Part shown: positions 1-33,635 of the stretch, piece after piece
Position numbering within the stretch: the stretch's first letter is position 1
Layout: each line of letters starts with the position of its first letter
Assembly (NCBI GenBank): GCA_016202425.1
Contig: JACQOS010000101.1
Location: 1-33,635, forward strand
Length of the DNA stretch: 33,635 nt
Direction: 5' to 3'
DNA from: Chloroflexota bacterium
GTDB lineage: Bacteria; Chloroflexota; Dehalococcoidia; Lucifugimonadales; JACQOS01
Notes under the pieces: generated by a model
Seen by the model: only the letters and a program-made list of their open reading frames with translations
Databases searched by the model: none
What the model was told of the DNA's origin: nothing
Made by a program: the position numbers and the translations under genes

Positions 1-113
1 CCCTGGGGCGCCGCGGAGGCTCCATGGCGGAGCCGGTGGAGACGGCCCGCCAGACGGCAGGGTCTTTCAGTTATCCATAAGAGAAGTCCCTGGCTCCTGT
101 AACCCCATCCTAG

Positions 114-167
114 CCTTCCCCCGCGAGCGGGGGAAGGGATTTCTCTCCCCCGTTGCACGGGGGAGAG
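114..167. repeat. Two adjacent GC-rich stem-loops upstream of the phosphorylase gene
   Basis: 114-137 has a 9-bp stem CCTTCCCCC/GGGGGAAGG. 143-167 has a 10-bp stem CTCTCCCCCG/CGGGGGAGAG. Same hairpin style as at 2229-2257, 5425-5448, 24727-24772, 33485-33508 and 33612-33635. Confidence 0.6.
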
Positions 168-309
168 TCAGAGAGGGGGTGAAGCCGACAATTGAAAGGC
201 CCTGCGCCAGACGGAGGCCGCTGGCCTTGGGCGGGGACCATGGACTATGATGGAAAACTGGAACGGGGCTTGACTTGCCCCCTCGGTTCCGGTAGATACA
301 GTGGGTCGC

Positions 310-2040
310 ATGCCACGCAAAGCCCAAGGGACGCAAGCCTCCCCCGTCGCCTACTTCTCCATGGAAGTCGCCCTGGACTCCGCCATGCCCACCTATAGCG
401 GAGGCCTGGGCGTGCTGGCGGGCGACCTCCTCCGGGCGGCCGCCGATGCCGGCATGGCCATGGTCGGAGTCACCCTCCTGTACCGCAAGGGGTATTTCCG
501 CCAGCACCTGGATGCCCAGGGGAAGCAGTCGGAGAGTCCGGCGGCGTGGTCGCCAGAACCGCTGCTCCAACCCATGGCGCCCCGGGTCCAGGTCTCTCTT
601 GAAGGCCGACCGGTGACGATACGGGCATGGCGCTCGCTGATGCGGGGAGTCTCGGGAGGCACCGTGCCGGTCTATTTCCTGGACACTGCCCTGCCGGAAA
701 ACAGCCCCTGGGATCAGGCCATCACCGACCACCTGTACGGAGGGGACGACCGCTACCGCCTGTGCCAGGAGACGGTTCTCGGCATGGGAGGGGTGGCGAT
801 GCTGCGCGCCCTGGGGTACGAGAGGGTCCAGGCTTTCCACATGAACGAGGGGCACTCCGCCCTTCTGGGCCTGGCCCTGCTGGAGGAGCAGACCTGGGGC
901 CGGGGCCTTGCCTCCGCGACACCCGAGGACGTGGAAACGGTACGCCAGCGGTGTGTCTTCACGACCCACACGCCGGTCCGCGCCGCCCACGACCGGTTCC
1001 CGTTGAGTATCGCGACGCAGGTCCTTGGGAGAGAGCGGGTCAATGCCCTGCTGGCTGCCGGGTGCTGCGACAACAGCAGCCTGGACATGACCTACCTGGC
1101 CCTCTCCCTCTCCCGGTACATCAACGGCGTCGCCATGCTCCACCGGGCTACCTCCGCCGCCCTGTTCCCCGATTTTCCCATCAATGCCATCACCAACGGC
1201 GTCCACGCCGTGACCTGGACCTCGTACCCCTTCCGCCGCCTCTACGACCGTCACATCCCGGACTGGCGGCTAGACAACCGCTACCTGCGGCACGCCGTGG
1301 GAATTCCCGTCGAGCAGATCCAGGAAGCTCACGCCGCCGCCAAGGGCGAGCTTCTTACCGAGGTGTCGCGCCGGACAGGGACTCGCCTTGATCCTTCCGC
1401 TCTGACCCTGGGGTTCGCCCGGCGGGCCACCGCATACAAGAGGCATGACCTGCTCCTCAGCGACCCCGAGCGCCTCCGCCGCATCGCGCGACAGCAAGGG
1501 CCCCTTCAGGTGGTCTACGGGGGCAAGGCCCACCCCCGGGACGAGGAGGGCAAGGCCATGATCCAGCGGGTCTTCCAGGCCGCCGCCGCTCTTCGGGACG
1601 CGGTCCGCTTTGTTTACGTTGAGGATTACGACATGGCTATCGCCCAATACCTGTGCGCTGGGGTGGACCTCTGGCTCAACACCCCGCAAAAGTACCAGGA
1701 GGCCTCGGGCACCAGTGGCATGAAGGCCGCCCTGAACGGCGTCCCCAGCCTGAGCGTCCTGGATGGCTGGTGGGTGGAAGGGCGCGTGGAAGGCGTGACG
1801 GGGTGGGCCATTGGCGATGACCACCCCAGCGACACCCCGCCGGACCGAGAGACCGCTTCCCTCTACGACAAGCTGGAGTACGTCATTCTTCCCATGTTCA
1901 CCTCCAGGCCCCTGGCCTTCGCCCAGGTCATGCGCTCGGCCATTGCCCTGAACGGCTCGTTCTTCAACGCCCAGCGCATGGTCCACCAGTACGCGGAGCG
2001 CGCCTACGCCCCGAATACCAAGCTAGCCCGTCCCCAATGA
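310..2040 (+). CDS. glgP: Alpha-glucan (glycogen/maltodextrin) phosphorylase, short GT35 type
   Basis: Frame of ORF 301..2040. N-terminus [28 protein letters not shown] is typical of the alpha-glucan phosphorylase family. The PLP-lysine motif [14 protein letters not shown] is present. ATG at 310 is preferred over GTG at 301, but the start is uncertain. Confidence 0.9.
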
Positions 2041-2061
2041 GCGGCTGCCACCCCTCCTCCA

Positions 2062-2105
2062 GATTGCTTCGTCGTCCCGATTCCATCGGGACTCCTCGCA
2101 ATGAC
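2062..2105. repeat. Short intergenic hairpin repeat unit (gattgcttcgtc-GTCCCGAT-tcc-ATCGGGAC-tcctcgcaatgac)
   Basis: 8-bp inner stem at 2074-2092, flanked by ATTGC/GCAAT. It resembles the GATTGCTTCGC...CTCGCAATGAC small repeats I recall as common in some bacterial phyla. Only one copy is in this window. Confidence 0.5.
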
Positions 2106-2163
2106 AATTTGGGGCCTTTTTTTCGGGGACGGGTCACTAGAAGTGGTTCGGAAATACGCCTCG

Positions 2164-2257
2164 GGGGAGTCCATCCCGACGGGTCGGGATGGCGGGGGTC
2201 TGGGGGTGTCCCCCAGCTATCTTTTCTTCCCCCTCTCCCTTGCCAAGGGAGAGGGGG
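2164..2257 (+). repeat. Modular intergenic repeat, copy 1 (GGGGAGTCC + variable hairpin + GGGGGTCTGGGGGTGTCCCCCAG + CTTTTCTTCCCCC + variable hairpin)
   Basis: The core GGGGGTCTGGGGGTGTCCCCCAG at 2194-2216 recurs at 5390-5412, at 24612-24633, and inverted at 33521-33543. A 13-bp-stem hairpin lies at 2229-2257. Confidence 0.8.
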
Positions 2258-2408
2258 TACAGGGAGTGAGGGTTTCCCGAATAGCCTCTAGTGACGGGGC
2301 GTTCAAAGTTTTTTCAGGGCCACCCGCCACCTGTTCAGGCGCCGTTCAGGCGATGCCAACACAATGGCCGCATCCCCAACCCATGGTCGGAGGGAGGAGG
2401 CAACCAGC

Positions 2409-3893
2409 GTGAGCAAGGACCTCAGATCGTTCCTCGCCCAAGTCAAGGAAGCCGATGCCAAAGGGCTTCTCCAGGAGACCGGCTACGTCGAGGTCGGCCG
2501 GCGCATCAACCCCCACCTGGAGATAGCCCTCCTTCGGGAGAAACTGGCCCACGAGGGCCGCTTCCCCGTCATTTTCTGTCCGGAGGTCGAGGGCAGCACC
2601 ATGCCCATCGTCCTGAACCTGGATGTCTCCCGGGAGCTGCATGGCCTCTCGCTGGGCCTTGACCCTTCCCGGTGGACAGACCGGGACCTGCAGCGGGAGT
2701 ACAAGAAGCGACTGGATGAGCGCAAGCCCACCAAACGAGTCCCTGCCTCCCGGGCCCCGGTCAAGGAGGTCATCATCAAGGGCGCAGACGTTGACCTCGC
2801 CCGCCTCCCCATCCCCCAGAGCGCCGTCCCTCAGGCGGGGAAGTACATCACCCCAGGATGCATGATCTGCCGGGACCCTGAGACAGGGACCCTCAACGTG
2901 GGCGTCTACCGCCACCAAGTGAAGGGGAAGAACCTCCTGGGCGCCATGATCAACCCCCTCCACGACGCTGCCCCCATCGCCTGGCGCTATGCCCAGATGG
3001 GCAAGCCCATGGAGGTGGCCATCGTGCTGGGGCACCACCCCGCCGTGGGCACCGCCGCCCTCGCCCGGGGCAGCCTGGGCGACTTCAGCGAGCTGGACGT
3101 GGCGGGAGGCATCCTGGGAGAGCCCCTGGAGGTCGTCCAGGGGGAGACCGTGGAGCTGGATGTGCCGGCAGCCGCGGAGATCATCATCGAGGGGGTCATA
3201 GACGACCCCCGTCCTTCCAGCACCGACGGGCCGTTCCCCGAGTGGACCCACTACGGTAGGGGCAACAAGCCCGCCTACCTCATCCGCGTCACCGCCATCA
3301 CCATGCGCCACGACGCCATCTACCATGACCTGGTCACCACCGACCGGGGCCGCGGCGGCTGGGGCGGCTACAACACCATCCGAACCTTCAATGCCGTCAA
3401 GCTGGCCGTGCCCACCGTCCGCCAGATCAGGCTCTGGCTCGGCATCACGTGGGTCCAGATCACCAAGCGCGTCGAAGGCGAGGGGAAGCTGGCGGCGTTT
3501 GCCGCCATGACGGCCGAGGAGCACAACCAGATCATCGTGGTCGTGGACGACGATATCGACCTCTGGAGCGAGCGGGACCTGGGGCTGGCCCTCAGCCGAA
3601 GGCTGGTGGGCGACCGGGGCATTGACATCATCTCCCGCATCACCAGCGACCACCTGAACCCCACCTCCTACAACGAGAACCGGGACCCGGGCATCGAGCT
3701 GGGACCCATGGGCAGCAGGGTCCTCATAGACGCCACCCGGCCTCTGAACCTGCAGTGGCACACCCGGATCACCCCTGAGAACCGGTTCGAGTCCCTGTGG
3801 GACACCATGACCCTCGACGACTTCAAGCTGAGCCGGCCCGCTCGGCAGGCCCGGGAGGCCGTGGCGGCAGGGAATAGAGGAGGCCGCCGGTGA
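2409..3893 (+). CDS. ubiD: UbiD-family (prFMN-dependent) decarboxylase
   Basis: Frame of ORF 2364..3893. UbiD-like N-terminus (DLRSFLAQV...) and UbiD-like length. GTG at 2409 is preceded by GGGAGGAGG about 9 nt upstream, so it is preferred over ATG at 2364. The stop overlaps the ubiX start (GGTGA). Confidence 0.85.
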   Translation: MSKDLRSFLAQVKEADAKGLLQETGYVEVGRRINPHLEIALLREKLAHEGRFPVIFCPEVEGSTMPIVLNLDVSRELHGLSLGLDPSRWTDRDLQREYKKRLDERKPTKRVPASRAPVKEVIIKGADVDLARLPIPQSAVPQAGKYITPGCMICRDPETGTLNVGVYRHQVKGKNLLGAMINPLHDAAPIAWRYAQMGKPMEVAIVLGHHPAVGTAALARGSLGDFSELDVAGGILGEPLEVVQGETVELDVPAAAEIIIEGVIDDPRPSSTDGPFPEWTHYGRGNKPAYLIRVTAITMRHDAIYHDLVTTDRGRGGWGGYNTIRTFNAVKLAVPTVRQIRLWLGITWVQITKRVEGEGKLAAFAAMTAEEHNQIIVVVDDDIDLWSERDLGLALSRRLVGDRGIDIISRITSDHLNPTSYNENRDPGIELGPMGSRVLIDATRPLNLQWHTRITPENRFESLWDTMTLDDFKLSRPARQAREAVAAGNRGGRR

Positions 3894-4489
3894 GGGTCAT
3901 CGTCGGCATCACCGGCGCCAGCGGGTCCATCTACGGCCTGCGGCTGCTGGAGACCCTGGCCCAGGGCGGCGGCGTGGAGCTCCACCTGGTGGTGACCCAC
4001 AGCGGCAAGCGGGTCATCAAGCAGGAGACGGGCCGTAGCGTCGAGGAGGTCAGGAAGCTGGCCCACTTCTGGCACGACATCAACGACGTGGGGGCCTGCA
4101 TCGCCAGCGGCTCCTTCAAGCGGGACGGCATGGTGGTGGCCCCTTGCAGCATGAAGACCCTGGCCGCCATCGCCTGCTCGTACTCCGACAACCTCCTCTC
4201 CCGCGCCGCCGACGTTACCCTGAAGGAACGCAGGCCCCTCATCCTCATGGCAAGGGAGACGCCCCTCCACCTGGGCCACGTCCGAAACATGCTCCAGGCC
4301 ACCGAGATGGGTGCCATCCTCTTGCCCCCCATGCCCAGCTTCTATCACCATCCCAGGACCATCGATGACATCGTGAACCACACCGTGGGCAGGGTGCTGG
4401 ACCTCCTGGGGGTCCAGCACCAACTGTCCACCCCATGGTCTGGACTCGATGAGCTCTCCGTTGTGGACATCCCCCCTGGCGAGAGGTGA
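3890..4489 (+). CDS. ubiX: Flavin prenyltransferase UbiX (prFMN synthase)
   Basis: MRVIVGITGASGSIYGLRLLETL ... VAPCSMKTLAAIA motifs are typical of UbiX/Pad1. GTG start with an AGAGGAGG Shine-Dalgarno sequence. Translationally coupled to ubiD. Confidence 0.92.
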   Translation: MRVIVGITGASGSIYGLRLLETLAQGGGVELHLVVTHSGKRVIKQETGRSVEEVRKLAHFWHDINDVGACIASGSFKRDGMVVAPCSMKTLAAIACSYSDNLLSRAADVTLKERRPLILMARETPLHLGHVRNMLQATEMGAILLPPMPSFYHHPRTIDDIVNHTVGRVLDLLGVQHQLSTPWSGLDELSVVDIPPGER

Positions 4490-4591
4490 CTGACAGCCCA
4501 CCTCCTGGCTGAGCAGACCAGGAGCTGGCCCGCTGCGGAGAAGGCAGGAACCACCCAAGGGGCGGAACCCCCTGGGGAGAGGAGGAGTCCC

Positions 4592-5317
4592 GTGGCAGAG
4601 AGCGTGGTTTCCCTTCATGCCCGGTACCTTTGCGAGGGCAAGCCGGTGGACGGCTACCTGAGCCATCCCGTCGCCCGGGGCCCCTGGCCCGCCGTGGTCA
4701 TCCTCCACGAGTGGTGGGGCCTGGACGAGCATTTCCGGCAACTCAGTCAGCGCCTCGCCCGGGAAGGCTTCGTGGCCCTTGTCCCCGCCCTGTACGGCAA
4801 CAAGCTCACCTCCGACTGGAACGAGGCGGCCCTCCTGAAGACATCCCTGGACGTGGGCCGAGCCGTCCGGGAGACCATAGATGCCGTTCCCTATCTCCGT
4901 AGCTTGCCCTTCTGCTCCGGAGAGATGGGCGTCACCGGGTTCTGCATGGGCGGCGGCCTCGCCCTCTTCGCCGCCTGCCAGAGCCCAGAGTTCAAGGCGG
5001 GGGTCATCTACTACCCCAGCATGTTCCCCGAGCCCCAGGAGATGGCCAACGTGGCCGGGCCCCTCCAGTTCCACATCGGCACGGAGGACTTCTGGACATC
5101 CCGGGGAGAGATCGAGCGGATGACCCGGGTCCTGGAAGAGCACCACAAGCCCCACGAGGTGTACTGGTACGAGGGCGCCACCCACGCCTTCATGAACGAC
5201 GTCATGCGGCCCGACGTCTACCACCGGGAGGCCGCCGAGACCTCCTTTGCCCGCACCGTGGAGTTCTTCCACGCCCACCTGACCAAGCAGCCTTCGGGCA
5301 AGAGGGGCAGCCGGTAG
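4592..5317 (+). CDS. Dienelactone hydrolase family protein
   Basis: WPAVVILHEWWGL, the nucleophile motif GFCMGG, and the C-terminal YEGATHAFMND are characteristic of the DLH family. GTG start with a GAGGAGGAG SD. Confidence 0.85.
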   Translation: MAESVVSLHARYLCEGKPVDGYLSHPVARGPWPAVVILHEWWGLDEHFRQLSQRLAREGFVALVPALYGNKLTSDWNEAALLKTSLDVGRAVRETIDAVPYLRSLPFCSGEMGVTGFCMGGGLALFAACQSPEFKAGVIYYPSMFPEPQEMANVAGPLQFHIGTEDFWTSRGEIERMTRVLEEHHKPHEVYWYEGATHAFMNDVMRPDVYHREAAETSFARTVEFFHAHLTKQPSGKRGSR

Positions 5318-5344
5318 CCACCTTCCGCGTTCCTCCAGCACGCT

Positions 5345-5448
5345 GCTGAAAAAGGGGAGTCCAGAGGGCCGACTTATCGGCCCTTTGACGGGGGTCTGGG
5401 GGTGTCCCCCAGATACAATTTCTTCCCCCTTCCTGGCCCGGAAGGGGG
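5345..5448 (+). repeat. Modular intergenic repeat, copy 2 (long form)
   Basis: About 100 bp, near-identical to the reverse complement of 33485-33584. Contains hairpins GGGCCGA..TCGGCCC, CTGGGGG-tgt-CCCCCAG and CCCCCTTCC..GGAAGGGGG. Confidence 0.85.
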
Positions 5449-5634
5449 CGAGGGGGATGGTCGTCCCGACCAGTCGGGATTCAGAACCCTCCAGGACCCG
5501 GCGTGCCTTGGGCGAGAGGTGCCCCCTCCGCCAAGACCTGCTACACTCCTCTGGCGGCGAAGGACGGGGGCCTCCCGTAGCCCGGGGCGGCCGCCCGGCC
5601 CGCCGCTCTCCCCAGGTACCCAGGAGGAGGTGTC

Positions 5635-7899
5635 ATGGTCACCGCCAAGAGTGTCGCTCTGCCCCGTGTGGATGCCCGAGAGAAGGTTACCGGTAGGGCT
5701 CTCTACACCGAGGACCTCCCCTCTCCCTACGGCGTGGCCTACTGCGCCATCCTTCACAGCCCCTACTCCCACGCTCGCATCCGCTCCATTCACGCCGAAA
5801 AAGCGGAGCGCCTACCGGGAGTCCTGGCCGTCCTGACCCGGGAGCATCTGGGGGCCACGAACCCCTACATCCCCTCGGGCGATCTTCCCCTCAACCAGCC
5901 CTTCATCGCCATGGACAAGGTCCGGCACGACGGCGAACCCGTCGCAGCGGTGGCCGCCGAGAGCCTGGCGGTGGCGCAGCACGCCCTGAGCCTCATCGAA
6001 GTGGACTACGAGGAGCTCCCGGCGGTGTTCGACGTCCGGGATGCCGTGGCCCCGAACTCGCCCCGTTTGCACGACGCCTTCACCTCCAACGTCTTCTGGG
6101 AGTACCGGTGGAACTGGGGCGACGCGGAGAAAGGCTTCCGTGAGGCGGACCGCGTCTTCGAGGACACCTACTACTTCCCCAGCGTCTTCCAGTACCCCAT
6201 GGAAAACGTTGGCGCGTGCTTCGCCGAGTTCCGGGGCGACGGCGTGGAGCTGGTGGCACCCATCCAGCATCCCTTCCCCCACCAGGATGAGATCGGCGAG
6301 ATGTTCGGCCTCCCCCCTGAGCGGGTGCGCATACGCATGCCCTACGTGGGTGGAGGCTTCGGAGCCAAGGAGCTCAAGACCAACCACCTCATCGCCCTCT
6401 GGCTCGCCCACAAGACCGGCCGCCCCATCATGACCGTCCCCTCCGCCTGGGAGAGCATCCGCACCGACGGTCGCCACCCGATGGTGTACAAGGTGAAAAC
6501 GGGGGTGAAGGCCGACGGGACCCTTTGGGCCCAGGACATCGAGCTCCTGGTGGACTCGGGCTCTTACGCCCGCGCCCTCAGCCAGATCGTAGCGCGTCTG
6601 GCTGTGGCCGGGGCGTGGGGCCCGTACCGCGTCCCCCACATGCGCATGGTGGGCTACGCCGTCCTCACCAACCGCGTCCCTCCTGGCGCTTTCCGCGCCC
6701 TTGCCAAGGCCCAGGTGACCTGGGGCTACGAGTGCAACCTGGACTCCATTGCCCGGGCCATGGGCGTGGACCCCATGGAGTTCCGTATCAAGAACTTCAT
6801 GCGCCGGGGCGACCCCATCGCGGAAGGGGCATCCCCCCTGGACACCGACTACGATGTCCTGCTGCGCAAGGCAGCCCAGGCCATCGGCTGGGATGGGCGC
6901 TCCAACCGCGTCGGCCCGGAGGCTGCAAAGCGCCCAACGGGCAAGGGACCCTTCCGCGGCCGTGGCCTCAGCACCACGTTCCGCCACGGCTTCTCCGAAG
7001 GCTCCAACAACTTCGTGACCGCCATCCTGGACAGGCACGGCAAAGTGAGGCTTCTTCACTCGGCCGCAGAGATCGGCATGGGGGTCTACGCTGTCATGAC
7101 GCGACTGGCGGCCCAGGCCATGGGCATCCCGGAGAACGACATCGAAGTGGGCCATGCGGATACCGAGCACCCCCACTCGGACGGCATTGGGAGCTCCCGG
7201 GACACCGTGTGCATGGGGAATGCCGTGCAGGATGCCTGCGAGGACCTGAAACGGGAGCTTCTGAGCGCCGCCGCCATGTGCAAGGGCGGGAGGCCCGAGG
7301 AGTGGCGGCTGGCCCAGGGCCGGCTGTGGCACGGCGAGCACGACTTCTCCCCGAGCGAGATCGTGTTGGGCACCCACCCCCGCTCAGGAGTGATCATGGG
7401 GAAAGGCTCCTATATCACGCCTCGCCGCAACAACCCTTTCCTGGGCATCGTCCCCCACTGGGAGGCGAGCGCGGGAGCGGCAGAGGTGGAGGTGGACCCC
7501 GAGACCGGGGAGGTGCGCCTCCTCAAGTTATCCACCGTGGCCGACGTGGGCAAAGCCATTCTGCCCGGCCCTTGCAAGGGGCAACTGGACGGTGGTGCCG
7601 TCATGGGCTTGGGGGATACCCTCTACGAAGAGGTGGTGTACCAGGAGGGTAGGCTCATCAACGGAGACCCCTTCCAGTACCGGCTGCCGGTGATGGCCGA
7701 TGTGCCGGAGGAGTTCCACTCCGTGATGGTGGAGAATGGGGACGGCCCGGGCCCTCTGGGGTCCAAGGGCATGGGCCAGAGCGGCGTGAGCACCGTGGCG
7801 CCCGCCATCGGCAACGCCGTCTACGACGCCATCGGCGTGCGCATCAAGGACCTCCCCATCACGCCGGAGAAGGTCCTGCGGGCCCTGGGCAAGCTCTGA
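5635..7899 (+). CDS. Xanthine dehydrogenase / aldehyde oxidase / CoxL-family molybdopterin-binding large subunit
   Basis: 754 aa. N-terminal PRVDAREKVTGRALYTEDL is the hallmark start of this family. GGGFG-type motif (VGGGFGAKE). ATG start with a GGAGGAGG SD. No adjacent [2Fe-2S] or FAD subunit genes are visible. Confidence 0.9.
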   Translation: MVTAKSVALPRVDAREKVTGRALYTEDLPSPYGVAYCAILHSPYSHARIRSIHAEKAERLPGVLAVLTREHLGATNPYIPSGDLPLNQPFIAMDKVRHDGEPVAAVAAESLAVAQHALSLIEVDYEELPAVFDVRDAVAPNSPRLHDAFTSNVFWEYRWNWGDAEKGFREADRVFEDTYYFPSVFQYPMENVGACFAEFRGDGVELVAPIQHPFPHQDEIGEMFGLPPERVRIRMPYVGGGFGAKELKTNHLIALWLAHKTGRPIMTVPSAWESIRTDGRHPMVYKVKTGVKADGTLWAQDIELLVDSGSYARALSQIVARLAVAGAWGPYRVPHMRMVGYAVLTNRVPPGAFRALAKAQVTWGYECNLDSIARAMGVDPMEFRIKNFMRRGDPIAEGASPLDTDYDVLLRKAAQAIGWDGRSNRVGPEAAKRPTGKGPFRGRGLSTTFRHGFSEGSNNFVTAILDRHGKVRLLHSAAEIGMGVYAVMTRLAAQAMGIPENDIEVGHADTEHPHSDGIGSSRDTVCMGNAVQDACEDLKRELLSAAAMCKGGRPEEWRLAQGRLWHGEHDFSPSEIVLGTHPRSGVIMGKGSYITPRRNNPFLGIVPHWEASAGAAEVEVDPETGEVRLLKLSTVADVGKAILPGPCKGQLDGGAVMGLGDTLYEEVVYQEGRLINGDPFQYRLPVMADVPEEFHSVMVENGDGPGPLGSKGMGQSGVSTVAPAIGNAVYDAIGVRIKDLPITPEKVLRALGKL

Positions 7900-7960
7900 A
7901 CCATCCCTCGTGCCTCCCCTGGCTACGTCCGCCAGGGCGCAGTGCCGAAGAACGGGGCGC

Positions 7961-8458
7961 CTACGCCCCCGTGCCCAGGCTGGCCGCACTCACAAACCTC
8001 CCCAGATTGGCATCATAGTACCGAGCGTTATAGAAGTACAGTCCCGTCCCGTCCAGCCTTTGCCCCGTGAACTTCCGGTCCGTCCCCAGCGTACCGTTGC
8101 TGGTCCTGGCCTCCCCGAAGGGCTTGTACCGCAGGCTGCTCACCTGTGCCCCGGTGCCGTCCGTGCTCACCAGGGAGCCGCCCAGGTGGTCCTGGTGCAC
8201 GTACTCCAGGGCCGTGCCCTTGCGCAAGGCCACCAGGCGCTCTCCCAGGTAGTAATACGTGGTGACCACTCCGGTGGTCACGTTCTTCTCGTAGTAGCGG
8301 TTGGCGTAGTGGACCGTCTGGCCACCCTCCAGCTTCTTTACTCGGTTCCCGTCGCCATCATACACGAACCTGGCACCGCCGCTCACCGCCGTCACGCGGT
8401 TGGGCACGTCCCAGGCGATGGCCTGGGAGCCCCGGGTGGTCATGTTGCCGTTGGCGTC
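7961..8458 (-). pseudogene. Orphan Rhs core fragment (YD repeats to ...NARYYDANLGRFVS), lacking the DPxGL motif and any toxin domain
   Basis: DANGN.., YDGDGNRVKK and YFYNARYYD..GRFVS are Rhs/YD core signatures. The reading frame opens right after a stop at 8474-8476. Homology to the 9475-9845 copy ends exactly after RFVS, and 8 unrelated codons and a stop follow. Confidence 0.85.
7989..8356 (-). repeat. Direct repeat A (Rhs core segment), paired with 9475-9845
   Basis: By-eye alignment at an offset of about 1486 bp. It includes a long perfect run starting CCCCGTGAACTTCCGGTCCGTCCCCAGCGTACCG (8063 / 9549). Confidence 0.85.
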
Positions 8459-8516
8459 GCAAATTTTCAGTAGTTAGCATCCTTCAAAGGCCAGCATTGA
8501 CTCTTAACAGGCGCTT

Positions 8517-8837
8517 CTAGAGTTTAAGAAAACGCTTGAGAAGCCGATATGCCCGGTAGGCGAGCGCACCGCCAACCAAACTAACAACTGCGGCAACCCC
8601 ACCGAGCACAATTTTCCCCATGACCGTAGCTGACGAAGCGGCGATCCCAGTCAAGGCTGAGACAAATGCAGCAAAAGGGTAATATGCTCGCACAAACTTC
8701 TCCATCGGCCGCCTCTTCGCAGCTAGCCAAACAGTTGGCATCACAACTGTCAGTACAAAGGTCAGTCCGATAGCAAGAGCTACGCGAATGTCTTCTCTGG
8801 AGATCCCGGTTGCCATAATGCCTATGAGTAGGTCCAC
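8517..8837 (-). CDS. Small polytopic membrane protein, putative cognate immunity protein 1
   Basis: 106 aa with about 3 hydrophobic helices and a basic C-terminus (AYRAYRLLKRFLKL). It lies 48 nt downstream of the Rhs-CT stop. It is a homolog of ORF 9891..10223, sharing PT(V/I), KFVR.Y.P and Y.L(L/V)KR(F/L)LK. Lower G+C than the flanks. Confidence 0.7.
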   Translation of the reverse strand: MDLLIGIMATGISREDIRVALAIGLTFVLTVVMPTVWLAAKRRPMEKFVRAYYPFAAFVSALTGIAASSATVMGKIVLGGVAAVVSLVGGALAYRAYRLLKRFLKL

Positions 8838-8885
8838 TATGCTCTTCTCTGTAGAGAGATGTCGCCAGACGTTTTCAAAATCGGG

Positions 8886-9767
8886 TTAACTAAAAAGGCC
8901 TTCCCATTGCGGAATAACTGATTCACTGTATATCGCAATTGTTACCGACCATCCTCCAACAAAAACGGAAACCTGTGTCGTAGCAGTTATTGGAAGGGCT
9001 ACAAACCAACCTATAGGTCCCGCAGCTATAGCTGGTGGGTAGGCGAAGATCAACACGCCGGCGACCGCGGTACCAGCGAGGGCTGGCACCAACGCCTCAA
9101 GGGTCTCAAGGGGTGTCAGCACTAGGTTAAACTCTGGCTGACGGTCCGATGTTGAGGGCCGTGCATCGTCTAGGAGTTGCGAAACAGCAGGCTGAATACC
9201 CCCTTGGGCCGCGATGTCTGCTGCCACGAACTGCTGGTGCTCAAATTCAATCTGCGCCCCGAGGCCGTTGATGATGAGCAGGGTTTGCGGGGGTGGGGCT
9301 TCACCTTGCTGCGACAGGTCATACGCCTCCTGCTCCGCTTTCCGCACCTTCGCCTCGTCTTCCGGGCGGTGGTGTAACCCTGTGGGGTCAGTGTACTTGA
9401 GCGGGTTGTTCACGACATAGCTGTACCGACTCAGGCCCTGGGGATCTCTCAGGCGTGGAACAACGCTATCCGGGCTCACAAACCTGCCGATCTGGGGGTC
9501 GTAGTATCTGGCGTTATAGAAATACAGTCCCGTCCCATCCAGCCGCTGCCCCGTGAACTTCCGGTCCGTCCCCAGCGTACCGTTGCTGGTCCTGGCCTCC
9601 CCGAAGGGCTTGTACCGCAGGCTGGCCACCGTGGCCCCAGCGCCGTCCGTGCTCACCAGGGAGCCGCCCAGGTGGTCCTGGTAGACGTACTCCAGGGCTG
9701 TGCCCTTGCGCAAGGCCACCAGGCGCTCTCCCAGGTAGTAGTACGTGGTGACCACTCCGGTGGTCAC
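8886..9767 (-). CDS. Orphan Rhs C-terminal module: core end + DPxGL + about 160-aa C-terminal toxin-like domain with a hydrophobic tip
   Basis: RYYDPQIGRFVSPDS and NNPLKYTDPTGL form the Rhs core terminus. GTG at 9767 is the first start codon, but Rhs homology in the same frame continues up to a stop at 9846-9848 (DADGNLVKKLEGG...). No N-terminal Rhs shell is present. Confidence 0.85.
   Translation of the reverse strand: MTTGVVTTYYYLGERLVALRKGTALEYVYQDHLGGSLVSTDGAGATVASLRYKPFGEARTSNGTLGTDRKFTGQRLDGTGLYFYNARYYDPQIGRFVSPDSVVPRLRDPQGLSRYSYVVNNPLKYTDPTGLHHRPEDEAKVRKAEQEAYDLSQQGEAPPPQTLLIINGLGAQIEFEHQQFVAADIAAQGGIQPAVSQLLDDARPSTSDRQPEFNLVLTPLETLEALVPALAGTAVAGVLIFAYPPAIAAGPIGWFVALPITATTQVSVFVGGWSVTIAIYSESVIPQWEGLFS
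9085..9302 (-). repeat. Direct repeat C (N-terminal part of the toxin CT), paired with 10481-10698
   Basis: 218 bp with 5 mismatches by my manual count. Confidence 0.9.
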
Positions 9768-9845
9768 GTTCCTCTCGTAGTAGCGGTTGGCGTAGTGGAC
9801 CGTCTGGCCGCCCTCCAGCTTCTTTACCAGGTTACCATCGGCGTC
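9475..9845 (-). repeat. Direct repeat B (Rhs core segment), paired with 7989-8356
   Basis: See repeat A. Confidence 0.85.
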
Positions 9846-9890
9846 TTAGGACAACTGGCGCTGAGGCTTACAGGCTCTACGACAAAGCTT

Positions 9891-10223
9891 TCACTGCTTG
9901 AGCAAACGTTTGACAAGACGATAGATCGGGTAGGAGCCATAGCCCGCTGCTAAGGCCACAGGGCCGATTATTCCCATGACGACCAGCTTTTCTACTAGCT
10001 CAGAGGCTGTAACCACGACGCCTGCCTCTGCCGAAAGGAAAAGAGCCCATGGAACATACCGCCGGACAAACTTGTCCGGATTACCTTTGCGAATAGCGAT
10101 AACGATTGTTGGAAGGATCACTGTCAAAAAGAGGACAACCGTGGCAGTTAGCCCCATCATGATGTCGTCAGGCGTTAACTGTGTCAGTCGGTTTAAGCCT
10201 GTCATGACTCCTCCGACGAGCAT
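9891..10223 (-). CDS. Small polytopic membrane protein, putative cognate immunity protein 2
   Basis: 110 aa with about 3 hydrophobic helices. ATG start. It lies 49 nt downstream of the CT fragment stop. Divergent homolog of 8517..8837. Confidence 0.7.
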   Translation of the reverse strand: MLVGGVMTGLNRLTQLTPDDIMMGLTATVVLFLTVILPTIVIAIRKGNPDKFVRRYVPWALFLSAEAGVVVTASELVEKLVVMGIIGPVALAAGYGSYPIYRLVKRLLKQ

Positions 10224-10272
10224 TCATGAAAGTGCACGCTCCTGGCGGCTACGACGCCCGGACCCTGCGACT

Positions 10273-10710
10273 CTACCGAGGCCGTTTGAATAGATCCATC
10301 CATTGCGGGATCACCGACTCACGTAGCACGAGCCCAGTACTAATCACTCCGCCAAAGAAGCTAACTGCTTGGGTAGTTGCCGTTACTGGCAACACGAAGA
10401 ACCATCCCACTGGCCCCATACTTATGACTGCAACATCGGCGGGAAGTAGGGCTACGACAACAACAGTACCCATGGCAAATGGCACCAACGCCTCAAGGGT
10501 CTCAAGGGGTGTCAGCACTAGGTTAAACTCTGGCTGACGGTCCGATGTGGAGGGCCGTGCATCGTCTAGGAGTTGCGAAACAGCAGGCTGAATACCCCCT
10601 TGGGCCGCGATGCCTGCTGCCACGAACTGCTGGTGCTCAAATTCAATCTGCGCCCCCAGGCCGCTGATGATCAGCAGGGTTTGCGGGGGTGGGGCTTCGC
10701 CTCTCTGCAC
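10273..10710 (-). CDS. Orphan Rhs-CT toxin fragment (no Rhs core), variant 2
   Basis: EAPPPQTLLIISGLGAQIEFEHQQFVAAGIAAQGGIQPAVSQLLDDARPSTSDRQPEFNLVLTPLETLEALVP is almost identical to the CT of 8886..9767. A divergent hydrophobic tip then follows. Homology stops at about 10698, 38 nt from the proS stop. Confidence 0.75.
   Translation of the reverse strand: MQRGEAPPPQTLLIISGLGAQIEFEHQQFVAAGIAAQGGIQPAVSQLLDDARPSTSDRQPEFNLVLTPLETLEALVPFAMGTVVVVALLPADVAVISMGPVGWFFVLPVTATTQAVSFFGGVISTGLVLRESVIPQWMDLFKRPR
10481..10698 (-). repeat. Direct repeat D, paired with 9085-9302
   Basis: See repeat C. Confidence 0.9.
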
Positions 10711-10735
10711 TCCCCTTCACAGAATTCTCAGACCC

Positions 10736-12436
<1,701 letters not shown>

Positions 12437-12613
12437 CCCTGGCCGCATTCCTTCTTTCAAGACGCCACGAGCAAGTTCGCCTGCGCGGTCACCCGCGGGC
12501 AGCCCCAGTCCGGCCGGGGCGCCCCAAGGGCCCCCCTGGCGGTAGGATAGCAGAGCAGCGGGTACGAGGCCAGGATGCTTGCGCCGGGCCACGGCGCCCC
12601 AGGGAGCCGGCCC

Positions 12614-13342
12614 TCAGCCTCCGGGGTCCTTGGCCACGGAGTAGTCGTACCCTCTCCAACCCTTCACGGCGTCGTGGCGGCGGATGTCCAGCACCTTCCC
12701 GCCGTTCGCCAGGAGGAACGCCGTCACCTCCCCGCGCCGTATCCCGAACACCTCCATGCGCGGTCCGTTGGCCACGCGGCAATACCAGCCGAGAACCGCG
12801 CTAGCAAGGCCGATGAACGGCATCAGCCACGGGAGGGGCTCGCTGGGCAACTGGAAGACCGCCACGCCTCCTGGCCCGAGGACGCGCAGGAACTCCCTGA
12901 TGTAGCCCAGGGCATAGCGAGGCTCCATGTGCTGAAGGGTGATGTTGGAGTACACGAAGTCGAAGGCGCTGTCCGGGAAGAGCCCCAGGTCCTCCCTGTC
13001 GTTGACAACGTACCTGCACTTGCCCCCGTGGCGATTGTACTGCTCGGCCAGCCTCACCATGGAAGGTGCGATATCCACGCCGACCACCTCATCGAAATAG
13101 CTGGCCAGCGCCTGGGTCACCCTCCCTACCCCGCAGCCAAAGTCCAGGGCGACTCCCCGGCGTGGGCGCATCGGGAGGCGGTCCACACGCTCCATGACAC
13201 CGCTGATCTCCTGCTGCCCCGTGGCGAAGAACTCCGCCGACTCCCAACGCCTCCCCTTCTTGCCCGGAGCCCGCAAGATGGCCCAGAGGGGGTCAAGCTT
13301 CCCAAAGGCATCCCAGGATCGGCGCAGCTCTTTCAGGTCCAT
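12614..13342 (-). CDS. Class I SAM-dependent methyltransferase
   Basis: Motif I VALDFGCGVGRVT, followed by VVGVDIAPSMV. G+C looks native. Confidence 0.8.
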   Translation of the reverse strand: MDLKELRRSWDAFGKLDPLWAILRAPGKKGRRWESAEFFATGQQEISGVMERVDRLPMRPRRGVALDFGCGVGRVTQALASYFDEVVGVDIAPSMVRLAEQYNRHGGKCRYVVNDREDLGLFPDSAFDFVYSNITLQHMEPRYALGYIREFLRVLGPGGVAVFQLPSEPLPWLMPFIGLASAVLGWYCRVANGPRMEVFGIRRGEVTAFLLANGGKVLDIRRHDAVKGWRGYDYSVAKDPGG

Positions 13343-13403
13343 GGATGAGAGGCTGTTTACTTCGAAAGCGCGTAGCTACCCCTTCTCTTACCTGCCCATT
13401 CCT

Positions 13404-14318
13404 CTAGCACAAGGGATATCGCTGTCTTCTCTCTTTTAGGACAAGGGCGCCCGATCGAGTCCAGGTCAACTCTCTACCTATGAGTAACTCAAACATCCTG
13501 GCATGATGGGTATTCGTCATGGCCACTGCCGCCACCTGAAACGCGTGCGCTTGAGCCAGTTGCCGAATTTCGGGTGCATCGTCGTATGTCATCAAAAAGT
13601 CGCCAACAAGTGACTGAGCAATCCTGAATAGAGCCACGTGATCAAGGTCATTATGCGTGTAAAGACGAGTTCCAGCTCTCTTGCCACCAGCCGTGTAGGG
13701 GGGGTCAATGAAATACACTACGTCCGGCCGTGCAGCATACTGTCTCAAGACGTCCATCCCATCCCCTTCGATGAACCGAATGCGATGACGCAACTTATGG
13801 ATGTTAAGGATGCGTCTCTTCAAAGTCTCTGGGTACCAACGGGACCTTACCCCTTTGCCGTTTTCACCGTATCTCAGTAAGCTGGCTCCGGGTGCCAAGA
13901 TTCCACCCCTATTGACCCTGTTCCGAACGATCGTCTGAAAGGCCTTCTCCCGAAGGCTGGCAACTTGCCTCGCTAGCTCTTCTTGAACGGATTCCAGGGA
14001 AGGCTCAAACCCCGTGATCCTGTTGACTAGCCATTCGCAATCATCGCTCAAAACGGTTCTCCAGACGGCAGCCACTTGGTCGTCGAGTTCTACCATAGTG
14101 AGGGTGTCTACGAAATTCTCAAATACTGCGGTCAGGCCCACAATGGCACCCCCAGCGAACGGCTCAAGAAGTTCCTTAGGCCTCACGCGCTGGGATGCCA
14201 ACCATTGGCGGGCATATGGAACGAGCCAAGTCTTCCCTCCTGGATAGCGGAAGGGGCTCCTCTGTGGAACAGAGGCAACGTTGACTACATCCTTTCCGAT
14301 GAGAAGTAATTGGACCAT
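13404..14318 (-). CDS. DNA adenine (N6) methyltransferase, Dam-like D12 class
   Basis: FRYPGGKTWL, motif I EPFAGGA and motif IV IDPPY in alpha-class order. ATG at 14318 lies 4 nt after the endonuclease stop. The TTG at 14333 is the ORF-track start. G+C is visibly lower than in neighbouring genes. Confidence 0.88.
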   Translation of the reverse strand: MVQLLLIGKDVVNVASVPQRSPFRYPGGKTWLVPYARQWLASQRVRPKELLEPFAGGAIVGLTAVFENFVDTLTMVELDDQVAAVWRTVLSDDCEWLVNRITGFEPSLESVQEELARQVASLREKAFQTIVRNRVNRGGILAPGASLLRYGENGKGVRSRWYPETLKRRILNIHKLRHRIRFIEGDGMDVLRQYAARPDVVYFIDPPYTAGGKRAGTRLYTHNDLDHVALFRIAQSLVGDFLMTYDDAPEIRQLAQAHAFQVAAVAMTNTHHARMFELLIGRELTWTRSGALVLKERRQRYPLC

Positions 14319-14322
14319 AGAT

Positions 14323-15198
14323 TCACGGCTCAAACGCTAAGGGTTGGACGTCGGGTGCACCATGATTCTCGCCCTGCTTATCGAACTGCTCCTGAAGCTT
14401 CGCCAGGAAATCAGCCTCATCCCCTGGCTCCGGCTTAGTGATCTGGTCGAGAGCTGTTCCAAACTTAGTGTACACTTTTCGCTGTCTTTGAAGGAGGTAT
14501 CTTCGTGTCCTAGGGGAATACGCGGGCGTGTAAGTCAGCCACACCATCTCTGCCTGTTCTTGTGGTACCTCTTCAAGGAGTGGCAGGGTGTCGTACAAGT
14601 TCTCGTCCAAAGCAATGGCGATCTTTCTGTTCCAGGTGTGAAGAATGCCTCCCTTGTACAGTAGTTGGGGAGCTAGGCGCTTGCGAGAAGAGGAGAGGTA
14701 ATCAGGGCGTGGGTAACCAGGGCTACCTCTCCAGTCCATGCCGGCCCGTTTAACGGGATCATCCATGTAGTGCTGGAATGGCCGCCGGATGTTACCGGAG
14801 ATATAGAGAGCCTGGACCTCTAACGCCCCGTAGTCCAAGATCCGGCCGCGCTGGTCGTAGGAGACCAGCACGATGTCGACACTACCAGCAGCCTTGCCGT
14901 GCCGATCTTTCAATTCAACTTCGAACAAAGAGGTCCAATTCACATCGGGAGGGAAGAAGAAAGAGGCGGCGTCTTCTACGACAATCCAATCTTGCCGGAG
15001 CCGGATGGGGCAGATGATCACGACCCTTCCTTCATGAAACATGCTACATACCCCAAGAGGGTCCTCAGCATTATCCTTTGTGCAGTTAGCGGAGACGTTG
15101 TTGAAGGGACAAAGTCTACGTTTGCGATAGCGTTGCGCCTCTGGAGAGTGGTTGTTTACAGGGAATCCAAAGACCTCACCGAGCGGATGATTTCGCAT
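14323..15198 (-). CDS. Type II restriction endonuclease, NotI-like family
   Basis: The 3' third of ORF 14323..16251. The N-terminus GEVFGFPV...CPF..x..C.K....GVC.....IICPIR mirrors the NotI Cys4 metal-binding motif as I recall it. ALEVQALYISGN corresponds to NotI VLEIQTMDFHGS. ATG at 15198 is preceded by GGGGAAGAG. An alternative ATG lies at 15216. Confidence 0.75.
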   Translation of the reverse strand: MRNHPLGEVFGFPVNNHSPEAQRYRKRRLCPFNNVSANCTKDNAEDPLGVCSMFHEGRVVIICPIRLRQDWIVVEDAASFFFPPDVNWTSLFEVELKDRHGKAAGSVDIVLVSYDQRGRILDYGALEVQALYISGNIRRPFQHYMDDPVKRAGMDWRGSPGYPRPDYLSSSRKRLAPQLLYKGGILHTWNRKIAIALDENLYDTLPLLEEVPQEQAEMVWLTYTPAYSPRTRRYLLQRQRKVYTKFGTALDQITKPEPGDEADFLAKLQEQFDKQGENHGAPDVQPLAFEP

Positions 15199-15278
15199 GT
15201 CTCTTCCCCGGCGCATGGCTAAGGGCCCAAAATGTACTCCCGTATGGGCTACCGACGCTCCCCGCTCCACCCATCGCC

Positions 15279-16397
15279 CTACACCTTCTCCACCTCTTCC
15301 ATCAGGGCGGCGAGCATCTCCGCCTCCGGCACGACGCGCACCTTCTGCCCCTTGCGGAAGATAACGGCCCGTCCGGCCCCGGCGGCGATACCCACATCCG
15401 CGTCCTTGGCCTCGCCCGGGCCGTTCACCTCGCAGCCCATGACCGCGACCTTCACGTTCCTGTCCACGCCCTTGAGCAACGCGTCCACCGTGTTGGCAAG
15501 CTTGATCACGTCCACGTCCGCCCGGCCGCAGGAGGGACAGGCCACCAGGGTCGCGCCCTTCTGGCGCAGGTTCAGCGACTTGAGGATCTCGTAGCCGGCG
15601 AACACCTCCTCCCGAGGGTCGTCGGAGAGGGAGACCCGGAGGGTGTCTCCTATCCCCTCGTAGAGGAGCACGCCGATGCCGATAGCGCTGCGGATGCTTC
15701 CGGCCCTGGCGGTGCCTGCCTCGGTGATGCCCAGATGGAAGGGGTAAGGGACCAGCTCCGCCAGGCGGCGATATGCCTCCACGGTAGTGGGAACGTCGAA
15801 GGCCTTCAGAGAGACCTTGATGAGGTCGAAGTCCAGCGCCTCCAGGATGCCGATCTCCCACAGGGCCGTATCCACCATGTGGTCCACCAGCGAGTACTCC
15901 CCCTCCGACGCACCACCCGCTTTGGGCAGCAGGTTCACCTGGTCGCTCAGGCGGTGCAGGGCCCGCGTCTTGCCGATGGCGCCCACGGGAGGGAGGCTGC
16001 CGAAGTTCACGCCGATGCGAATGGGGACCTGCCGCTCCCCAGCCGCCCTGACCACCTGCTTCACCCGCTCCGCGTCGCGGATGTTGCCGGGGTTCAGGCG
16101 GAGGCAGTCCACGCCGCCGGCGATGGCCTCCAGGGCGAGCTGGTAGTGGAAGTGGATGTCCGCCACCAGGGGAATCCCGGTCTGGCGCTTGATCTCCTTC
16201 AGTGCCCTGGCAGCCTCCAGGTCCGGGACGGCGCACCGGACGATCTCGCACCCAACCTCCTCCAGGCCCTTGATCTGCGCTACCGTGGCCTTCACGTCCC
16301 GGGTATCGGTCTTGGTCATGGACTGGACGGTGATAGGTGCGTCGCCCCCCACCTTCACGGGGCCCACCCAGACCGGTTTTGTAGGCCGACGCTTCAT
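15279..16397 (-). CDS. ispG: 4-hydroxy-3-methylbut-2-en-1-yl diphosphate synthase (flavodoxin) IspG/GcpE
   Basis: KPVWVGPVKVGGDAPITVQSMT... and the C-terminal CPSCGR + GCEVNGPGE 4Fe-4S motifs. ATG at 16397 with a GGAAGGGA SD. Confidence 0.93.
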   Translation of the reverse strand: MKRRPTKPVWVGPVKVGGDAPITVQSMTKTDTRDVKATVAQIKGLEEVGCEIVRCAVPDLEAARALKEIKRQTGIPLVADIHFHYQLALEAIAGGVDCLRLNPGNIRDAERVKQVVRAAGERQVPIRIGVNFGSLPPVGAIGKTRALHRLSDQVNLLPKAGGASEGEYSLVDHMVDTALWEIGILEALDFDLIKVSLKAFDVPTTVEAYRRLAELVPYPFHLGITEAGTARAGSIRSAIGIGVLLYEGIGDTLRVSLSDDPREEVFAGYEILKSLNLRQKGATLVACPSCGRADVDVIKLANTVDALLKGVDRNVKVAVMGCEVNGPGEAKDADVGIAAGAGRAVIFRKGQKVRVVPEAEMLAALMEEVEKV

Positions 16398-16422
16398 GAA
16401 AGCCGTCCCTTCCCGCTGCCTT

Positions 16423-17799
16423 CTACGCAGACGGCGTCTGACAAAACCGGTGAACAAGCCTCTGCGCGCCCTCAGTTGAAGCCCAGGCCGCGTCATCCGG
16501 GCCAACCTGGTTGGGACAGATGGCACAGACATTCGATTGAATAAGTTTCTGATGTAACACCTTGGCGTCGCGCAAGAGCGCATCCGGCTCGTTTGTGGCC
16601 TTGCCCAATGCCTGCGTCCACAATTCGAATCGCCTTCTCAGCTTGCCAGGATCAGTAGTACCTTCAGAAAACGCGTCAACAAACCGGTCCAGGACCATTA
16701 CATCGACAAGACGACGGCGTACTGCCATAGCGAAAAGCTTCCTATCCGCGTCCGTTAGTGAGCTCCAAGTCTTCTCAAGCAGCGCTCCGGCCTGAGCAAA
16801 CCCTACCATTTCTAGCTCAAAGAGGAGGTCATTCCGCGGCTTCCCCCACCGGCCAGGAGGGTTACCCGTGTCTCCACGCCTAAATAGACGAAATGCTTCC
16901 TGCCCAAAGACACGGTCGACCCAAGTGCAGGCGATTGCGAACTCCTGTCGGAATCTCTCCGCACTAACAGGATCAAGGTTCCGGTTAGTTTCCATCTCAT
17001 CATTTAGAAAGGACCGAAATGGCCTACGATATCTATCCATCCTGTGAAGCAACGCAAAAACCCGCAACACCAGCTCCCTGTGGCGCATTCTTTTGTCAGG
17101 TTCGTTCTTTTTCCAGAGGGTCAAGAAACGGTAGTCTTCACCCAACGAGGCAATCAACTTGTTGTATGGTCCCCTATACAAGCAATTCCTGAGTTCCTGG
17201 CTGTTCAAACTCATGGAACCTTGGTTCAGCCGCGCGAAGAGGGCGTATTTCATGTCCGAGTGCACACTTTTGGGAAGTCGGATCACCGAAAGTTCCGTAT
17301 CCCATAACTTGGAGCGATCCTCTATGCTTAGCGCAACGACTCCTTTGCCATTAAGCTCAGGCAAAACTTCCAATGCGCGCAGGGTGAGCGGGGTTAACAC
17401 GGTGTACTTTGTCTGCGTTTTTCCAGCAGCAGCTGTCGGACCCTGCAAAACCGGCTGCAGAAAACGAAACACGGTCTCTAGACGTTGATGTCCATCAATC
17501 ACCGCCCAGAGTCCATCCTGCTCTTCAGCTATGAAAATCGCCGGTGTAGGAAGGCGCAGTAACAGTGACTCTATGTAACGGCTTGCGCGGGTTGGGTCCC
17601 ACACATAGTGGCGCTGGAATTCTGGCTCTAAGATCAATTCTTGGCCCAAGTAGCGTTGCCACACTTCTCTGACCTTTACTTTGCTTTCCTCCCACGCGAC
17701 GCTCCGAAATTCCTCGGGGACATGCAAAGGAACGTATTCTTCCTCCTCCCGCTCCCGCTCCGCCCAACTTTCATCCTCCCCCTTAGCGCCCTTGACCAT
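16423..17799 (-). CDS. Stand-alone DUF262 (ParB/Srx-like, GmrSD N-terminal type) protein with an unassigned C-terminal region ending in CxxC...HxxC
   Basis: PEFQRHYVWD...ESLLLRLPTPAIF...VIDGHQRLET is the DUF262 signature. I did not recognise a DUF1524/HNH-type His-Me motif. The C-terminus is CAICPNQ..x..VHRFC. ATG at 17799 has a GGAGGG SD; the TTG at 17826 is the ORF-track start. Visibly lower G+C. Confidence 0.8.
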   Translation of the reverse strand: MVKGAKGEDESWAEREREEEEYVPLHVPEEFRSVAWEESKVKVREVWQRYLGQELILEPEFQRHYVWDPTRASRYIESLLLRLPTPAIFIAEEQDGLWAVIDGHQRLETVFRFLQPVLQGPTAAAGKTQTKYTVLTPLTLRALEVLPELNGKGVVALSIEDRSKLWDTELSVIRLPKSVHSDMKYALFARLNQGSMSLNSQELRNCLYRGPYNKLIASLGEDYRFLTLWKKNEPDKRMRHRELVLRVFALLHRMDRYRRPFRSFLNDEMETNRNLDPVSAERFRQEFAIACTWVDRVFGQEAFRLFRRGDTGNPPGRWGKPRNDLLFELEMVGFAQAGALLEKTWSSLTDADRKLFAMAVRRRLVDVMVLDRFVDAFSEGTTDPGKLRRRFELWTQALGKATNEPDALLRDAKVLHQKLIQSNVCAICPNQVGPDDAAWASTEGAQRLVHRFCQTPSA

Positions 17800-17846
17800 G
17801 TCTACCCTCCAAAGCCAGCTTCTCAACTAACAATTTTCAGAGCGCC

Positions 17847-18932
17847 CTACCCCCCCAGCAGCCGCTCCCCACGGACGATGCGCTGGAGGTCCAGGAAGGT
17901 GATCAGCACGGCCAGGGTGATGAGGACCGCGAACCCCATCATGTGGACCATCCCCTCCTTCGCGGGGGCGATGCGCTTCCCCCGCCGGGCAAGCTCGATA
18001 ATCACGAACAGGATGCGCCCTCCGTCCAGAGCGGGAAGAGGCAAGATGTTGAAGAGCGCCAGGCTCCAGCTAATGATGGCCGTAATATGAGTCGTCACCA
18101 GAAGGCGCTCCCCAAGGCGGAACCCCTCCTGCTGCGCTAGTTCGCCGAAGACCTGGGCCATCCCCACAGGCCCGGTCACCTCGGGGGCGGCTCCTCCCAG
18201 GGCCCAGCGGCTGAACTCGTTCTTCACCAGCACCAGCACCTGCCCCATCTGGCGCGCCGCCCGGACCACAGCGGTGGCGGGGCCCACAGTGCGCCGCTCC
18301 AGGCGCAAGTTGAAGGTGTTCAGGGTGATGCCCACGGCGCCCTGGCCTTCAGGAGGCGTGAAGCGGGGCACGACGGTGGCGGTCACCTTCTCTTCGCCCC
18401 GCTGCACAAGCCACGTCATGGGGGCACCCAACCGGAGGGCTACCCGGTACTGCAAGTCGGTGTGGTTGTCCACTCGGTGCCCGTCCACCTCGAGGACGAT
18501 GTCCTCCGGCTGGAGGCCAGCCCGTTCCGCCGGGGACCCCTGTCCCACCGCAAGGATGACCACCTGGCCGCTCACCACCTCTTGCGGCACCAGGAACAGA
18601 GCGGTGAAGAGCACCAGCGCCAGCGTGGCGTTCATGAGCGGCCCGGCAGCCATGACCAGAAAGCGCACGGCGGGGCTTTTCCCCGCCAGGCTCCCCGGCT
18701 CGGTGGGGTCCTCCTCTCCCGCCAGCTTCACGAACCCGCCCAACGGGATCGCGTTCAGCGAGTACAGCGTCCCGCCTCGGCGGATGCCCCACAGCCGGGG
18801 TGGGAACCCCAGGCCAAACTCCGGCACCCGCACGCCGCTCGCCTTGGCCGCCAGGAGATGCCCCGCCTCGTGGACGAGGATGAGGAGCGCCAGGACCACC
18901 ACGAAACCCAGGAGAAACAGGGCTACCGCCAT
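17847..18932 (-). CDS. rseP: RIP zinc metalloprotease RseP (site-2 protease, M50) with PDZ domain
   Basis: HEAGHLL zinc motif, a central PDZ-like region, NILPLPALDGG, and a conserved position after dxr. Confidence 0.92.
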   Translation of the reverse strand: MAVALFLLGFVVVLALLILVHEAGHLLAAKASGVRVPEFGLGFPPRLWGIRRGGTLYSLNAIPLGGFVKLAGEEDPTEPGSLAGKSPAVRFLVMAAGPLMNATLALVLFTALFLVPQEVVSGQVVILAVGQGSPAERAGLQPEDIVLEVDGHRVDNHTDLQYRVALRLGAPMTWLVQRGEEKVTATVVPRFTPPEGQGAVGITLNTFNLRLERRTVGPATAVVRAARQMGQVLVLVKNEFSRWALGGAAPEVTGPVGMAQVFGELAQQEGFRLGERLLVTTHITAIISWSLALFNILPLPALDGGRILFVIIELARRGKRIAPAKEGMVHMMGFAVLITLAVLITFLDLQRIVRGERLLGG

Positions 18933-18939
18933 GTCCGTG

Positions 18940-20073
18940 TCAGGCCAGCTCCCGGGCCCGCTGCCGCGCCCAGGCGTCCGCTGCCAGGATCTCCTCCAGG
19001 GAGAGCTCGCTGCCCGGCCGGTGCTCGTCCACTACCCGTCGGACCAGCCGGAGGATATCAGTGAAACCGATCCTTTCCCCCAGGAACAGCTCCACGGCGA
19101 CTTCGTCCGCGGCATTCAGGGCGGCCGGGTACGTCCCACCGGCACGGGCCGCCTCCAGAGCGAGGGCGAAGGCGGGATAGCGGGCCGGGTCCAGAGGCTC
19201 AAAAGTCAGCCTTCTGACCCTCACCAGGTCCAGACGTTCCGTGAACTGCCCCTGCCCTCGCTGCGGATAGAACAGCGCGTACTGGAGGGGAAGCCTCATG
19301 TCGGGATAGGCGAGCTGCGCCTTCACCGACCCATCCTGGAACTCCACCAGCGAGTGGACGATGCTCTGGGGATGGACCACCACCTCGATGCGTTCCCACG
19401 GCACGCCGAACAGCCAGTGGGCCTCCATCACCTCAAACGCCTTGTTCATCAGCGTGGCCGAGTCCACGGTCACCTTCTCCCCCATGCGCCAGGTGGGATG
19501 CCGGAGCGCCTCCTGCGGTGTCACCCTGTCCAGCTCCTCCACAGGCCGGCTCCGCAGCGGCCCTCCCGAGGCCGTAAGGATGAGGCGGGCCACGTCCCGC
19601 TCCTCCCCCCTCAGGCACTGCCAAATGGCGCTTGCTTCACTGTCCACCGGCAGCAGCTCCGCACCCGCCGCCACCTCCCGGGCCACCAGGGCGCCACCGA
19701 TAACCACCGCCTCCTTGCTGGCCAGGGCCACCCTCTTCCTGAGTTGCAAGGCATGAAGCACCGGCACCAGCGCCGCGGCTCCGGGAATGGCCATCACCAC
19801 CAGCTCCGCGTCTGGGTGTGCTACAAGTTCCAGGACCGTGGCGCGCGAAGCAAGGGGATTCCTCGCTCCTGCACCGTCCCCAGCAAGCTCCTCAGCGGCC
19901 ACCACCGCCGGGCAGAACTCCTCAACCTGGCGCGACAGCAGCGCCAGGTTGGACCGGGCGCTCAGGCCCACCACTCGGAACCGCTCTGGAAAGCGCCGGA
20001 CGACCTCCAGGGCCTGGCGGCCAATGGAGCCCGTAGACCCAAGGATGGCGATGCCCTTCACGCCTGCAGCCAT
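18940..20073 (-). CDS. dxr: 1-deoxy-D-xylulose 5-phosphate reductoisomerase
   Basis: Starts MAAGVKGIAILGSTGSIGRQALEVV at ATG 20073. 377 aa. The longer ORF to 20343 is an over-extension. Confidence 0.93.
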   Translation of the reverse strand: MAAGVKGIAILGSTGSIGRQALEVVRRFPERFRVVGLSARSNLALLSRQVEEFCPAVVAAEELAGDGAGARNPLASRATVLELVAHPDAELVVMAIPGAAALVPVLHALQLRKRVALASKEAVVIGGALVAREVAAGAELLPVDSEASAIWQCLRGEERDVARLILTASGGPLRSRPVEELDRVTPQEALRHPTWRMGEKVTVDSATLMNKAFEVMEAHWLFGVPWERIEVVVHPQSIVHSLVEFQDGSVKAQLAYPDMRLPLQYALFYPQRGQGQFTERLDLVRVRRLTFEPLDPARYPAFALALEAARAGGTYPAALNAADEVAVELFLGERIGFTDILRLVRRVVDEHRPGSELSLEEILAADAWARQRARELA

Positions 20074-20834
20074 GTGGCCCCATAGTACATCAGCACCAGA
20101 GACAAGACCAGGGAGTCCAGCCGGTCCAGCAGGCCACCATGGCCTGGTACCAGCCGCCCTGCCTCCTTGGCACCCGCAGCCCGTTTCAGCGCAGACTCCA
20201 GCAGATCGCCCGCCTGGGCCACGATGCCGACGCCCAGACCAAGGAGCACCCCCTGGGCAGCAGAGATGGGCAGCCCCAGGAGCCTGCTCAGCAGCGCCAC
20301 GGCTCCCAGCCCTCCCAACAGGCCGGCCGCCGCGCCCTCCCACGTCTTGCCAGGGCTCACCCGTGGGGCCATCCGGTGCCGGCCCACCGCGCGCCCCACG
20401 AAATAGGCGGATGTATCCACGGCAAACGTACCCAGGATGGCCACCAGGAGCCAGGCACCACGCTCATCCAGAGCCCTCAGCAGTGGCGCATAGGCCAGGG
20501 TGCCGCCCAGGTACAGGGGACCAAGGATAGCCGACACCCCAGCGTCGAGACCCCGATGGCCCCGGGCGTGAGCGATGTACTTGGCCAGGAAGAATACCCC
20601 CGTTGCCACCACAAAGGCCCCGGGGTTGAAGCGCCACACGTGGCCGTTGACGACCAGCAGAGCGGTAGCAACGAACCCAGGAAGCTGAAGGACCCACGGC
20701 CGCTCTAAGCGGCTGAGGCGATAGAACTCCCAAAGCCCCAGAAGCGCTGCCGCGACAACCAGCGCGGTGAGCCAGAAGGACCCCAGCACCACAAGCAGCA
20801 GGAGCAGCGGGGTCCCCACCGCAGCAGTGGCCAC
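20058..20834 (-). CDS. cdsA: Phosphatidate cytidylyltransferase
   Basis: Multi-TM protein with the CdsA C-terminal signature S..KR..G.KD.G.L.PGHGG.LDR.DS. The start is uncertain. GTG at 20834 gives 258 aa. TTG at 20963 (ORF track) would overlap uppS by 74 nt. Confidence 0.85.
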   Translation of the reverse strand: MATAAVGTPLLLLLVVLGSFWLTALVVAAALLGLWEFYRLSRLERPWVLQLPGFVATALLVVNGHVWRFNPGAFVVATGVFFLAKYIAHARGHRGLDAGVSAILGPLYLGGTLAYAPLLRALDERGAWLLVAILGTFAVDTSAYFVGRAVGRHRMAPRVSPGKTWEGAAAGLLGGLGAVALLSRLLGLPISAAQGVLLGLGVGIVAQAGDLLESALKRAAGAKEAGRLVPGHGGLLDRLDSLVLSLVLMYYGATWLQA

Positions 20835-20889
20835 GCGCAGGCGCAGGGAGTCGCGGAGGGCGGGGCGAGGGCCTCGCCGGGAGGCAGCA

Positions 20890-21660
20890 TCACCCGATAG
20901 GGATGAGGGCGCCAAAGCGTCGCGTTCGTTCCCCAAAGGAGCGGAGGGCGCGCTCCACCTCAACTTCGTCGAAGTCCGGCCACGGGCAAGGGCTGCAGTA
21001 GAACTCGCTGTACGCCGACTGCCAGATGAGGAAGTTGCTCAGCCTCTGCTCCCCCGCCGTGCGGATAATGAGGTCCGGGTCCGGAAGCTCCCGCGTATAC
21101 AGGTACCGCCCGAACACGGTTTCGTCGATCCGTTCAGGCGCCAGGCCATCCCGCACGATCGCCTTCACCGCTTCCAGGATCTCATCTCGGCCGCCGTAGT
21201 CGAACGCGACCCCCAGCGTCATGCCCGTGTTGTTCCGGGTCAGCTCCAGGGCCCGCCGGATCTCCCGCTGAAGCCGCTTGGGAAACCGGTCCAGGCGCCC
21301 GAGGTGCAAGATGCGGACGTTCTTGGCATGGAGCGCCCGGACCTCGCTCTCTATCACTCCCTGGAGTATGGACAGCAGACCCCGGACCTCTTCGGGAGGA
21401 CGGCTCCAGTTCTCCGTGGAAAAGGCGTACAGGGTAACGTGGCGCACCCCATGGCGTCCCAGCGCCTCCAGCACTCGATGGAGGTTCTGGGTACCCGCGC
21501 GGTGGCCTTCCAACCGGGGCAGGCCCCGCTGCCCTGCCCACCGGCCGTTGCCATCCATGATGATGGCCACGTGGTTGGGGACCTTGTAGCCGTTGGTCTG
21601 CTGGCCAACGGCCTCAGGGGAAGGGAAGAAAGGCTGGGATGGCAATAGTGCTTCAGACAA
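20890..21660 (-). CDS. uppS: Isoprenyl transferase (undecaprenyl diphosphate synthase family)
   Basis: HVAIIMDGNGRWA and ...RTAGEQRLSNFLIWQSAYSEF motifs. TTG start. Confidence 0.92.
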   Translation of the reverse strand: MSEALLPSQPFFPSPEAVGQQTNGYKVPNHVAIIMDGNGRWAGQRGLPRLEGHRAGTQNLHRVLEALGRHGVRHVTLYAFSTENWSRPPEEVRGLLSILQGVIESEVRALHAKNVRILHLGRLDRFPKRLQREIRRALELTRNNTGMTLGVAFDYGGRDEILEAVKAIVRDGLAPERIDETVFGRYLYTRELPDPDLIIRTAGEQRLSNFLIWQSAYSEFYCSPCPWPDFDEVEVERALRSFGERTRRFGALIPIG

Positions 21661-21668
21661 GGCGTTCC

Positions 21669-22241
21669 CTACACCTCCAAGATTTCTGCCTCTTTGGCGT
21701 CACCCAGGCGCCCCATCTGCCCAATGAAAGCGTCGGTGAGCTTCTGGAGTTGCCCATCGGCACGACGATGGTCGTCCTGGGCGAGCTCTTTGCCGCGTTC
21801 CAAGGCACGCAGCTTCTCCAGCACGTCCCGCCGAACGTTACGGACCGCCACACGGCCGTCCTCCACGTACTTTTTCACGATGCGCACCAGATCCCGGCGT
21901 CGCTCCTCGGTCATGGGAGGAATAGGAAGACGGATGACCGTCCCGTCGTTGCCGGGGTTCAGTCCCAGGGCCGACTTGAGGATGGCCCGCTCGATAGCTG
22001 GGAGGACCTGGCGGTCCCAGGGTTGGATGAGCAGCAGCCGGGCCTCCGGGACGGAGATGGCGGCAAGCTGTTTCAGGGGCGTGGGGACACCATAGTAGTC
22101 CACGTTGAGGTTCTCCACCAGAGCAGGGTTGGCCCGGCCAGTCCGCAAGGTGGTCAGCTCCCGTCTCAGGGCCTCCACAGCCTTCTGCATCCGGCCTTCG
22201 GCATCCGCCAGCAAGGTATTCGCCGCGACGGGTAGTACCAC
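21669..22241 (-). CDS. frr: Ribosome recycling factor
   Basis: AEGRMQKAVEALRRELTTLRTGRANPALVE is typical of Frr. 190 aa. GTG start. Confidence 0.93.
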   Translation of the reverse strand: MVLPVAANTLLADAEGRMQKAVEALRRELTTLRTGRANPALVENLNVDYYGVPTPLKQLAAISVPEARLLLIQPWDRQVLPAIERAILKSALGLNPGNDGTVIRLPIPPMTEERRRDLVRIVKKYVEDGRVAVRNVRRDVLEKLRALERGKELAQDDHRRADGQLQKLTDAFIGQMGRLGDAKEAEILEV

Positions 22242-22259
22242 GGTTGCCCCATCGCCTCT

Positions 22260-23514
<1,255 letters not shown>

Positions 23515-23518
<4 letters not shown>

Positions 23519-24402
23519 GAGGCCCCCTCTCTCCCGTCACCGACAGAAGGCACGGGCTGCGAGACCTCCACGGCTCCCGGACTCTCCAAAAGCGCCGCGC
23601 CCTCGGCACCGCTGCGCAGCGCTTTCCCTTCTAAGACGGCATCCGCGATCCTCCGAGTGATGAGACGAATGGAGCGGATGGCGTCGTCGTTGCCGGGGAC
23701 GGGGAAGTCCATCAGCTCCGGGTTGCAGTCCGTGTCCACCACCGCCACAATGGGCACCTGCATCCGGCGCGCCTCGGCCACGGCGATCTTCTCCTTGCCC
23801 ACATCGATGACGAAGAGGGCCCCCGGGAGCTTCGTCATGGCCTTGATTCCCCCGAGATAGCGGTTGAGGCGCTCGATCTCCTTCGTCAGCTTGAGGGCCT
23901 CCAGCTTCGGCAGCACCTGGAACTGGCCTTTCAGCCGGCGCTCTTCCAGCCGGACCAGGTAGTCGATTCTTGCCTGGATGGTGGAGAAGTTGGTGAAGGA
24001 GCCCCCAAGCCAGCGCACGTTGACGTAGAAGCTCCCGCAGCGCTGGGCCTCTTGGGTAACGGTCTCCTGGGCCTGCTTCTTCGTGCCGACGAACAGCAGC
24101 TCCTCTCCCCCGGCCACCAGGTCCCGAACGAAGCCACACGCCCGCTCCAGCCGAACCATGGTCTGCTGGAGGTCAATGATGTGGACCCCGTTCCTGGCGG
24201 TGAAGATGAACTGCCTCATCCGGGGGTCCCAGCGACGTGTCTGATGCCCGAAGTGGACCCCCGCCTCCAGCAGGGCCTTCATGGTCAAGCGTTCGCTCGC
24301 CGGCGGCGCCGATGGGGACGCCGCGGCCTTCTCGCCGGCGGGTGCAGCCTCCGCGACCCGTTGGGTGGCTTGGACCTCCTCCATAACCCGTCCTTTCTCC
24401 AT
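23515..24402 (-). CDS. rpsB: 30S ribosomal protein S2 with an Ala/Pro-rich N-terminal extension
   Basis: The core starts at [22 protein letters not shown]. Candidate starts are ATG 24402 or ATG 24384; the latter has an AAAGGA SD. The ORF-track extension to 24654 runs through intergenic repeats (the FDFAQGRL-type translation) and is rejected. Confidence 0.9.
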
Positions 24403-24552
24403 AGCAACTTGCCTAGCTACAGTGCAGGCGGTAGTATAGCACACGCCCTTCCCTCCGGCAACGGAGAGCCAGAACCAGCGCCATGGCGAACGGCGCCTCG
24501 TCTGCCACTCCCCCACCCCACCCGCCAAGGGCATGGTGTGGTGAGCCAGGAA

Positions 24553-24633
24553 GGGGAGTCCAGAGTCCCGAGAGTCGGGACGGAGCCTGCCCTGAGCGAA
24601 GTCGAAGGGACGGGGGTCTGGGGGTGTCCCCCA
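24553..24633 (+). repeat. Modular intergenic repeat, copy 3 (GGGGAGTCC + TCCCGAgagTCGGGA hairpin + GCCTGCCCTGAGCGAAGTCGAAGGG + GGGGGTCTGGGGGTGTCCCCCA)
   Basis: Shares its first and last modules with copies at 2164, 5354 and 33543 (inverted). Confidence 0.8.
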
Positions 24634-24726
24634 CTGGGCACTGCCCAGACCCACGACTCGCTACCGTCGCCTGTCGTAGGTACGCTGCAACGCTGGTACA
24701 TGGGGGTGCAGGGCGAGCCCTGCTCC

Positions 24727-24772
24727 CCCCCTCTCCCGCTCGAAGAGTCTTCGACCTGAGGCGGGAGAGGGG
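24727..24772. repeat. Nested GC-rich hairpin (CCCCTCTCCCGC ... GCGGGAGAGGGG, with an inner TCGAAGAgTCTTCGA)
   Basis: 12-bp outer stem and 7-bp inner stem, seen directly. Confidence 0.6.
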
Positions 24773-24870
24773 GCCAGGGGGTGAGGGTTTTGAGATGAGT
24801 TCTCATCACCCTGTCAGGGCCAAGCCACCAGGGCCTCGCGCCCGCTGCATCGCCACCGGCGCCGAGTCAA

Positions 24871-26175
24871 TCAGGCGACCGCCTCGCCTTGAAGCGACCA
24901 GGCAGAGGTCTTCTGGACCTGGACCCTGACCGTCTTCCCCAGCAGCGAGCGGGGGTCCTCCAGGAACACCAGCTTGTCGCCCCGGGTACGGCCCCACCAC
25001 TTGCCCTTCTTGCGCCCCTGCACCAGCACCTCCTGCGCGGTCCCCAGGAGGCGCGCATTGGCCTCGGTCAGGAGGCGCTCCTGGAGGGCCTCCACTTCGT
25101 CCAGGCGCCGCCTTTTTTCCTGGTTCGGCACGTCGTCGGGCAGCTTGCGGGCGGCGATGGTGCCCGGCCGCTCCGAGTAGGCGGCCACATGCACCTTGTC
25201 AAACCTCACCTCCTCCAGCATCTGGAGGGTGCGGTGGAAAGCGATGTCGCTCTCGCCCGGGAACCCGACGATCACGTCGGTGGCGATGGACGCTTCGGGG
25301 ACCCGGGCCCGAATGCGCTCCACCAGCCGCCTGTAGTCGTCCGCGGTGTAGTCGCGCCGCATCGCCCGCAACACGTCGTCGTCGCCCGCCTGGAAGGGGA
25401 GATTGCAGTGCTCGCACACCTTGTCCAACGAGGCCACGGCATCGATGATCCGCTGGGTCATCTCGCTGGGGTGAGACGTGAGGAACCGGATACGCTCCAG
25501 GCCCTCCACCTGGTGGACTGCCCCCAGAAGATGGGCCAGGTCCGGCCGGTCTGGCAGGTCATGGCCGTAGGCGTCCACCGTTTGCCCCAGGAGAGTCACC
25601 TCCCTGACGCCCCTGGCCGCCAGCAGCTCTACTTCGCGCACCACCTCGGAGATGGGGCGGCTCCGCTGCCTGCCCCTCCGGTACGGGATAATGCAGAAGG
25701 TGCAGAACCTGTCGCAGCCGTGGATGACGGGGACCAGCTCGGCCACCGAAGCGCGGGGTGGCGTGAGGGTCTCCAGACACCCCTCGGCGTCGAAGCCGAG
25801 CCGGTCGCCCAGGAGGTCCAGGAGGGGGTGATAGTCCTGAGGGCGCAGGAAGACGTCAACGTAGGGGAAGCGGTCCCGCAGGCCATCGGCCTTGGGGCCT
25901 ACCATGCAGCCCATGAGGGCGACGATCCGCTGCGGGTGGCGAGACTTGATCGGCTTGAGGGAGGTGAGCATGCCCACCACCCTGTCTTCGGCGCTCTGGC
26001 GTACCACGCAGCTATTGAGGACGACCACATCCGCGTCGCGAGGAGAGGGCGTGGGCTTGAGCCCGAGCTGGACCAGGGCGCCCTCCAGCCGGTCGGAGTC
26101 GGCCCTGTTCATCTGGCAGCCAATGGTCCAGACGTGATACGTCTGCACTTCAGGTCTTTTGGTGCCGTCCCTCAT
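24871..26175 (-). CDS. miaB: tRNA (N6-isopentenyl-adenosine37-C2)-methylthiotransferase MiaB (radical SAM)
   Basis: N-terminal YHVWTIGCQMN (UPF0004 domain), the radical SAM CDRFCTFCIIP motif, and a C-terminal TRAM domain. 434 aa. Confidence 0.9.
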   Translation of the reverse strand: MRDGTKRPEVQTYHVWTIGCQMNRADSDRLEGALVQLGLKPTPSPRDADVVVLNSCVVRQSAEDRVVGMLTSLKPIKSRHPQRIVALMGCMVGPKADGLRDRFPYVDVFLRPQDYHPLLDLLGDRLGFDAEGCLETLTPPRASVAELVPVIHGCDRFCTFCIIPYRRGRQRSRPISEVVREVELLAARGVREVTLLGQTVDAYGHDLPDRPDLAHLLGAVHQVEGLERIRFLTSHPSEMTQRIIDAVASLDKVCEHCNLPFQAGDDDVLRAMRRDYTADDYRRLVERIRARVPEASIATDVIVGFPGESDIAFHRTLQMLEEVRFDKVHVAAYSERPGTIAARKLPDDVPNQEKRRRLDEVEALQERLLTEANARLLGTAQEVLVQGRKKGKWWGRTRGDKLVFLEDPRSLLGKTVRVQVQKTSAWSLQGEAVA

Positions 26176-26356
26176 GGTGCCGCCGGTAGTAGTCGGCCGT
26201 CATCCTGAGGACCGATTGGATCCTCCGTTCCCTCGTTTCCGGCCTCTTTGCTGTTGTGACGAGAGCAACGTAGCGACTCCGACACGATGGCTTGAGCTTC
26301 TCCCACATCATGACCATGCCGTCCCTAGCAGGGTGTTGAAAAACCCTTTCGACCAT
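26150..26356 (-). CDS. Short YdeI/OmpD-associated (OmdA)-like ORF, either an intact small gene or a 5'-truncated remnant
   Basis: W..LKPSCRSRYVALVTTAKRPETRERRIQSVL matches the L.PS.RR.Y..WI..AK..ETR.RRI pattern of that family. ATG at 26356 is preceded by AAGGGGGA. It overlaps the recombinase 3' end by 32 nt and the miaB start by 26 nt. Confidence 0.45.
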   Translation of the reverse strand: MVERVFQHPARDGMVMMWEKLKPSCRSRYVALVTTAKRPETRERRIQSVLRMTADYYRRHHEGRHQKT

Positions 26357-27945
26357 CCCCCTGTCCCCCTTGGGGTACAGGACGCAATTGCACCTCATCG
26401 GCGGAGCTGCCGAAGGGGATGACGGTCTTGATGGTGACCTGGCCGTCATTGTACACCGCTTCGTCCACCAGCAGGCGGAGTAGTTCTCGGCGCTGCTGGA
26501 AGTCCATAGCCCCCAGCCCCTGGGTGAGCCTCTCGGCCAACGCCTCTACCTGCCCCTGATAGCTCAGGGCCTTGTCCAGGTGGGCTAGCTGGCGCTCCAG
26601 TTCCCGGCGGCGCTCCTCGGCGCTGGTCTGCTCACTGCGCACTCGATCCATCTCCTCCCGCATCATGAAATCGGCGTAGAGGCCCTTGCGGTAGCCTTCC
26701 ACCAACCGCCTCTCTTCCTTGGGCAACTTCTCCAGCCGTTTTCTGACCTGGGTCAGTTCCTCTTCCAGAGCTTCCCTGGTGGTCGAGTCGGGTTGGGTGA
26801 GGCGCTCCAACTCTTGCAGGAGGAGGTCAGGATGTCGCAAGAGACCGGTGACGGTATCCCAGACCGCCGCCTCCACTGCGCGGCCACTGACCCAGGTGCC
26901 GGGGCATGGCTGGGGTTCCCCCCGCTCGTCGATGGGGGCCTTGAAATGGTTGCTCTTGAGACAGTAGTAGTAAGGCGTCCCGTGGCTTGTGCGAGCCCCC
27001 ATGGCACTCCCGCAGGCATGCTTTAGCAGCCCGGAGAGTAGATACTCCCGCTTGGTGTTACGACCAGCCCAGCGCTTGTTTTCCGCCAACCGCCTCCGCA
27101 CGACGTTGAAGGTCTCCTCGGGGATGATGGCGGGAACGGCAGTGGATATCTGCTCCTCCTTCGGTCGCTCATATATACGACGCTTGGGCCTCTGCCCCGG
27201 CTTGTCCACCACCATCTCGCGGTGCCACCGGTTCTGCCAGAGGGTGCCAGTGTAGGTCTCGTTGCCGAGCATCCCCGCCACGAAGCTTATGTGCCACCGC
27301 CGCCCGTTGGAAGGCTTGGGTATGCTCAGTCGATTGAGCCGGTCCACCAATTTGATCAATGAGAGCCTTTCCTGGGCGTAAAGGTAGAAGACCAACCGCA
27401 CTACCTTTGCCTCTTCTTCATCGATGACCAGGAGCGAGCTCTTGGGGTCGTAACGATAGCCATAGGGGGCGGCGGTGCTGCTAATCACCTTCCCTCGCCT
27501 TCTGGAGCCTCCCACGGATGGTGCGCTCCCGAATCTTCCCCCGCTCATATTCCGCTACGGCCCCCCGCATGGCGAAGAACATCCGCCCCTCAGGCGAAGC
27601 GTCCGTCTCCTGGGTAATGAACTCCAGCCGCACCCAGGCCCGCTCTACCTCGTCGGTGAGTAGCAGGAGGTCGGAGAGGTTGCGAGAGAGGCGGTCGGGG
27701 TCATAGCATAAAACCACGTCCACTTGGCCTTCTCTAACGGCCTGGCGCAACCGACTCAGGGCAGGACGATTCAGGTCGCCTCCCGAGTAGCCATCGTCCA
27801 CAAAAGCATCTCTCCCGCCGTCTGTGGCGAGGCCATATCCGCGTTCTTGCGCTCGCTTCCTCAGTCCCCAGTCCTGAGCTGCCAGGCCGTACCGCTCAGC
27901 CTGGGCATCGGTAGATACCTGCTCATATAGCGCTGCCTGTGTCAT
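26325..27945 (-). pseudogene. Large serine recombinase (phage-integrase type), frame-disrupted
   Basis: The N-terminal resolvase domain (ORF 27481..27945, ...LYEQVSTDAQ..., VLCYDPDRLSRN, EYERGKIRERT) ends at ...LQKAREGD*. The recombinase, zinc-ribbon and coiled-coil domains continue in another frame (ORF 26325..27548, from GKVISSTAAPYGYRYD). The shift lies at about 27481-27495. The Arg usually found two residues before the catalytic Ser (Y-x-R-V-S) is Gln here. Confidence 0.85.
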
Positions 27946-28166
27946 GCCTTCCTCCCTTCCTGGGCCTTGGGCTTGCGACGCCCCGGTCCCTTCTGATAGG
28001 TCTTGGCGAACTCCAAGAGGGCGTCCCTAGGGATGGCCCATGTTCGGCCCACCTGAATCGCCCGAATGCGCCCCTGGCGCACATTCCGCGACACCGCCTC
28101 TTGACTAATGCCCAACATCCGGGCTGCGACCGCTGTAGAAACGTACTCTGGGAGGTGTTCGCTCAT
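27942..28166 (-). CDS. Excisionase-family / MerR-like helix-turn-helix DNA-binding protein
   Basis: VSTAVAARMLGISQEAVSRNVRQGRIRAIQVGRTWAIPRDAL is a typical excisionase-type HTH. ATGA overlap with the recombinase start. Confidence 0.8.
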   Translation of the reverse strand: MSEHLPEYVSTAVAARMLGISQEAVSRNVRQGRIRAIQVGRTWAIPRDALLEFAKTYQKGPGRRKPKAQEGRKA

Positions 28167-28336
28167 GCGAACTTCATACTCCCGTGAAATGGCTGCCCGT
28201 CAAGCAACGTAAAGGGCAAACTTTGTGGCAGATGGAAGGACAGAAGGAGCCGATAGGCATGAAGCAGGGGCTCAGCCAGAAGGGCTTACGCCAGGGAATC
28301 ACAGGGGCTTTGGGACTTGACCCAACTGGAATCCGT

Positions 28337-28364
28337 GGGGGCGAGGATTTGAATCCTCGCCCCC
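28337..28364 (-). terminator. Perfect 12-bp stem / 4-nt loop GC-rich hairpin 9 nt downstream of the DnaN-fragment stop
   Basis: GGGGGCGAGGAT-ttga-ATCCTCGCCCCC. No U-tract follows, so intrinsic terminator function is only plausible. Confidence 0.4.
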
Positions 28365-28372
28365 TTCACACC

Positions 28373-28765
28373 CTATTGGCTGCGCTTCCGCCCCCGTCGG
28401 CCCTTCGGCTTCGGTGGATCCTCGGGCTCGGGGACCTGTTCCGCGGCTTCGGGAGCCTTCGCCTCCTCTTCTACAGGCTGGGACTCCTCCTGCCGGTTAG
28501 CAGGCGCCTCCTCAGCAACGGTTTCCTTCTGGACAGTCCCGTCGTCCCACTGAACGAACATGGGCATCATCATCACCACCACGGTCGGGTCCGTAGAGGT
28601 GAAGACGCCTGGGCTGGACGGACTGCTGGTCTGGATGGTCACCGGCCTCTCCTTGCCCTTCAGGTACTCCGCCAGGTACTTGTGGTTGAAGGCGATGCGC
28701 CCAGGCTCTCCCTCGGTCTCTGCCCAGACCATCACCTCCGCCTCACCCGCATGGCGCGCAAGCAC
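28373..28765 (-). pseudogene. DNA polymerase III beta-clamp (DnaN) C-terminal fragment fused to an acidic/Pro-rich tail with a basic end
   Basis: GRIAFNHKYLAEYLKG..VTIQTSSPSSPGVFTS...VVVMMMPMFV resembles the last roughly 65 aa of DnaN domain III. Domains I-II are absent. About 55 aa of E/P/A-rich sequence follows, ending KPKGRRGRKRSQ. Confidence 0.6.
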
Positions 28766-28769
28766 CAGT

Positions 28770-28972
28770 GGAACGCCATGGTTGATTTCATCCCGGACGA
28801 GATGGAGCGTGAGGTGGCTGTCAGCGGTGTCTGGGACGAGCTTGGGCCCGCACTGGCGGCGAAGTACAGCGGCCTGGTGGACCGGGTGATCCTTTACCAG
28901 GACTTCAGACCAGGAGTCCAGGACGAGTTCTGGCGCGCCATGGTAGCGGGGCTCCGGGACACGCGTGCATAA
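28770..28972 (+). pseudogene. C-terminal fragment of a luciferase-like / F420-dependent oxidoreductase-type protein
   Basis: The tail of ORF 28184..28972, WNAMVDFIPDEMEREVAVSGVWDELGPALAAKYSGLVDRVILY, resembles the C-terminus of LLM-class oxidoreductases. Upstream ORF sequence is low-complexity antisense to the clamp fragment. Confidence 0.4.
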
Positions 28973-29077
28973 GGACGGACCGGATTAGAAGTGGTCTCAC
29001 AGTCTGTCCCATAGACCCCCTGTCCGGTGGGCAGGTAAAGCAGTAAGCTCTGGGAAACAGACGTAGATGTGGGTTTC

Positions 29078-30470
29078 ATGGCATACAATCTGCTGGGCTG
29101 GGAGCGAGAGCAGGGATACCTGATGCCGCCGTCCATGCGGGAATGGTTGAGCGAGGGTCATCTGGCCTGGTTCATAGTGGATGCTGTAGAGGAGATGGAT
29201 CTCAGGGAGTTCTATGCGGCATACCGGAATGATGGCTGGGGTGCTGCCGCCTACGACCCGAAAGTAATGGTTGGGGGTGTTGCTCTATGGTTACTGCCTA
29301 GGCTTGCGCAGTTCCCGGCGCATGGCCCGTGGTCTGGAGGAAGATGTGGGGTTCCGGGTAGTGGCGGCCAACCAGCAACCGGACTTCCGGACCATCTGCC
29401 GGTTCCGTGCGGAGCACGAGGAGGCGCTGGAGAAGCTCTTCGTAGAGGTGCTGCGGCTGTGCCGGGAGGCGGGCCTGGTGAAGCTGGGCGTCGTAGCCCT
29501 GGATGGGACGAAGGTGGCGGCGAGTGCAGCTCTGGCCGCCAACCGGAACCACGAGGCCATTGAGGAAGAGGTACGGCGGATGCTGGCCGAGGCGAAGGCC
29601 GTGGACGCCGAAGAGGATGCTCGCTACGGTATGGACCGGCGAGGGTACGAGCTACCGGAAGGGCTCAGTAGGCGGGCGGAGCGGCTGAAGCGGTTGAAAG
29701 AAGCCAAGGAACGTCTGGAGCGGGAAGCTGAGGAAGTGGCTCAGGCTGCCCACGAGCACCTTATGCAACGGCAGGCAGAGGAGGTGGCCACCGGGAAGAA
29801 GAAGCGGGTCAGGAAGTCCCAGAGGGTGGCAACAACCCCTTCGGCAGAGGCCAAGGCCAATACCACCGACCCAGACAGTCGCATCATGAAGACCAGGCAA
29901 GGGTACGTGCAGGGCTACAACGTCCAGGCGATGGTGAGTGAGGACCAGGTCATCGTAGCCATTGGGGTGACCCAGGAGGCCAACGATGTGCAACAACTGG
30001 AGCCCATGCTCCAGACCATGGAGCACATCCTGAAAACAGCGGGCATGGAAGATGGACCCAAAGTGGCCCTGGCGGATGCGGGCTACTGGAGTGAGGCCAA
30101 CGTCAAGGCGTGCTCCACTCCACAGATGCCTGAGCTTCTCATTGCCACCACCAAGGACTGGAAGCAACGGAAGTTGCTACGGGAGAAAGGTTGTCCCCGA
30201 GGCCGTATTCCAAGAGGGCTGAGCCTGAGGGACAGGATGGAGCGCAAGCTGCTGACCAAGCGGGGCCGAGCCCTGTACAAGATACGGGGTGTGCTGGTGG
30301 AGCCGGTGCTGGGTCAGGTCAAGGAAGGGCAAGGGTTCCGGCGGTTTATGAGACGGGGGCTTGGGGCTGCCCAGAGTGAGTGGTCACTGGTGGGGATGAC
30401 CCACAATTTGCTCAAGCTATGGCGCAGTGGCCAGGCCCCATGGGGATGGGACAAGGCACGTTGGAACTAG
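29078..30470 (+). pseudogene. IS1182-family DDE transposase, +1 frame break in a G-run
   Basis: ORF 29069..29563 (...AAYDPKVMVG) and ORF 29271..30470 (VLLYGYCLGLRSSRRMARGLEEDVGFRVVAANQQPDFRTICRFR...LADAGYWSE...) join into one IS1182-like protein if GGGGG at 29273-29277 were GGGG. Confidence 0.8.
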
Positions 30471-31587
30471 TACCTACTTACAACAAAAGCCTTCTGATGT
30501 ACACTCAGGCCATGGCTGGAGTAGCAACGCGCATCCATCTGACCGAGGAGGAGCGGAGTACCTTGGAGACCTGGGTGCGGAGGACGACGACGGAGCAGCA
30601 CAGAGCACAGCGGGCCCACATGGTCCTGGAAGCAGCCAGCGGGAAGACGACGAAGGAGATCGCCTCCCGCTTGCGCGTGCGCCGTGCCACCGTCAGTACG
30701 TGGCGCACCCGCTTTGCCAAAGACCGCCTGGCTGGGCTGGCTGATGCCCCGAGGCCGGGCAAGCCGGTCACCTACGACGAAGGCACCGAGCGGCGCATCC
30801 TCTGGAAGCTGGACGAACCGCCGCCTGCGGGGTACAGCATTTGGACGGGCCGCCTGATGGCCCAGGCGTTGGGAGACGTTCCCGTCCACCATGTCTGGCA
30901 GGTGCTGAGGAAGCACGGGGTCCATTTGCAGCGCCGCCGGAGTTGGTGCGTGAGCACGGACCCCGAGTTCGTCCAAAAAGCGGCCGATGTGGTGGCCCTC
31001 TACTTGGACCCGCCGGAAAACGCGGTGGTGCTGAGCGTGGATGAGAAGCCCGCCATCCAGGCCCTGGAGCGGGCCCAGGGGTGGCTGCGGCTTCCCAACG
31101 GTCAAGCGCTGCGGGGGTTCAACCACGAATACAAGTGGCACGGCACCACCACCCTCTTCGCCGCCCTGGAAGTGGCCAAAGGGACCGTCACGGTCGGCCA
31201 CTACCGACGTCGGCGCCGGAAGGAGTTCCTGGACTTCATGAACCGCCTGGTGGCCCAGTATCCCGACCAGGAGCTGCACGTCATCCTCGATAATCTCAGC
31301 ACCCATAAGCCCAAGCATGACCGGTGGATGGCCCTCCATCCCCACCTCCACTTTCACTACACTCCAACCCACGCCTCGTGGCTTAACCAGATAGAGGTCT
31401 GGTGAAAGCATCCTGACCCGGAGCGCCCTCCGTGGGCTGAACGCCAACTCGGTCCAAGACGTCTGCCGCGCCATTGATGCCTTCACCCAAGCGCGCAACC
31501 ACAACCCCATCCCTTTCGAATGGACTAAGAGCGTCGTGCATCCTGGACAACTCAAGCATCGTTACTCGGATTTATCTAACTAAGTAC
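30470..31587 (+). mobile_element. IS630/Tc1-family insertion sequence, flanked by TA, nested at the 3' end of the IS1182-family element
   Basis: Imperfect terminal inverted repeats: GTACCTACTTACA... at 30470, against the reverse complement of ...TAACTAAGTAC ending at 31587. TA dinucleotides on both sides (30468-69 and 31588-89) fit IS630 target duplication. Confidence 0.7.
30497..31583 (+). pseudogene. IS630-family transposase, frame break just after the WLNQIE motif
   Basis: The HTH N-terminus and DDE domain (VLSVDEKPAIQA..., HVILDNLSTHK, HASWLNQIEVW*) stop at 31405. The expected continuation SILTRSALRGLNANSVQDVCRAIDAFTQARNHNPIPFEWTK reads in another frame, to the TAA at 31581-83. Confidence 0.8.
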
Positions 31588-31718
31588 TAGCCGGCCAAGT
31601 GGCCACTTGGGGGAGCCCCCAGCGGGCGGCGGACGTGAATGGGCCAAGGCTGGCCGAGACGGCAGGGCCACACACCACTGGCAGAGAGCACGGCCACGGC
31701 TCTGCGGGACAAGCTCTC

Positions 31719-31755
31719 CTCAGGTTTCACATAACCACCTTATGTGAAACCTGAG
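31719..31755. repeat. Perfect 16-bp-arm palindrome (CTCAGGTTTCACATAA-ccacc-TTATGTGAAACCTGAG)
   Basis: Seen directly. AT-richer than its surroundings. It may be part of the right end of the IS1182-family element, given weak similarity to 29052-29077. Confidence 0.6.
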
Positions 31756-32072
31756 CTACGCTAGTTTGACACTAGCAACGAACCCTCACCACCGCGTACG
31801 GGAACGTCTCCGGGCACACATCGGGATGCCCCTCTCTCCCGTGGAGGGTCACACACGACAATCACCGTTCCCTTCCGGCCGTATCCTGGGAGCCCCAGCC
31901 ACAGAAGACCACCATCACCATCAAGGAGGTGGAGGATGTACCAGCCACGGCTTGACCTGAGCTAAGACCCCCGGACTGGGATACAATCCTGGTGGGGTCG
32001 GTGCGGGTTCAGGCAGAGGCCGCCGTCGTTCCCAGCGGCGGCCCGCCCCCTTCATTCCCCCGACCGTCCCCG

Positions 32073-32560
32073 CTATTGAGAAAGGAAAGCCATGAATGAG
32101 GTAGCGCAAAGAGAGAAGCTCTTCCGCCTTCTCTCCGCCAACCCACAGGTCCGCCACGTTGTGGCCCGGGTCGCTGGACAGATCAGGGACAGGAGCACCG
32201 AGAAGTCCTCGGCCTTCATCTTGTCCAACTCGTCGATGACCAGGTAGCGGGGCCGGAAGTTGAGCAGGAAGTCGGCGATGCCCGCGCGGCTACTGGACCA
32301 GCCCAGGGCGTACTGGCTCCCCGGCAGGGCTCCCCAGGGCTTGCAGGAACATGCTCTTGGCCGTGGCGGGAGGGCCCCACCAGCAGGATGTGCACTGGCT
32401 GGGGGAGGCCAGGCTCTTGTGGACCCAGTGCTTCACGTCATCGTGGCCCACGATGTGGCCGAAGAGGCCCTCGGGAATGCCCTCCTCCAGCCGTTCCGGC
32501 CCTTCGTCCCCCACGGCGGCCAGGGCCTGCAACCACTTCCGGTCCTCAACTAATGACCTC
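32073..32560 (-). pseudogene. AAA+ ATPase (MCM/Lon-like Walker A) remnant with several frame disruptions
   Basis: The pieces read in different frames: LFGHIVGHDDVKHW..., VHILLVG, PPATAKSMFLQAL, and LPGSQYALGWSSSRAGIADFLLNFRPRYLVIDELDKM (Walker B). No recognisable C-terminal half remains. Confidence 0.6.
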
Positions 32561-32618
32561 TTTCCCCTCTCGGCATCGCTATCCCCTTGACGCGGTTTAG
32601 TCCTACAAGAAGGATCTC

Positions 32619-33158
32619 TTGCCTCTCCGGGACAGGCGCACTCAGATGCTTGTGGATGGGCTGAGAGAGCATATGCCAAAGTCACCCCTGGGGCAGGCCT
32701 GGCGTGACTGGGAAAACCGGGCAAGTCAGTTGCTGGAGGACATTGCCCCAAAGATGAAGTCCGAACTGAGGAAGAGGGTTGATAATGCCCTGCCCCCATC
32801 GGCCTGCGCCTACGGGAAGGGATTCGTCGAGAGCCTCTGGTTTGCGGTTACAGCGGTTGCCAGGAGCGTTTCCCTGACGGATATACCATATCCGGCAGAG
32901 AAGACAGAAAAGGGACAGAACCTGCTCTGGGGCACATACCGCCTTTCCATGCCTCTCCCCGATGGTTCACAGCGCCTCGACTCGCTGAAGCAGCAGCATA
33001 AACGTCTGCTCAGGGAGGTGACTGCTCAGGAATGGGTGCCCAAGGTGCGAGACGCGCTGAGTGGCTGGGGTAAGGCCCGGGACAGTATCCAGGAAGAGAT
33101 CGCGATCTCGCTGCTGCGGCACGTCGTGCCTGGAAGGCGCAAGCTGTGTCCGCAGTGA
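32619..33158 (+). CDS. Hypothetical protein (179 aa), no family recognised
   Basis: TTG start preceded by GAAGGA. An alternative ATG lies at 32646. Codon usage looks coding and moderately lower in G+C. Divergent from the AAA+ remnant. Confidence 0.45.
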   Translation: MPLRDRRTQMLVDGLREHMPKSPLGQAWRDWENRASQLLEDIAPKMKSELRKRVDNALPPSACAYGKGFVESLWFAVTAVARSVSLTDIPYPAEKTEKGQNLLWGTYRLSMPLPDGSQRLDSLKQQHKRLLREVTAQEWVPKVRDALSGWGKARDSIQEEIAISLLRHVVPGRRKLCPQ

Positions 33159-33484
33159 AGGCCAACCACGTGGAGCTCACATCATTGCAGGCACCCACAG
33201 GTGCAGTGGGCTTTGCTCTGCAACCTTCCTTGTACATGCTGCAACGTTCATCCCACAAAAACAGGCCCCAGCAGATTTGAGACCGCTGAGGCTGCCTATG
33301 GAGGCCGTCTGGCAGCGTTGCATCCTCCTACCGCCTCATCAGTTCCCGCTCAAGGGTGAAGCGGAAGGGTGTCGAGCCACAGGCTATCGCACCACCTTTA
33401 GGCTATCTCTTCTTGGCTACTACGCGGGCAGTAAGCACTATCGCCAGAGTGAAGGGATCTTCATTGGCGTCGATTGTATCCTGT

Positions 33485-33584
33485 CCCCCTTCCTGGCCAG
33501 GAAGGGGGAAGAAGTTGTATCTGGGGGACACCCCCAGACCCCCGTCAAAGGGGCTTCGCCCCTCTGGACTCCCCTTTTTTCAGC
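33485..33584 (-). repeat. Modular intergenic repeat, copy 4 (long form, inverted relative to 5345-5448)
   Basis: The reverse complement aligns with 5345-5448 along its whole length. The first hairpin differs (GGGGCgaaGCCCC vs GGGCCGActtaTCGGCCC), but both versions still pair. Confidence 0.85.
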
Positions 33585-33611
33585 ACCCTCCTAGCCCTTC
33601 TCTTTTCTCCC

Positions 33612-33635
33612 TCTCCCCTTCCCACGAAGGGGAGA
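33612..33635. repeat. GC-rich hairpin TCTCCCCTTC-ccac-GAAGGGGAGA at the window edge
   Basis: 10-bp perfect stem, seen directly. Same style as the other intergenic hairpins. Confidence 0.55.

Follow-up and report, generated by a model that had tools for sequence, protein, structure and literature searches.

A probable relic of an orphan rhs-CT/rhsI array downstream of proS in a Chloroflexota contig

A 33.6-kb Chloroflexota contig, which in its entirety forms the stretch of DNA analysed here (the window), carries a 2.75-kb segment of Rhs remnants between proS and a molybdenum-hydroxylase gene, and the question is what such a segment represents when its delivery shell is absent. Along the minus strand from proS, five elements follow one another, namely a toxin tip (CT-a), a candidate immunity gene (imm-a), a partial Rhs core joined to a second tip (CT-b), a second candidate immunity gene (imm-b) and a core stub, so that the content amounts to two toxin-tip/immunity-gene pairs and a stub (Table 1). 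The initial annotation had described an array of three partial minus-strand units after the proS stop codon (10736–10738), and every element was found where it had been placed.

Table 1. Positions of the Rhs remnants and of the two flanking genes in the 33.6-kb window
Feature	Position	Strand	Description
proS	10739–12436	-	566 aa counted from the real start; NF006625 match, E = 5e-220
CT-a fragment (unit 1)	10276–10710	-	145 aa; 5′-truncated tip, no core, no DPxGL
imm-a	9894–10223	-	~104–110-aa predicted membrane protein; intact ORF; candidate cognate immunity of CT-a
Unit 2	8889–9845	-	319 codons stop to stop; partial core, then CT-b
Unit-2 partial core	9375–9845	-	last 157 aa of shell + core, ending DPQGL-(14)-DPTGL
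CT-b	8889–9374	-	162-aa complete tip after DPTGL; non-conserved linker half and conserved ~80-aa hydrophobic C-terminal domain
imm-b	8520–8837	-	106-aa predicted membrane protein; candidate cognate immunity of CT-b
Unit-3 core stub	7964–8473	-	170 codons of shell + core; cut after GRFVS, before the first DPxGL; no tip
Molybdopterin hydroxylase large subunit	5635–7899	+	Pfam Ald_Xan_dh_C, MoCoBD_1 and MoCoBD_2; convergent with the array

An Rhs-core model search, which had been suggested as a check of the array, bore out its identity: the TIGR03696 (Rhs_assc_core) model was matched over positions 1–76 of 76 in unit 2 (E = 2e-22) and over positions 1–52 of 76 only in unit 3 (E = 3e-11). Unit 2 starts straight after an in-frame TAA, combines the Rhs-associated core with the DPxGL…DPxGL autoprotease motif, of which unit 1 has none, and is fully intact through CT-b, with no frameshift. 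Its core is 60–63% identical to residues 1456–1617 of 1796 and 1992–2154 of 2343 in two full-length Rhs proteins (from loci L008 and L011, respectively), and the partial cores of the array map onto the last ~165 residues ahead of the tip in full-length Rhs proteins. In unit 3, homology stops at nt 7979, directly after GRFVS. Units 2 and 3 each retain only part of a core, homologous to the 3′ portion of that of an rhs gene, and neither has an N-terminus or an initiation context. Unit 1 consists of CT-a, which is preceded by an in-frame TGA; its frame differs from that of proS, ruling out a fusion of the two, and its homology to unit 2 begins at 10708, 27 nt past the proS stop codon. Truncated as it is, CT-a keeps the entire conserved hydrophobic domain.

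That the fragments might be the 3′ end of a longer, overlooked gene had been offered as an alternative. Every unit begins immediately after an in-frame stop, and the space upstream of each is only 27–45 nt, bounded by proS or an immunity gene, which rules such a gene out. The share of the shell that is present is confined to the last 128–170 residues before the tip, compared with roughly 700–1000+ aa for a full shell. In no unit did Pfam or NCBIfam searches find a domain for trafficking or secretion at the N-terminus, such as a PAAR/VgrG-linked one or SpvB with a signal peptide. In the window, tblastn with three full-length Chloroflexota Rhs proteins found no other Rhs sequence, and no ORF of Rhs size is present. 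The proposal of orphan tip/immunity modules lacking shell and trafficking domains, with no full-length rhs beside them on the contig, is therefore upheld.

Parts of the array are repeated within it. Positions 7979–8278 and 9465–9764 are 90% identical at the nucleotide level, the unit-3 and unit-2 cores are 90% identical as proteins over 128 aa (~384 nt), and 9084–9312 and 10480–10708 (~229 nt) are 97% identical in nucleotides; exact repeat runs of 69 and 78 nt occur inside the array. These identities, like the core E-values, are far beyond chance. With a dN/dS of 0.2 between them, the two core copies have diverged under purifying selection. As proteins, CT-a and CT-b are 74% identical, and the divergence is unevenly spread: the upstream linker halves are 97% identical in nucleotides and the C-terminal halves ~50%, and identity drops precisely where the hydrophobic toxin domain begins. 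The two immunity proteins are 36% identical, so that toxin domain and immunity gene have diverged together. A boundary in this position, inside the tip, shows sub-domain swapping of toxin-plus-immunity units within the array.

Base composition divides the segment along the same parts. GC3 is 0.84–0.87 in the cores (0.84 in the unit-2 core) and 0.51–0.57 in the tips and immunity genes (0.55 in CT-b), against 0.87–0.89 for the host; the two flanks, at 0.87 and 0.89, have host-like values. A distinct lower-GC tip after DPxGL is thus seen in CT-b, and CT-a is its truncated paralogue. This contrast of core and tip, which was also reported by Jackson 2009 (PMC2935791), is typical of Rhs.

Both tips carry hydrophobic segments by Kyte-Doolittle analysis, at residues 68–134 of CT-a and residues ~246–296 of unit 2 for CT-b, and imm-a and imm-b have about three such segments each. 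The likely start of imm-a is the ATG at 10205, with GGAGGA 3 nt ahead. An exhaustive search of 1.84 billion representative proteins returned only four real relatives of the tip, all linked to Rhs cores; three of its eight matches (P0241, P0245 and P0246) were rejected on reading the sequences as low-complexity or repeat artefacts. Alignment of the tip family (A2) gave invariant P, G and W positions. In four instances, two in the window and one each at loci L001 and L084, the pairing of tip and immunity gene is kept: the ~80-aa hydrophobic tip domain is always followed immediately downstream by a ~105-aa TM protein (a four-member immunity family), and at L001 and L084 the homologue of imm-b after the tip is again followed by a core fragment. 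Searches of Pfam, NCBIfam and PADLOC found no match for the tips, and in the PDB the tip matched two unrelated enzymes, only marginally (E at least 0.098). When a profile was used to look for immunity homologues, nothing beyond the input sequences came back, and two scans of JGI metagenomes for the tip family found nothing. The only match of an immunity protein, to a PTS subunit (E = 0.007), was far below that model's cut-off and was dismissed as membrane-protein chance. The AlphaFold2 model of CT-b was unreliable (pLDDT 45, pTM 0.26). What is new here is a rare, uncharacterised Rhs toxin/immunity family that, by its hydropathy, looks membrane-embedded; it is very rare, predicted to be membrane-acting and from an under-studied phylum.

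A precedent for such an activity is the Pseudomonas aeruginosa Rhs effector Tse5 (RhsP1), whose C-terminal tip forms membrane pores and whose immunity protein, Tsi5, has two predicted TM regions (PMC9637101). The pairs in the array would be like Tse5/Tsi5 in having a tip with predicted TM segments, in having a small integral membrane immunity protein (predicted here from hydropathy) and in the depolarisation that is proposed (PMC9637101). Tse5 is, however, a full-length T6SS effector, whereas the activity proposed for the tips is read from hydropathy, and no relationship to Tse5 was detected through Pfam or NCBIfam, which assigned no family, or through the marginal PDB matches.

As to architecture, the closest comparison is with the orphan rhs-CT/rhsI modules of Enterobacteriaceae (Jackson 2009, C-terminal displacement; Poole 2011; Koskiniemi 2014). 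The likeness extends to a partial core of variable length, to DPxGL followed by a distinct lower-GC tip with a small immunity ORF after each tip, to the missing start signal and N-terminus, and to tandem units with core repeats between them. Unlike those modules, which lie downstream of a full-length rhs at the same locus, the array has proS directly upstream and no rhs within 33.6 kb; its first unit is without a core and its last without a tip; and the host belongs to Chloroflexota, with a putative parent Rhs of Sec/SpvB type that is not T6SS-linked.

The initial annotation, which took the enterobacterial view, implied that the isolation of the array from a main gene was remarkable, and this was not supported. 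Of 32 related loci whose upstream flank was clean over 5 kb or more, 11 open with a short Rhs fragment and lack a main gene; in 21 of the loci retrieved, a full-length gene comes first. The nearest relative by core, P0003, is a lone orphan module lying against an ABC-ATPase gene, found in two samples (L085/L086). Stand-alone remnants also have a classical precedent in E. coli K-12, in which rhsE is a truncated rhs pseudogene followed by ydcD, and rhs "pseudogenes and relics" have been catalogued (PMC2935791; bioRxiv 10.1101/2025.05.08.652813). The array resembles rhsE-ydcD and the relics of E. coli, Ralstonia and Xanthomonas covered by the same two sources in being a 5′-truncated rhs with a small downstream ORF among unrelated genes and with no adjacent full-length rhs; it differs from rhsE, a single unit with ~680 core codons, in having two and a half much shorter units and a different toxin family. 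Orphan-only, stand-alone Rhs remnants are thus not unusual, being common among the relatives of this array. As they are common outside Enterobacteriaceae, isolation from a main gene is by itself no sign of a new system, and the value of the finding lies mainly in calibration.

The full-length relatives point to where such a fragment would come from. They carry signal peptides, SpvB, NHL or CBM domains, DUF6443 and RHS repeats, a domain set that agrees with the TcdB/TcaC-type export listed for Chloroflexi (PMC3482391) and so supports the source lineage. A scan of GTDB representative contigs for a full-length rhs of the same genome gave no locus above 66% identity, from which it follows that the source genome is not among the GTDB representatives.

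On the side of proS, the array lies at a clear break in synteny. A conserved housekeeping block ends with proS, and it is exactly at the stop codon of proS that synteny with relatives is lost: where proS is 75–78% identical, rpsB…ispG-proS is kept upstream and the downstream genes differ. An empty or full site was sought in relatives and none was found, the closest proS being only 75–78% identical and the genes after it different, so that deletion at this locus and insertion of a foreign fragment would both fit. No tRNA gene that could mark an integration site is present in the window.

The anatomy and homology of the units, the absence of a main gene from the contig and the conserved tip–immunity pairing are, in our judgement, best explained if the segment is a real relic, an internal piece of an orphan rhs-CT/rhsI array that has been left stranded, and we consider this probable. 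The slice would run …(truncated) CT-a, imm-a / partial core, CT-b, imm-b / partial core (truncated), and its source would have been a Chloroflexota Rhs toxin of the Sec-secreted SpvB/beta-propeller/YD-shell type, with deletion or rearrangement having removed both ends as far as the stop codons of the flanking genes. Having neither shell nor secretion domain, the segment cannot deliver a toxin on its own. Its likeliest functional parts would be the two intact membrane immunity genes, which may be transcribed by read-through from proS; no terminator-like site was found on the minus strand from proS to the array. The proteins encoded would guard the cell against relatives deploying toxins of the CT-a or CT-b type. 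From the hydropathy of both partners we infer that, in such toxins, the ~80-aa hydrophobic domain would insert into the target membrane and cause depolarisation, and that the toxin would be blocked there by its cognate 3-TM immunity protein. In its immunity genes the slice would be like the orphan immunity genes of acquired interbacterial defence (polyimmunity loci, Zhang 2012; V. cholerae immunity arrays, PMC5361080), which are kept although no cognate toxin can be delivered and which would shield the cell from its neighbours. Uninterrupted immunity genes are, however, a defining feature of polyimmunity loci (Zhang et al. 2012), and those of the array are interleaved with toxin-tip fragments.

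The intact CT-b and unit 2, together with the dN/dS of 0.2, would also fit an array still used for recombination and not only one in decay, and recombination between the ~384-bp core repeats would still be possible. A fuller version of this idea, in which the array is a silent reservoir (the initial annotation had offered a reservoir or the scar of a lost main gene), supposes that the ~384-bp core also occurs in a full-length rhs at another place in the genome and that homologous recombination through this core swaps CT-b/imm-b onto a deliverable protein, as in the activation of Salmonella orphans, where the mechanism is established (PMC3967940). In favour of such a reservoir, unit 2 is unbroken from its partial core, past DPxGL, as far as its stop codon; the two cores share 90% identity, with a dN/dS of 0.2; and the 97% identical CT-a/CT-b stretch has an abrupt boundary, which indicates that the array has recently undergone recombination or gene conversion. 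Against this, no protein more than 72% identical to the core was found in 5.8 billion protein clusters, the contig's own proteins included, and the best matches, among them the 72% identical non-self match itself, are fragments. The Salmonella recombination, moreover, used an adjacent main gene, and a distant partner would lead to deletion, inversion or large duplication, while CT-a, without any core, could not be captured in that way. We think a silent reservoir unlikely.

Distinctly unlikely, in our view, is that stand-alone orphan Rhs modules abutting the 3′ ends of housekeeping genes with the same orientation (proS in the window, the ABC-ATPase gene in L085/L086) are a selected Chloroflexota arrangement and not debris. 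Read-through would then ensure that the membrane immunity genes stay expressed, together perhaps with a toxin initiated internally, and the modules would be acquired defence or addiction modules; if this were so, the ~80-aa hydrophobic tip and its 3-TM partner would be a new family of membrane-acting Rhs toxins.

A related proposal is that CT-b, translated from a start within the unit (the GTG at 9767, for example), forms an intracellular addiction or growth-control pair with imm-b, in the manner of an autonomous toxin–antitoxin module. Internal promoters and type II toxin–antitoxin behaviour have been described for Salmonella orphan Rhs (Starsta et al. 2020; PMC7043789), the GTG at 9767 is in frame in unit 2 with GAGAGG ahead of it, and the toxin–immunity pairs are intact. 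That precedent is nevertheless a single enterobacterial system with an unrelated toxin, and a sigma-70-type scan found no promoter-like site upstream of unit 2 or imm-b; the same scan returned two promoter-like sites against 1.0 ± 1.1 expected by chance, both weak and both inside imm-a, and its promoter and terminator sites did not outnumber those due to chance. We regard such a module as very unlikely.

Least probable of all is an assembly artefact, in which a contig mis-joined or collapsed across the Rhs repeats would make the proS–array–Mo-hydroxylase adjacency or the number of units unreal: the contig is metagenome-derived, the 69- and 78-nt exact runs exceed the k-mer sizes of some assemblers and Rhs cores are conserved between co-occurring strains, but the outer junctions (10708–10735 and 7979) lie in unique sequence outside the repeats, the flanks are alike in composition (GC3 0.87 and 0.89), and the same order of tip, immunity gene and core fragment recurs in the independent assemblies that contain L001 and L084.

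The Rhs array on the minus strand at 7961-10710 is best read as a stranded slice of an orphan rhs array. The layout proposed in the initial annotation was borne out by six-frame translation, by matches to the NCBIfam model TIGR03696 (Rhs_assc_core) and by direct repeats. In the window, which is one complete contig of 33,635 bp (GC ~68%), three partial units occupy the entire intergenic space between proS (identified at E 5e-220) and a molybdopterin hydroxylase large-subunit gene: unit 1 consists of a toxin tip (CT-a) and a candidate immunity gene (imm-a), unit 2 of a partial core joined to a second tip (CT-b) and followed by imm-b, and unit 3 of a core stub. TIGR03696 was matched in full by unit 2 (positions 1-76/76, E 2e-22), in which the motif order YYDPQIGRFVSPDSVVPRLRDPQGL-(14)-DPTGL leads into CT-b, and over positions 1-52/76 only by unit 3 (E 3e-11). 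The cores form a direct repeat (7979-8278 and 9465-9764, 90% identical), as do the N-terminal halves of the tips (9084-9312 and 10480-10708, 97% identical). The alternative that the fragments are the 3' end of a longer gene was not upheld: the gap between each unit and the gene before it is only 27-45 nt, which leaves no room for an overlooked longer gene, and tblastn with three full-length Rhs proteins detected no further Rhs sequence in the window. A stranded slice would be unable to deliver a toxin; its intact immunity genes would be the likely functional remainder and, given that no terminator was predicted on the minus strand between proS and the array, transcription from proS could reach them.

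Features of the Rhs array, the interrupted housekeeping block and the loci used for comparison
Feature	Position	Strand	Remarks
proS stop	10738-10736	minus	TAG; six-frame translation of 7850-10800
CT-a ORF	10276-10710	minus	145 codons; after in-frame TGA; frame other than proS
imm-a ORF	9894-10223	minus	hydrophobic; 110 codons
Unit 2	8889-9845	minus	stop-to-stop 319 codons; ...DADGNLVKK start; 162-aa tip
imm-b ORF	8520-8837	minus	hydrophobic; 106 codons
Unit 3	7964-8473	minus	170 codons; ...CDANGNMTTRG start; Rhs likeness ends after GRFVS
GmrSD/NsnA-like gene	16426-17826		between rseP and ispG
NotI-like restriction enzyme	~14326-15250		between ispG and proS
D12/Dam-like methyltransferase	13407-14333		between ispG and proS
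SAM methyltransferase	12617-13342		between ispG and proS
Immunity gene, then truncated core fragment	L001 1394-1699; L084 1879-2136		both other assemblies with the tip family
Fragment-led loci	L002/4, L003/7, L006, L009, L014, L020, L023, L054, L069, L074, L078		

The array consists of orphan or relic Rhs toxin-immunity modules of a known kind, and its standing alone, which had been taken as unusual, proved not to be so. Among the loci fetched with the unit 2 query, 21 were headed by a full-length gene and 11 distinct loci by short fragments (only 93-714 codons) with upstream flanks free of Rhs sequence for at least 5 kb; the best 120 protein matches were all 177-553 aa long. At 72% identity, the core nearest to that of the window belongs to P0003, a 409-aa fragment with an ORF overlapping the stop codon of an ABC-ATPase gene. 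This single module was present in two independent samples (L085, 2548-4102, and L086) and combines a partial core and a hydrophobic tip with a TM ORF of 99 aa, probably its immunity gene. E. coli K-12 rhsE, a pseudogene of 2,049 bp with ydcD downstream, likewise lacks an adjacent rhs, and rhs relics and N-terminally truncated pseudogenes have been catalogued in surveys (PMC2935791; bioRxiv 10.1101/2025.05.08.652813). A further stand-alone, shell-less fragment was seen in a near-complete Dehalococcoidia MAG, the other matches of which are likewise fragments: in this 442-aa protein (P0019; L003, 10001-11329) a terminal Rhs core directly follows a Laminin_G_3 domain, and no more than ~21 residues remain past DPTG.

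Alignment with full-length Rhs proteins from Chloroflexota placed both partial cores in the ~165 residues that immediately precede the tip (in L008, for example, residues 1456-1617 of 1796). These relatives carry N-terminal Sec-type signal peptides, and SpvB, NHL or CBM domains with DUF6443 and RHS repeats, which is the TcdB/TcaC-type architecture listed for Chloroflexi by Zhang et al. (PMC3482391). A full-length Chloroflexi rhs gene of 2,716 codons (L005, 2514-10661) is interrupted in frame by a stop at codon 2417, immediately ahead of the core, and may be a pseudogene or contain a sequencing error. GC3 in the array was 0.84-0.87 for the cores, compared with 0.87-0.89 for host genes, and 0.51-0.57 for the tips and immunity genes; this contrast between core and tip is the classic Rhs pattern (compare PMC2935791).

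Orphan and relic Rhs modules themselves are already known; the new element is a rare, uncharacterized tip family that is probably membrane-active. When 1.84 billion representative proteins were searched exhaustively with phmmer, eight matches were obtained, comprising four real relatives (P0002, P0242, P0243 and P0244, all short), the window's own protein and three that were rejected as repeat or low-complexity artefacts. Where the N terminus of a relative was present, an Rhs core preceded the tip. Two scans of JGI metagenomes gave no match to the family, and Pfam, NCBIfam and PADLOC none to the tips; CT-b had only marginal PDB matches, to two unrelated enzymes, and the AlphaFold model was all-helical and unreliable (pLDDT 45). 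The family alignment (A2) places conservation in the C-terminal ~80 aa of the tip, a hydrophobic domain that has invariant P, G and W residues. Directly after the tip, L001 (a Chloroflexi MAG) and L084 encode a ~100-aa homolog of imm-a/imm-b and then a truncated Rhs core fragment, so that the tip-immunity-core-stub order of the window recurs; a profile search found no additional immunity homologs. Hydropathy analysis gave each tip a long hydrophobic stretch with room for about two membrane spans, and each immunity protein about three hydrophobic segments, suggesting a toxin tip that would insert into the membrane and depolarize it and an immunity protein that would block it there. The proposed mechanism resembles that of Tse5/Tsi5, in which a membrane toxin is blocked in the membrane by its immunity protein (PMC9637101).

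CT-a and CT-b are paralogs with 74% protein identity. Their nucleotide identity is 97% over the first ~210 nt and then falls sharply to ~50%, exactly at the point where the hydrophobic domain shared by the family begins, and this abrupt change is a recombination boundary (window 9084/10480). Because imm-a and imm-b are only 36% identical, and the C-terminal tip halves ~50% compared with 97% for the linker, toxin domain and partner have diverged jointly while the linker was homogenized, a pattern characteristic of polymorphic toxin-immunity pairs. It is possible that the array is a recombination reservoir, as unit 2 is intact, the dN/dS of the cores is 0.2 and the array shows evidence of having recombined internally in the recent past, but no matching core above 72% identity was found in the protein database, and CT-a lacks the core through which such recombination would run. 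Less likely is a TA-like role for the modules (PMC7043789). So is an assembly artefact, which perfectly matching repeats (69 and 78 nt) might favor, but the array's two outer junctions fall within unique sequence.

The array follows a conserved block that the window retains up to proS (rpsB, pyrH, uppS, cdsA, dxr, rseP, ispG and proS); its proS is 75-78% identical to Chloroflexota/Dehalococcoidia MAG proteins. Defence-type genes interrupt this otherwise conserved housekeeping block at 12617-17826, where relatives have a 173-aa hypothetical gene only. A serine recombinase gene and two IS-type DDE transposase genes were located at the contig's far end (26328-27548 and 29271-31402), ~15 kb from the Rhs remnants and with no visible link to the array; no IS element or tRNA gene adjoins it. 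Downstream of proS, relatives carry polysaccharide deacetylase or other genes, never Rhs and never a Mo-hydroxylase. Synteny with them stops at the proS stop, placing the array at the junction of a rearrangement or indel; the array may derive from a larger rhs locus that was cut back or from an inserted fragment.

Follow-up and report, generated by a model that had tools for sequence, protein, structure and literature searches.

A mosaic orphan array of Rhs C-terminal tips and immunity genes in an uncultured groundwater bacterium

The window, by which is meant the whole stretch of 33,635 nucleotides that was analysed, contains an orphan Rhs C-terminal (CT) toxin/immunity array on its minus strand (7961-10735), placed between proS and a convergent gene of the xanthine dehydrogenase family. 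The host is an uncultured groundwater bacterium that, going by its best Rhs hits alone, probably belongs to the Chloroflexota. Taken jointly, the features of the array were best explained as a mosaic produced by recombination, in which putative membrane-toxin tips are paired with their immunity genes, and which now likely acts as an immunity repertoire; this explanation was given a probability of roughly 0.7.

Structure of the array

Reading from proS, the array comprised fragment A (a CT-proximal block, CTprox, followed by tip A and immA), then fragment B (the 5'-degenerate end of an Rhs core with DPxGL, a linker, CTprox, tip B and immB), and then fragment C. These features and their neighbours were as follows.

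10736..12592, minus strand: proS, prolyl-tRNA synthetase (Pfam tRNA-synt_2b, tRNA_edit, HGTP_anticodon), co-directional with the array and immediately upstream of it
10480..10708, minus strand: CTprox copy A, the 5' end of the core-less fragment A
10273..10479, minus strand: hydrophobic tip A (68 aa and a stop codon); two of its segments are hydrophobic and the tail ...ESVIPQW..LF is conserved
9891..10223, minus strand: immA, intact ORF, predicted membrane immunity protein with three hydrophobic segments
9375..9866, minus strand: Rhs core fragment B, 5'-degenerate, with a complete Rhs-associated core domain ending YTDPTGL
9313..9374, minus strand: linker after DPxGL (HHRPEDEAKVRKAEQEAYDLSQ), found only in unit B, with nothing equivalent upstream of 10708 in the alignment
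9084..9312, minus strand: CTprox copy B; the final ~17 codons (EFNLVLTPLETLEALVP) lie within the conserved tip domain
8886..9083, minus strand: hydrophobic tip B, 65 aa plus stop
8517..8837, minus strand: immB, intact ORF of 106 aa, predicted membrane immunity protein with three hydrophobic segments
7961..8460, minus strand: Rhs core fragment C, a dead stub with a YDANGN-type repeat start, ending ...YYDANLGRFVSAASLGTGA and a stop before DPxGL
5635..7899, plus strand: molybdopterin-binding subunit of the xanthine dehydrogenase / aldehyde oxidase family (Pfam MoCoBD_1, MoCoBD_2, Ald_Xan_dh_C), convergent with the array

The homology of unit A to unit B started at 10708, which is 28 nt past the proS stop codon, and a simple scan found no terminator-like site between proS and the array. 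The 3' codons of CTprox were assigned to the tip domain because profile matches in relatives began at profile position 71-73, with which the family alignment agreed. The true start of immA is likely to be the ATG at 10205, where GGAGGAG was read in the sequence before the start codon; this gives 104 aa, the length also given by the gene caller (P0121). The distance from the tip A stop to the immA start was 49 nt, or 67 nt with the preferred ATG, and the corresponding distance between tip B and immB was 48 nt. In the family alignment, immB conformed to the pattern common to its family, a basic stretch followed by (D/E/P)(K/R/G)(F/L)(V/F)R. Core fragment B was damaged at its 5' end by a frameshift near 9866 and an in-frame TAA at 9848-9846, and core fragment C was followed by neither a CT nor an immunity gene.

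Orphan status of the toxin fragments

The core of unit B matched TIGR03696 with 80.5 bits (cut-off 32.5) across profile positions 1-76 of 76, ending ...NNPLKYTDPTGL. Unit C scored 44 bits over positions 1-52 of 76 only and was without the DPxGL end, while unit A produced no match and has no core at all. No full-length Rhs gene was present on the 33.6-kb contig; the longest ORF in the window (754 aa) was unrelated to Rhs, only zero to five open codons preceded the core matches, and nowhere in the window did a long YD-repeat shell and an N-terminal secretion or delivery region share their frame. What was found instead were 5'-truncated rhs fragments with some core, lacking a translation start or export signals, and a variable CT followed at once by a small immunity gene, a pairing that was repeated in 4/4 relatives. 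The upstream neighbour of fragment A was proS and not a main rhs gene. None of the three toxin fragments was expressible as a deliverable protein, leaving immA and immB as the only intact genes.

Orphan arrays were common in related genomes, mostly Chloroflexota. Two or more core fragments occurred in 46 of 83 related loci, with up to 11 in one locus, and the order of a main gene followed by orphans was common among the 83. Other loci, L011, L029 and L067 among them, contained stretches of truncated fragments without a long upstream reading frame in the flank that was fetched. All 2031 Rhs matches returned by the searches were to the core part only. Among GTDB genomes, a set in which the source genome itself is absent, the best core match was 62% (a Dehalococcoidia MAG), and in no locus did the match to the 293-aa query extend further than roughly residue 190, where the core and a linker stretch of weak similarity end. 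By exact look-up, the called toxin protein occurred on no second contig.

A different function was considered at this point, namely that the orphan CT/immunity pairs are expressed internally and behave as toxin-antitoxin-like modules within the producer, being neither weapons nor a reservoir. For Salmonella, PMC7043789 reports internal promoters and toxin-antitoxin-like behaviour of main and orphan Rhs modules; here, an in-frame GTG at 10710 lies just after proS, in fragment A, and unit B has internal start codons. However, a G-rich stretch directly abuts the GTG at 10710, which is poor spacing for a ribosome-binding site, and fragment A was not called by the gene caller of the protein database, nor did such a protein appear in searches. 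Internal expression of this kind was considered distinctly unlikely.

Repeats and identity breakpoints

The initial annotation had described near-identical flanks that bracket a diverged tip and immunity gene. Its count of five differences between the 218-bp CT-proximal repeats was exactly reproduced by ungapped comparison (9085-9302 vs 10481-10698), and the full CTprox repeat was found to cover 229 bp (9084-9312 vs 10480-10708) with 8 mismatches (96.5% identity). The Rhs-core repeat (7989-8362 vs 9475-9848) was gap-free over 374 bp at 90.6% identity; 'near-identical' was therefore apt for CTprox but overstated the core block. Between the conserved blocks, no DNA similarity was detected by blastn (word 7, E 1e-3). 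Codon alignments gave 48% aa and 50% DNA identity for the tips and 38% aa and 49% DNA identity for the immunity genes, which agrees with the earlier description of these parts as strongly diverged yet homologous.

Alignment of the two units located the identity breakpoints, and uniform divergence across the unit was not seen. The boundary was as sharp as had been claimed, since identity dropped to ~50% within a few bases after ...EALVP (10480/9084). In the direction of the gene, the 69 nt that lead up to the breakpoint (10480-10548 vs 9084-9152) were 100% identical, and past it 15-nt windows fell to 6-10 matches of 15. The clustering of mismatches within the 229-bp block (0 in the 69 nt beside the breakpoint) was not significant (~0.06, hand calculation). 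The CTprox/tip crossover point was positioned ~17 codons inside the toxin domain, before the first hydrophobic helix, rather than at DPxGL. Unlike this upstream edge, the downstream edges were out of register, with core homology beginning at ~9866/9848 in one unit and ~8460 in the other. Each cassette was bracketed by both repeat families, CTprox upstream and the core repeat downstream.

Divergence strata and base composition

The array was divisible into three strata: CTprox, with dS of 0.08 and dN of 0.02; the Rhs core, with dS of 0.26 (omega = 0.19 between B and C); and the tip and immunity genes, which were synonymously saturated (pS = 0.84 for the tip; pS = 0.73 and dS of about 2.8 for the immunity genes). 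Since CTprox has dS of only 0.08 while the adjoining tip is saturated, the mosaic requires recombination. G-C content at third codon positions (GC3) shifted in parallel with these strata and was 0.83-0.88 in the core (0.87 in proS), 0.60-0.63 in CTprox, 0.50 in tip A and 0.40 in tip B, and 0.51-0.56 in the immunity genes. The dN/dS ratio could be calculated for the conserved blocks but was not estimable for the tip and immunity genes because dS was saturated, and it therefore lends no support to diversifying selection.

The tip and immunity families

An exhaustive HMMER search of 1.84 billion representatives identified four true relatives of the tip (E = 7.5e-6 to 9e-12). A membrane protein of 100-102 aa, homologous to immA and immB, followed the tip gene in 4/4 of the relative loci, and the end of an Rhs core lay upstream of the tip in 3/4 (a large part in P0125 and P0127, the last motif only in P0126). 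In two of these loci, L081 and L082, more Rhs core fragments occurred downstream. Together with tip A/immA and tip B/immB, the tip and immunity families have six known members. Three other candidates (P0123, P0128 and P0129) were judged spurious; these are repetitive proteins, in which CTprox was matched as 3-6 repeated stretches.

Neither the tip nor the immunity protein matched anything in Pfam, NCBIfam or PDB. The tip-family profile returned nothing at E up to 10 from a PDB sequence set, a copy that may not contain the Tse5 chain. Word-indexed searches for the CT by itself and for the two immunity proteins recovered no proteins other than those of the window, and a three-sequence tip alignment used as a metagenome query matched 600 stretches, of which none was confirmed. 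The other family members did not carry CTprox but unrelated linkers; protein searches for CTprox recovered only the window's own protein, and a degenerate DNA pattern for QIEFEHQQFV found no match in JGI metagenomes. The near-identity of the two CTprox copies is therefore attributed to shared recent ancestry and not to constraint.

By hydropathy, the tip has two hydrophobic segments and the immunity protein three, with basic residues after the first segment and at the C-terminus. An AlphaFold2 model from the two-sequence CT alignment was unusable (pLDDT 34, pTM 0.18), so the two-helix hairpin and the three-segment topology are predictions from hydropathy alone. Divergence of tip and immunity protein was correlated across the six pairs (Mantel r = 0.79, a value reached by 1/720 permutations), which fits a pair that is co-inherited or co-evolving. 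By analogy, we infer that specificity would reside in the tip/immunity pair.

Tip B was 48% identical to tip A, 52% to the tip of L080 and 48% to that of L082, both from unrelated metagenomes; similarly, immB was 38% identical to immA and 39% to a homologue in another metagenome. Since tip B thus has relatives in other metagenomes that are no more distant from it than tip A, the shared upstream block is ascribed to recombination rather than to divergence in place. The contrary view would be that the unit was duplicated in tandem where it stands, without DNA from outside, and that tip and immunity gene then diverged rapidly under diversifying selection while the flanks were held by purifying selection. 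The units are indeed tandem and homologous over their whole length, and Rhs tips are generally regarded as evolving fast (PMC7043789). Nevertheless, selection at the protein level cannot yield saturated tip and immunity genes beside a block with dS of 0.08, GC3 falls from 0.60-0.63 to 0.40-0.50 at the same boundary, the equal closeness of tip B and immB to homologues elsewhere is at odds with an origin in place, and CTprox, not being conserved in other members, is under no family-wide constraint. Duplication in place was accordingly rated very improbable.

Assembly and search for recombinant joints

The contig is of metagenome origin, and the Logan assembler merged the two CTprox copies, and likewise the two core copies, into single unitigs, which leaves room for the idea that the repeats are an artefact of mis-joined strain variants. 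Yet all unique junctions were covered by independent unitigs of groundwater-metagenome run X1 with 0 mismatches and an even depth of 13-18x: proS|CTprox-A (10627-10913), tipA|CTprox (9788-10509), tipB|CTprox (8294-9113, running from core C through immB and tip B), XDH|core-C (7000-8090) and immA|core-B. Both cassettes, moreover, were present in four runs of the study. An assembly artefact can hardly be credited.

In one contig from run X3, tip B was joined to a CTprox with the base of copy A at 9153, an observation for which low coverage together with bubble-popping is as good an explanation as gene conversion.

The initial annotation had interpreted the pattern as exchange of tip/immunity pairs by homologous recombination at the conserved blocks. 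As a statement about the past this stands, since an exchange at the upstream CTprox/tip boundary is evident (dS 0.08 vs saturation); as a statement about present exchange it found no recipient gene on the contig, and recombination within the array would only delete or duplicate a cassette. An active form of this process would have CTprox and core repeats maintained as recombination sites, with pairs exchanged today onto an expressed full-length Rhs gene elsewhere, and would resemble gene conversion from silent cassettes. It agrees with the bracketing of each cassette by both repeat families and with a mosaic that records at least one past exchange at the CTprox/tip boundary. The repeats (229 bp at 96.5% and 374 bp at 90.6%) are also close to those of Salmonella, where main and orphan genes recombined over 522 bp at 95% identity (PMC3967940).

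Against active exchange, the contig lacks a recipient gene, and no extra core copy running into a main gene was seen in X1 unitigs at 97% identity or more. CTprox was found nowhere else by protein searches, the JGI pattern or the GTDB loci. Because the repeats of the array are direct, a crossover between them removes or doubles a cassette and swaps none. As for the downstream core fragments, their starts differ and they share only 90.6% identity, which suggests remnants of independent insertions more than sites that are maintained. Finally, a search of Logan contigs from four groundwater runs for recombinant joints and for a main rhs brought up no alternative joints, though contigs break or collapse at repeats and hide rare variants. 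Exchange that continues today was regarded as rather doubtful.

Comparison with known systems

The architecture is the known orphan rhs-CT/rhsI design and is not new (PMC3150448, PMC3967940). As in the orphans of Salmonella Typhimurium (STM0292) and Dickeya dadantii 3937 (PMC3150448, PMC3967940), the fragments are 5'-truncated with partial core, a variable CT follows DPxGL with a small immunity gene directly downstream, the toxin fragment has no translation start, a block of high-identity DNA could support homologous recombination, and the core is host-like in composition beside a more AT-rich tip. In such systems the orphan immunity gene is expressed and the orphan toxin is not (PMC3150448). 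Unlike the Enterobacteriaceae orphans, proS occupies the place of the main rhs upstream, the sharpest identity block falls within the CT, stopping ~17 codons past the start of the toxin domain instead of at DPxGL, one fragment is core-less, and the host is an uncultured groundwater bacterium.

Of the two closest parallels for the proposed mode of action, one is Tse5 (RhsP1)/Tsi5 of Pseudomonas aeruginosa, in which an Rhs-borne C-terminal domain that lacks an enzymatic signature and carries hydrophobic helices for membrane insertion (here predicted from hydropathy) is encoded directly upstream of a small membrane immunity protein (here predicted) (PMC9637101, PMC10684867). Tse5-CT forms pores and its immunity protein is a membrane protein (PMC9637101); a cryo-EM structure of Tse5 has been described (PMC10684867). 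Sequence similarity to Tse5 was not detected, the present tip is much shorter (about 70 aa), and the immunity proteins have three predicted hydrophobic segments vs the two reported for Tsi5.

The other parallel is with pore-forming colicins, in which a hydrophobic helical hairpin is recognised in the membrane by a small multi-pass immunity protein, with specificity lying in the hydrophobic helices; the colicin pore domain is a 10-helix bundle. The array differs from these in having no homology, another delivery route and a predicted hairpin of ~70 aa instead of that bundle. CdiA-CT is modular, with N-terminal and C-terminal CT sub-domains, and a shareable upstream part and a variable downstream part, here putatively toxic, are likewise seen in the array. 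Promoter-less toxin tips with intact immunity genes, and recombination at conserved sequence upstream of the variable part, are further resemblances to orphan cdiA-CT/cdiI arrays (PMC3150448). The shell, however, is of Rhs/YD type vs the CdiA filament and the motif is DPxGL vs VENN; the shared upstream CT part is absent from other members of the family, and has the look of a linker more than that of a conserved domain for entry.

Evolutionary history and present role

The two tip/immunity cassettes are probably old, separate lineages of one rare family, which homologous recombination would have placed behind the same CTprox sequence. This agrees with what is usual for Rhs loci, where a newly arriving cassette enters rhs by recombination through conserved upstream sequence and displaces the earlier cassette downstream. 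In the present array the full-length gene was most likely lost afterwards, through a deletion reaching to 10708. When deliverable, the toxin would be released at DPxGL, after which the two-helix hairpin of ~70 aa may insert in the cytoplasmic membrane of the target and collapse the potential across it. The small cognate immunity protein, predicted to lie in the membrane too, may block the hairpin by intramembrane helix-helix contact. Such a mode of action would account for divergence setting in exactly where the hydrophobic hairpin begins. These steps are modelled on Tse5-CT/Tsi5 and the pore-forming colicins by analogy, not homology.

Because no toxin fragment is deliverable and only immA and immB are intact, the array is at present most likely an immunity repertoire, for which read-through from proS may provide transcription. 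Should a compatible full-length rhs exist elsewhere in the genome, the array may alternatively keep tips as a silent reservoir. Since no full-length rhs was seen, this reservoir role is inferred only, and so is the displacement history. In a stronger form of the reservoir, the cassettes would be a library from which an unlinked full-length Rhs sharing CTprox gains one or other of the two tips. Gene conversion would do this with its breakpoint within the toxin domain, while the matching immunity genes would stay expressed at the silent locus through proS read-through. Like the pilE/pilS silent cassettes, the variable copies are promoter-less, 5'-truncated and set between conserved blocks; no expression locus of that type with the conserved blocks was found on the contig, in X1 unitigs (97% or more), in GTDB genomes or in JGI metagenomes. 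A library of this kind is unlikely; if real, it would represent pilS-like switching for a membrane toxin, by exchange of a sub-domain and not of the whole CT.

Conclusions

Recombination mosaics of this kind are familiar from Rhs and CDI toxin loci, and the current picture of Rhs locus evolution is unchanged. What the array provides is a clean and quantified case in which recombination shuffled Rhs tips within the toxin domain, with the breakpoint where the hairpin begins, and not only at DPxGL. It also defines a very rare and unannotated pair of families, in which hydrophobic Rhs tips of ~70 aa are matched with immunity proteins predicted to be membrane-bound through three hydrophobic segments. 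Should the tip act as a toxin by depolarising membranes, it would rank with the smallest borne by Rhs proteins, and the two cassettes would be a natural pair for mapping the specificity of toxin and immunity within the membrane.

Anatomy and assembly of the array

The array (7961-10735, minus strand) comprised three Rhs C-terminal fragments, A to C, the first two ending in a hydrophobic toxin tip with a predicted immunity gene 3' of it.

Stop codon at 10736, minus strand: prolyl-tRNA synthetase gene (proS), adjoining the array on its upstream side
10708-10273, minus: fragment A, CT-proximal block plus tip A; Rhs core wholly absent
10223 or 10205 to 9891, minus: immA, after fragment A
From ~9866, with its YTDPTGL end at 9375, minus: fragment B core, a complete Rhs-associated core domain (TIGR03696, 80.5 bits)
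Between YTDPTGL end and CT-proximal block, minus: fragment B linker, 21 codons
9312-9084, minus: fragment B CT-proximal block
9083-8886, minus: tip B, 3' part of fragment B
8837-8517, minus: immB
8460-7961, minus: fragment C, a core stub ending ahead of DPxGL (TIGR03696 positions 1-52 of 76 only)
End at 7899, convergent with the array: xanthine-dehydrogenase-family gene (XDH)

The ATG of immA at 10205 had a GGAGGAG ribosome-binding site just ahead, and the start of core B was marked by a frameshift near 9866 and an in-frame TAA at 9848-9846. The complete 33,635-bp contig was scanned for ORFs and no full-length Rhs was found; the longest ORF was 754 aa, and the contig therefore lacks such a gene. 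On L081, a metagenome contig with a tip relative, an orphan core fragment 3' of the immunity gene (1415-1699) had a core start (…YVYDGDGRRVKK…) at about the same point as fragment B, which was also where the repeat shared by cores B and C began (8362/9848; …YDGDGNRVKK… / *DADGNLVKK…). This shared start hints at a preferred 5' boundary of displaced fragments.

The contig came from a groundwater metagenome and was present in four runs of one study. In run X1, every unique array junction was covered by independent unitigs, with zero mismatches and at an even depth of 13-18x.

7000-8090: XDH to core C
8294-9113: core C, immB and tip B to CT-proximal block
9231-9576: core B
9788-10509: immA and tip A to CT-proximal block
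10627-10913: CT-proximal block to proS

Both copies of each repeat were merged by Logan's assembler, an expected behaviour, and no alternative joints were seen in contig-level data, where rare variants stay hidden. A contig of run X3 over 8772-9186, joined to tip B, carried at 9153 a G, the copy-A base (10549); one possible reading is gene conversion between the CT-proximal copies in a different population, another an assembly effect of low coverage.

Conserved and diverged blocks

The initial annotation had counted five differences between the CT-proximal repeats, and ungapped comparison gave exactly that number (5/218 positions, 9085-9302 vs 10481-10698); the full repeat covered 229 bp (9084-9312 vs 10480-10708) with 8 mismatches (96.5% identity). 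A second repeat, in the Rhs core (7989-8362 vs 9475-9848), spanned 374 bp at 90.6%, and blastn at word size 7 detected no DNA similarity in the sequence lying between these conserved blocks. Alignment located the sharp breakpoint that had been proposed: the 69 nt upstream of the boundary (10480-10548 vs 9084-9152) were 100% identical, and past the ...EALVP codons identity was at once at random levels. Tips and immunity genes were, as claimed, strongly diverged yet homologous; codon alignments gave identities of 48% (protein) and 50% (DNA) between tips A and B, and of 38% and 49% between immA and immB.

Divergence between the two copies of each block
CT-proximal block: dS 0.08, dN 0.02, GC3 0.60-0.63
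Core repeat: dS 0.26, dN 0.05, GC3 0.83-0.88
Tip: dS saturated (pS 0.84), dN 0.54, GC3 0.40-0.50
Immunity: dS about 2.8 (pS 0.73), dN 0.64, GC3 0.51-0.56

The GC3 of proS was 0.87, on par with the core. Mismatch rates of the two conserved blocks differed significantly (8/229 vs 35/374; chi-square ~7.3, p ~0.007), and these repeats therefore record events of different age. Since dS was saturated, dN/dS was not computable for tip and immunity genes, leaving positive selection neither supported nor contradicted; their long-term average dN/dS is clearly below 1.

The tip and immunity family

Neither tip nor immunity protein had a match in Pfam, NCBIfam or PDB sequences, and word-indexed searches of 5.8 billion proteins returned the window's own products only. 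An exhaustive HMMER search of 1.84 billion representatives identified four true tip relatives (P0124-P0127, E 7.5e-6 to 9e-12), each matched from just ahead of the hydrophobic part to the C-terminus. Rhs core-end sequence lay upstream of the tip in three of them (a large part in P0125 and P0127, the last motif only in P0126). The next gene on all four source contigs encoded a 100-102-aa immA/immB homologue, with a common pattern of a basic stretch and then (D/E/P)(K/R/G)(F/L)(V/F)R; on L081 and L082, more Rhs core fragments lay beyond it. Family-averaged hydropathy gave the tip two hydrophobic segments, with a conserved AAGPxGW turn between them and a likewise conserved tail, (E/H)(E/S)(V/I)(I/L)PxW, after the second; the immunity protein had three, and basic residues lay behind the first of these and at the protein's C-terminal end. 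The AlphaFold model (pLDDT 34) was too low for use. The toxin/immunity family is new, very rare and uncharacterised.

On two unrelated metagenome contigs, the ORF directly 3' of the tip/immunity pair (L080:1879-2136, L083:937-1137) had an N-terminus in common, …SF(Y/H)GSYLYD.IV.QDHLLRKIN.VVDFSF…, which by eye looks like that of an IS5/InsH-type transposase; L080 had a DDE_Tnp_1 fragment upstream too. This ORF may be the vehicle moving tip/immunity cassettes.

Probable past exchange of cassettes

Tip B was no closer to tip A (48%) than to the relatives on L080 (52%) and L082 (48%), and immB was 39% identical to its L080 homologue, against 38% for immA; on these identities, both cassettes represent long-standing lineages within the family. 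The CT-proximal block occurred in no other family member, where Gly/Pro-rich or acidic linkers stood instead, and was not found among GTDB loci (core part alone matched) or in JGI metagenomes; the near-identity of the A and B copies therefore reflects recent common ancestry. The join lay ~17 codons within the conserved tip domain, where the first hydrophobic helix starts. Tip and immunity distances were correlated across six pairs (Mantel r = 0.79; reached by 1/720 permutations), which fits co-evolution and would equally result from simple linkage. Because the repeats are direct, a crossover between them within the array would do no more than delete or duplicate a cassette. Recombination at the conserved blocks, as originally interpreted, is supported by mosaic and relatives as a past exchange; that support stops short of present-day exchange.

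Other elements in the window

A low-GC (~53%) island inserted between housekeeping genes (13404-15279) encoded a D12-class N6-adenine DNA methyltransferase at 13404-14333 and, within 14323-15279, a NotI-family restriction endonuclease. Between this island and rseP-like (M50/PDZ) and dxr genes lay a low-GC (50-54%) gene (16423-17826) with a GmrSD N-terminal domain, which is typical of type IV restriction enzymes for modified DNA. With the Rhs array, these make three separate conflict-related insertions in the dxr / M50-protease / proS stretch. A GC-rich palindromic repeat (core GGGGGTCTGGGGGTGTCCCCCAG), similar to intergenic elements of the REP type, occurred in both orientations at 2190-2234, 5381-5453, 24608-24652 and 33480-33552; in one pair the copies measured 73 nt and were 95% complementary.

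Comparison with known systems and present role

The architecture is already known: the array has the orphan rhs-CT/rhsI design of Poole et al. 2011 (PMC3150448) and Koskiniemi et al. 2014 (PMC3967940), and in Salmonella an orphan tip can recombine onto the main rhs gene via a 522-bp region of 95% identity (PMC3967940). Among 83 related loci, mostly from Chloroflexota MAGs, 46 had at least two core fragments (maximum 11), and a main gene followed by orphans was the order in many. Some stretches consisted of truncated fragments alone, without a long upstream reading frame in the fetched flank, and in ~7/40 arrays the units shared sequence beyond DPxGL; neither a missing main gene nor a shared CT-internal block is therefore unique to the window. 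The best 119 Rhs-core matches beyond the window's own protein (P0002-P0120) were all short (163-513 aa), several being encoded on contigs of 0.1-1.3 Mb, and truncated Rhs fragments seem far to outnumber full-length genes in these, mostly Chloroflexota, genomes.

Functionally, the nearest analogue of the tip/immunity pair is Tse5-CT, against which the membrane protein Tsi5 provides immunity (PMC9637101), a likeness in working only; a search of PDB sequences detected no homology of the tip to Tse5-CT. By this analogy, the tip would insert into the membrane and depolarise it, and the cognate immunity protein would block it there. Beyond the observed anatomy, mosaic, family and pairing of tip and immunity genes, the array was probably built by cassettes displaced one after another, the main gene being lost through later deletion. 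A terminator scan found no terminator-like site between proS and the array, so the two are possibly co-transcribed. The array's main role now would be that of an immunity repertoire, and, should the genome carry a compatible rhs elsewhere, it could further serve as a reservoir of silent tips.

Follow-up and report, generated by a model that had tools for sequence, protein, structure and literature searches.

Hydrophobic C-terminal tails of orphan Rhs cassettes and their predicted three-span membrane partners form a rare putative toxin-immunity family in Chloroflexota

Orphan Rhs cassettes between the molybdopterin dehydrogenase gene and proS

The window, that is the whole analysed stretch of 33,635 nucleotides, carries a 2.8-kb island with a G+C content of 48-60%, against about 68% in its flanks. 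The island is positioned between the molybdopterin dehydrogenase gene (5635..7899, plus strand) and proS (10736..12592, minus strand) and consists, in the direction of transcription, of cassette B, the gene for a 110-aa protein, cassette A, the gene for a 106-aa protein and a third core fragment. Its features are as follows.

10273..10710, minus strand: cassette B, 145 aa, an orphan C-terminal fragment lacking both Rhs core and linker
9891..10223, minus strand: immunity candidate 2, 110 aa, partner of tail B (open reading frame and profile-search match P0013)
8886..9767, minus strand: cassette A open reading frame, 293 aa, with a GTG at 9767 as the listed start
9375..9845, minus strand: 5'-truncated Rhs core fragment of cassette A (TIGR03696), which terminates in NNPLKYTDPTGL
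9303..9374, minus strand: charged linker HHRPEDEAKVRKAEQEAYDLSQQG, the first residues that cleavage after DPTGL would free
9084..9302, minus strand: 73-aa pre-tail segment EAPPPQTLLI...LETLEALVP, within direct repeat D2
8889..9125, minus strand: family-conserved hydrophobic domain of cassette A, about 79 aa, profile positions 88-163
8889..9083, minus strand: variable 65-aa tail proper of cassette A, ALAGTAVAG...SVIPQWEGLFS, followed by its stop codon at 8886..8888
8517..8837, minus strand: immunity candidate 1, 106 aa, partner of tail A, with three predicted spans
7961..8443, minus strand: third Rhs core fragment (fragment C), 160 aa, a partial TIGR03696 match to profile positions 1-52 of 76

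Residues 52-131 of the cassette A protein match the Rhs_assc_core model TIGR03696 (E 9e-23; 80.5 bits against a cut-off of 32.5), and the autoproteolysis motif PxxxxDPxGL is present as NNPLKYTDPTGL. The core aligns, DPxGL included, with the C-terminal plug of the TccC3, YenC2, RhsA and Tse5 shell structures, and both plug aspartates are kept, RLD and SPD aligning to the plug of TccC3 and YenC2. Only about 150 aa of core remain, the frame being closed upstream by a stop codon at 9846-9848. Neither a full YD-repeat shell nor an N-terminal trafficking domain was found in the cassette A protein, nor is there a large Rhs reading frame anywhere in the window, where the largest open reading frames are housekeeping genes. 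Cassette A is 5'-truncated, and the window offers it neither an Rhs shell nor an N-terminal delivery domain; in its present form it is therefore not an active effector, and the local Rhs genes are orphan cassettes. Among the hallmarks of Rhs polymorphic toxins, cassette A thus has the core, the cleavage motif and the toxin-immunity pairing, and it lacks the full-length protein. The arrangement of a variable putative C-terminal toxin followed by a candidate immunity gene recurs in both local cassettes and at four loci outside the window.

The second copy and its partner gene together span 9891..10710. Cassette B begins 25 nt past the proS stop codon, with in-frame stops just upstream, and is made up of a pre-tail segment (10480..10708) and a diverged hydrophobic tail (10276..10479). 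Fragment C, the last element of the island, shares 90% DNA identity with the cassette A core over 300 nt (direct repeat D1) and stops short of DPxGL. A promoter and terminator scan of the locus gave nothing better than shuffled sequence and no convincing promoter-like sites. In a scan of genome contigs, 80 Dehalococcoidia or Chloroflexota proS loci were compared, and none has the tail, its immunity gene or a piece of Rhs in the neighbourhood of proS. The ProS of the window is at most 71% identical to the ProS of metagenome-assembled Dehalococcoidia genomes, which assigns the contig to a Dehalococcoidia-like bacterium within the Chloroflexota.

Organisation of the C-terminal region and a recombination breakpoint

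An earlier model-generated reading of the sequence alone had divided the region after DPTGL into a charged linker, a conserved segment of about 75 aa and a strongly hydrophobic tail of about 65 aa. All three parts are present in the sequence, and the interval it had assigned to the domain, 8886..9302, runs exactly from the E of EAPPP through the stop codon. The linker is predicted by AlphaFold2, with low confidence, to contain a helix at residues 5-22 of the C-terminal region. The middle segment is conserved only between the two copies of the window and not in relatives elsewhere, and in this respect the original description did not hold. It forms part of direct repeat D2 (9084-9312 versus 10480-10708; 229 nt, 97% identity) and is 96% identical between cassettes A and B over 222 nt of DNA, with three synonymous and three non-synonymous codon differences in 74 codons. 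Since this near-identity reaches synonymous sites, it points to recent recombination or duplication rather than to selection on the protein. Furthermore, the segment is predicted by AlphaFold2 with pLDDT values of only 37-47, no homologue of it turned up when 1.84 billion representative proteins were searched exhaustively with HMMER, and the corresponding positions of the relatives hold unrelated low-complexity linkers rich in Gly, Pro and Asp. The pre-tail segment probably acts as a spacer and offers recombination a second block of homology.

In contrast to the pre-tail segment, tails A and B share 49% protein and 51% DNA identity. DNA identity between the cassettes drops from 96% to about 50% at around position 9100, within about 30 nt of the start of the tail, and stays low through the immunity gene. 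This breakpoint, together with the low identity beyond it, argues for a diversifying toxin-immunity unit, and judging from the alignments the putative exchangeable unit is the hydrophobic tail with its immunity gene. The 229-nt pre-tail repeat and the 300-nt Rhs core repeat could serve as homologous handles for swapping. As a rule in polymorphic systems, it is the variable part that is toxic and that covaries with the immunity gene.

The hydrophobic tail

The family-conserved domain of cassette A is composed of LVLTPLETLEALVP plus ALAGTAVAGVLIFAYPPAIAA, GPIGW, FVALPITATTQVSVFVGGWSVTIAIY and SESVIPQWEGLFS, and the tail is rich in Ala, Gly, Val and Thr. Over the 65 aa of the tail proper, GRAVY reaches 1.13 in tail A and 1.25 in tail B. 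When compared with 5634 stretches of 65 aa from the 17 Pfam-supported genes of the window, the value of tail A was reached by two and that of tail B by none, and both of the two fall in membrane spans of RseP, an intramembrane protease. The hydrophobicity of the tail is not chance composition. Kyte-Doolittle means over 19-mers are 1.6-2.8 among the tails, and the strongly hydrophobic stretch ending in SVIPQW..LF that had been noticed in the letters alone is borne out as membrane-protein-like in hydropathy and predicted to be helical. For most tails the best 19-mers add up to +2 to +3.7 kcal/mol on the Hessa scale. Spontaneous insertion is marginal at these values, which are weaker than those of the immunity proteins (-1.1 to +2.4). 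Such marginal values are a caveat to membrane insertion, and they would also suit a peptide that is carried soluble and inserts later.

AlphaFold2, run with an alignment that is very shallow since only six toxin sequences were available, placed helices at residues 86-94, 96-117 and 120-161 of the C-terminal region with pLDDT 76-88, while the single-sequence prediction of the whole open reading frame reached a pLDDT of 33. The tail is predicted to form a helical hairpin, its long helices split by the conserved turn AAGPxGW. The columns T, A, P, G, L, G, G, GG, T, P and W are invariant in the six-sequence alignment; invariant or nearly invariant small and polar residues of the helices include the G of ALAG, the T and Q of TATTQ, a GG and a T, and the tails share the C-terminal motif V-I-P-x-W. 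The expectation that the hydrophobic segments would be predicted as transmembrane or amphipathic helices held for the helical hairpin and the high Kyte-Doolittle values, and held only marginally for insertion on the Hessa scale.

Known families and distribution of the tail

Profile searches gave no match to the C-terminal region in Pfam at E <= 1, or in NCBIfam, PADLOC or PHROGs, and the six family members had no Pfam match at E <= 10 beyond noise. In the PDB sequences, nothing was found for the C-terminal region as a single sequence. These checks agree with the initial impression that the region carries no enzymatic signature. Foldseek comparison of the predicted tail with the PDB gave no match below E 3, the best non-significant ones (E 3.5-10) being transmembrane hairpins of the ATP synthase c subunit and the membrane hairpin of AhlB/SmhB. 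By profile-profile comparison the tail is unrelated to the immunity protein.

Several known classes of membrane toxin were considered and rejected. ClyA/HlyE and the tripartite alpha-pore-forming toxins were represented by HlyE matches to two tails (E 0.41-2.5) that scored 7.8 bits against a cut-off of 25, and the AhlB/SmhB fold by Foldseek matches (E 3.5-8, probability <= 0.18); both weak matches involve only the hydrophobic hairpin and are most likely due to composition. No Pfam colicin model for a pore-forming domain matched either the C-terminal region at E <= 1 or the six members at E <= 10. For a glycine-zipper toxin of the TelE, EsxX or CdzC/D kind, GxxxGxxxG was absent from all six tails and no GxxxG is conserved. 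Thus, across Foldseek, PDB and Pfam the tail has no significant sequence or structure similarity to any characterised pore former.

To find relatives, the C-terminal region was used as the query for an exhaustive HMMER search of 1.84 billion cluster-representative proteins. Among the eight matches were four true relatives (P0003-P0006), three repetitive false positives and the window's own protein. The four relatives are matched only over profile positions of about 88-163, which cover the short helix LTPLETLEALVP and the hydrophobic tail (the last 80 or so residues), and in P0004 and P0006 the tail is preceded by an Rhs core with DPSGH or DPTGH. Two of the relatives are annotated as Chloroflexi or Chloroflexota and two are unlabelled; the three that were looked up are all singleton clusters. 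The tail is the sole region common to both local copies and the four outside relatives, the upstream linkers being unrelated, which points to the tail itself as the functional module. On these alignments, the family domain is the putative module of about 80 residues formed by the tail alone and does not include the middle segment.

With the C-terminal region as query, a word-indexed search across 5.8 billion proteins returned only the window's own protein. When the tail profile was used, only P0003 was among the matches listed, and hydrophobic words saturated the candidates. JGI metagenome contigs gave nothing for the sub-alignment of the tail (A4) or that of the immunity protein (A6), the family scan of viral contigs was empty, and so was the tblastn search of plasmids. 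In the data searched the family amounts to six toxin copies and seven partner genes, and every member with an identified source is from Chloroflexota. No copy was seen on a complete Rhs protein: each is an orphan, is shortened by an insertion sequence or runs off the end of its contig. With six toxin sequences and no library match, the suspicion of an undescribed family is upheld, and the family is very rare.

Membrane partner genes

In all six copies, a partner gene lies 30-240 nt downstream of the toxin gene and encodes a homologous protein of about 100 aa. At each of the four outside loci the next gene encodes a 100-105-aa homologue of the two partners of the window, which themselves are 38% identical. 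Immunity candidate 1 has hydrophobic segments at residues 20-38, 55-73 and 76-94, and in the partner alignment there are three hydrophobic stretches along with two basic segments, one in the loop after the first span and one at the C-terminus. This pattern fits a three-span protein with a cytoplasmic C-terminus. The sequence-only reading had suggested small polytopic membrane proteins as immunity candidates, and a predicted three-span partner was indeed found beside every relative of the tail. A profile search with the partners recovered only the known ones and one extra homologue, which stands alone after a housekeeping-like open reading frame on a contig of 535 nt (L085) and has the appearance of an orphan immunity gene.

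Pairwise identities of tails and of partners are correlated over the six pairs (Mantel r 0.71), a value reached by one of 720 permutations, namely the identity permutation only, in a test that depends on the same six-sequence alignment as the structure prediction. The correlation reflects at least co-inheritance of tail and partner and could stem from shared inheritance rather than from co-adaptation.

Proposed mechanism and alternative readings

The reading we favour, and consider probable, is that the tail is a membrane-inserting, probably oligomerising and depolarising toxin, which its three-span partner neutralises within the membrane. It is based on the intact Rhs cleavage motif, the lack of any match to an enzyme or toxin family in the libraries searched, a hydrophobicity like that of RseP and the predicted hairpin, and moreover on the conserved membrane-protein partner, the covariation of the two, the breakpoint between cassettes A and B and the precedent of Tse5-CT. 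In the proposed architecture, a short amphipathic helix would lead into a hairpin of two long helices rich in Ala, Gly, Val and Thr around the turn AAGPxGW, and the domain would end in a conserved interfacial motif, E-V/S-I-P-x-W-x-x-F/L. As part of a full-length Rhs protein, it would be cleaved off after DPTGL and travel unfolded within the Rhs shell. Once let out at a neighbouring cell it would insert in the cytoplasmic membrane where, probably as an oligomer, it could let ions pass and so collapse the membrane potential. The partner of about 100 aa with its three passes might shield the producer by binding the hairpin inside the membrane. We infer toxicity, membrane insertion, depolarisation, immunity and delivery for the tail-partner pair as such, and the two local copies would be spare toxin-immunity modules without an Rhs shell.

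A different view of the locus, which is a real possibility though we would not give it even odds, is that the local copies are decayed remnants from which no toxin is made, so that only the immunity genes, if any, matter against neighbours with an intact toxin. The window has no Rhs shell or N-terminal domain and its largest reading frames are housekeeping genes, cassette B follows the proS stop after 25 nt with in-frame stops just upstream, cassette A is closed at 9846 and fragment C is cut, and the lack of convincing promoter-like sites as well as the lone immunity homologue behind a housekeeping-like reading frame on L085 point in the same direction. Set against this, the toxin frames are both intact over 145-293 codons, all family motifs are kept in both copies, and Rhs and CDI loci normally keep orphan cassettes as a functional reservoir (PMC3482391). 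Decay would concern the state of the locus and not the nature of the family, and is compatible with a membrane toxin.

It is unlikely that the tail makes no pore on its own and instead binds a specific integral membrane protein that it blocks or hijacks, with the immunity protein masking this interaction. The marginally hydrophobic two-helix hairpin with its strictly conserved T, Q, W and P does have the look of a specific helix-packing partner, and CDI ionophore toxins require AcrB, SecY or YciB for their assembly in the membrane (PMC11630599). In those toxins, however, the use of a receptor sits in a separate N-terminal entry domain (PMC11630599), whereas the pre-tail region here is unconserved, and there is no evidence for any target.

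We regard as highly improbable that the 73-aa pre-tail segment is the true toxic domain and the tail a module for membrane translocation or targeting: two-domain C-terminal regions are common in polymorphic toxins (PMC11630599) and the segment is 96% identical between the cassettes with few codon differences, but synonymous sites are equally near-identical, the predicted structure is poor, only low-complexity linkers take its place in the relatives, no homologue was found among the 1.84 billion representatives, and the variable part that covaries with the immunity gene is the tail. The middle segment was rejected as a toxin on the count of homologues and of synonymous sites. Equally slight is the chance that a surface protein uses the tail as its C-terminal membrane anchor or sorting element, the downstream gene encoding a membrane partner, with no toxin-immunity pair at all, for although a hydrophobic hairpin lies at the extreme C-terminus and adjoins a gene for a small membrane protein, the tail is past the Rhs autoproteolysis site, which frees the C-terminal fragment (PMC10684867), and duplicated diverging cassettes, paired partners and orphan cores are the hallmark of polymorphic toxins and not of anchors.

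Comparison with known systems

A membrane toxin with a membrane immunity protein has a precedent among Rhs effectors. Tse5-CT, the C-terminal fragment of the Rhs protein PA2684 of P. aeruginosa, has no predicted function and is cut free at the DPxGL plug by an aspartyl autoprotease; it enters lipids spontaneously, makes ion-selective pores and causes cells to depolarise, and the immunity protein Tsi5 (PA2683), encoded beside it, is a membrane protein with two spans (PMC9637101, PMC10684867). Tse5-CT and Tsi5 appear to be the closest functional analogue of the tail and its partner and are not detectably related to them. The likeness lies in the Rhs C-terminal fragment, the hydrophobic transmembrane or amphipathic helices and the adjacent small membrane immunity protein. 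There is no sequence match between the two: the tail profile retrieved zero PDB chains at E <= 10 from a library that contains 8cp6 (Tse5) but in which its C-terminal chain is unconfirmed, and the Foldseek and PDB comparisons with the tail are to be read with the structure of Tse5-CT being unresolved. Tse5-CT is also longer, with 149 aa and several helices against a module of about 80 aa and one hairpin; Tsi5 has two predicted spans and the partner here three; and Tse5 is delivered by type VI secretion from a Gram-negative host, whereas the present family is from Chloroflexota and no full-length carrier was seen. Since Tse5-CT and Tsi5 have already been demonstrated experimentally (PMC9637101, PMC10684867), the idea of a membrane toxin is the less novel part. 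What is new is the sequence family of the tail and its partners and not the kind of toxin, so that the earlier suggestion of a new domain family stands for the sequence and not for the toxin type.

The CDI ionophore toxins of the CdiA-CT EC93 family are likewise polymorphic and dissipate the membrane potential, and their CdiI proteins, strongly hydrophobic and highly polymorphic, give protection against the cognate toxin alone (PMC11630599). They resemble the tail in having a two-part C-terminal region, whose N-terminal part varies and whose C-terminal part is a hydrophobic ionophore domain (PMC11630599). Here, by contrast, it is the hydrophobic part that varies and the N-terminal part that is locally conserved. 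Furthermore, the CDI toxins ride on CdiA (type V secretion, VENN motif) in place of Rhs with DPTGL, and their ionophore domain is predicted to be a five-helix bundle with a putative glycine zipper, whereas the tail, compared by description, has two long helices and a short one and no zipper. Short hydrophobic helical C-terminal regions also permeabilise or depolarise membranes in TelE and EsxX (type VII secretion) and in TspA, toxins of single-membrane bacteria (PMC10434224, PMC12744356). TelE and EsxX differ from the present family in having LXG N-terminal domains and type VII export and not Rhs, the GxxxGxxxG that defines the TelE, EsxX and TspA group is missing from all six tails, and the TelE immunity protein TipE is soluble (DUF5085) while the partner here is a membrane protein.

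If the tail is toxic as proposed, the few membrane-depolarising polymorphic toxins on record would gain a new and very small sequence family, and such cargo on Rhs proteins would extend beyond Proteobacteria, to a poorly studied and largely uncultured lineage. The concept of a hydrophobic Rhs toxin with a membrane immunity protein is already established, and the known biology would be extended and not overturned. To our knowledge, nothing is known of cell-to-cell antagonism in Dehalococcoidia-like Chloroflexota, and a literature search found no paper joining Dehalococcoidia, Rhs and toxin. A bolder proposal, which we put forward only tentatively, is that the tails represent the first interbacterial toxin family specific to Chloroflexota or Dehalococcoidia: a minimal two-helix membrane toxin of about 80 residues on the Rhs proteins of bacteria without type VI secretion, with a second level of diversification that swaps only the hairpin and the membrane immunity gene behind a conserved homology block within the C-terminal region, and with a pore or target mechanism unrelated to that of glycine-zipper or colicin-type toxins. 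If the membrane-toxin reading is true, a hairpin of 80 residues and a partner of 100 residues would make a compact model of how a toxin is neutralised within the bilayer.

The layout of the island resembles the orphan rhs/cdi cassettes of Zhang et al. (2012), in which 5'-truncated cores are followed by a C-terminal toxin and an immunity gene and repeats of core DNA are available for recombination (PMC3482391). Unlike typical arrays of this kind, it has no main rhs gene upstream and abuts the proS stop codon. It also differs from them in having, within the C-terminal region, a second block of homology (229 nt, 97%), which marks a smaller unit made up of the tail and the immunity gene. The step from 96% to 50% identity is an example of modular exchange inside a C-terminal toxin region.

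Possible exchange of candidate toxin tails and immunity genes

A direct repeat of 229 nt with 97% identity (9084..9312 versus 10480..10708) lies within the C-terminal coding regions of both orphan Rhs cassettes, and the identity of its copies drops abruptly to approximately 50% exactly at the start of the hydrophobic tail, the candidate membrane toxin domain. This sharp break suggests recombination inside the C-terminal region, with exchange limited to the tail plus its immunity gene, the latter encoding a predicted three-span membrane protein.

Outside the window, the Chloroflexi MAG contig JACQTW010000036.1, which carries the tail relative P0005, encodes just upstream of it another, different Gly-rich C-terminal region with WWPF at its end. 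Both share the linker EPQSPSTVAAEQDAAAASASGTLAAVG, and the Gly-rich region is followed by a gene for an 86-aa membrane protein. These two (11..715 and 855..1115) look like a second hydrophobic toxin-immunity cassette, unrelated to that of P0005 but part of one array with it. The truncated Rhs fragment P0004, on Logan contig SRR29054607_237527, is directly preceded by part of a DDE transposase (137..559), which suggests that an insertion sequence cut this copy. Furthermore, a 535-nt ENA contig (L085) encodes at 217..510 the 97-aa immunity-family homologue P0014, directly after a housekeeping-like ORF and lacking an upstream toxin tail; this may be an orphan immunity gene.

Genomic surroundings of the island

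On the other side of proS, a block of defence genes (12614..17826, minus strand) separates this gene from rseP.

Defence genes between rseP and proS
17847..18932, rseP, bounding the block on the side away from proS
16423..17826, minus, GmrSD-type restriction enzyme
14323..16251, minus, NotI-like restriction endonuclease
13404..14333, minus, D12-class N6-adenine methyltransferase
12614..13342, minus, SAM methyltransferase

Since in related Dehalococcoidia the rseP homologue is located just ~1.2-2.5 kb upstream of proS, the block looks like an insertion, and proS would therefore be flanked on both sides by a variable hotspot. Elsewhere in the window, a minus-strand ORF (26325..27548) encodes domains known from large serine recombinases (Recombinase and Zn_ribbon_recom); no resolvase catalytic domain was reported for it, and it may be a mobile-element remnant.

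Well-supported genes of the window, such as proS and ubiD, have very long ORFs on their opposite strand. We rejected these ORFs as genes, as they are the usual by-product of ~68% G+C; three examples are listed.

Long antisense ORFs
10610..12550, plus
2346..3761, minus
3668..5341, minus

Genes for a UbiD-family decarboxylase and a UbiX-type flavin prenyltransferase (2364..4489, plus strand), overlapping by four bases (3890..3893), are followed by those for dienelactone hydrolase and molybdopterin dehydrogenase, and together they constitute ordinary metabolic surroundings of the island.

Follow-up and report, generated by a model that had tools for sequence, protein, structure and literature searches.

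A solo NsnA-like protein with an apparently vestigial HNH module between rseP and ispG in a Chloroflexota bacterium

The described protein closest to the one analysed here is NsnA, which has been proposed to sense DNA and infection in the three-gene Menshen system (NsnABC), and the study describing it also defined the ParBDB (NsnA-C) domain (PMC12065111). In Menshen, NsnA is accompanied by NsnB, an ABC ATPase with DUF3696, and by NsnC, which joins an inPIN to a nuclease effector. GmrSD, BrxU, and SspE are built on a related plan, with an N-terminal DUF262 NTPase/sensor leading through a helical region (linker or DNA-binding) to a C-terminal module derived from a His-Me finger. In the window, i.e., the whole stretch of 33,635 nucleotides that we analysed (contig JACQOS010000101.1 of a Chloroflexota bacterium of the Dehalococcoidia), a gene lying between rseP and ispG recalls both designs and matches neither. 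We propose, with a probability of roughly 0.6, that it encodes a horizontally acquired, stand-alone NsnA-like NTPase/DNA sensor with a dead HNH, expressed by read-through, rather than a type IV restriction enzyme of the conventional sort.

Domain architecture and family

The gene and the parts of its product are placed as follows.

16423..17799, minus strand: coding sequence of a solo ParB-DUF262/ParBDB/putatively vestigial HNH protein of 458 aa (open reading frame, Pfam, and PADLOC)
16423-16425, minus strand: stop codon of the gene (sequence)
17176..17634, minus strand: ParB/DUF262 NTPase domain, aa 56-208, with FQRHYVWD and DGHQR (PF03235)
16594..17175, minus strand: helical ParBDB (NsnA-C-like), putative DNA-binding domain, aa about 209-402 (PADLOC NsnA and AF2)
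16441..16527, minus strand: probable vestigial HNH zinc module, C425-x2-C428-x21-H450-x2-C453 (ligand conservation, hhalign, and sister clade)

The open reading frame list of the window confirms a frame at 16423..17826 (minus strand). The ATG at 17799 gives the 458-aa product and has a Shine-Dalgarno sequence, GGAGGG (17810-17805), 5 nt upstream; the alternative TTG start at 17826 has none on inspection of the sequence, and a Shine-Dalgarno of the GGAGG type is found in 9/9 annotated clade members. A sequence-only reading of this DNA had picked out a DUF262/ParB-like signature (FQRHYVWD, IDGHQRLET) and had not recognised the DUF1524 half of the GmrSD/SspE enzymes, and both points were borne out. 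The motifs EFQRHYVWD, IDGHQRLET, and CAIC-x21-HRFC are present in the protein, and a Pfam scan matched it to PF03235 (GmrSD_N/DUF262) with E = 4.8e-22 and 79.5 bits (cut-off 33.2). The scan returned nothing else at E <= 0.01, neither DUF1524 (PF07510) nor HNH; the C-terminal half matched no housekeeping domain, and no NCBIfam family matches the protein. The NTP-binding motifs are intact, with FQR..W and a variant DGHQR that replaces DGQQR and is invariant in the clade; Q62, R63, W67, D102, H104, Q105, and R106 are invariant among 65 sequences.

The region that follows, which had been described as roughly 250 unassigned residues, can in fact be assigned to the ParBDB (NsnA-C) domain. In PADLOC, the match to NsnA has E = 1.3e-70 and pairs aa 20-402 with profile positions 34-383 of 385, and that to PD-T4-2_A has E = 2.5e-41 (aa 34-295, profile positions 32-283 of 363). 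Residues from about 209 to 402 are all-helical in the AF2 model, with pLDDT >90 (89 for the model of the protein). Structural searches were less informative: Foldseek with the full-length model gave weak matches to ParB-N domains and to SspE (6jiv), all at E >= 0.03, and the sole match of the family profile among PDB chains was an 818-aa DUF262 protein (E = 0.08). A complete Menshen or PD-T4-2 system was rejected, the partner genes being absent.

The protein has more than 365 homologues, the best with 58% identity, and the wider family amounts to 2154 clusters (50% identity) at E <= 1e-30 in a profile search. Within this NsnA-like family it is a member of what we call the short clade, whose intact open reading frames fall into more than 100 clusters at 90% identity. 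A taxon label is attached to only four clade members, all Chloroflexota, so that the clade is so far named solely from this phylum, with a patchy distribution. In one pair dN was 0.18 with dS saturated, and near-identical pairs differ by few substitutions. The NTPase motifs and the zinc ligands are kept over long evolutionary distances, and this speaks for selection on a role in the cell. A phage origin was rejected, as IMG/VR holds no short-clade member; it holds distant relatives only, namely NsnA-like proteins with 28-32% identity and one member of the HNH clade described below (35%).

The gene is solitary throughout. No conserved neighbour was found among the flanking open reading frames of 84 family loci, the neighbours in 9 Pfam-annotated contexts are all different with no shared gene, and none of the 15 window open reading frames scanned with Pfam resembles an NsnB-type ABC ATPase.

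The C-terminal zinc module

The CxxC...HxxC cluster that the sequence-only reading had seen at the C-terminal end is there, as CAIC-x21-HRFC, and is best read through a large sister clade of single-chain DUF262-ParBDB-HNH proteins. At the same position these carry a 40-aa Pfam HNH domain (PF01844) scoring above the gathering threshold, with the pattern CxxC-x13-DH-x13-N-x4-HxxC-N, in which D392, H393, N407, and N416 are invariant. Members of the sister clade are found in metagenomes, are likewise solo genes, lie among restriction-modification and toxin-antitoxin genes in mostly low-G+C genomes, and some are extended by a winged-helix Mrr_N tail or by additional N-terminal domains. An hhalign comparison of the two clades gave 100% probability over 418 columns with 37% identity, and placed a 10-column gap in the window clade over 'HIeqYWxGGkT'. 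The 'DDA' ahead of the hairpin and 'HRxC' are landmarks common to both clades.

In the window clade, the ligands C425, C428, H450, and C453 are invariant or nearly so, and the stretch spanning the two ligand pairs measures 25-31 aa with the ligands included. A deletion of 10-14 aa takes out the Asp-His and both Asn and keeps the four zinc ligands: none of 110 clade members has [DEH]H between the ligand pairs, and the catalytic D-H, N, and N are all absent. A beta-hairpin is predicted between the pairs, both in the AF2 model and in a model of the C-terminal fragment, and Foldseek with this fragment returned the HNH of Cas9, the HNH of Gme, T4 endonuclease VII, and PHD fingers, all non-significant (E > 0.4). 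Taken together, the alignments identify the cluster as what probably remains of a His-Me nuclease of the HNH type, its catalytic D-H, N, and N having been deleted or replaced. In a neighbour-joining tree the window clade is monophyletic and the two clades are sisters, not nested; parsimony would make the change a loss of the HNH rather than a gain. The D-H is also replaced in full-length variants of the family apart from the deletion clade, and HNH inactivation thus appears to have occurred more than once. If so, repeated inactivation would mean that the zinc module has a non-catalytic role.

The rseP-ispG and ispG-proS junctions

The gene and its surroundings are arranged as follows.

17847..18932, minus strand: rseP (M50 site-2 protease with PDZ domain), native upstream neighbour (Pfam Peptidase_M50, E = 3.7e-49)
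17800..17846, minus strand: 47-nt spacer from the rseP stop (17847-17849) to the gene, holding GGAGGG; 20 nt with the TTG start
16398..16422, minus strand: 25-nt spacer from the gene stop to the ispG ATG (16397), with the ispG ribosome-binding site GGGAAGGGA
15279..16397, minus strand: ispG (GcpE), native downstream neighbour (Pfam GcpE, E = 2.5e-136)
13404..15201, minus strand: second low-G+C island, at the ispG-proS junction (G+C 0.53-0.54)
14323-15201, minus strand: NotI-family restriction endonuclease (Pfam NotI, E = 7.9e-53)
13404-14333, minus strand: D12-class N6-adenine methyltransferase (Pfam MethyltransfD12)

Several claims about this site were confirmed, starting with the geometry, since the gene is co-directional with its neighbours and lies 25 nt from ispG and 47 nt (20 with the TTG) from rseP. 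The insertion had been called precise, and indeed it occupies only the spacer and leaves both flanking genes intact: the C-terminus of RseP reads ...RGERLLGG*, against ...RGESLIGG* in the closest relatives. The window IspG is 84% identical to that of a Dehalococcoidia metagenome-assembled genome. The lower G+C that had been judged by eye was computed at 0.534, against 0.683 in rseP and 0.672 in ispG, with a GC3 of 0.586 against 0.876 and 0.895, respectively. The same tendency is seen elsewhere in the family, where three homologues checked in high-G+C hosts have a G+C of 0.46-0.48 against 0.59-0.68 in their flanks, and where the gene lies on average 0.05 below its flanks in 87 loci. We compared the junction across related Dehalococcoidia/SAR202 genomes, using 80 loci retrieved via IspG, 64 of which hold both rseP and ispG. 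A homologue was present within 6 kb of ispG in none of the 80, leaving no syntenic orthologues of native composition, and the rseP-ispG gap is 150 nt or less in 34 of the 64 loci with both genes and about 30 nt in the closest relatives. The absence of the gene near ispG in all relatives, where rseP and ispG mostly abut, points to a lineage-specific insertion. By its composition and distribution, we regard the gene as a foreign, horizontally acquired, low-G+C insertion between the essential genes rseP and ispG.

The signals at the junctions are few. The suspicion that there was little room for a promoter or terminator held, as neither the 47-nt nor the 25-nt spacer yielded a terminator-like site and positions 15100-19000 contained nothing promoter-like. 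In 9/9 annotated contexts, the window included, the gene upstream runs in the same direction. The absence of consensus signals suggests read-through transcription, although host promoters may differ from the sigma-70 consensus. Mobile-element borders were rejected, the repeats within 16200-18000 being matches of 10-20 nt that are at chance level at the borders. No boundary motif is common to 9 clade members, tRNA and Rfam scans of the window were both empty, and recombinase and transposase genes come no closer than 8.5-11.5 kb. A 20-nt inverted repeat (16372-16391/16432-16451) has the ispG ribosome-binding site between its arms; its origin lies in the codons of the conserved HRFC, which are reverse-complementary to the TKPV codons of ispG, and its hairpin is no more stable than those of shuffled sequences (z = -0.8). 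The upstream junction likewise folds no better than its shuffles.

The ispG-proS island, in which PADLOC reports PD-Lambda-5_B/MTase_II, shows that the insertion does not stand by itself. In the relatives, 32 of 64 loci have proS no more than 250 nt after ispG, and the ispG-proS junction holds XamI restriction-modification, FitA/PIN, Uma2, HSDR_N-like, and MNT genes; VapBC is also among the junction cargo, and one relative locus has ApeA between rseP and ispG. Both ispG junctions are therefore recurrent sites for defence and toxin-antitoxin cargo in the Dehalococcoidia/SAR202 lineage. A defence gene riding in a housekeeping operon had been thought unusual: its place inside the operon stands, but it is not a one-off, since the junctions of relatives hold other defence cargo.

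Function, alternatives, and known systems

A number of steps would account for these observations. A cassette without promoter or terminator, and with its own Shine-Dalgarno, may have entered a 30-nt rseP-ispG spacer within the host operon uppS-cdsA-dxr-rseP-ispG-proS, whose read-through would transcribe the inserted gene. The protein would still bind nucleotide and DNA and could serve in conflict or defence by sensing foreign or modified DNA, a role suggested by homology to the sensor domains of NsnA, GmrSD, and SspE and by the genomic location. Cleavage by the HNH would be impossible for it. The loss of every HNH catalytic residue makes it probable that this is a defence-type sensor unable to cut DNA conventionally, and the modification-dependent restriction of the GmrSD kind that had been envisaged becomes unlikely for the window clade. 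Any protection would then need another source, be it NTP-gated binding or occlusion, an effector encoded at an unlinked locus, or nuclease activity residing in the ParB/Srx domain.

The first of these options can be taken further, to a clade of nuclease-free immune or conflict proteins working as NTP-gated ParB-like DNA clamps or sensors (by occlusion, silencing, or recruitment of host factors), coupled with the use of operons as safe harbours. Promoter-less defence cassettes may indeed use the rseP-ispG-proS spacers as harbours where expression is guaranteed. We hold this broader proposal as tentative, with the odds clearly against it.

Less likely still is an active single-chain type IV restriction enzyme or nickase, cutting either through the ParB/Srx-fold DUF262 or through a re-wired zinc module with the conserved D-D pair. 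The DUF262 motifs are intact, both clades conserve the 'DDA' ahead of the hairpin, the location is a defence hotspot, and nuclease activity has been reported for the ParB/Srx-fold proteins Osa and plant sulfiredoxin, while a second nuclease activity has been considered for GmrS (PMC4619093). Yet all three HNH catalytic positions that are invariant in the sister clade are missing, Pfam finds no DUF1524 or other nuclease domain, and BrxU and HEC-06 lose their defence activity when the nuclease motif is mutated at its acidic residue and its His (10.1101/2024.01.29.577857). We give about the same low credence to an orphan sensor of a split system, whose NsnB/NsnC-like ATPase and effector, Dnd/Ssp-like modification, or nuclease would have its genes at another place in the genome. 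In its favour, the profile that matches best is that of the sensor of a three-gene system, SspE relies on host phosphorothioation made by separate genes, and the window protein has no effector of its own; but no neighbour is conserved in about 90 loci, the 15 window open reading frames scanned with Pfam offer no NsnB-like candidate, and an obligate partner would be difficult to square with a gene that travels by itself among unrelated sites.

Two further explanations are very improbable. A selfish homing-type gene, descended from an HNH endonuclease that spread into the spacers of conserved genes as free-standing homing endonuclease genes do and left the window copy as a decayed, immobile remnant, would fit the precise use of the spacer with rseP and ispG intact, the HNH ancestry, and the different location in every genome, but the whole clade has a dead HNH and still occupies many different sites, so that its spread is independent of the HNH nuclease, and the long-distance conservation of NTPase motifs and zinc ligands, the company of HNH-clade members among restriction-modification and toxin-antitoxin genes, and the lack of flanking repeats all speak against it. 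The second would make the protein a domesticated ParB-like one with a housekeeping or regulatory role, such as a nucleoid protein or an NTP-dependent repressor like DndB or KorB, regulated together with the envelope/isoprenoid operon. This would suit the presumed co-transcription, a nuclease loss compatible with a role needing DNA binding alone, and the fact that ParB-fold NTPases can be regulators (PMC12065111 counts DndB among the ParB-domain NTPases), but the gene is absent from the ispG site in 80/80 relatives, is foreign in composition, has neighbours that vary between all genomes, and is patchily distributed.

The analysis brings to light a sizeable and so far uncharacterised family of single-chain NsnA-like-HNH proteins, in which one Chloroflexota clade has shed its nuclease and yet remains conserved and is still moving among genomes. 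Automated defence finders would miss such a gene or call an incomplete Menshen system. Were these proteins active, DUF262 sensors could work without a fused or adjacent effector, which would bear on how the sensors of Menshen, Dazbog, PD-T4-2, and the SspE type signal. The dxr-rseP-ispG-proS spacers also provide a defined and comparable hotspot in which to study how cargo can enter operons while essential expression is preserved.

Like Menshen NsnA, the window protein has a ParB-DUF262 domain followed by a helical ParBDB, with the profile aligned nearly end to end; it differs in its NTP motif (DGHQR, not DGQQR), in the additional C-terminal zinc module, which NsnA-like proteins of about 380 aa lack, and in that neither NsnB nor NsnC adjoins it in approximately 90 family loci. 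The protein A (DUF262) profile of PD-T4-2 matches in part, but there is no gene for the HEPN protein B, and neither the 47-nt nor the 25-nt spacer contains a further gene. GmrSD, BrxU, and SspE share with it the order of sensor, helical region, and His-Me-finger-derived module and the status of single-gene units, but sequence similarity outside DUF262 is negligible, DUF1524 is missing, and the module at the C-terminus belongs to the PF01844 HNH type and is, judging from its residues, catalytically dead. With respect to PF01844 endonucleases, the framing zinc pairs are present and the catalytic His and Asn positions are absent. The nearest kin remain the DUF262-ParBDB-HNH proteins of the sister clade, which are homologous over their full length, solo, and endowed with the same zinc ligands, and which differ in having a complete HNH where the window clade has a 10-14-aa deletion; as an NTPase/DNA sensor joined to a His-Me nuclease, they are the architectural analogues of GmrSD, BrxU, and SspE.

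Lineage-specific DNA between rseP and ispG

The comparison of the rseP-ispG junction among relatives, which the sequence-only reading had called for, shows that the DUF262 gene is a lineage-specific insertion. An IspG query with one genome per species gave 80 loci, all from Dehalococcoidia, SAR202 or Chloroflexota MAGs (IspG identity 70-84%), and a homologue of the gene lies within 6 kb of ispG in none of them (0/80). The usual gene order is dxr-rseP-ispG, and the rseP-ispG gap in the 64 loci with both genes is at most 150 nt in 34, 151-400 nt in 14, and more than 400 nt in 16. The two closest relatives have an RseP ending in ...RGESLIGG* and a spacer of about 30 nt before ispG. Because the RseP C-terminus in the window (...RGERLLGG*) parallels theirs, RseP is intact and, given their short spacer, the insert amounts to about 1.45 kb, nearly all of it the DUF262 gene. 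No repeats were found at its borders.

Features of the window
17847-17849, stop codon of rseP (gene G+C 0.683, GC3 0.876)
16423-17799 (-), DUF262 gene (G+C 0.534, GC3 0.586)
16397, ATG of ispG (gene G+C 0.672, GC3 0.895)
13404-15201 (-), NotI-family REase and D12-class N6-adenine methyltransferase (Pfam NotI E = 7.9e-53; G+C 0.53-0.54)
7961-10710 (-), low-G+C stretches (0.50-0.57) with repeated Rhs/YD-repeat C-terminal core fragments
26325-27548 (-), serine-recombinase-type gene (Recombinase and Zn_ribbon_recom domains)
29271-30470 (+), DDE transposase (DUF772 and DDE_Tnp_1)

In the ORF scan of the window, the open frame spans 16423..17826 on the minus strand. The ATG at 17799, with GGAGGG 5 nt upstream, gives 458 aa, a length inside the range that covers most full-length homologues (445-465 aa); no Shine-Dalgarno precedes the TTG at 17826. 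Spacers of 47 nt to rseP and 25 nt to ispG, as previously claimed, are borne out by the stop and start coordinates, and the lower G+C once judged by eye is now computed. Consensus scans gave no promoter-like site around the gene and no terminator-like site in either spacer, in line with earlier doubts about signals of its own; scans of the window found no tRNA or Rfam element. The earlier observation on the gene is thereby confirmed, and its interpretation partly supported.

A 20-nt inverted repeat (16372-16391 / 16432-16451; 16/20 bases, 11 contiguous) pairs HRFC codons of the DUF262 gene with TKPV codons of ispG and holds the ispG Shine-Dalgarno and ATG in its 40-nt loop. Compared with shuffled sequence, the predicted hairpin gains no stability (z = -0.8), so the repeat probably reflects a chance match between codons that are reverse complements. 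The recombinase and transposase genes lie 8.5-11.5 kb away, where G+C is slightly reduced (0.60-0.63), and no tie between them and the insertion was found.

A dead HNH module in a ParB-DUF262 protein

The domain composition of the protein is established. The motifs FQRHYVWD, IDGHQRLET, and CAIC...HRFC reported earlier are all present, and the sole Pfam match is GmrSD_N/DUF262 (aa 56-208, E = 4.8e-22); Pfam found neither HNH nor DUF1524, the half already reported as missing. The PADLOC profile of NsnA, the sensor of the Menshen antiphage system, matches aa 20-402 over nearly its whole length (E = 1.3e-70), and PD-T4-2_A matches partially. NsnA combines a ParB-DUF262 domain with a helical DNA-binding domain, ParBDB, and has as partners NsnB (ABC ATPase) and NsnC (effector) (PMC12065111). 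Therefore, the roughly 250 aa that had been left unassigned are ParBDB. The AlphaFold2 model from a 65-sequence alignment is confident (pLDDT 89), with weak structural matches confined to ParB N-domains and SspE. The family is conserved, with a mean column identity of 51%; for one pair, dN = 0.18 with dS saturated.

Homologues split cleanly into two groups by their C-terminal module. Relatives at 40% identity or less, the HNH clade, carry CxxC-x13-DH-x13-N-x4-HxxC-N at exactly the position of the window cluster (consensus CAICGQxIxxIDDAAVDHIEQYWRGGKTIPENARLTHRYCN), with a Pfam HNH match over the gathering score; an alignment of 20 sequences shows no variation at D, H, N, and N. In the short clade, i.e., the window protein and relatives at 40% or more, the first and last zinc ligands span only 25-31 residues: a 10-14-aa deletion takes out D-H and the first Asn, the final Asn is substituted, and none of 110 sequences has [DEH]H between the ligand pairs, while C425, C428, H450, and C453 are invariant or nearly so. 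Profile-profile alignment of the clades (probability 100%, 418 columns) places a 10-column gap precisely over HIeqYWxGGkT. The short clade also has DGHQR in place of DGQQR, with a 20-aa insert behind it, and is monophyletic and sister to the HNH clade in the NJ tree, where NsnA-like proteins of about 380 aa without the module fall outside both. This comparison shows that the CxxC...HxxC cluster, correctly seen in the sequence-only reading but left unassigned, is a dead HNH that lost its catalytic residues. The C-terminal 76 aa, modelled on their own (pLDDT 91), are predicted to form two helices and a beta-hairpin; the Foldseek matches of this model (Cas9 HNH, Gme HNH, T4 endonuclease VII, PHD fingers) are not significant.

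Among the best 150 representatives from an exhaustive profile search, about 11 others keep the module at full length with D-H replaced, which points to inactivation events separate from that of the deletion clade; inactivation may thus have been repeated. Seven family representatives (P0141, P0147, P0152, P0158, P0164, P0177, P0257) are DGQQR-type with an HNH-like segment of 38-43 aa lacking the catalytic D-H, e.g., DDAVFLDVDFYW. Some HNH-clade members have an added Mrr_N winged-helix tail or further N-terminal domains: many metagenome loci (L139, L142, L147, L153, L158, L176, and others) encode 88-147 extra aa behind HNH, matching Mrr_N in L139 (E = 2e-13), and other representatives have N-terminal extensions of 130-380 aa. 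This variety resembles the sensor-domain polymorphism described for NsnA.

Solo genes and operon junctions as cargo sites

Clustering of all flanking ORFs at 84 family loci revealed no conserved neighbour (the largest clusters were integrases, DNA methyltransferases, and MazF/AbrB-like pairs, at 5, 4, and 3 loci), which shows that the gene is solo. All nine annotated short-clade contexts differ, e.g., dapF|gene|aminotransferase-hflX, or beside methionine synthase, amidase or formate-dehydrogenase-like genes; they share no boundary motif. The upstream neighbour is co-directional in 9/9, and a GGAGG-type Shine-Dalgarno precedes each of the nine copies. Gene G+C averages 0.05 below the flanks across 87 loci; it is 0.46-0.48 against 0.59-0.68 in three homologues checked from high-G+C hosts and similar to the flanks in low-G+C hosts.

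Both spacers around ispG serve as cargo sites, with contents that vary across Dehalococcoidia/SAR202 MAGs (L008-L087) and are mostly co-directional with the operon. The rseP|ispG junction holds ApeA (ApeA_NTD1 and HEPN_Apea) and a retropepsin-like gene in L026, and small, unrelated low-G+C ORFs in other relatives. At ispG|proS, proS follows within 250 nt in 32/64 relatives and inserts exceed 600 nt in 25, including XamI REase, Eco57I-like MTase, and PIN (L060), FitA and PIN (L015), HSDR_N-like and Uma2 (L073), MNT nucleotidyltransferase (L036, L039), and a Gp49/RelE-like gene (L044, L050). The DUF262 gene thus fits a pattern that recurs at these sites, and its location lends further support to a role in conflict or defence; a defence gene inside this operon would be less unusual than first thought.

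In the window, the 13404-15201 island lies directly downstream of ispG at ispG|proS, so that native ispG has foreign defence-type DNA on both sides. The REase ORF overlaps the start of the methyltransferase, whose best PADLOC match is PD-Lambda-5_B; since the NotI-fold enzyme has an adenine methyltransferase as its partner, its specificity is expected to differ from that of NotI. The Rhs fragments of 7961-10710 read ...YYYLGERLVALRKG...DHLGGS...RYYDPQIGRFVSPDS, each with a variable C-terminal tip and, behind it, a small ORF with two TM segments (106 aa, 110 aa); the arrangement resembles orphan polymorphic-toxin tips arrayed with immunity genes.

Putative mechanism and relation to known systems

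The transcript of the gene would come from read-through of the uppS-cdsA-dxr-rseP operon, and its own Shine-Dalgarno would serve translation; since ispG and proS come after it, the insert cannot carry a terminator. Homology to the sensor domains of GmrSD, BrxU, SspE, and NsnA suggests that the protein binds NTP and DNA (PMC10952713, PMC12065111). Defence by BrxU and by HEC-06 was abolished when the acidic residue and the His of their nuclease motif were mutated (10.1101/2024.01.29.577857). The loss of these residues here therefore weighs against GmrSD-like restriction. The protein might instead act by NTP-gated DNA binding or occlusion, through an effector encoded at an unlinked site, or by nuclease activity of the ParB/Srx domain itself, as considered for GmrS (PMC4619093).

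Homology and location suggest a putative defence role, and the analysis does not establish a new type of system; the new details are a dead-nuclease solo clade and an operon-spacer hotspot. Lacking DUF1524, the protein falls outside the GmrSD family; lacking NsnB and NsnC, its gene falls outside Menshen; and lacking catalytic residues, it falls outside the active HNH nucleases. It is a hitherto undescribed variant inside the ParB-DUF262 sensor superfamily.
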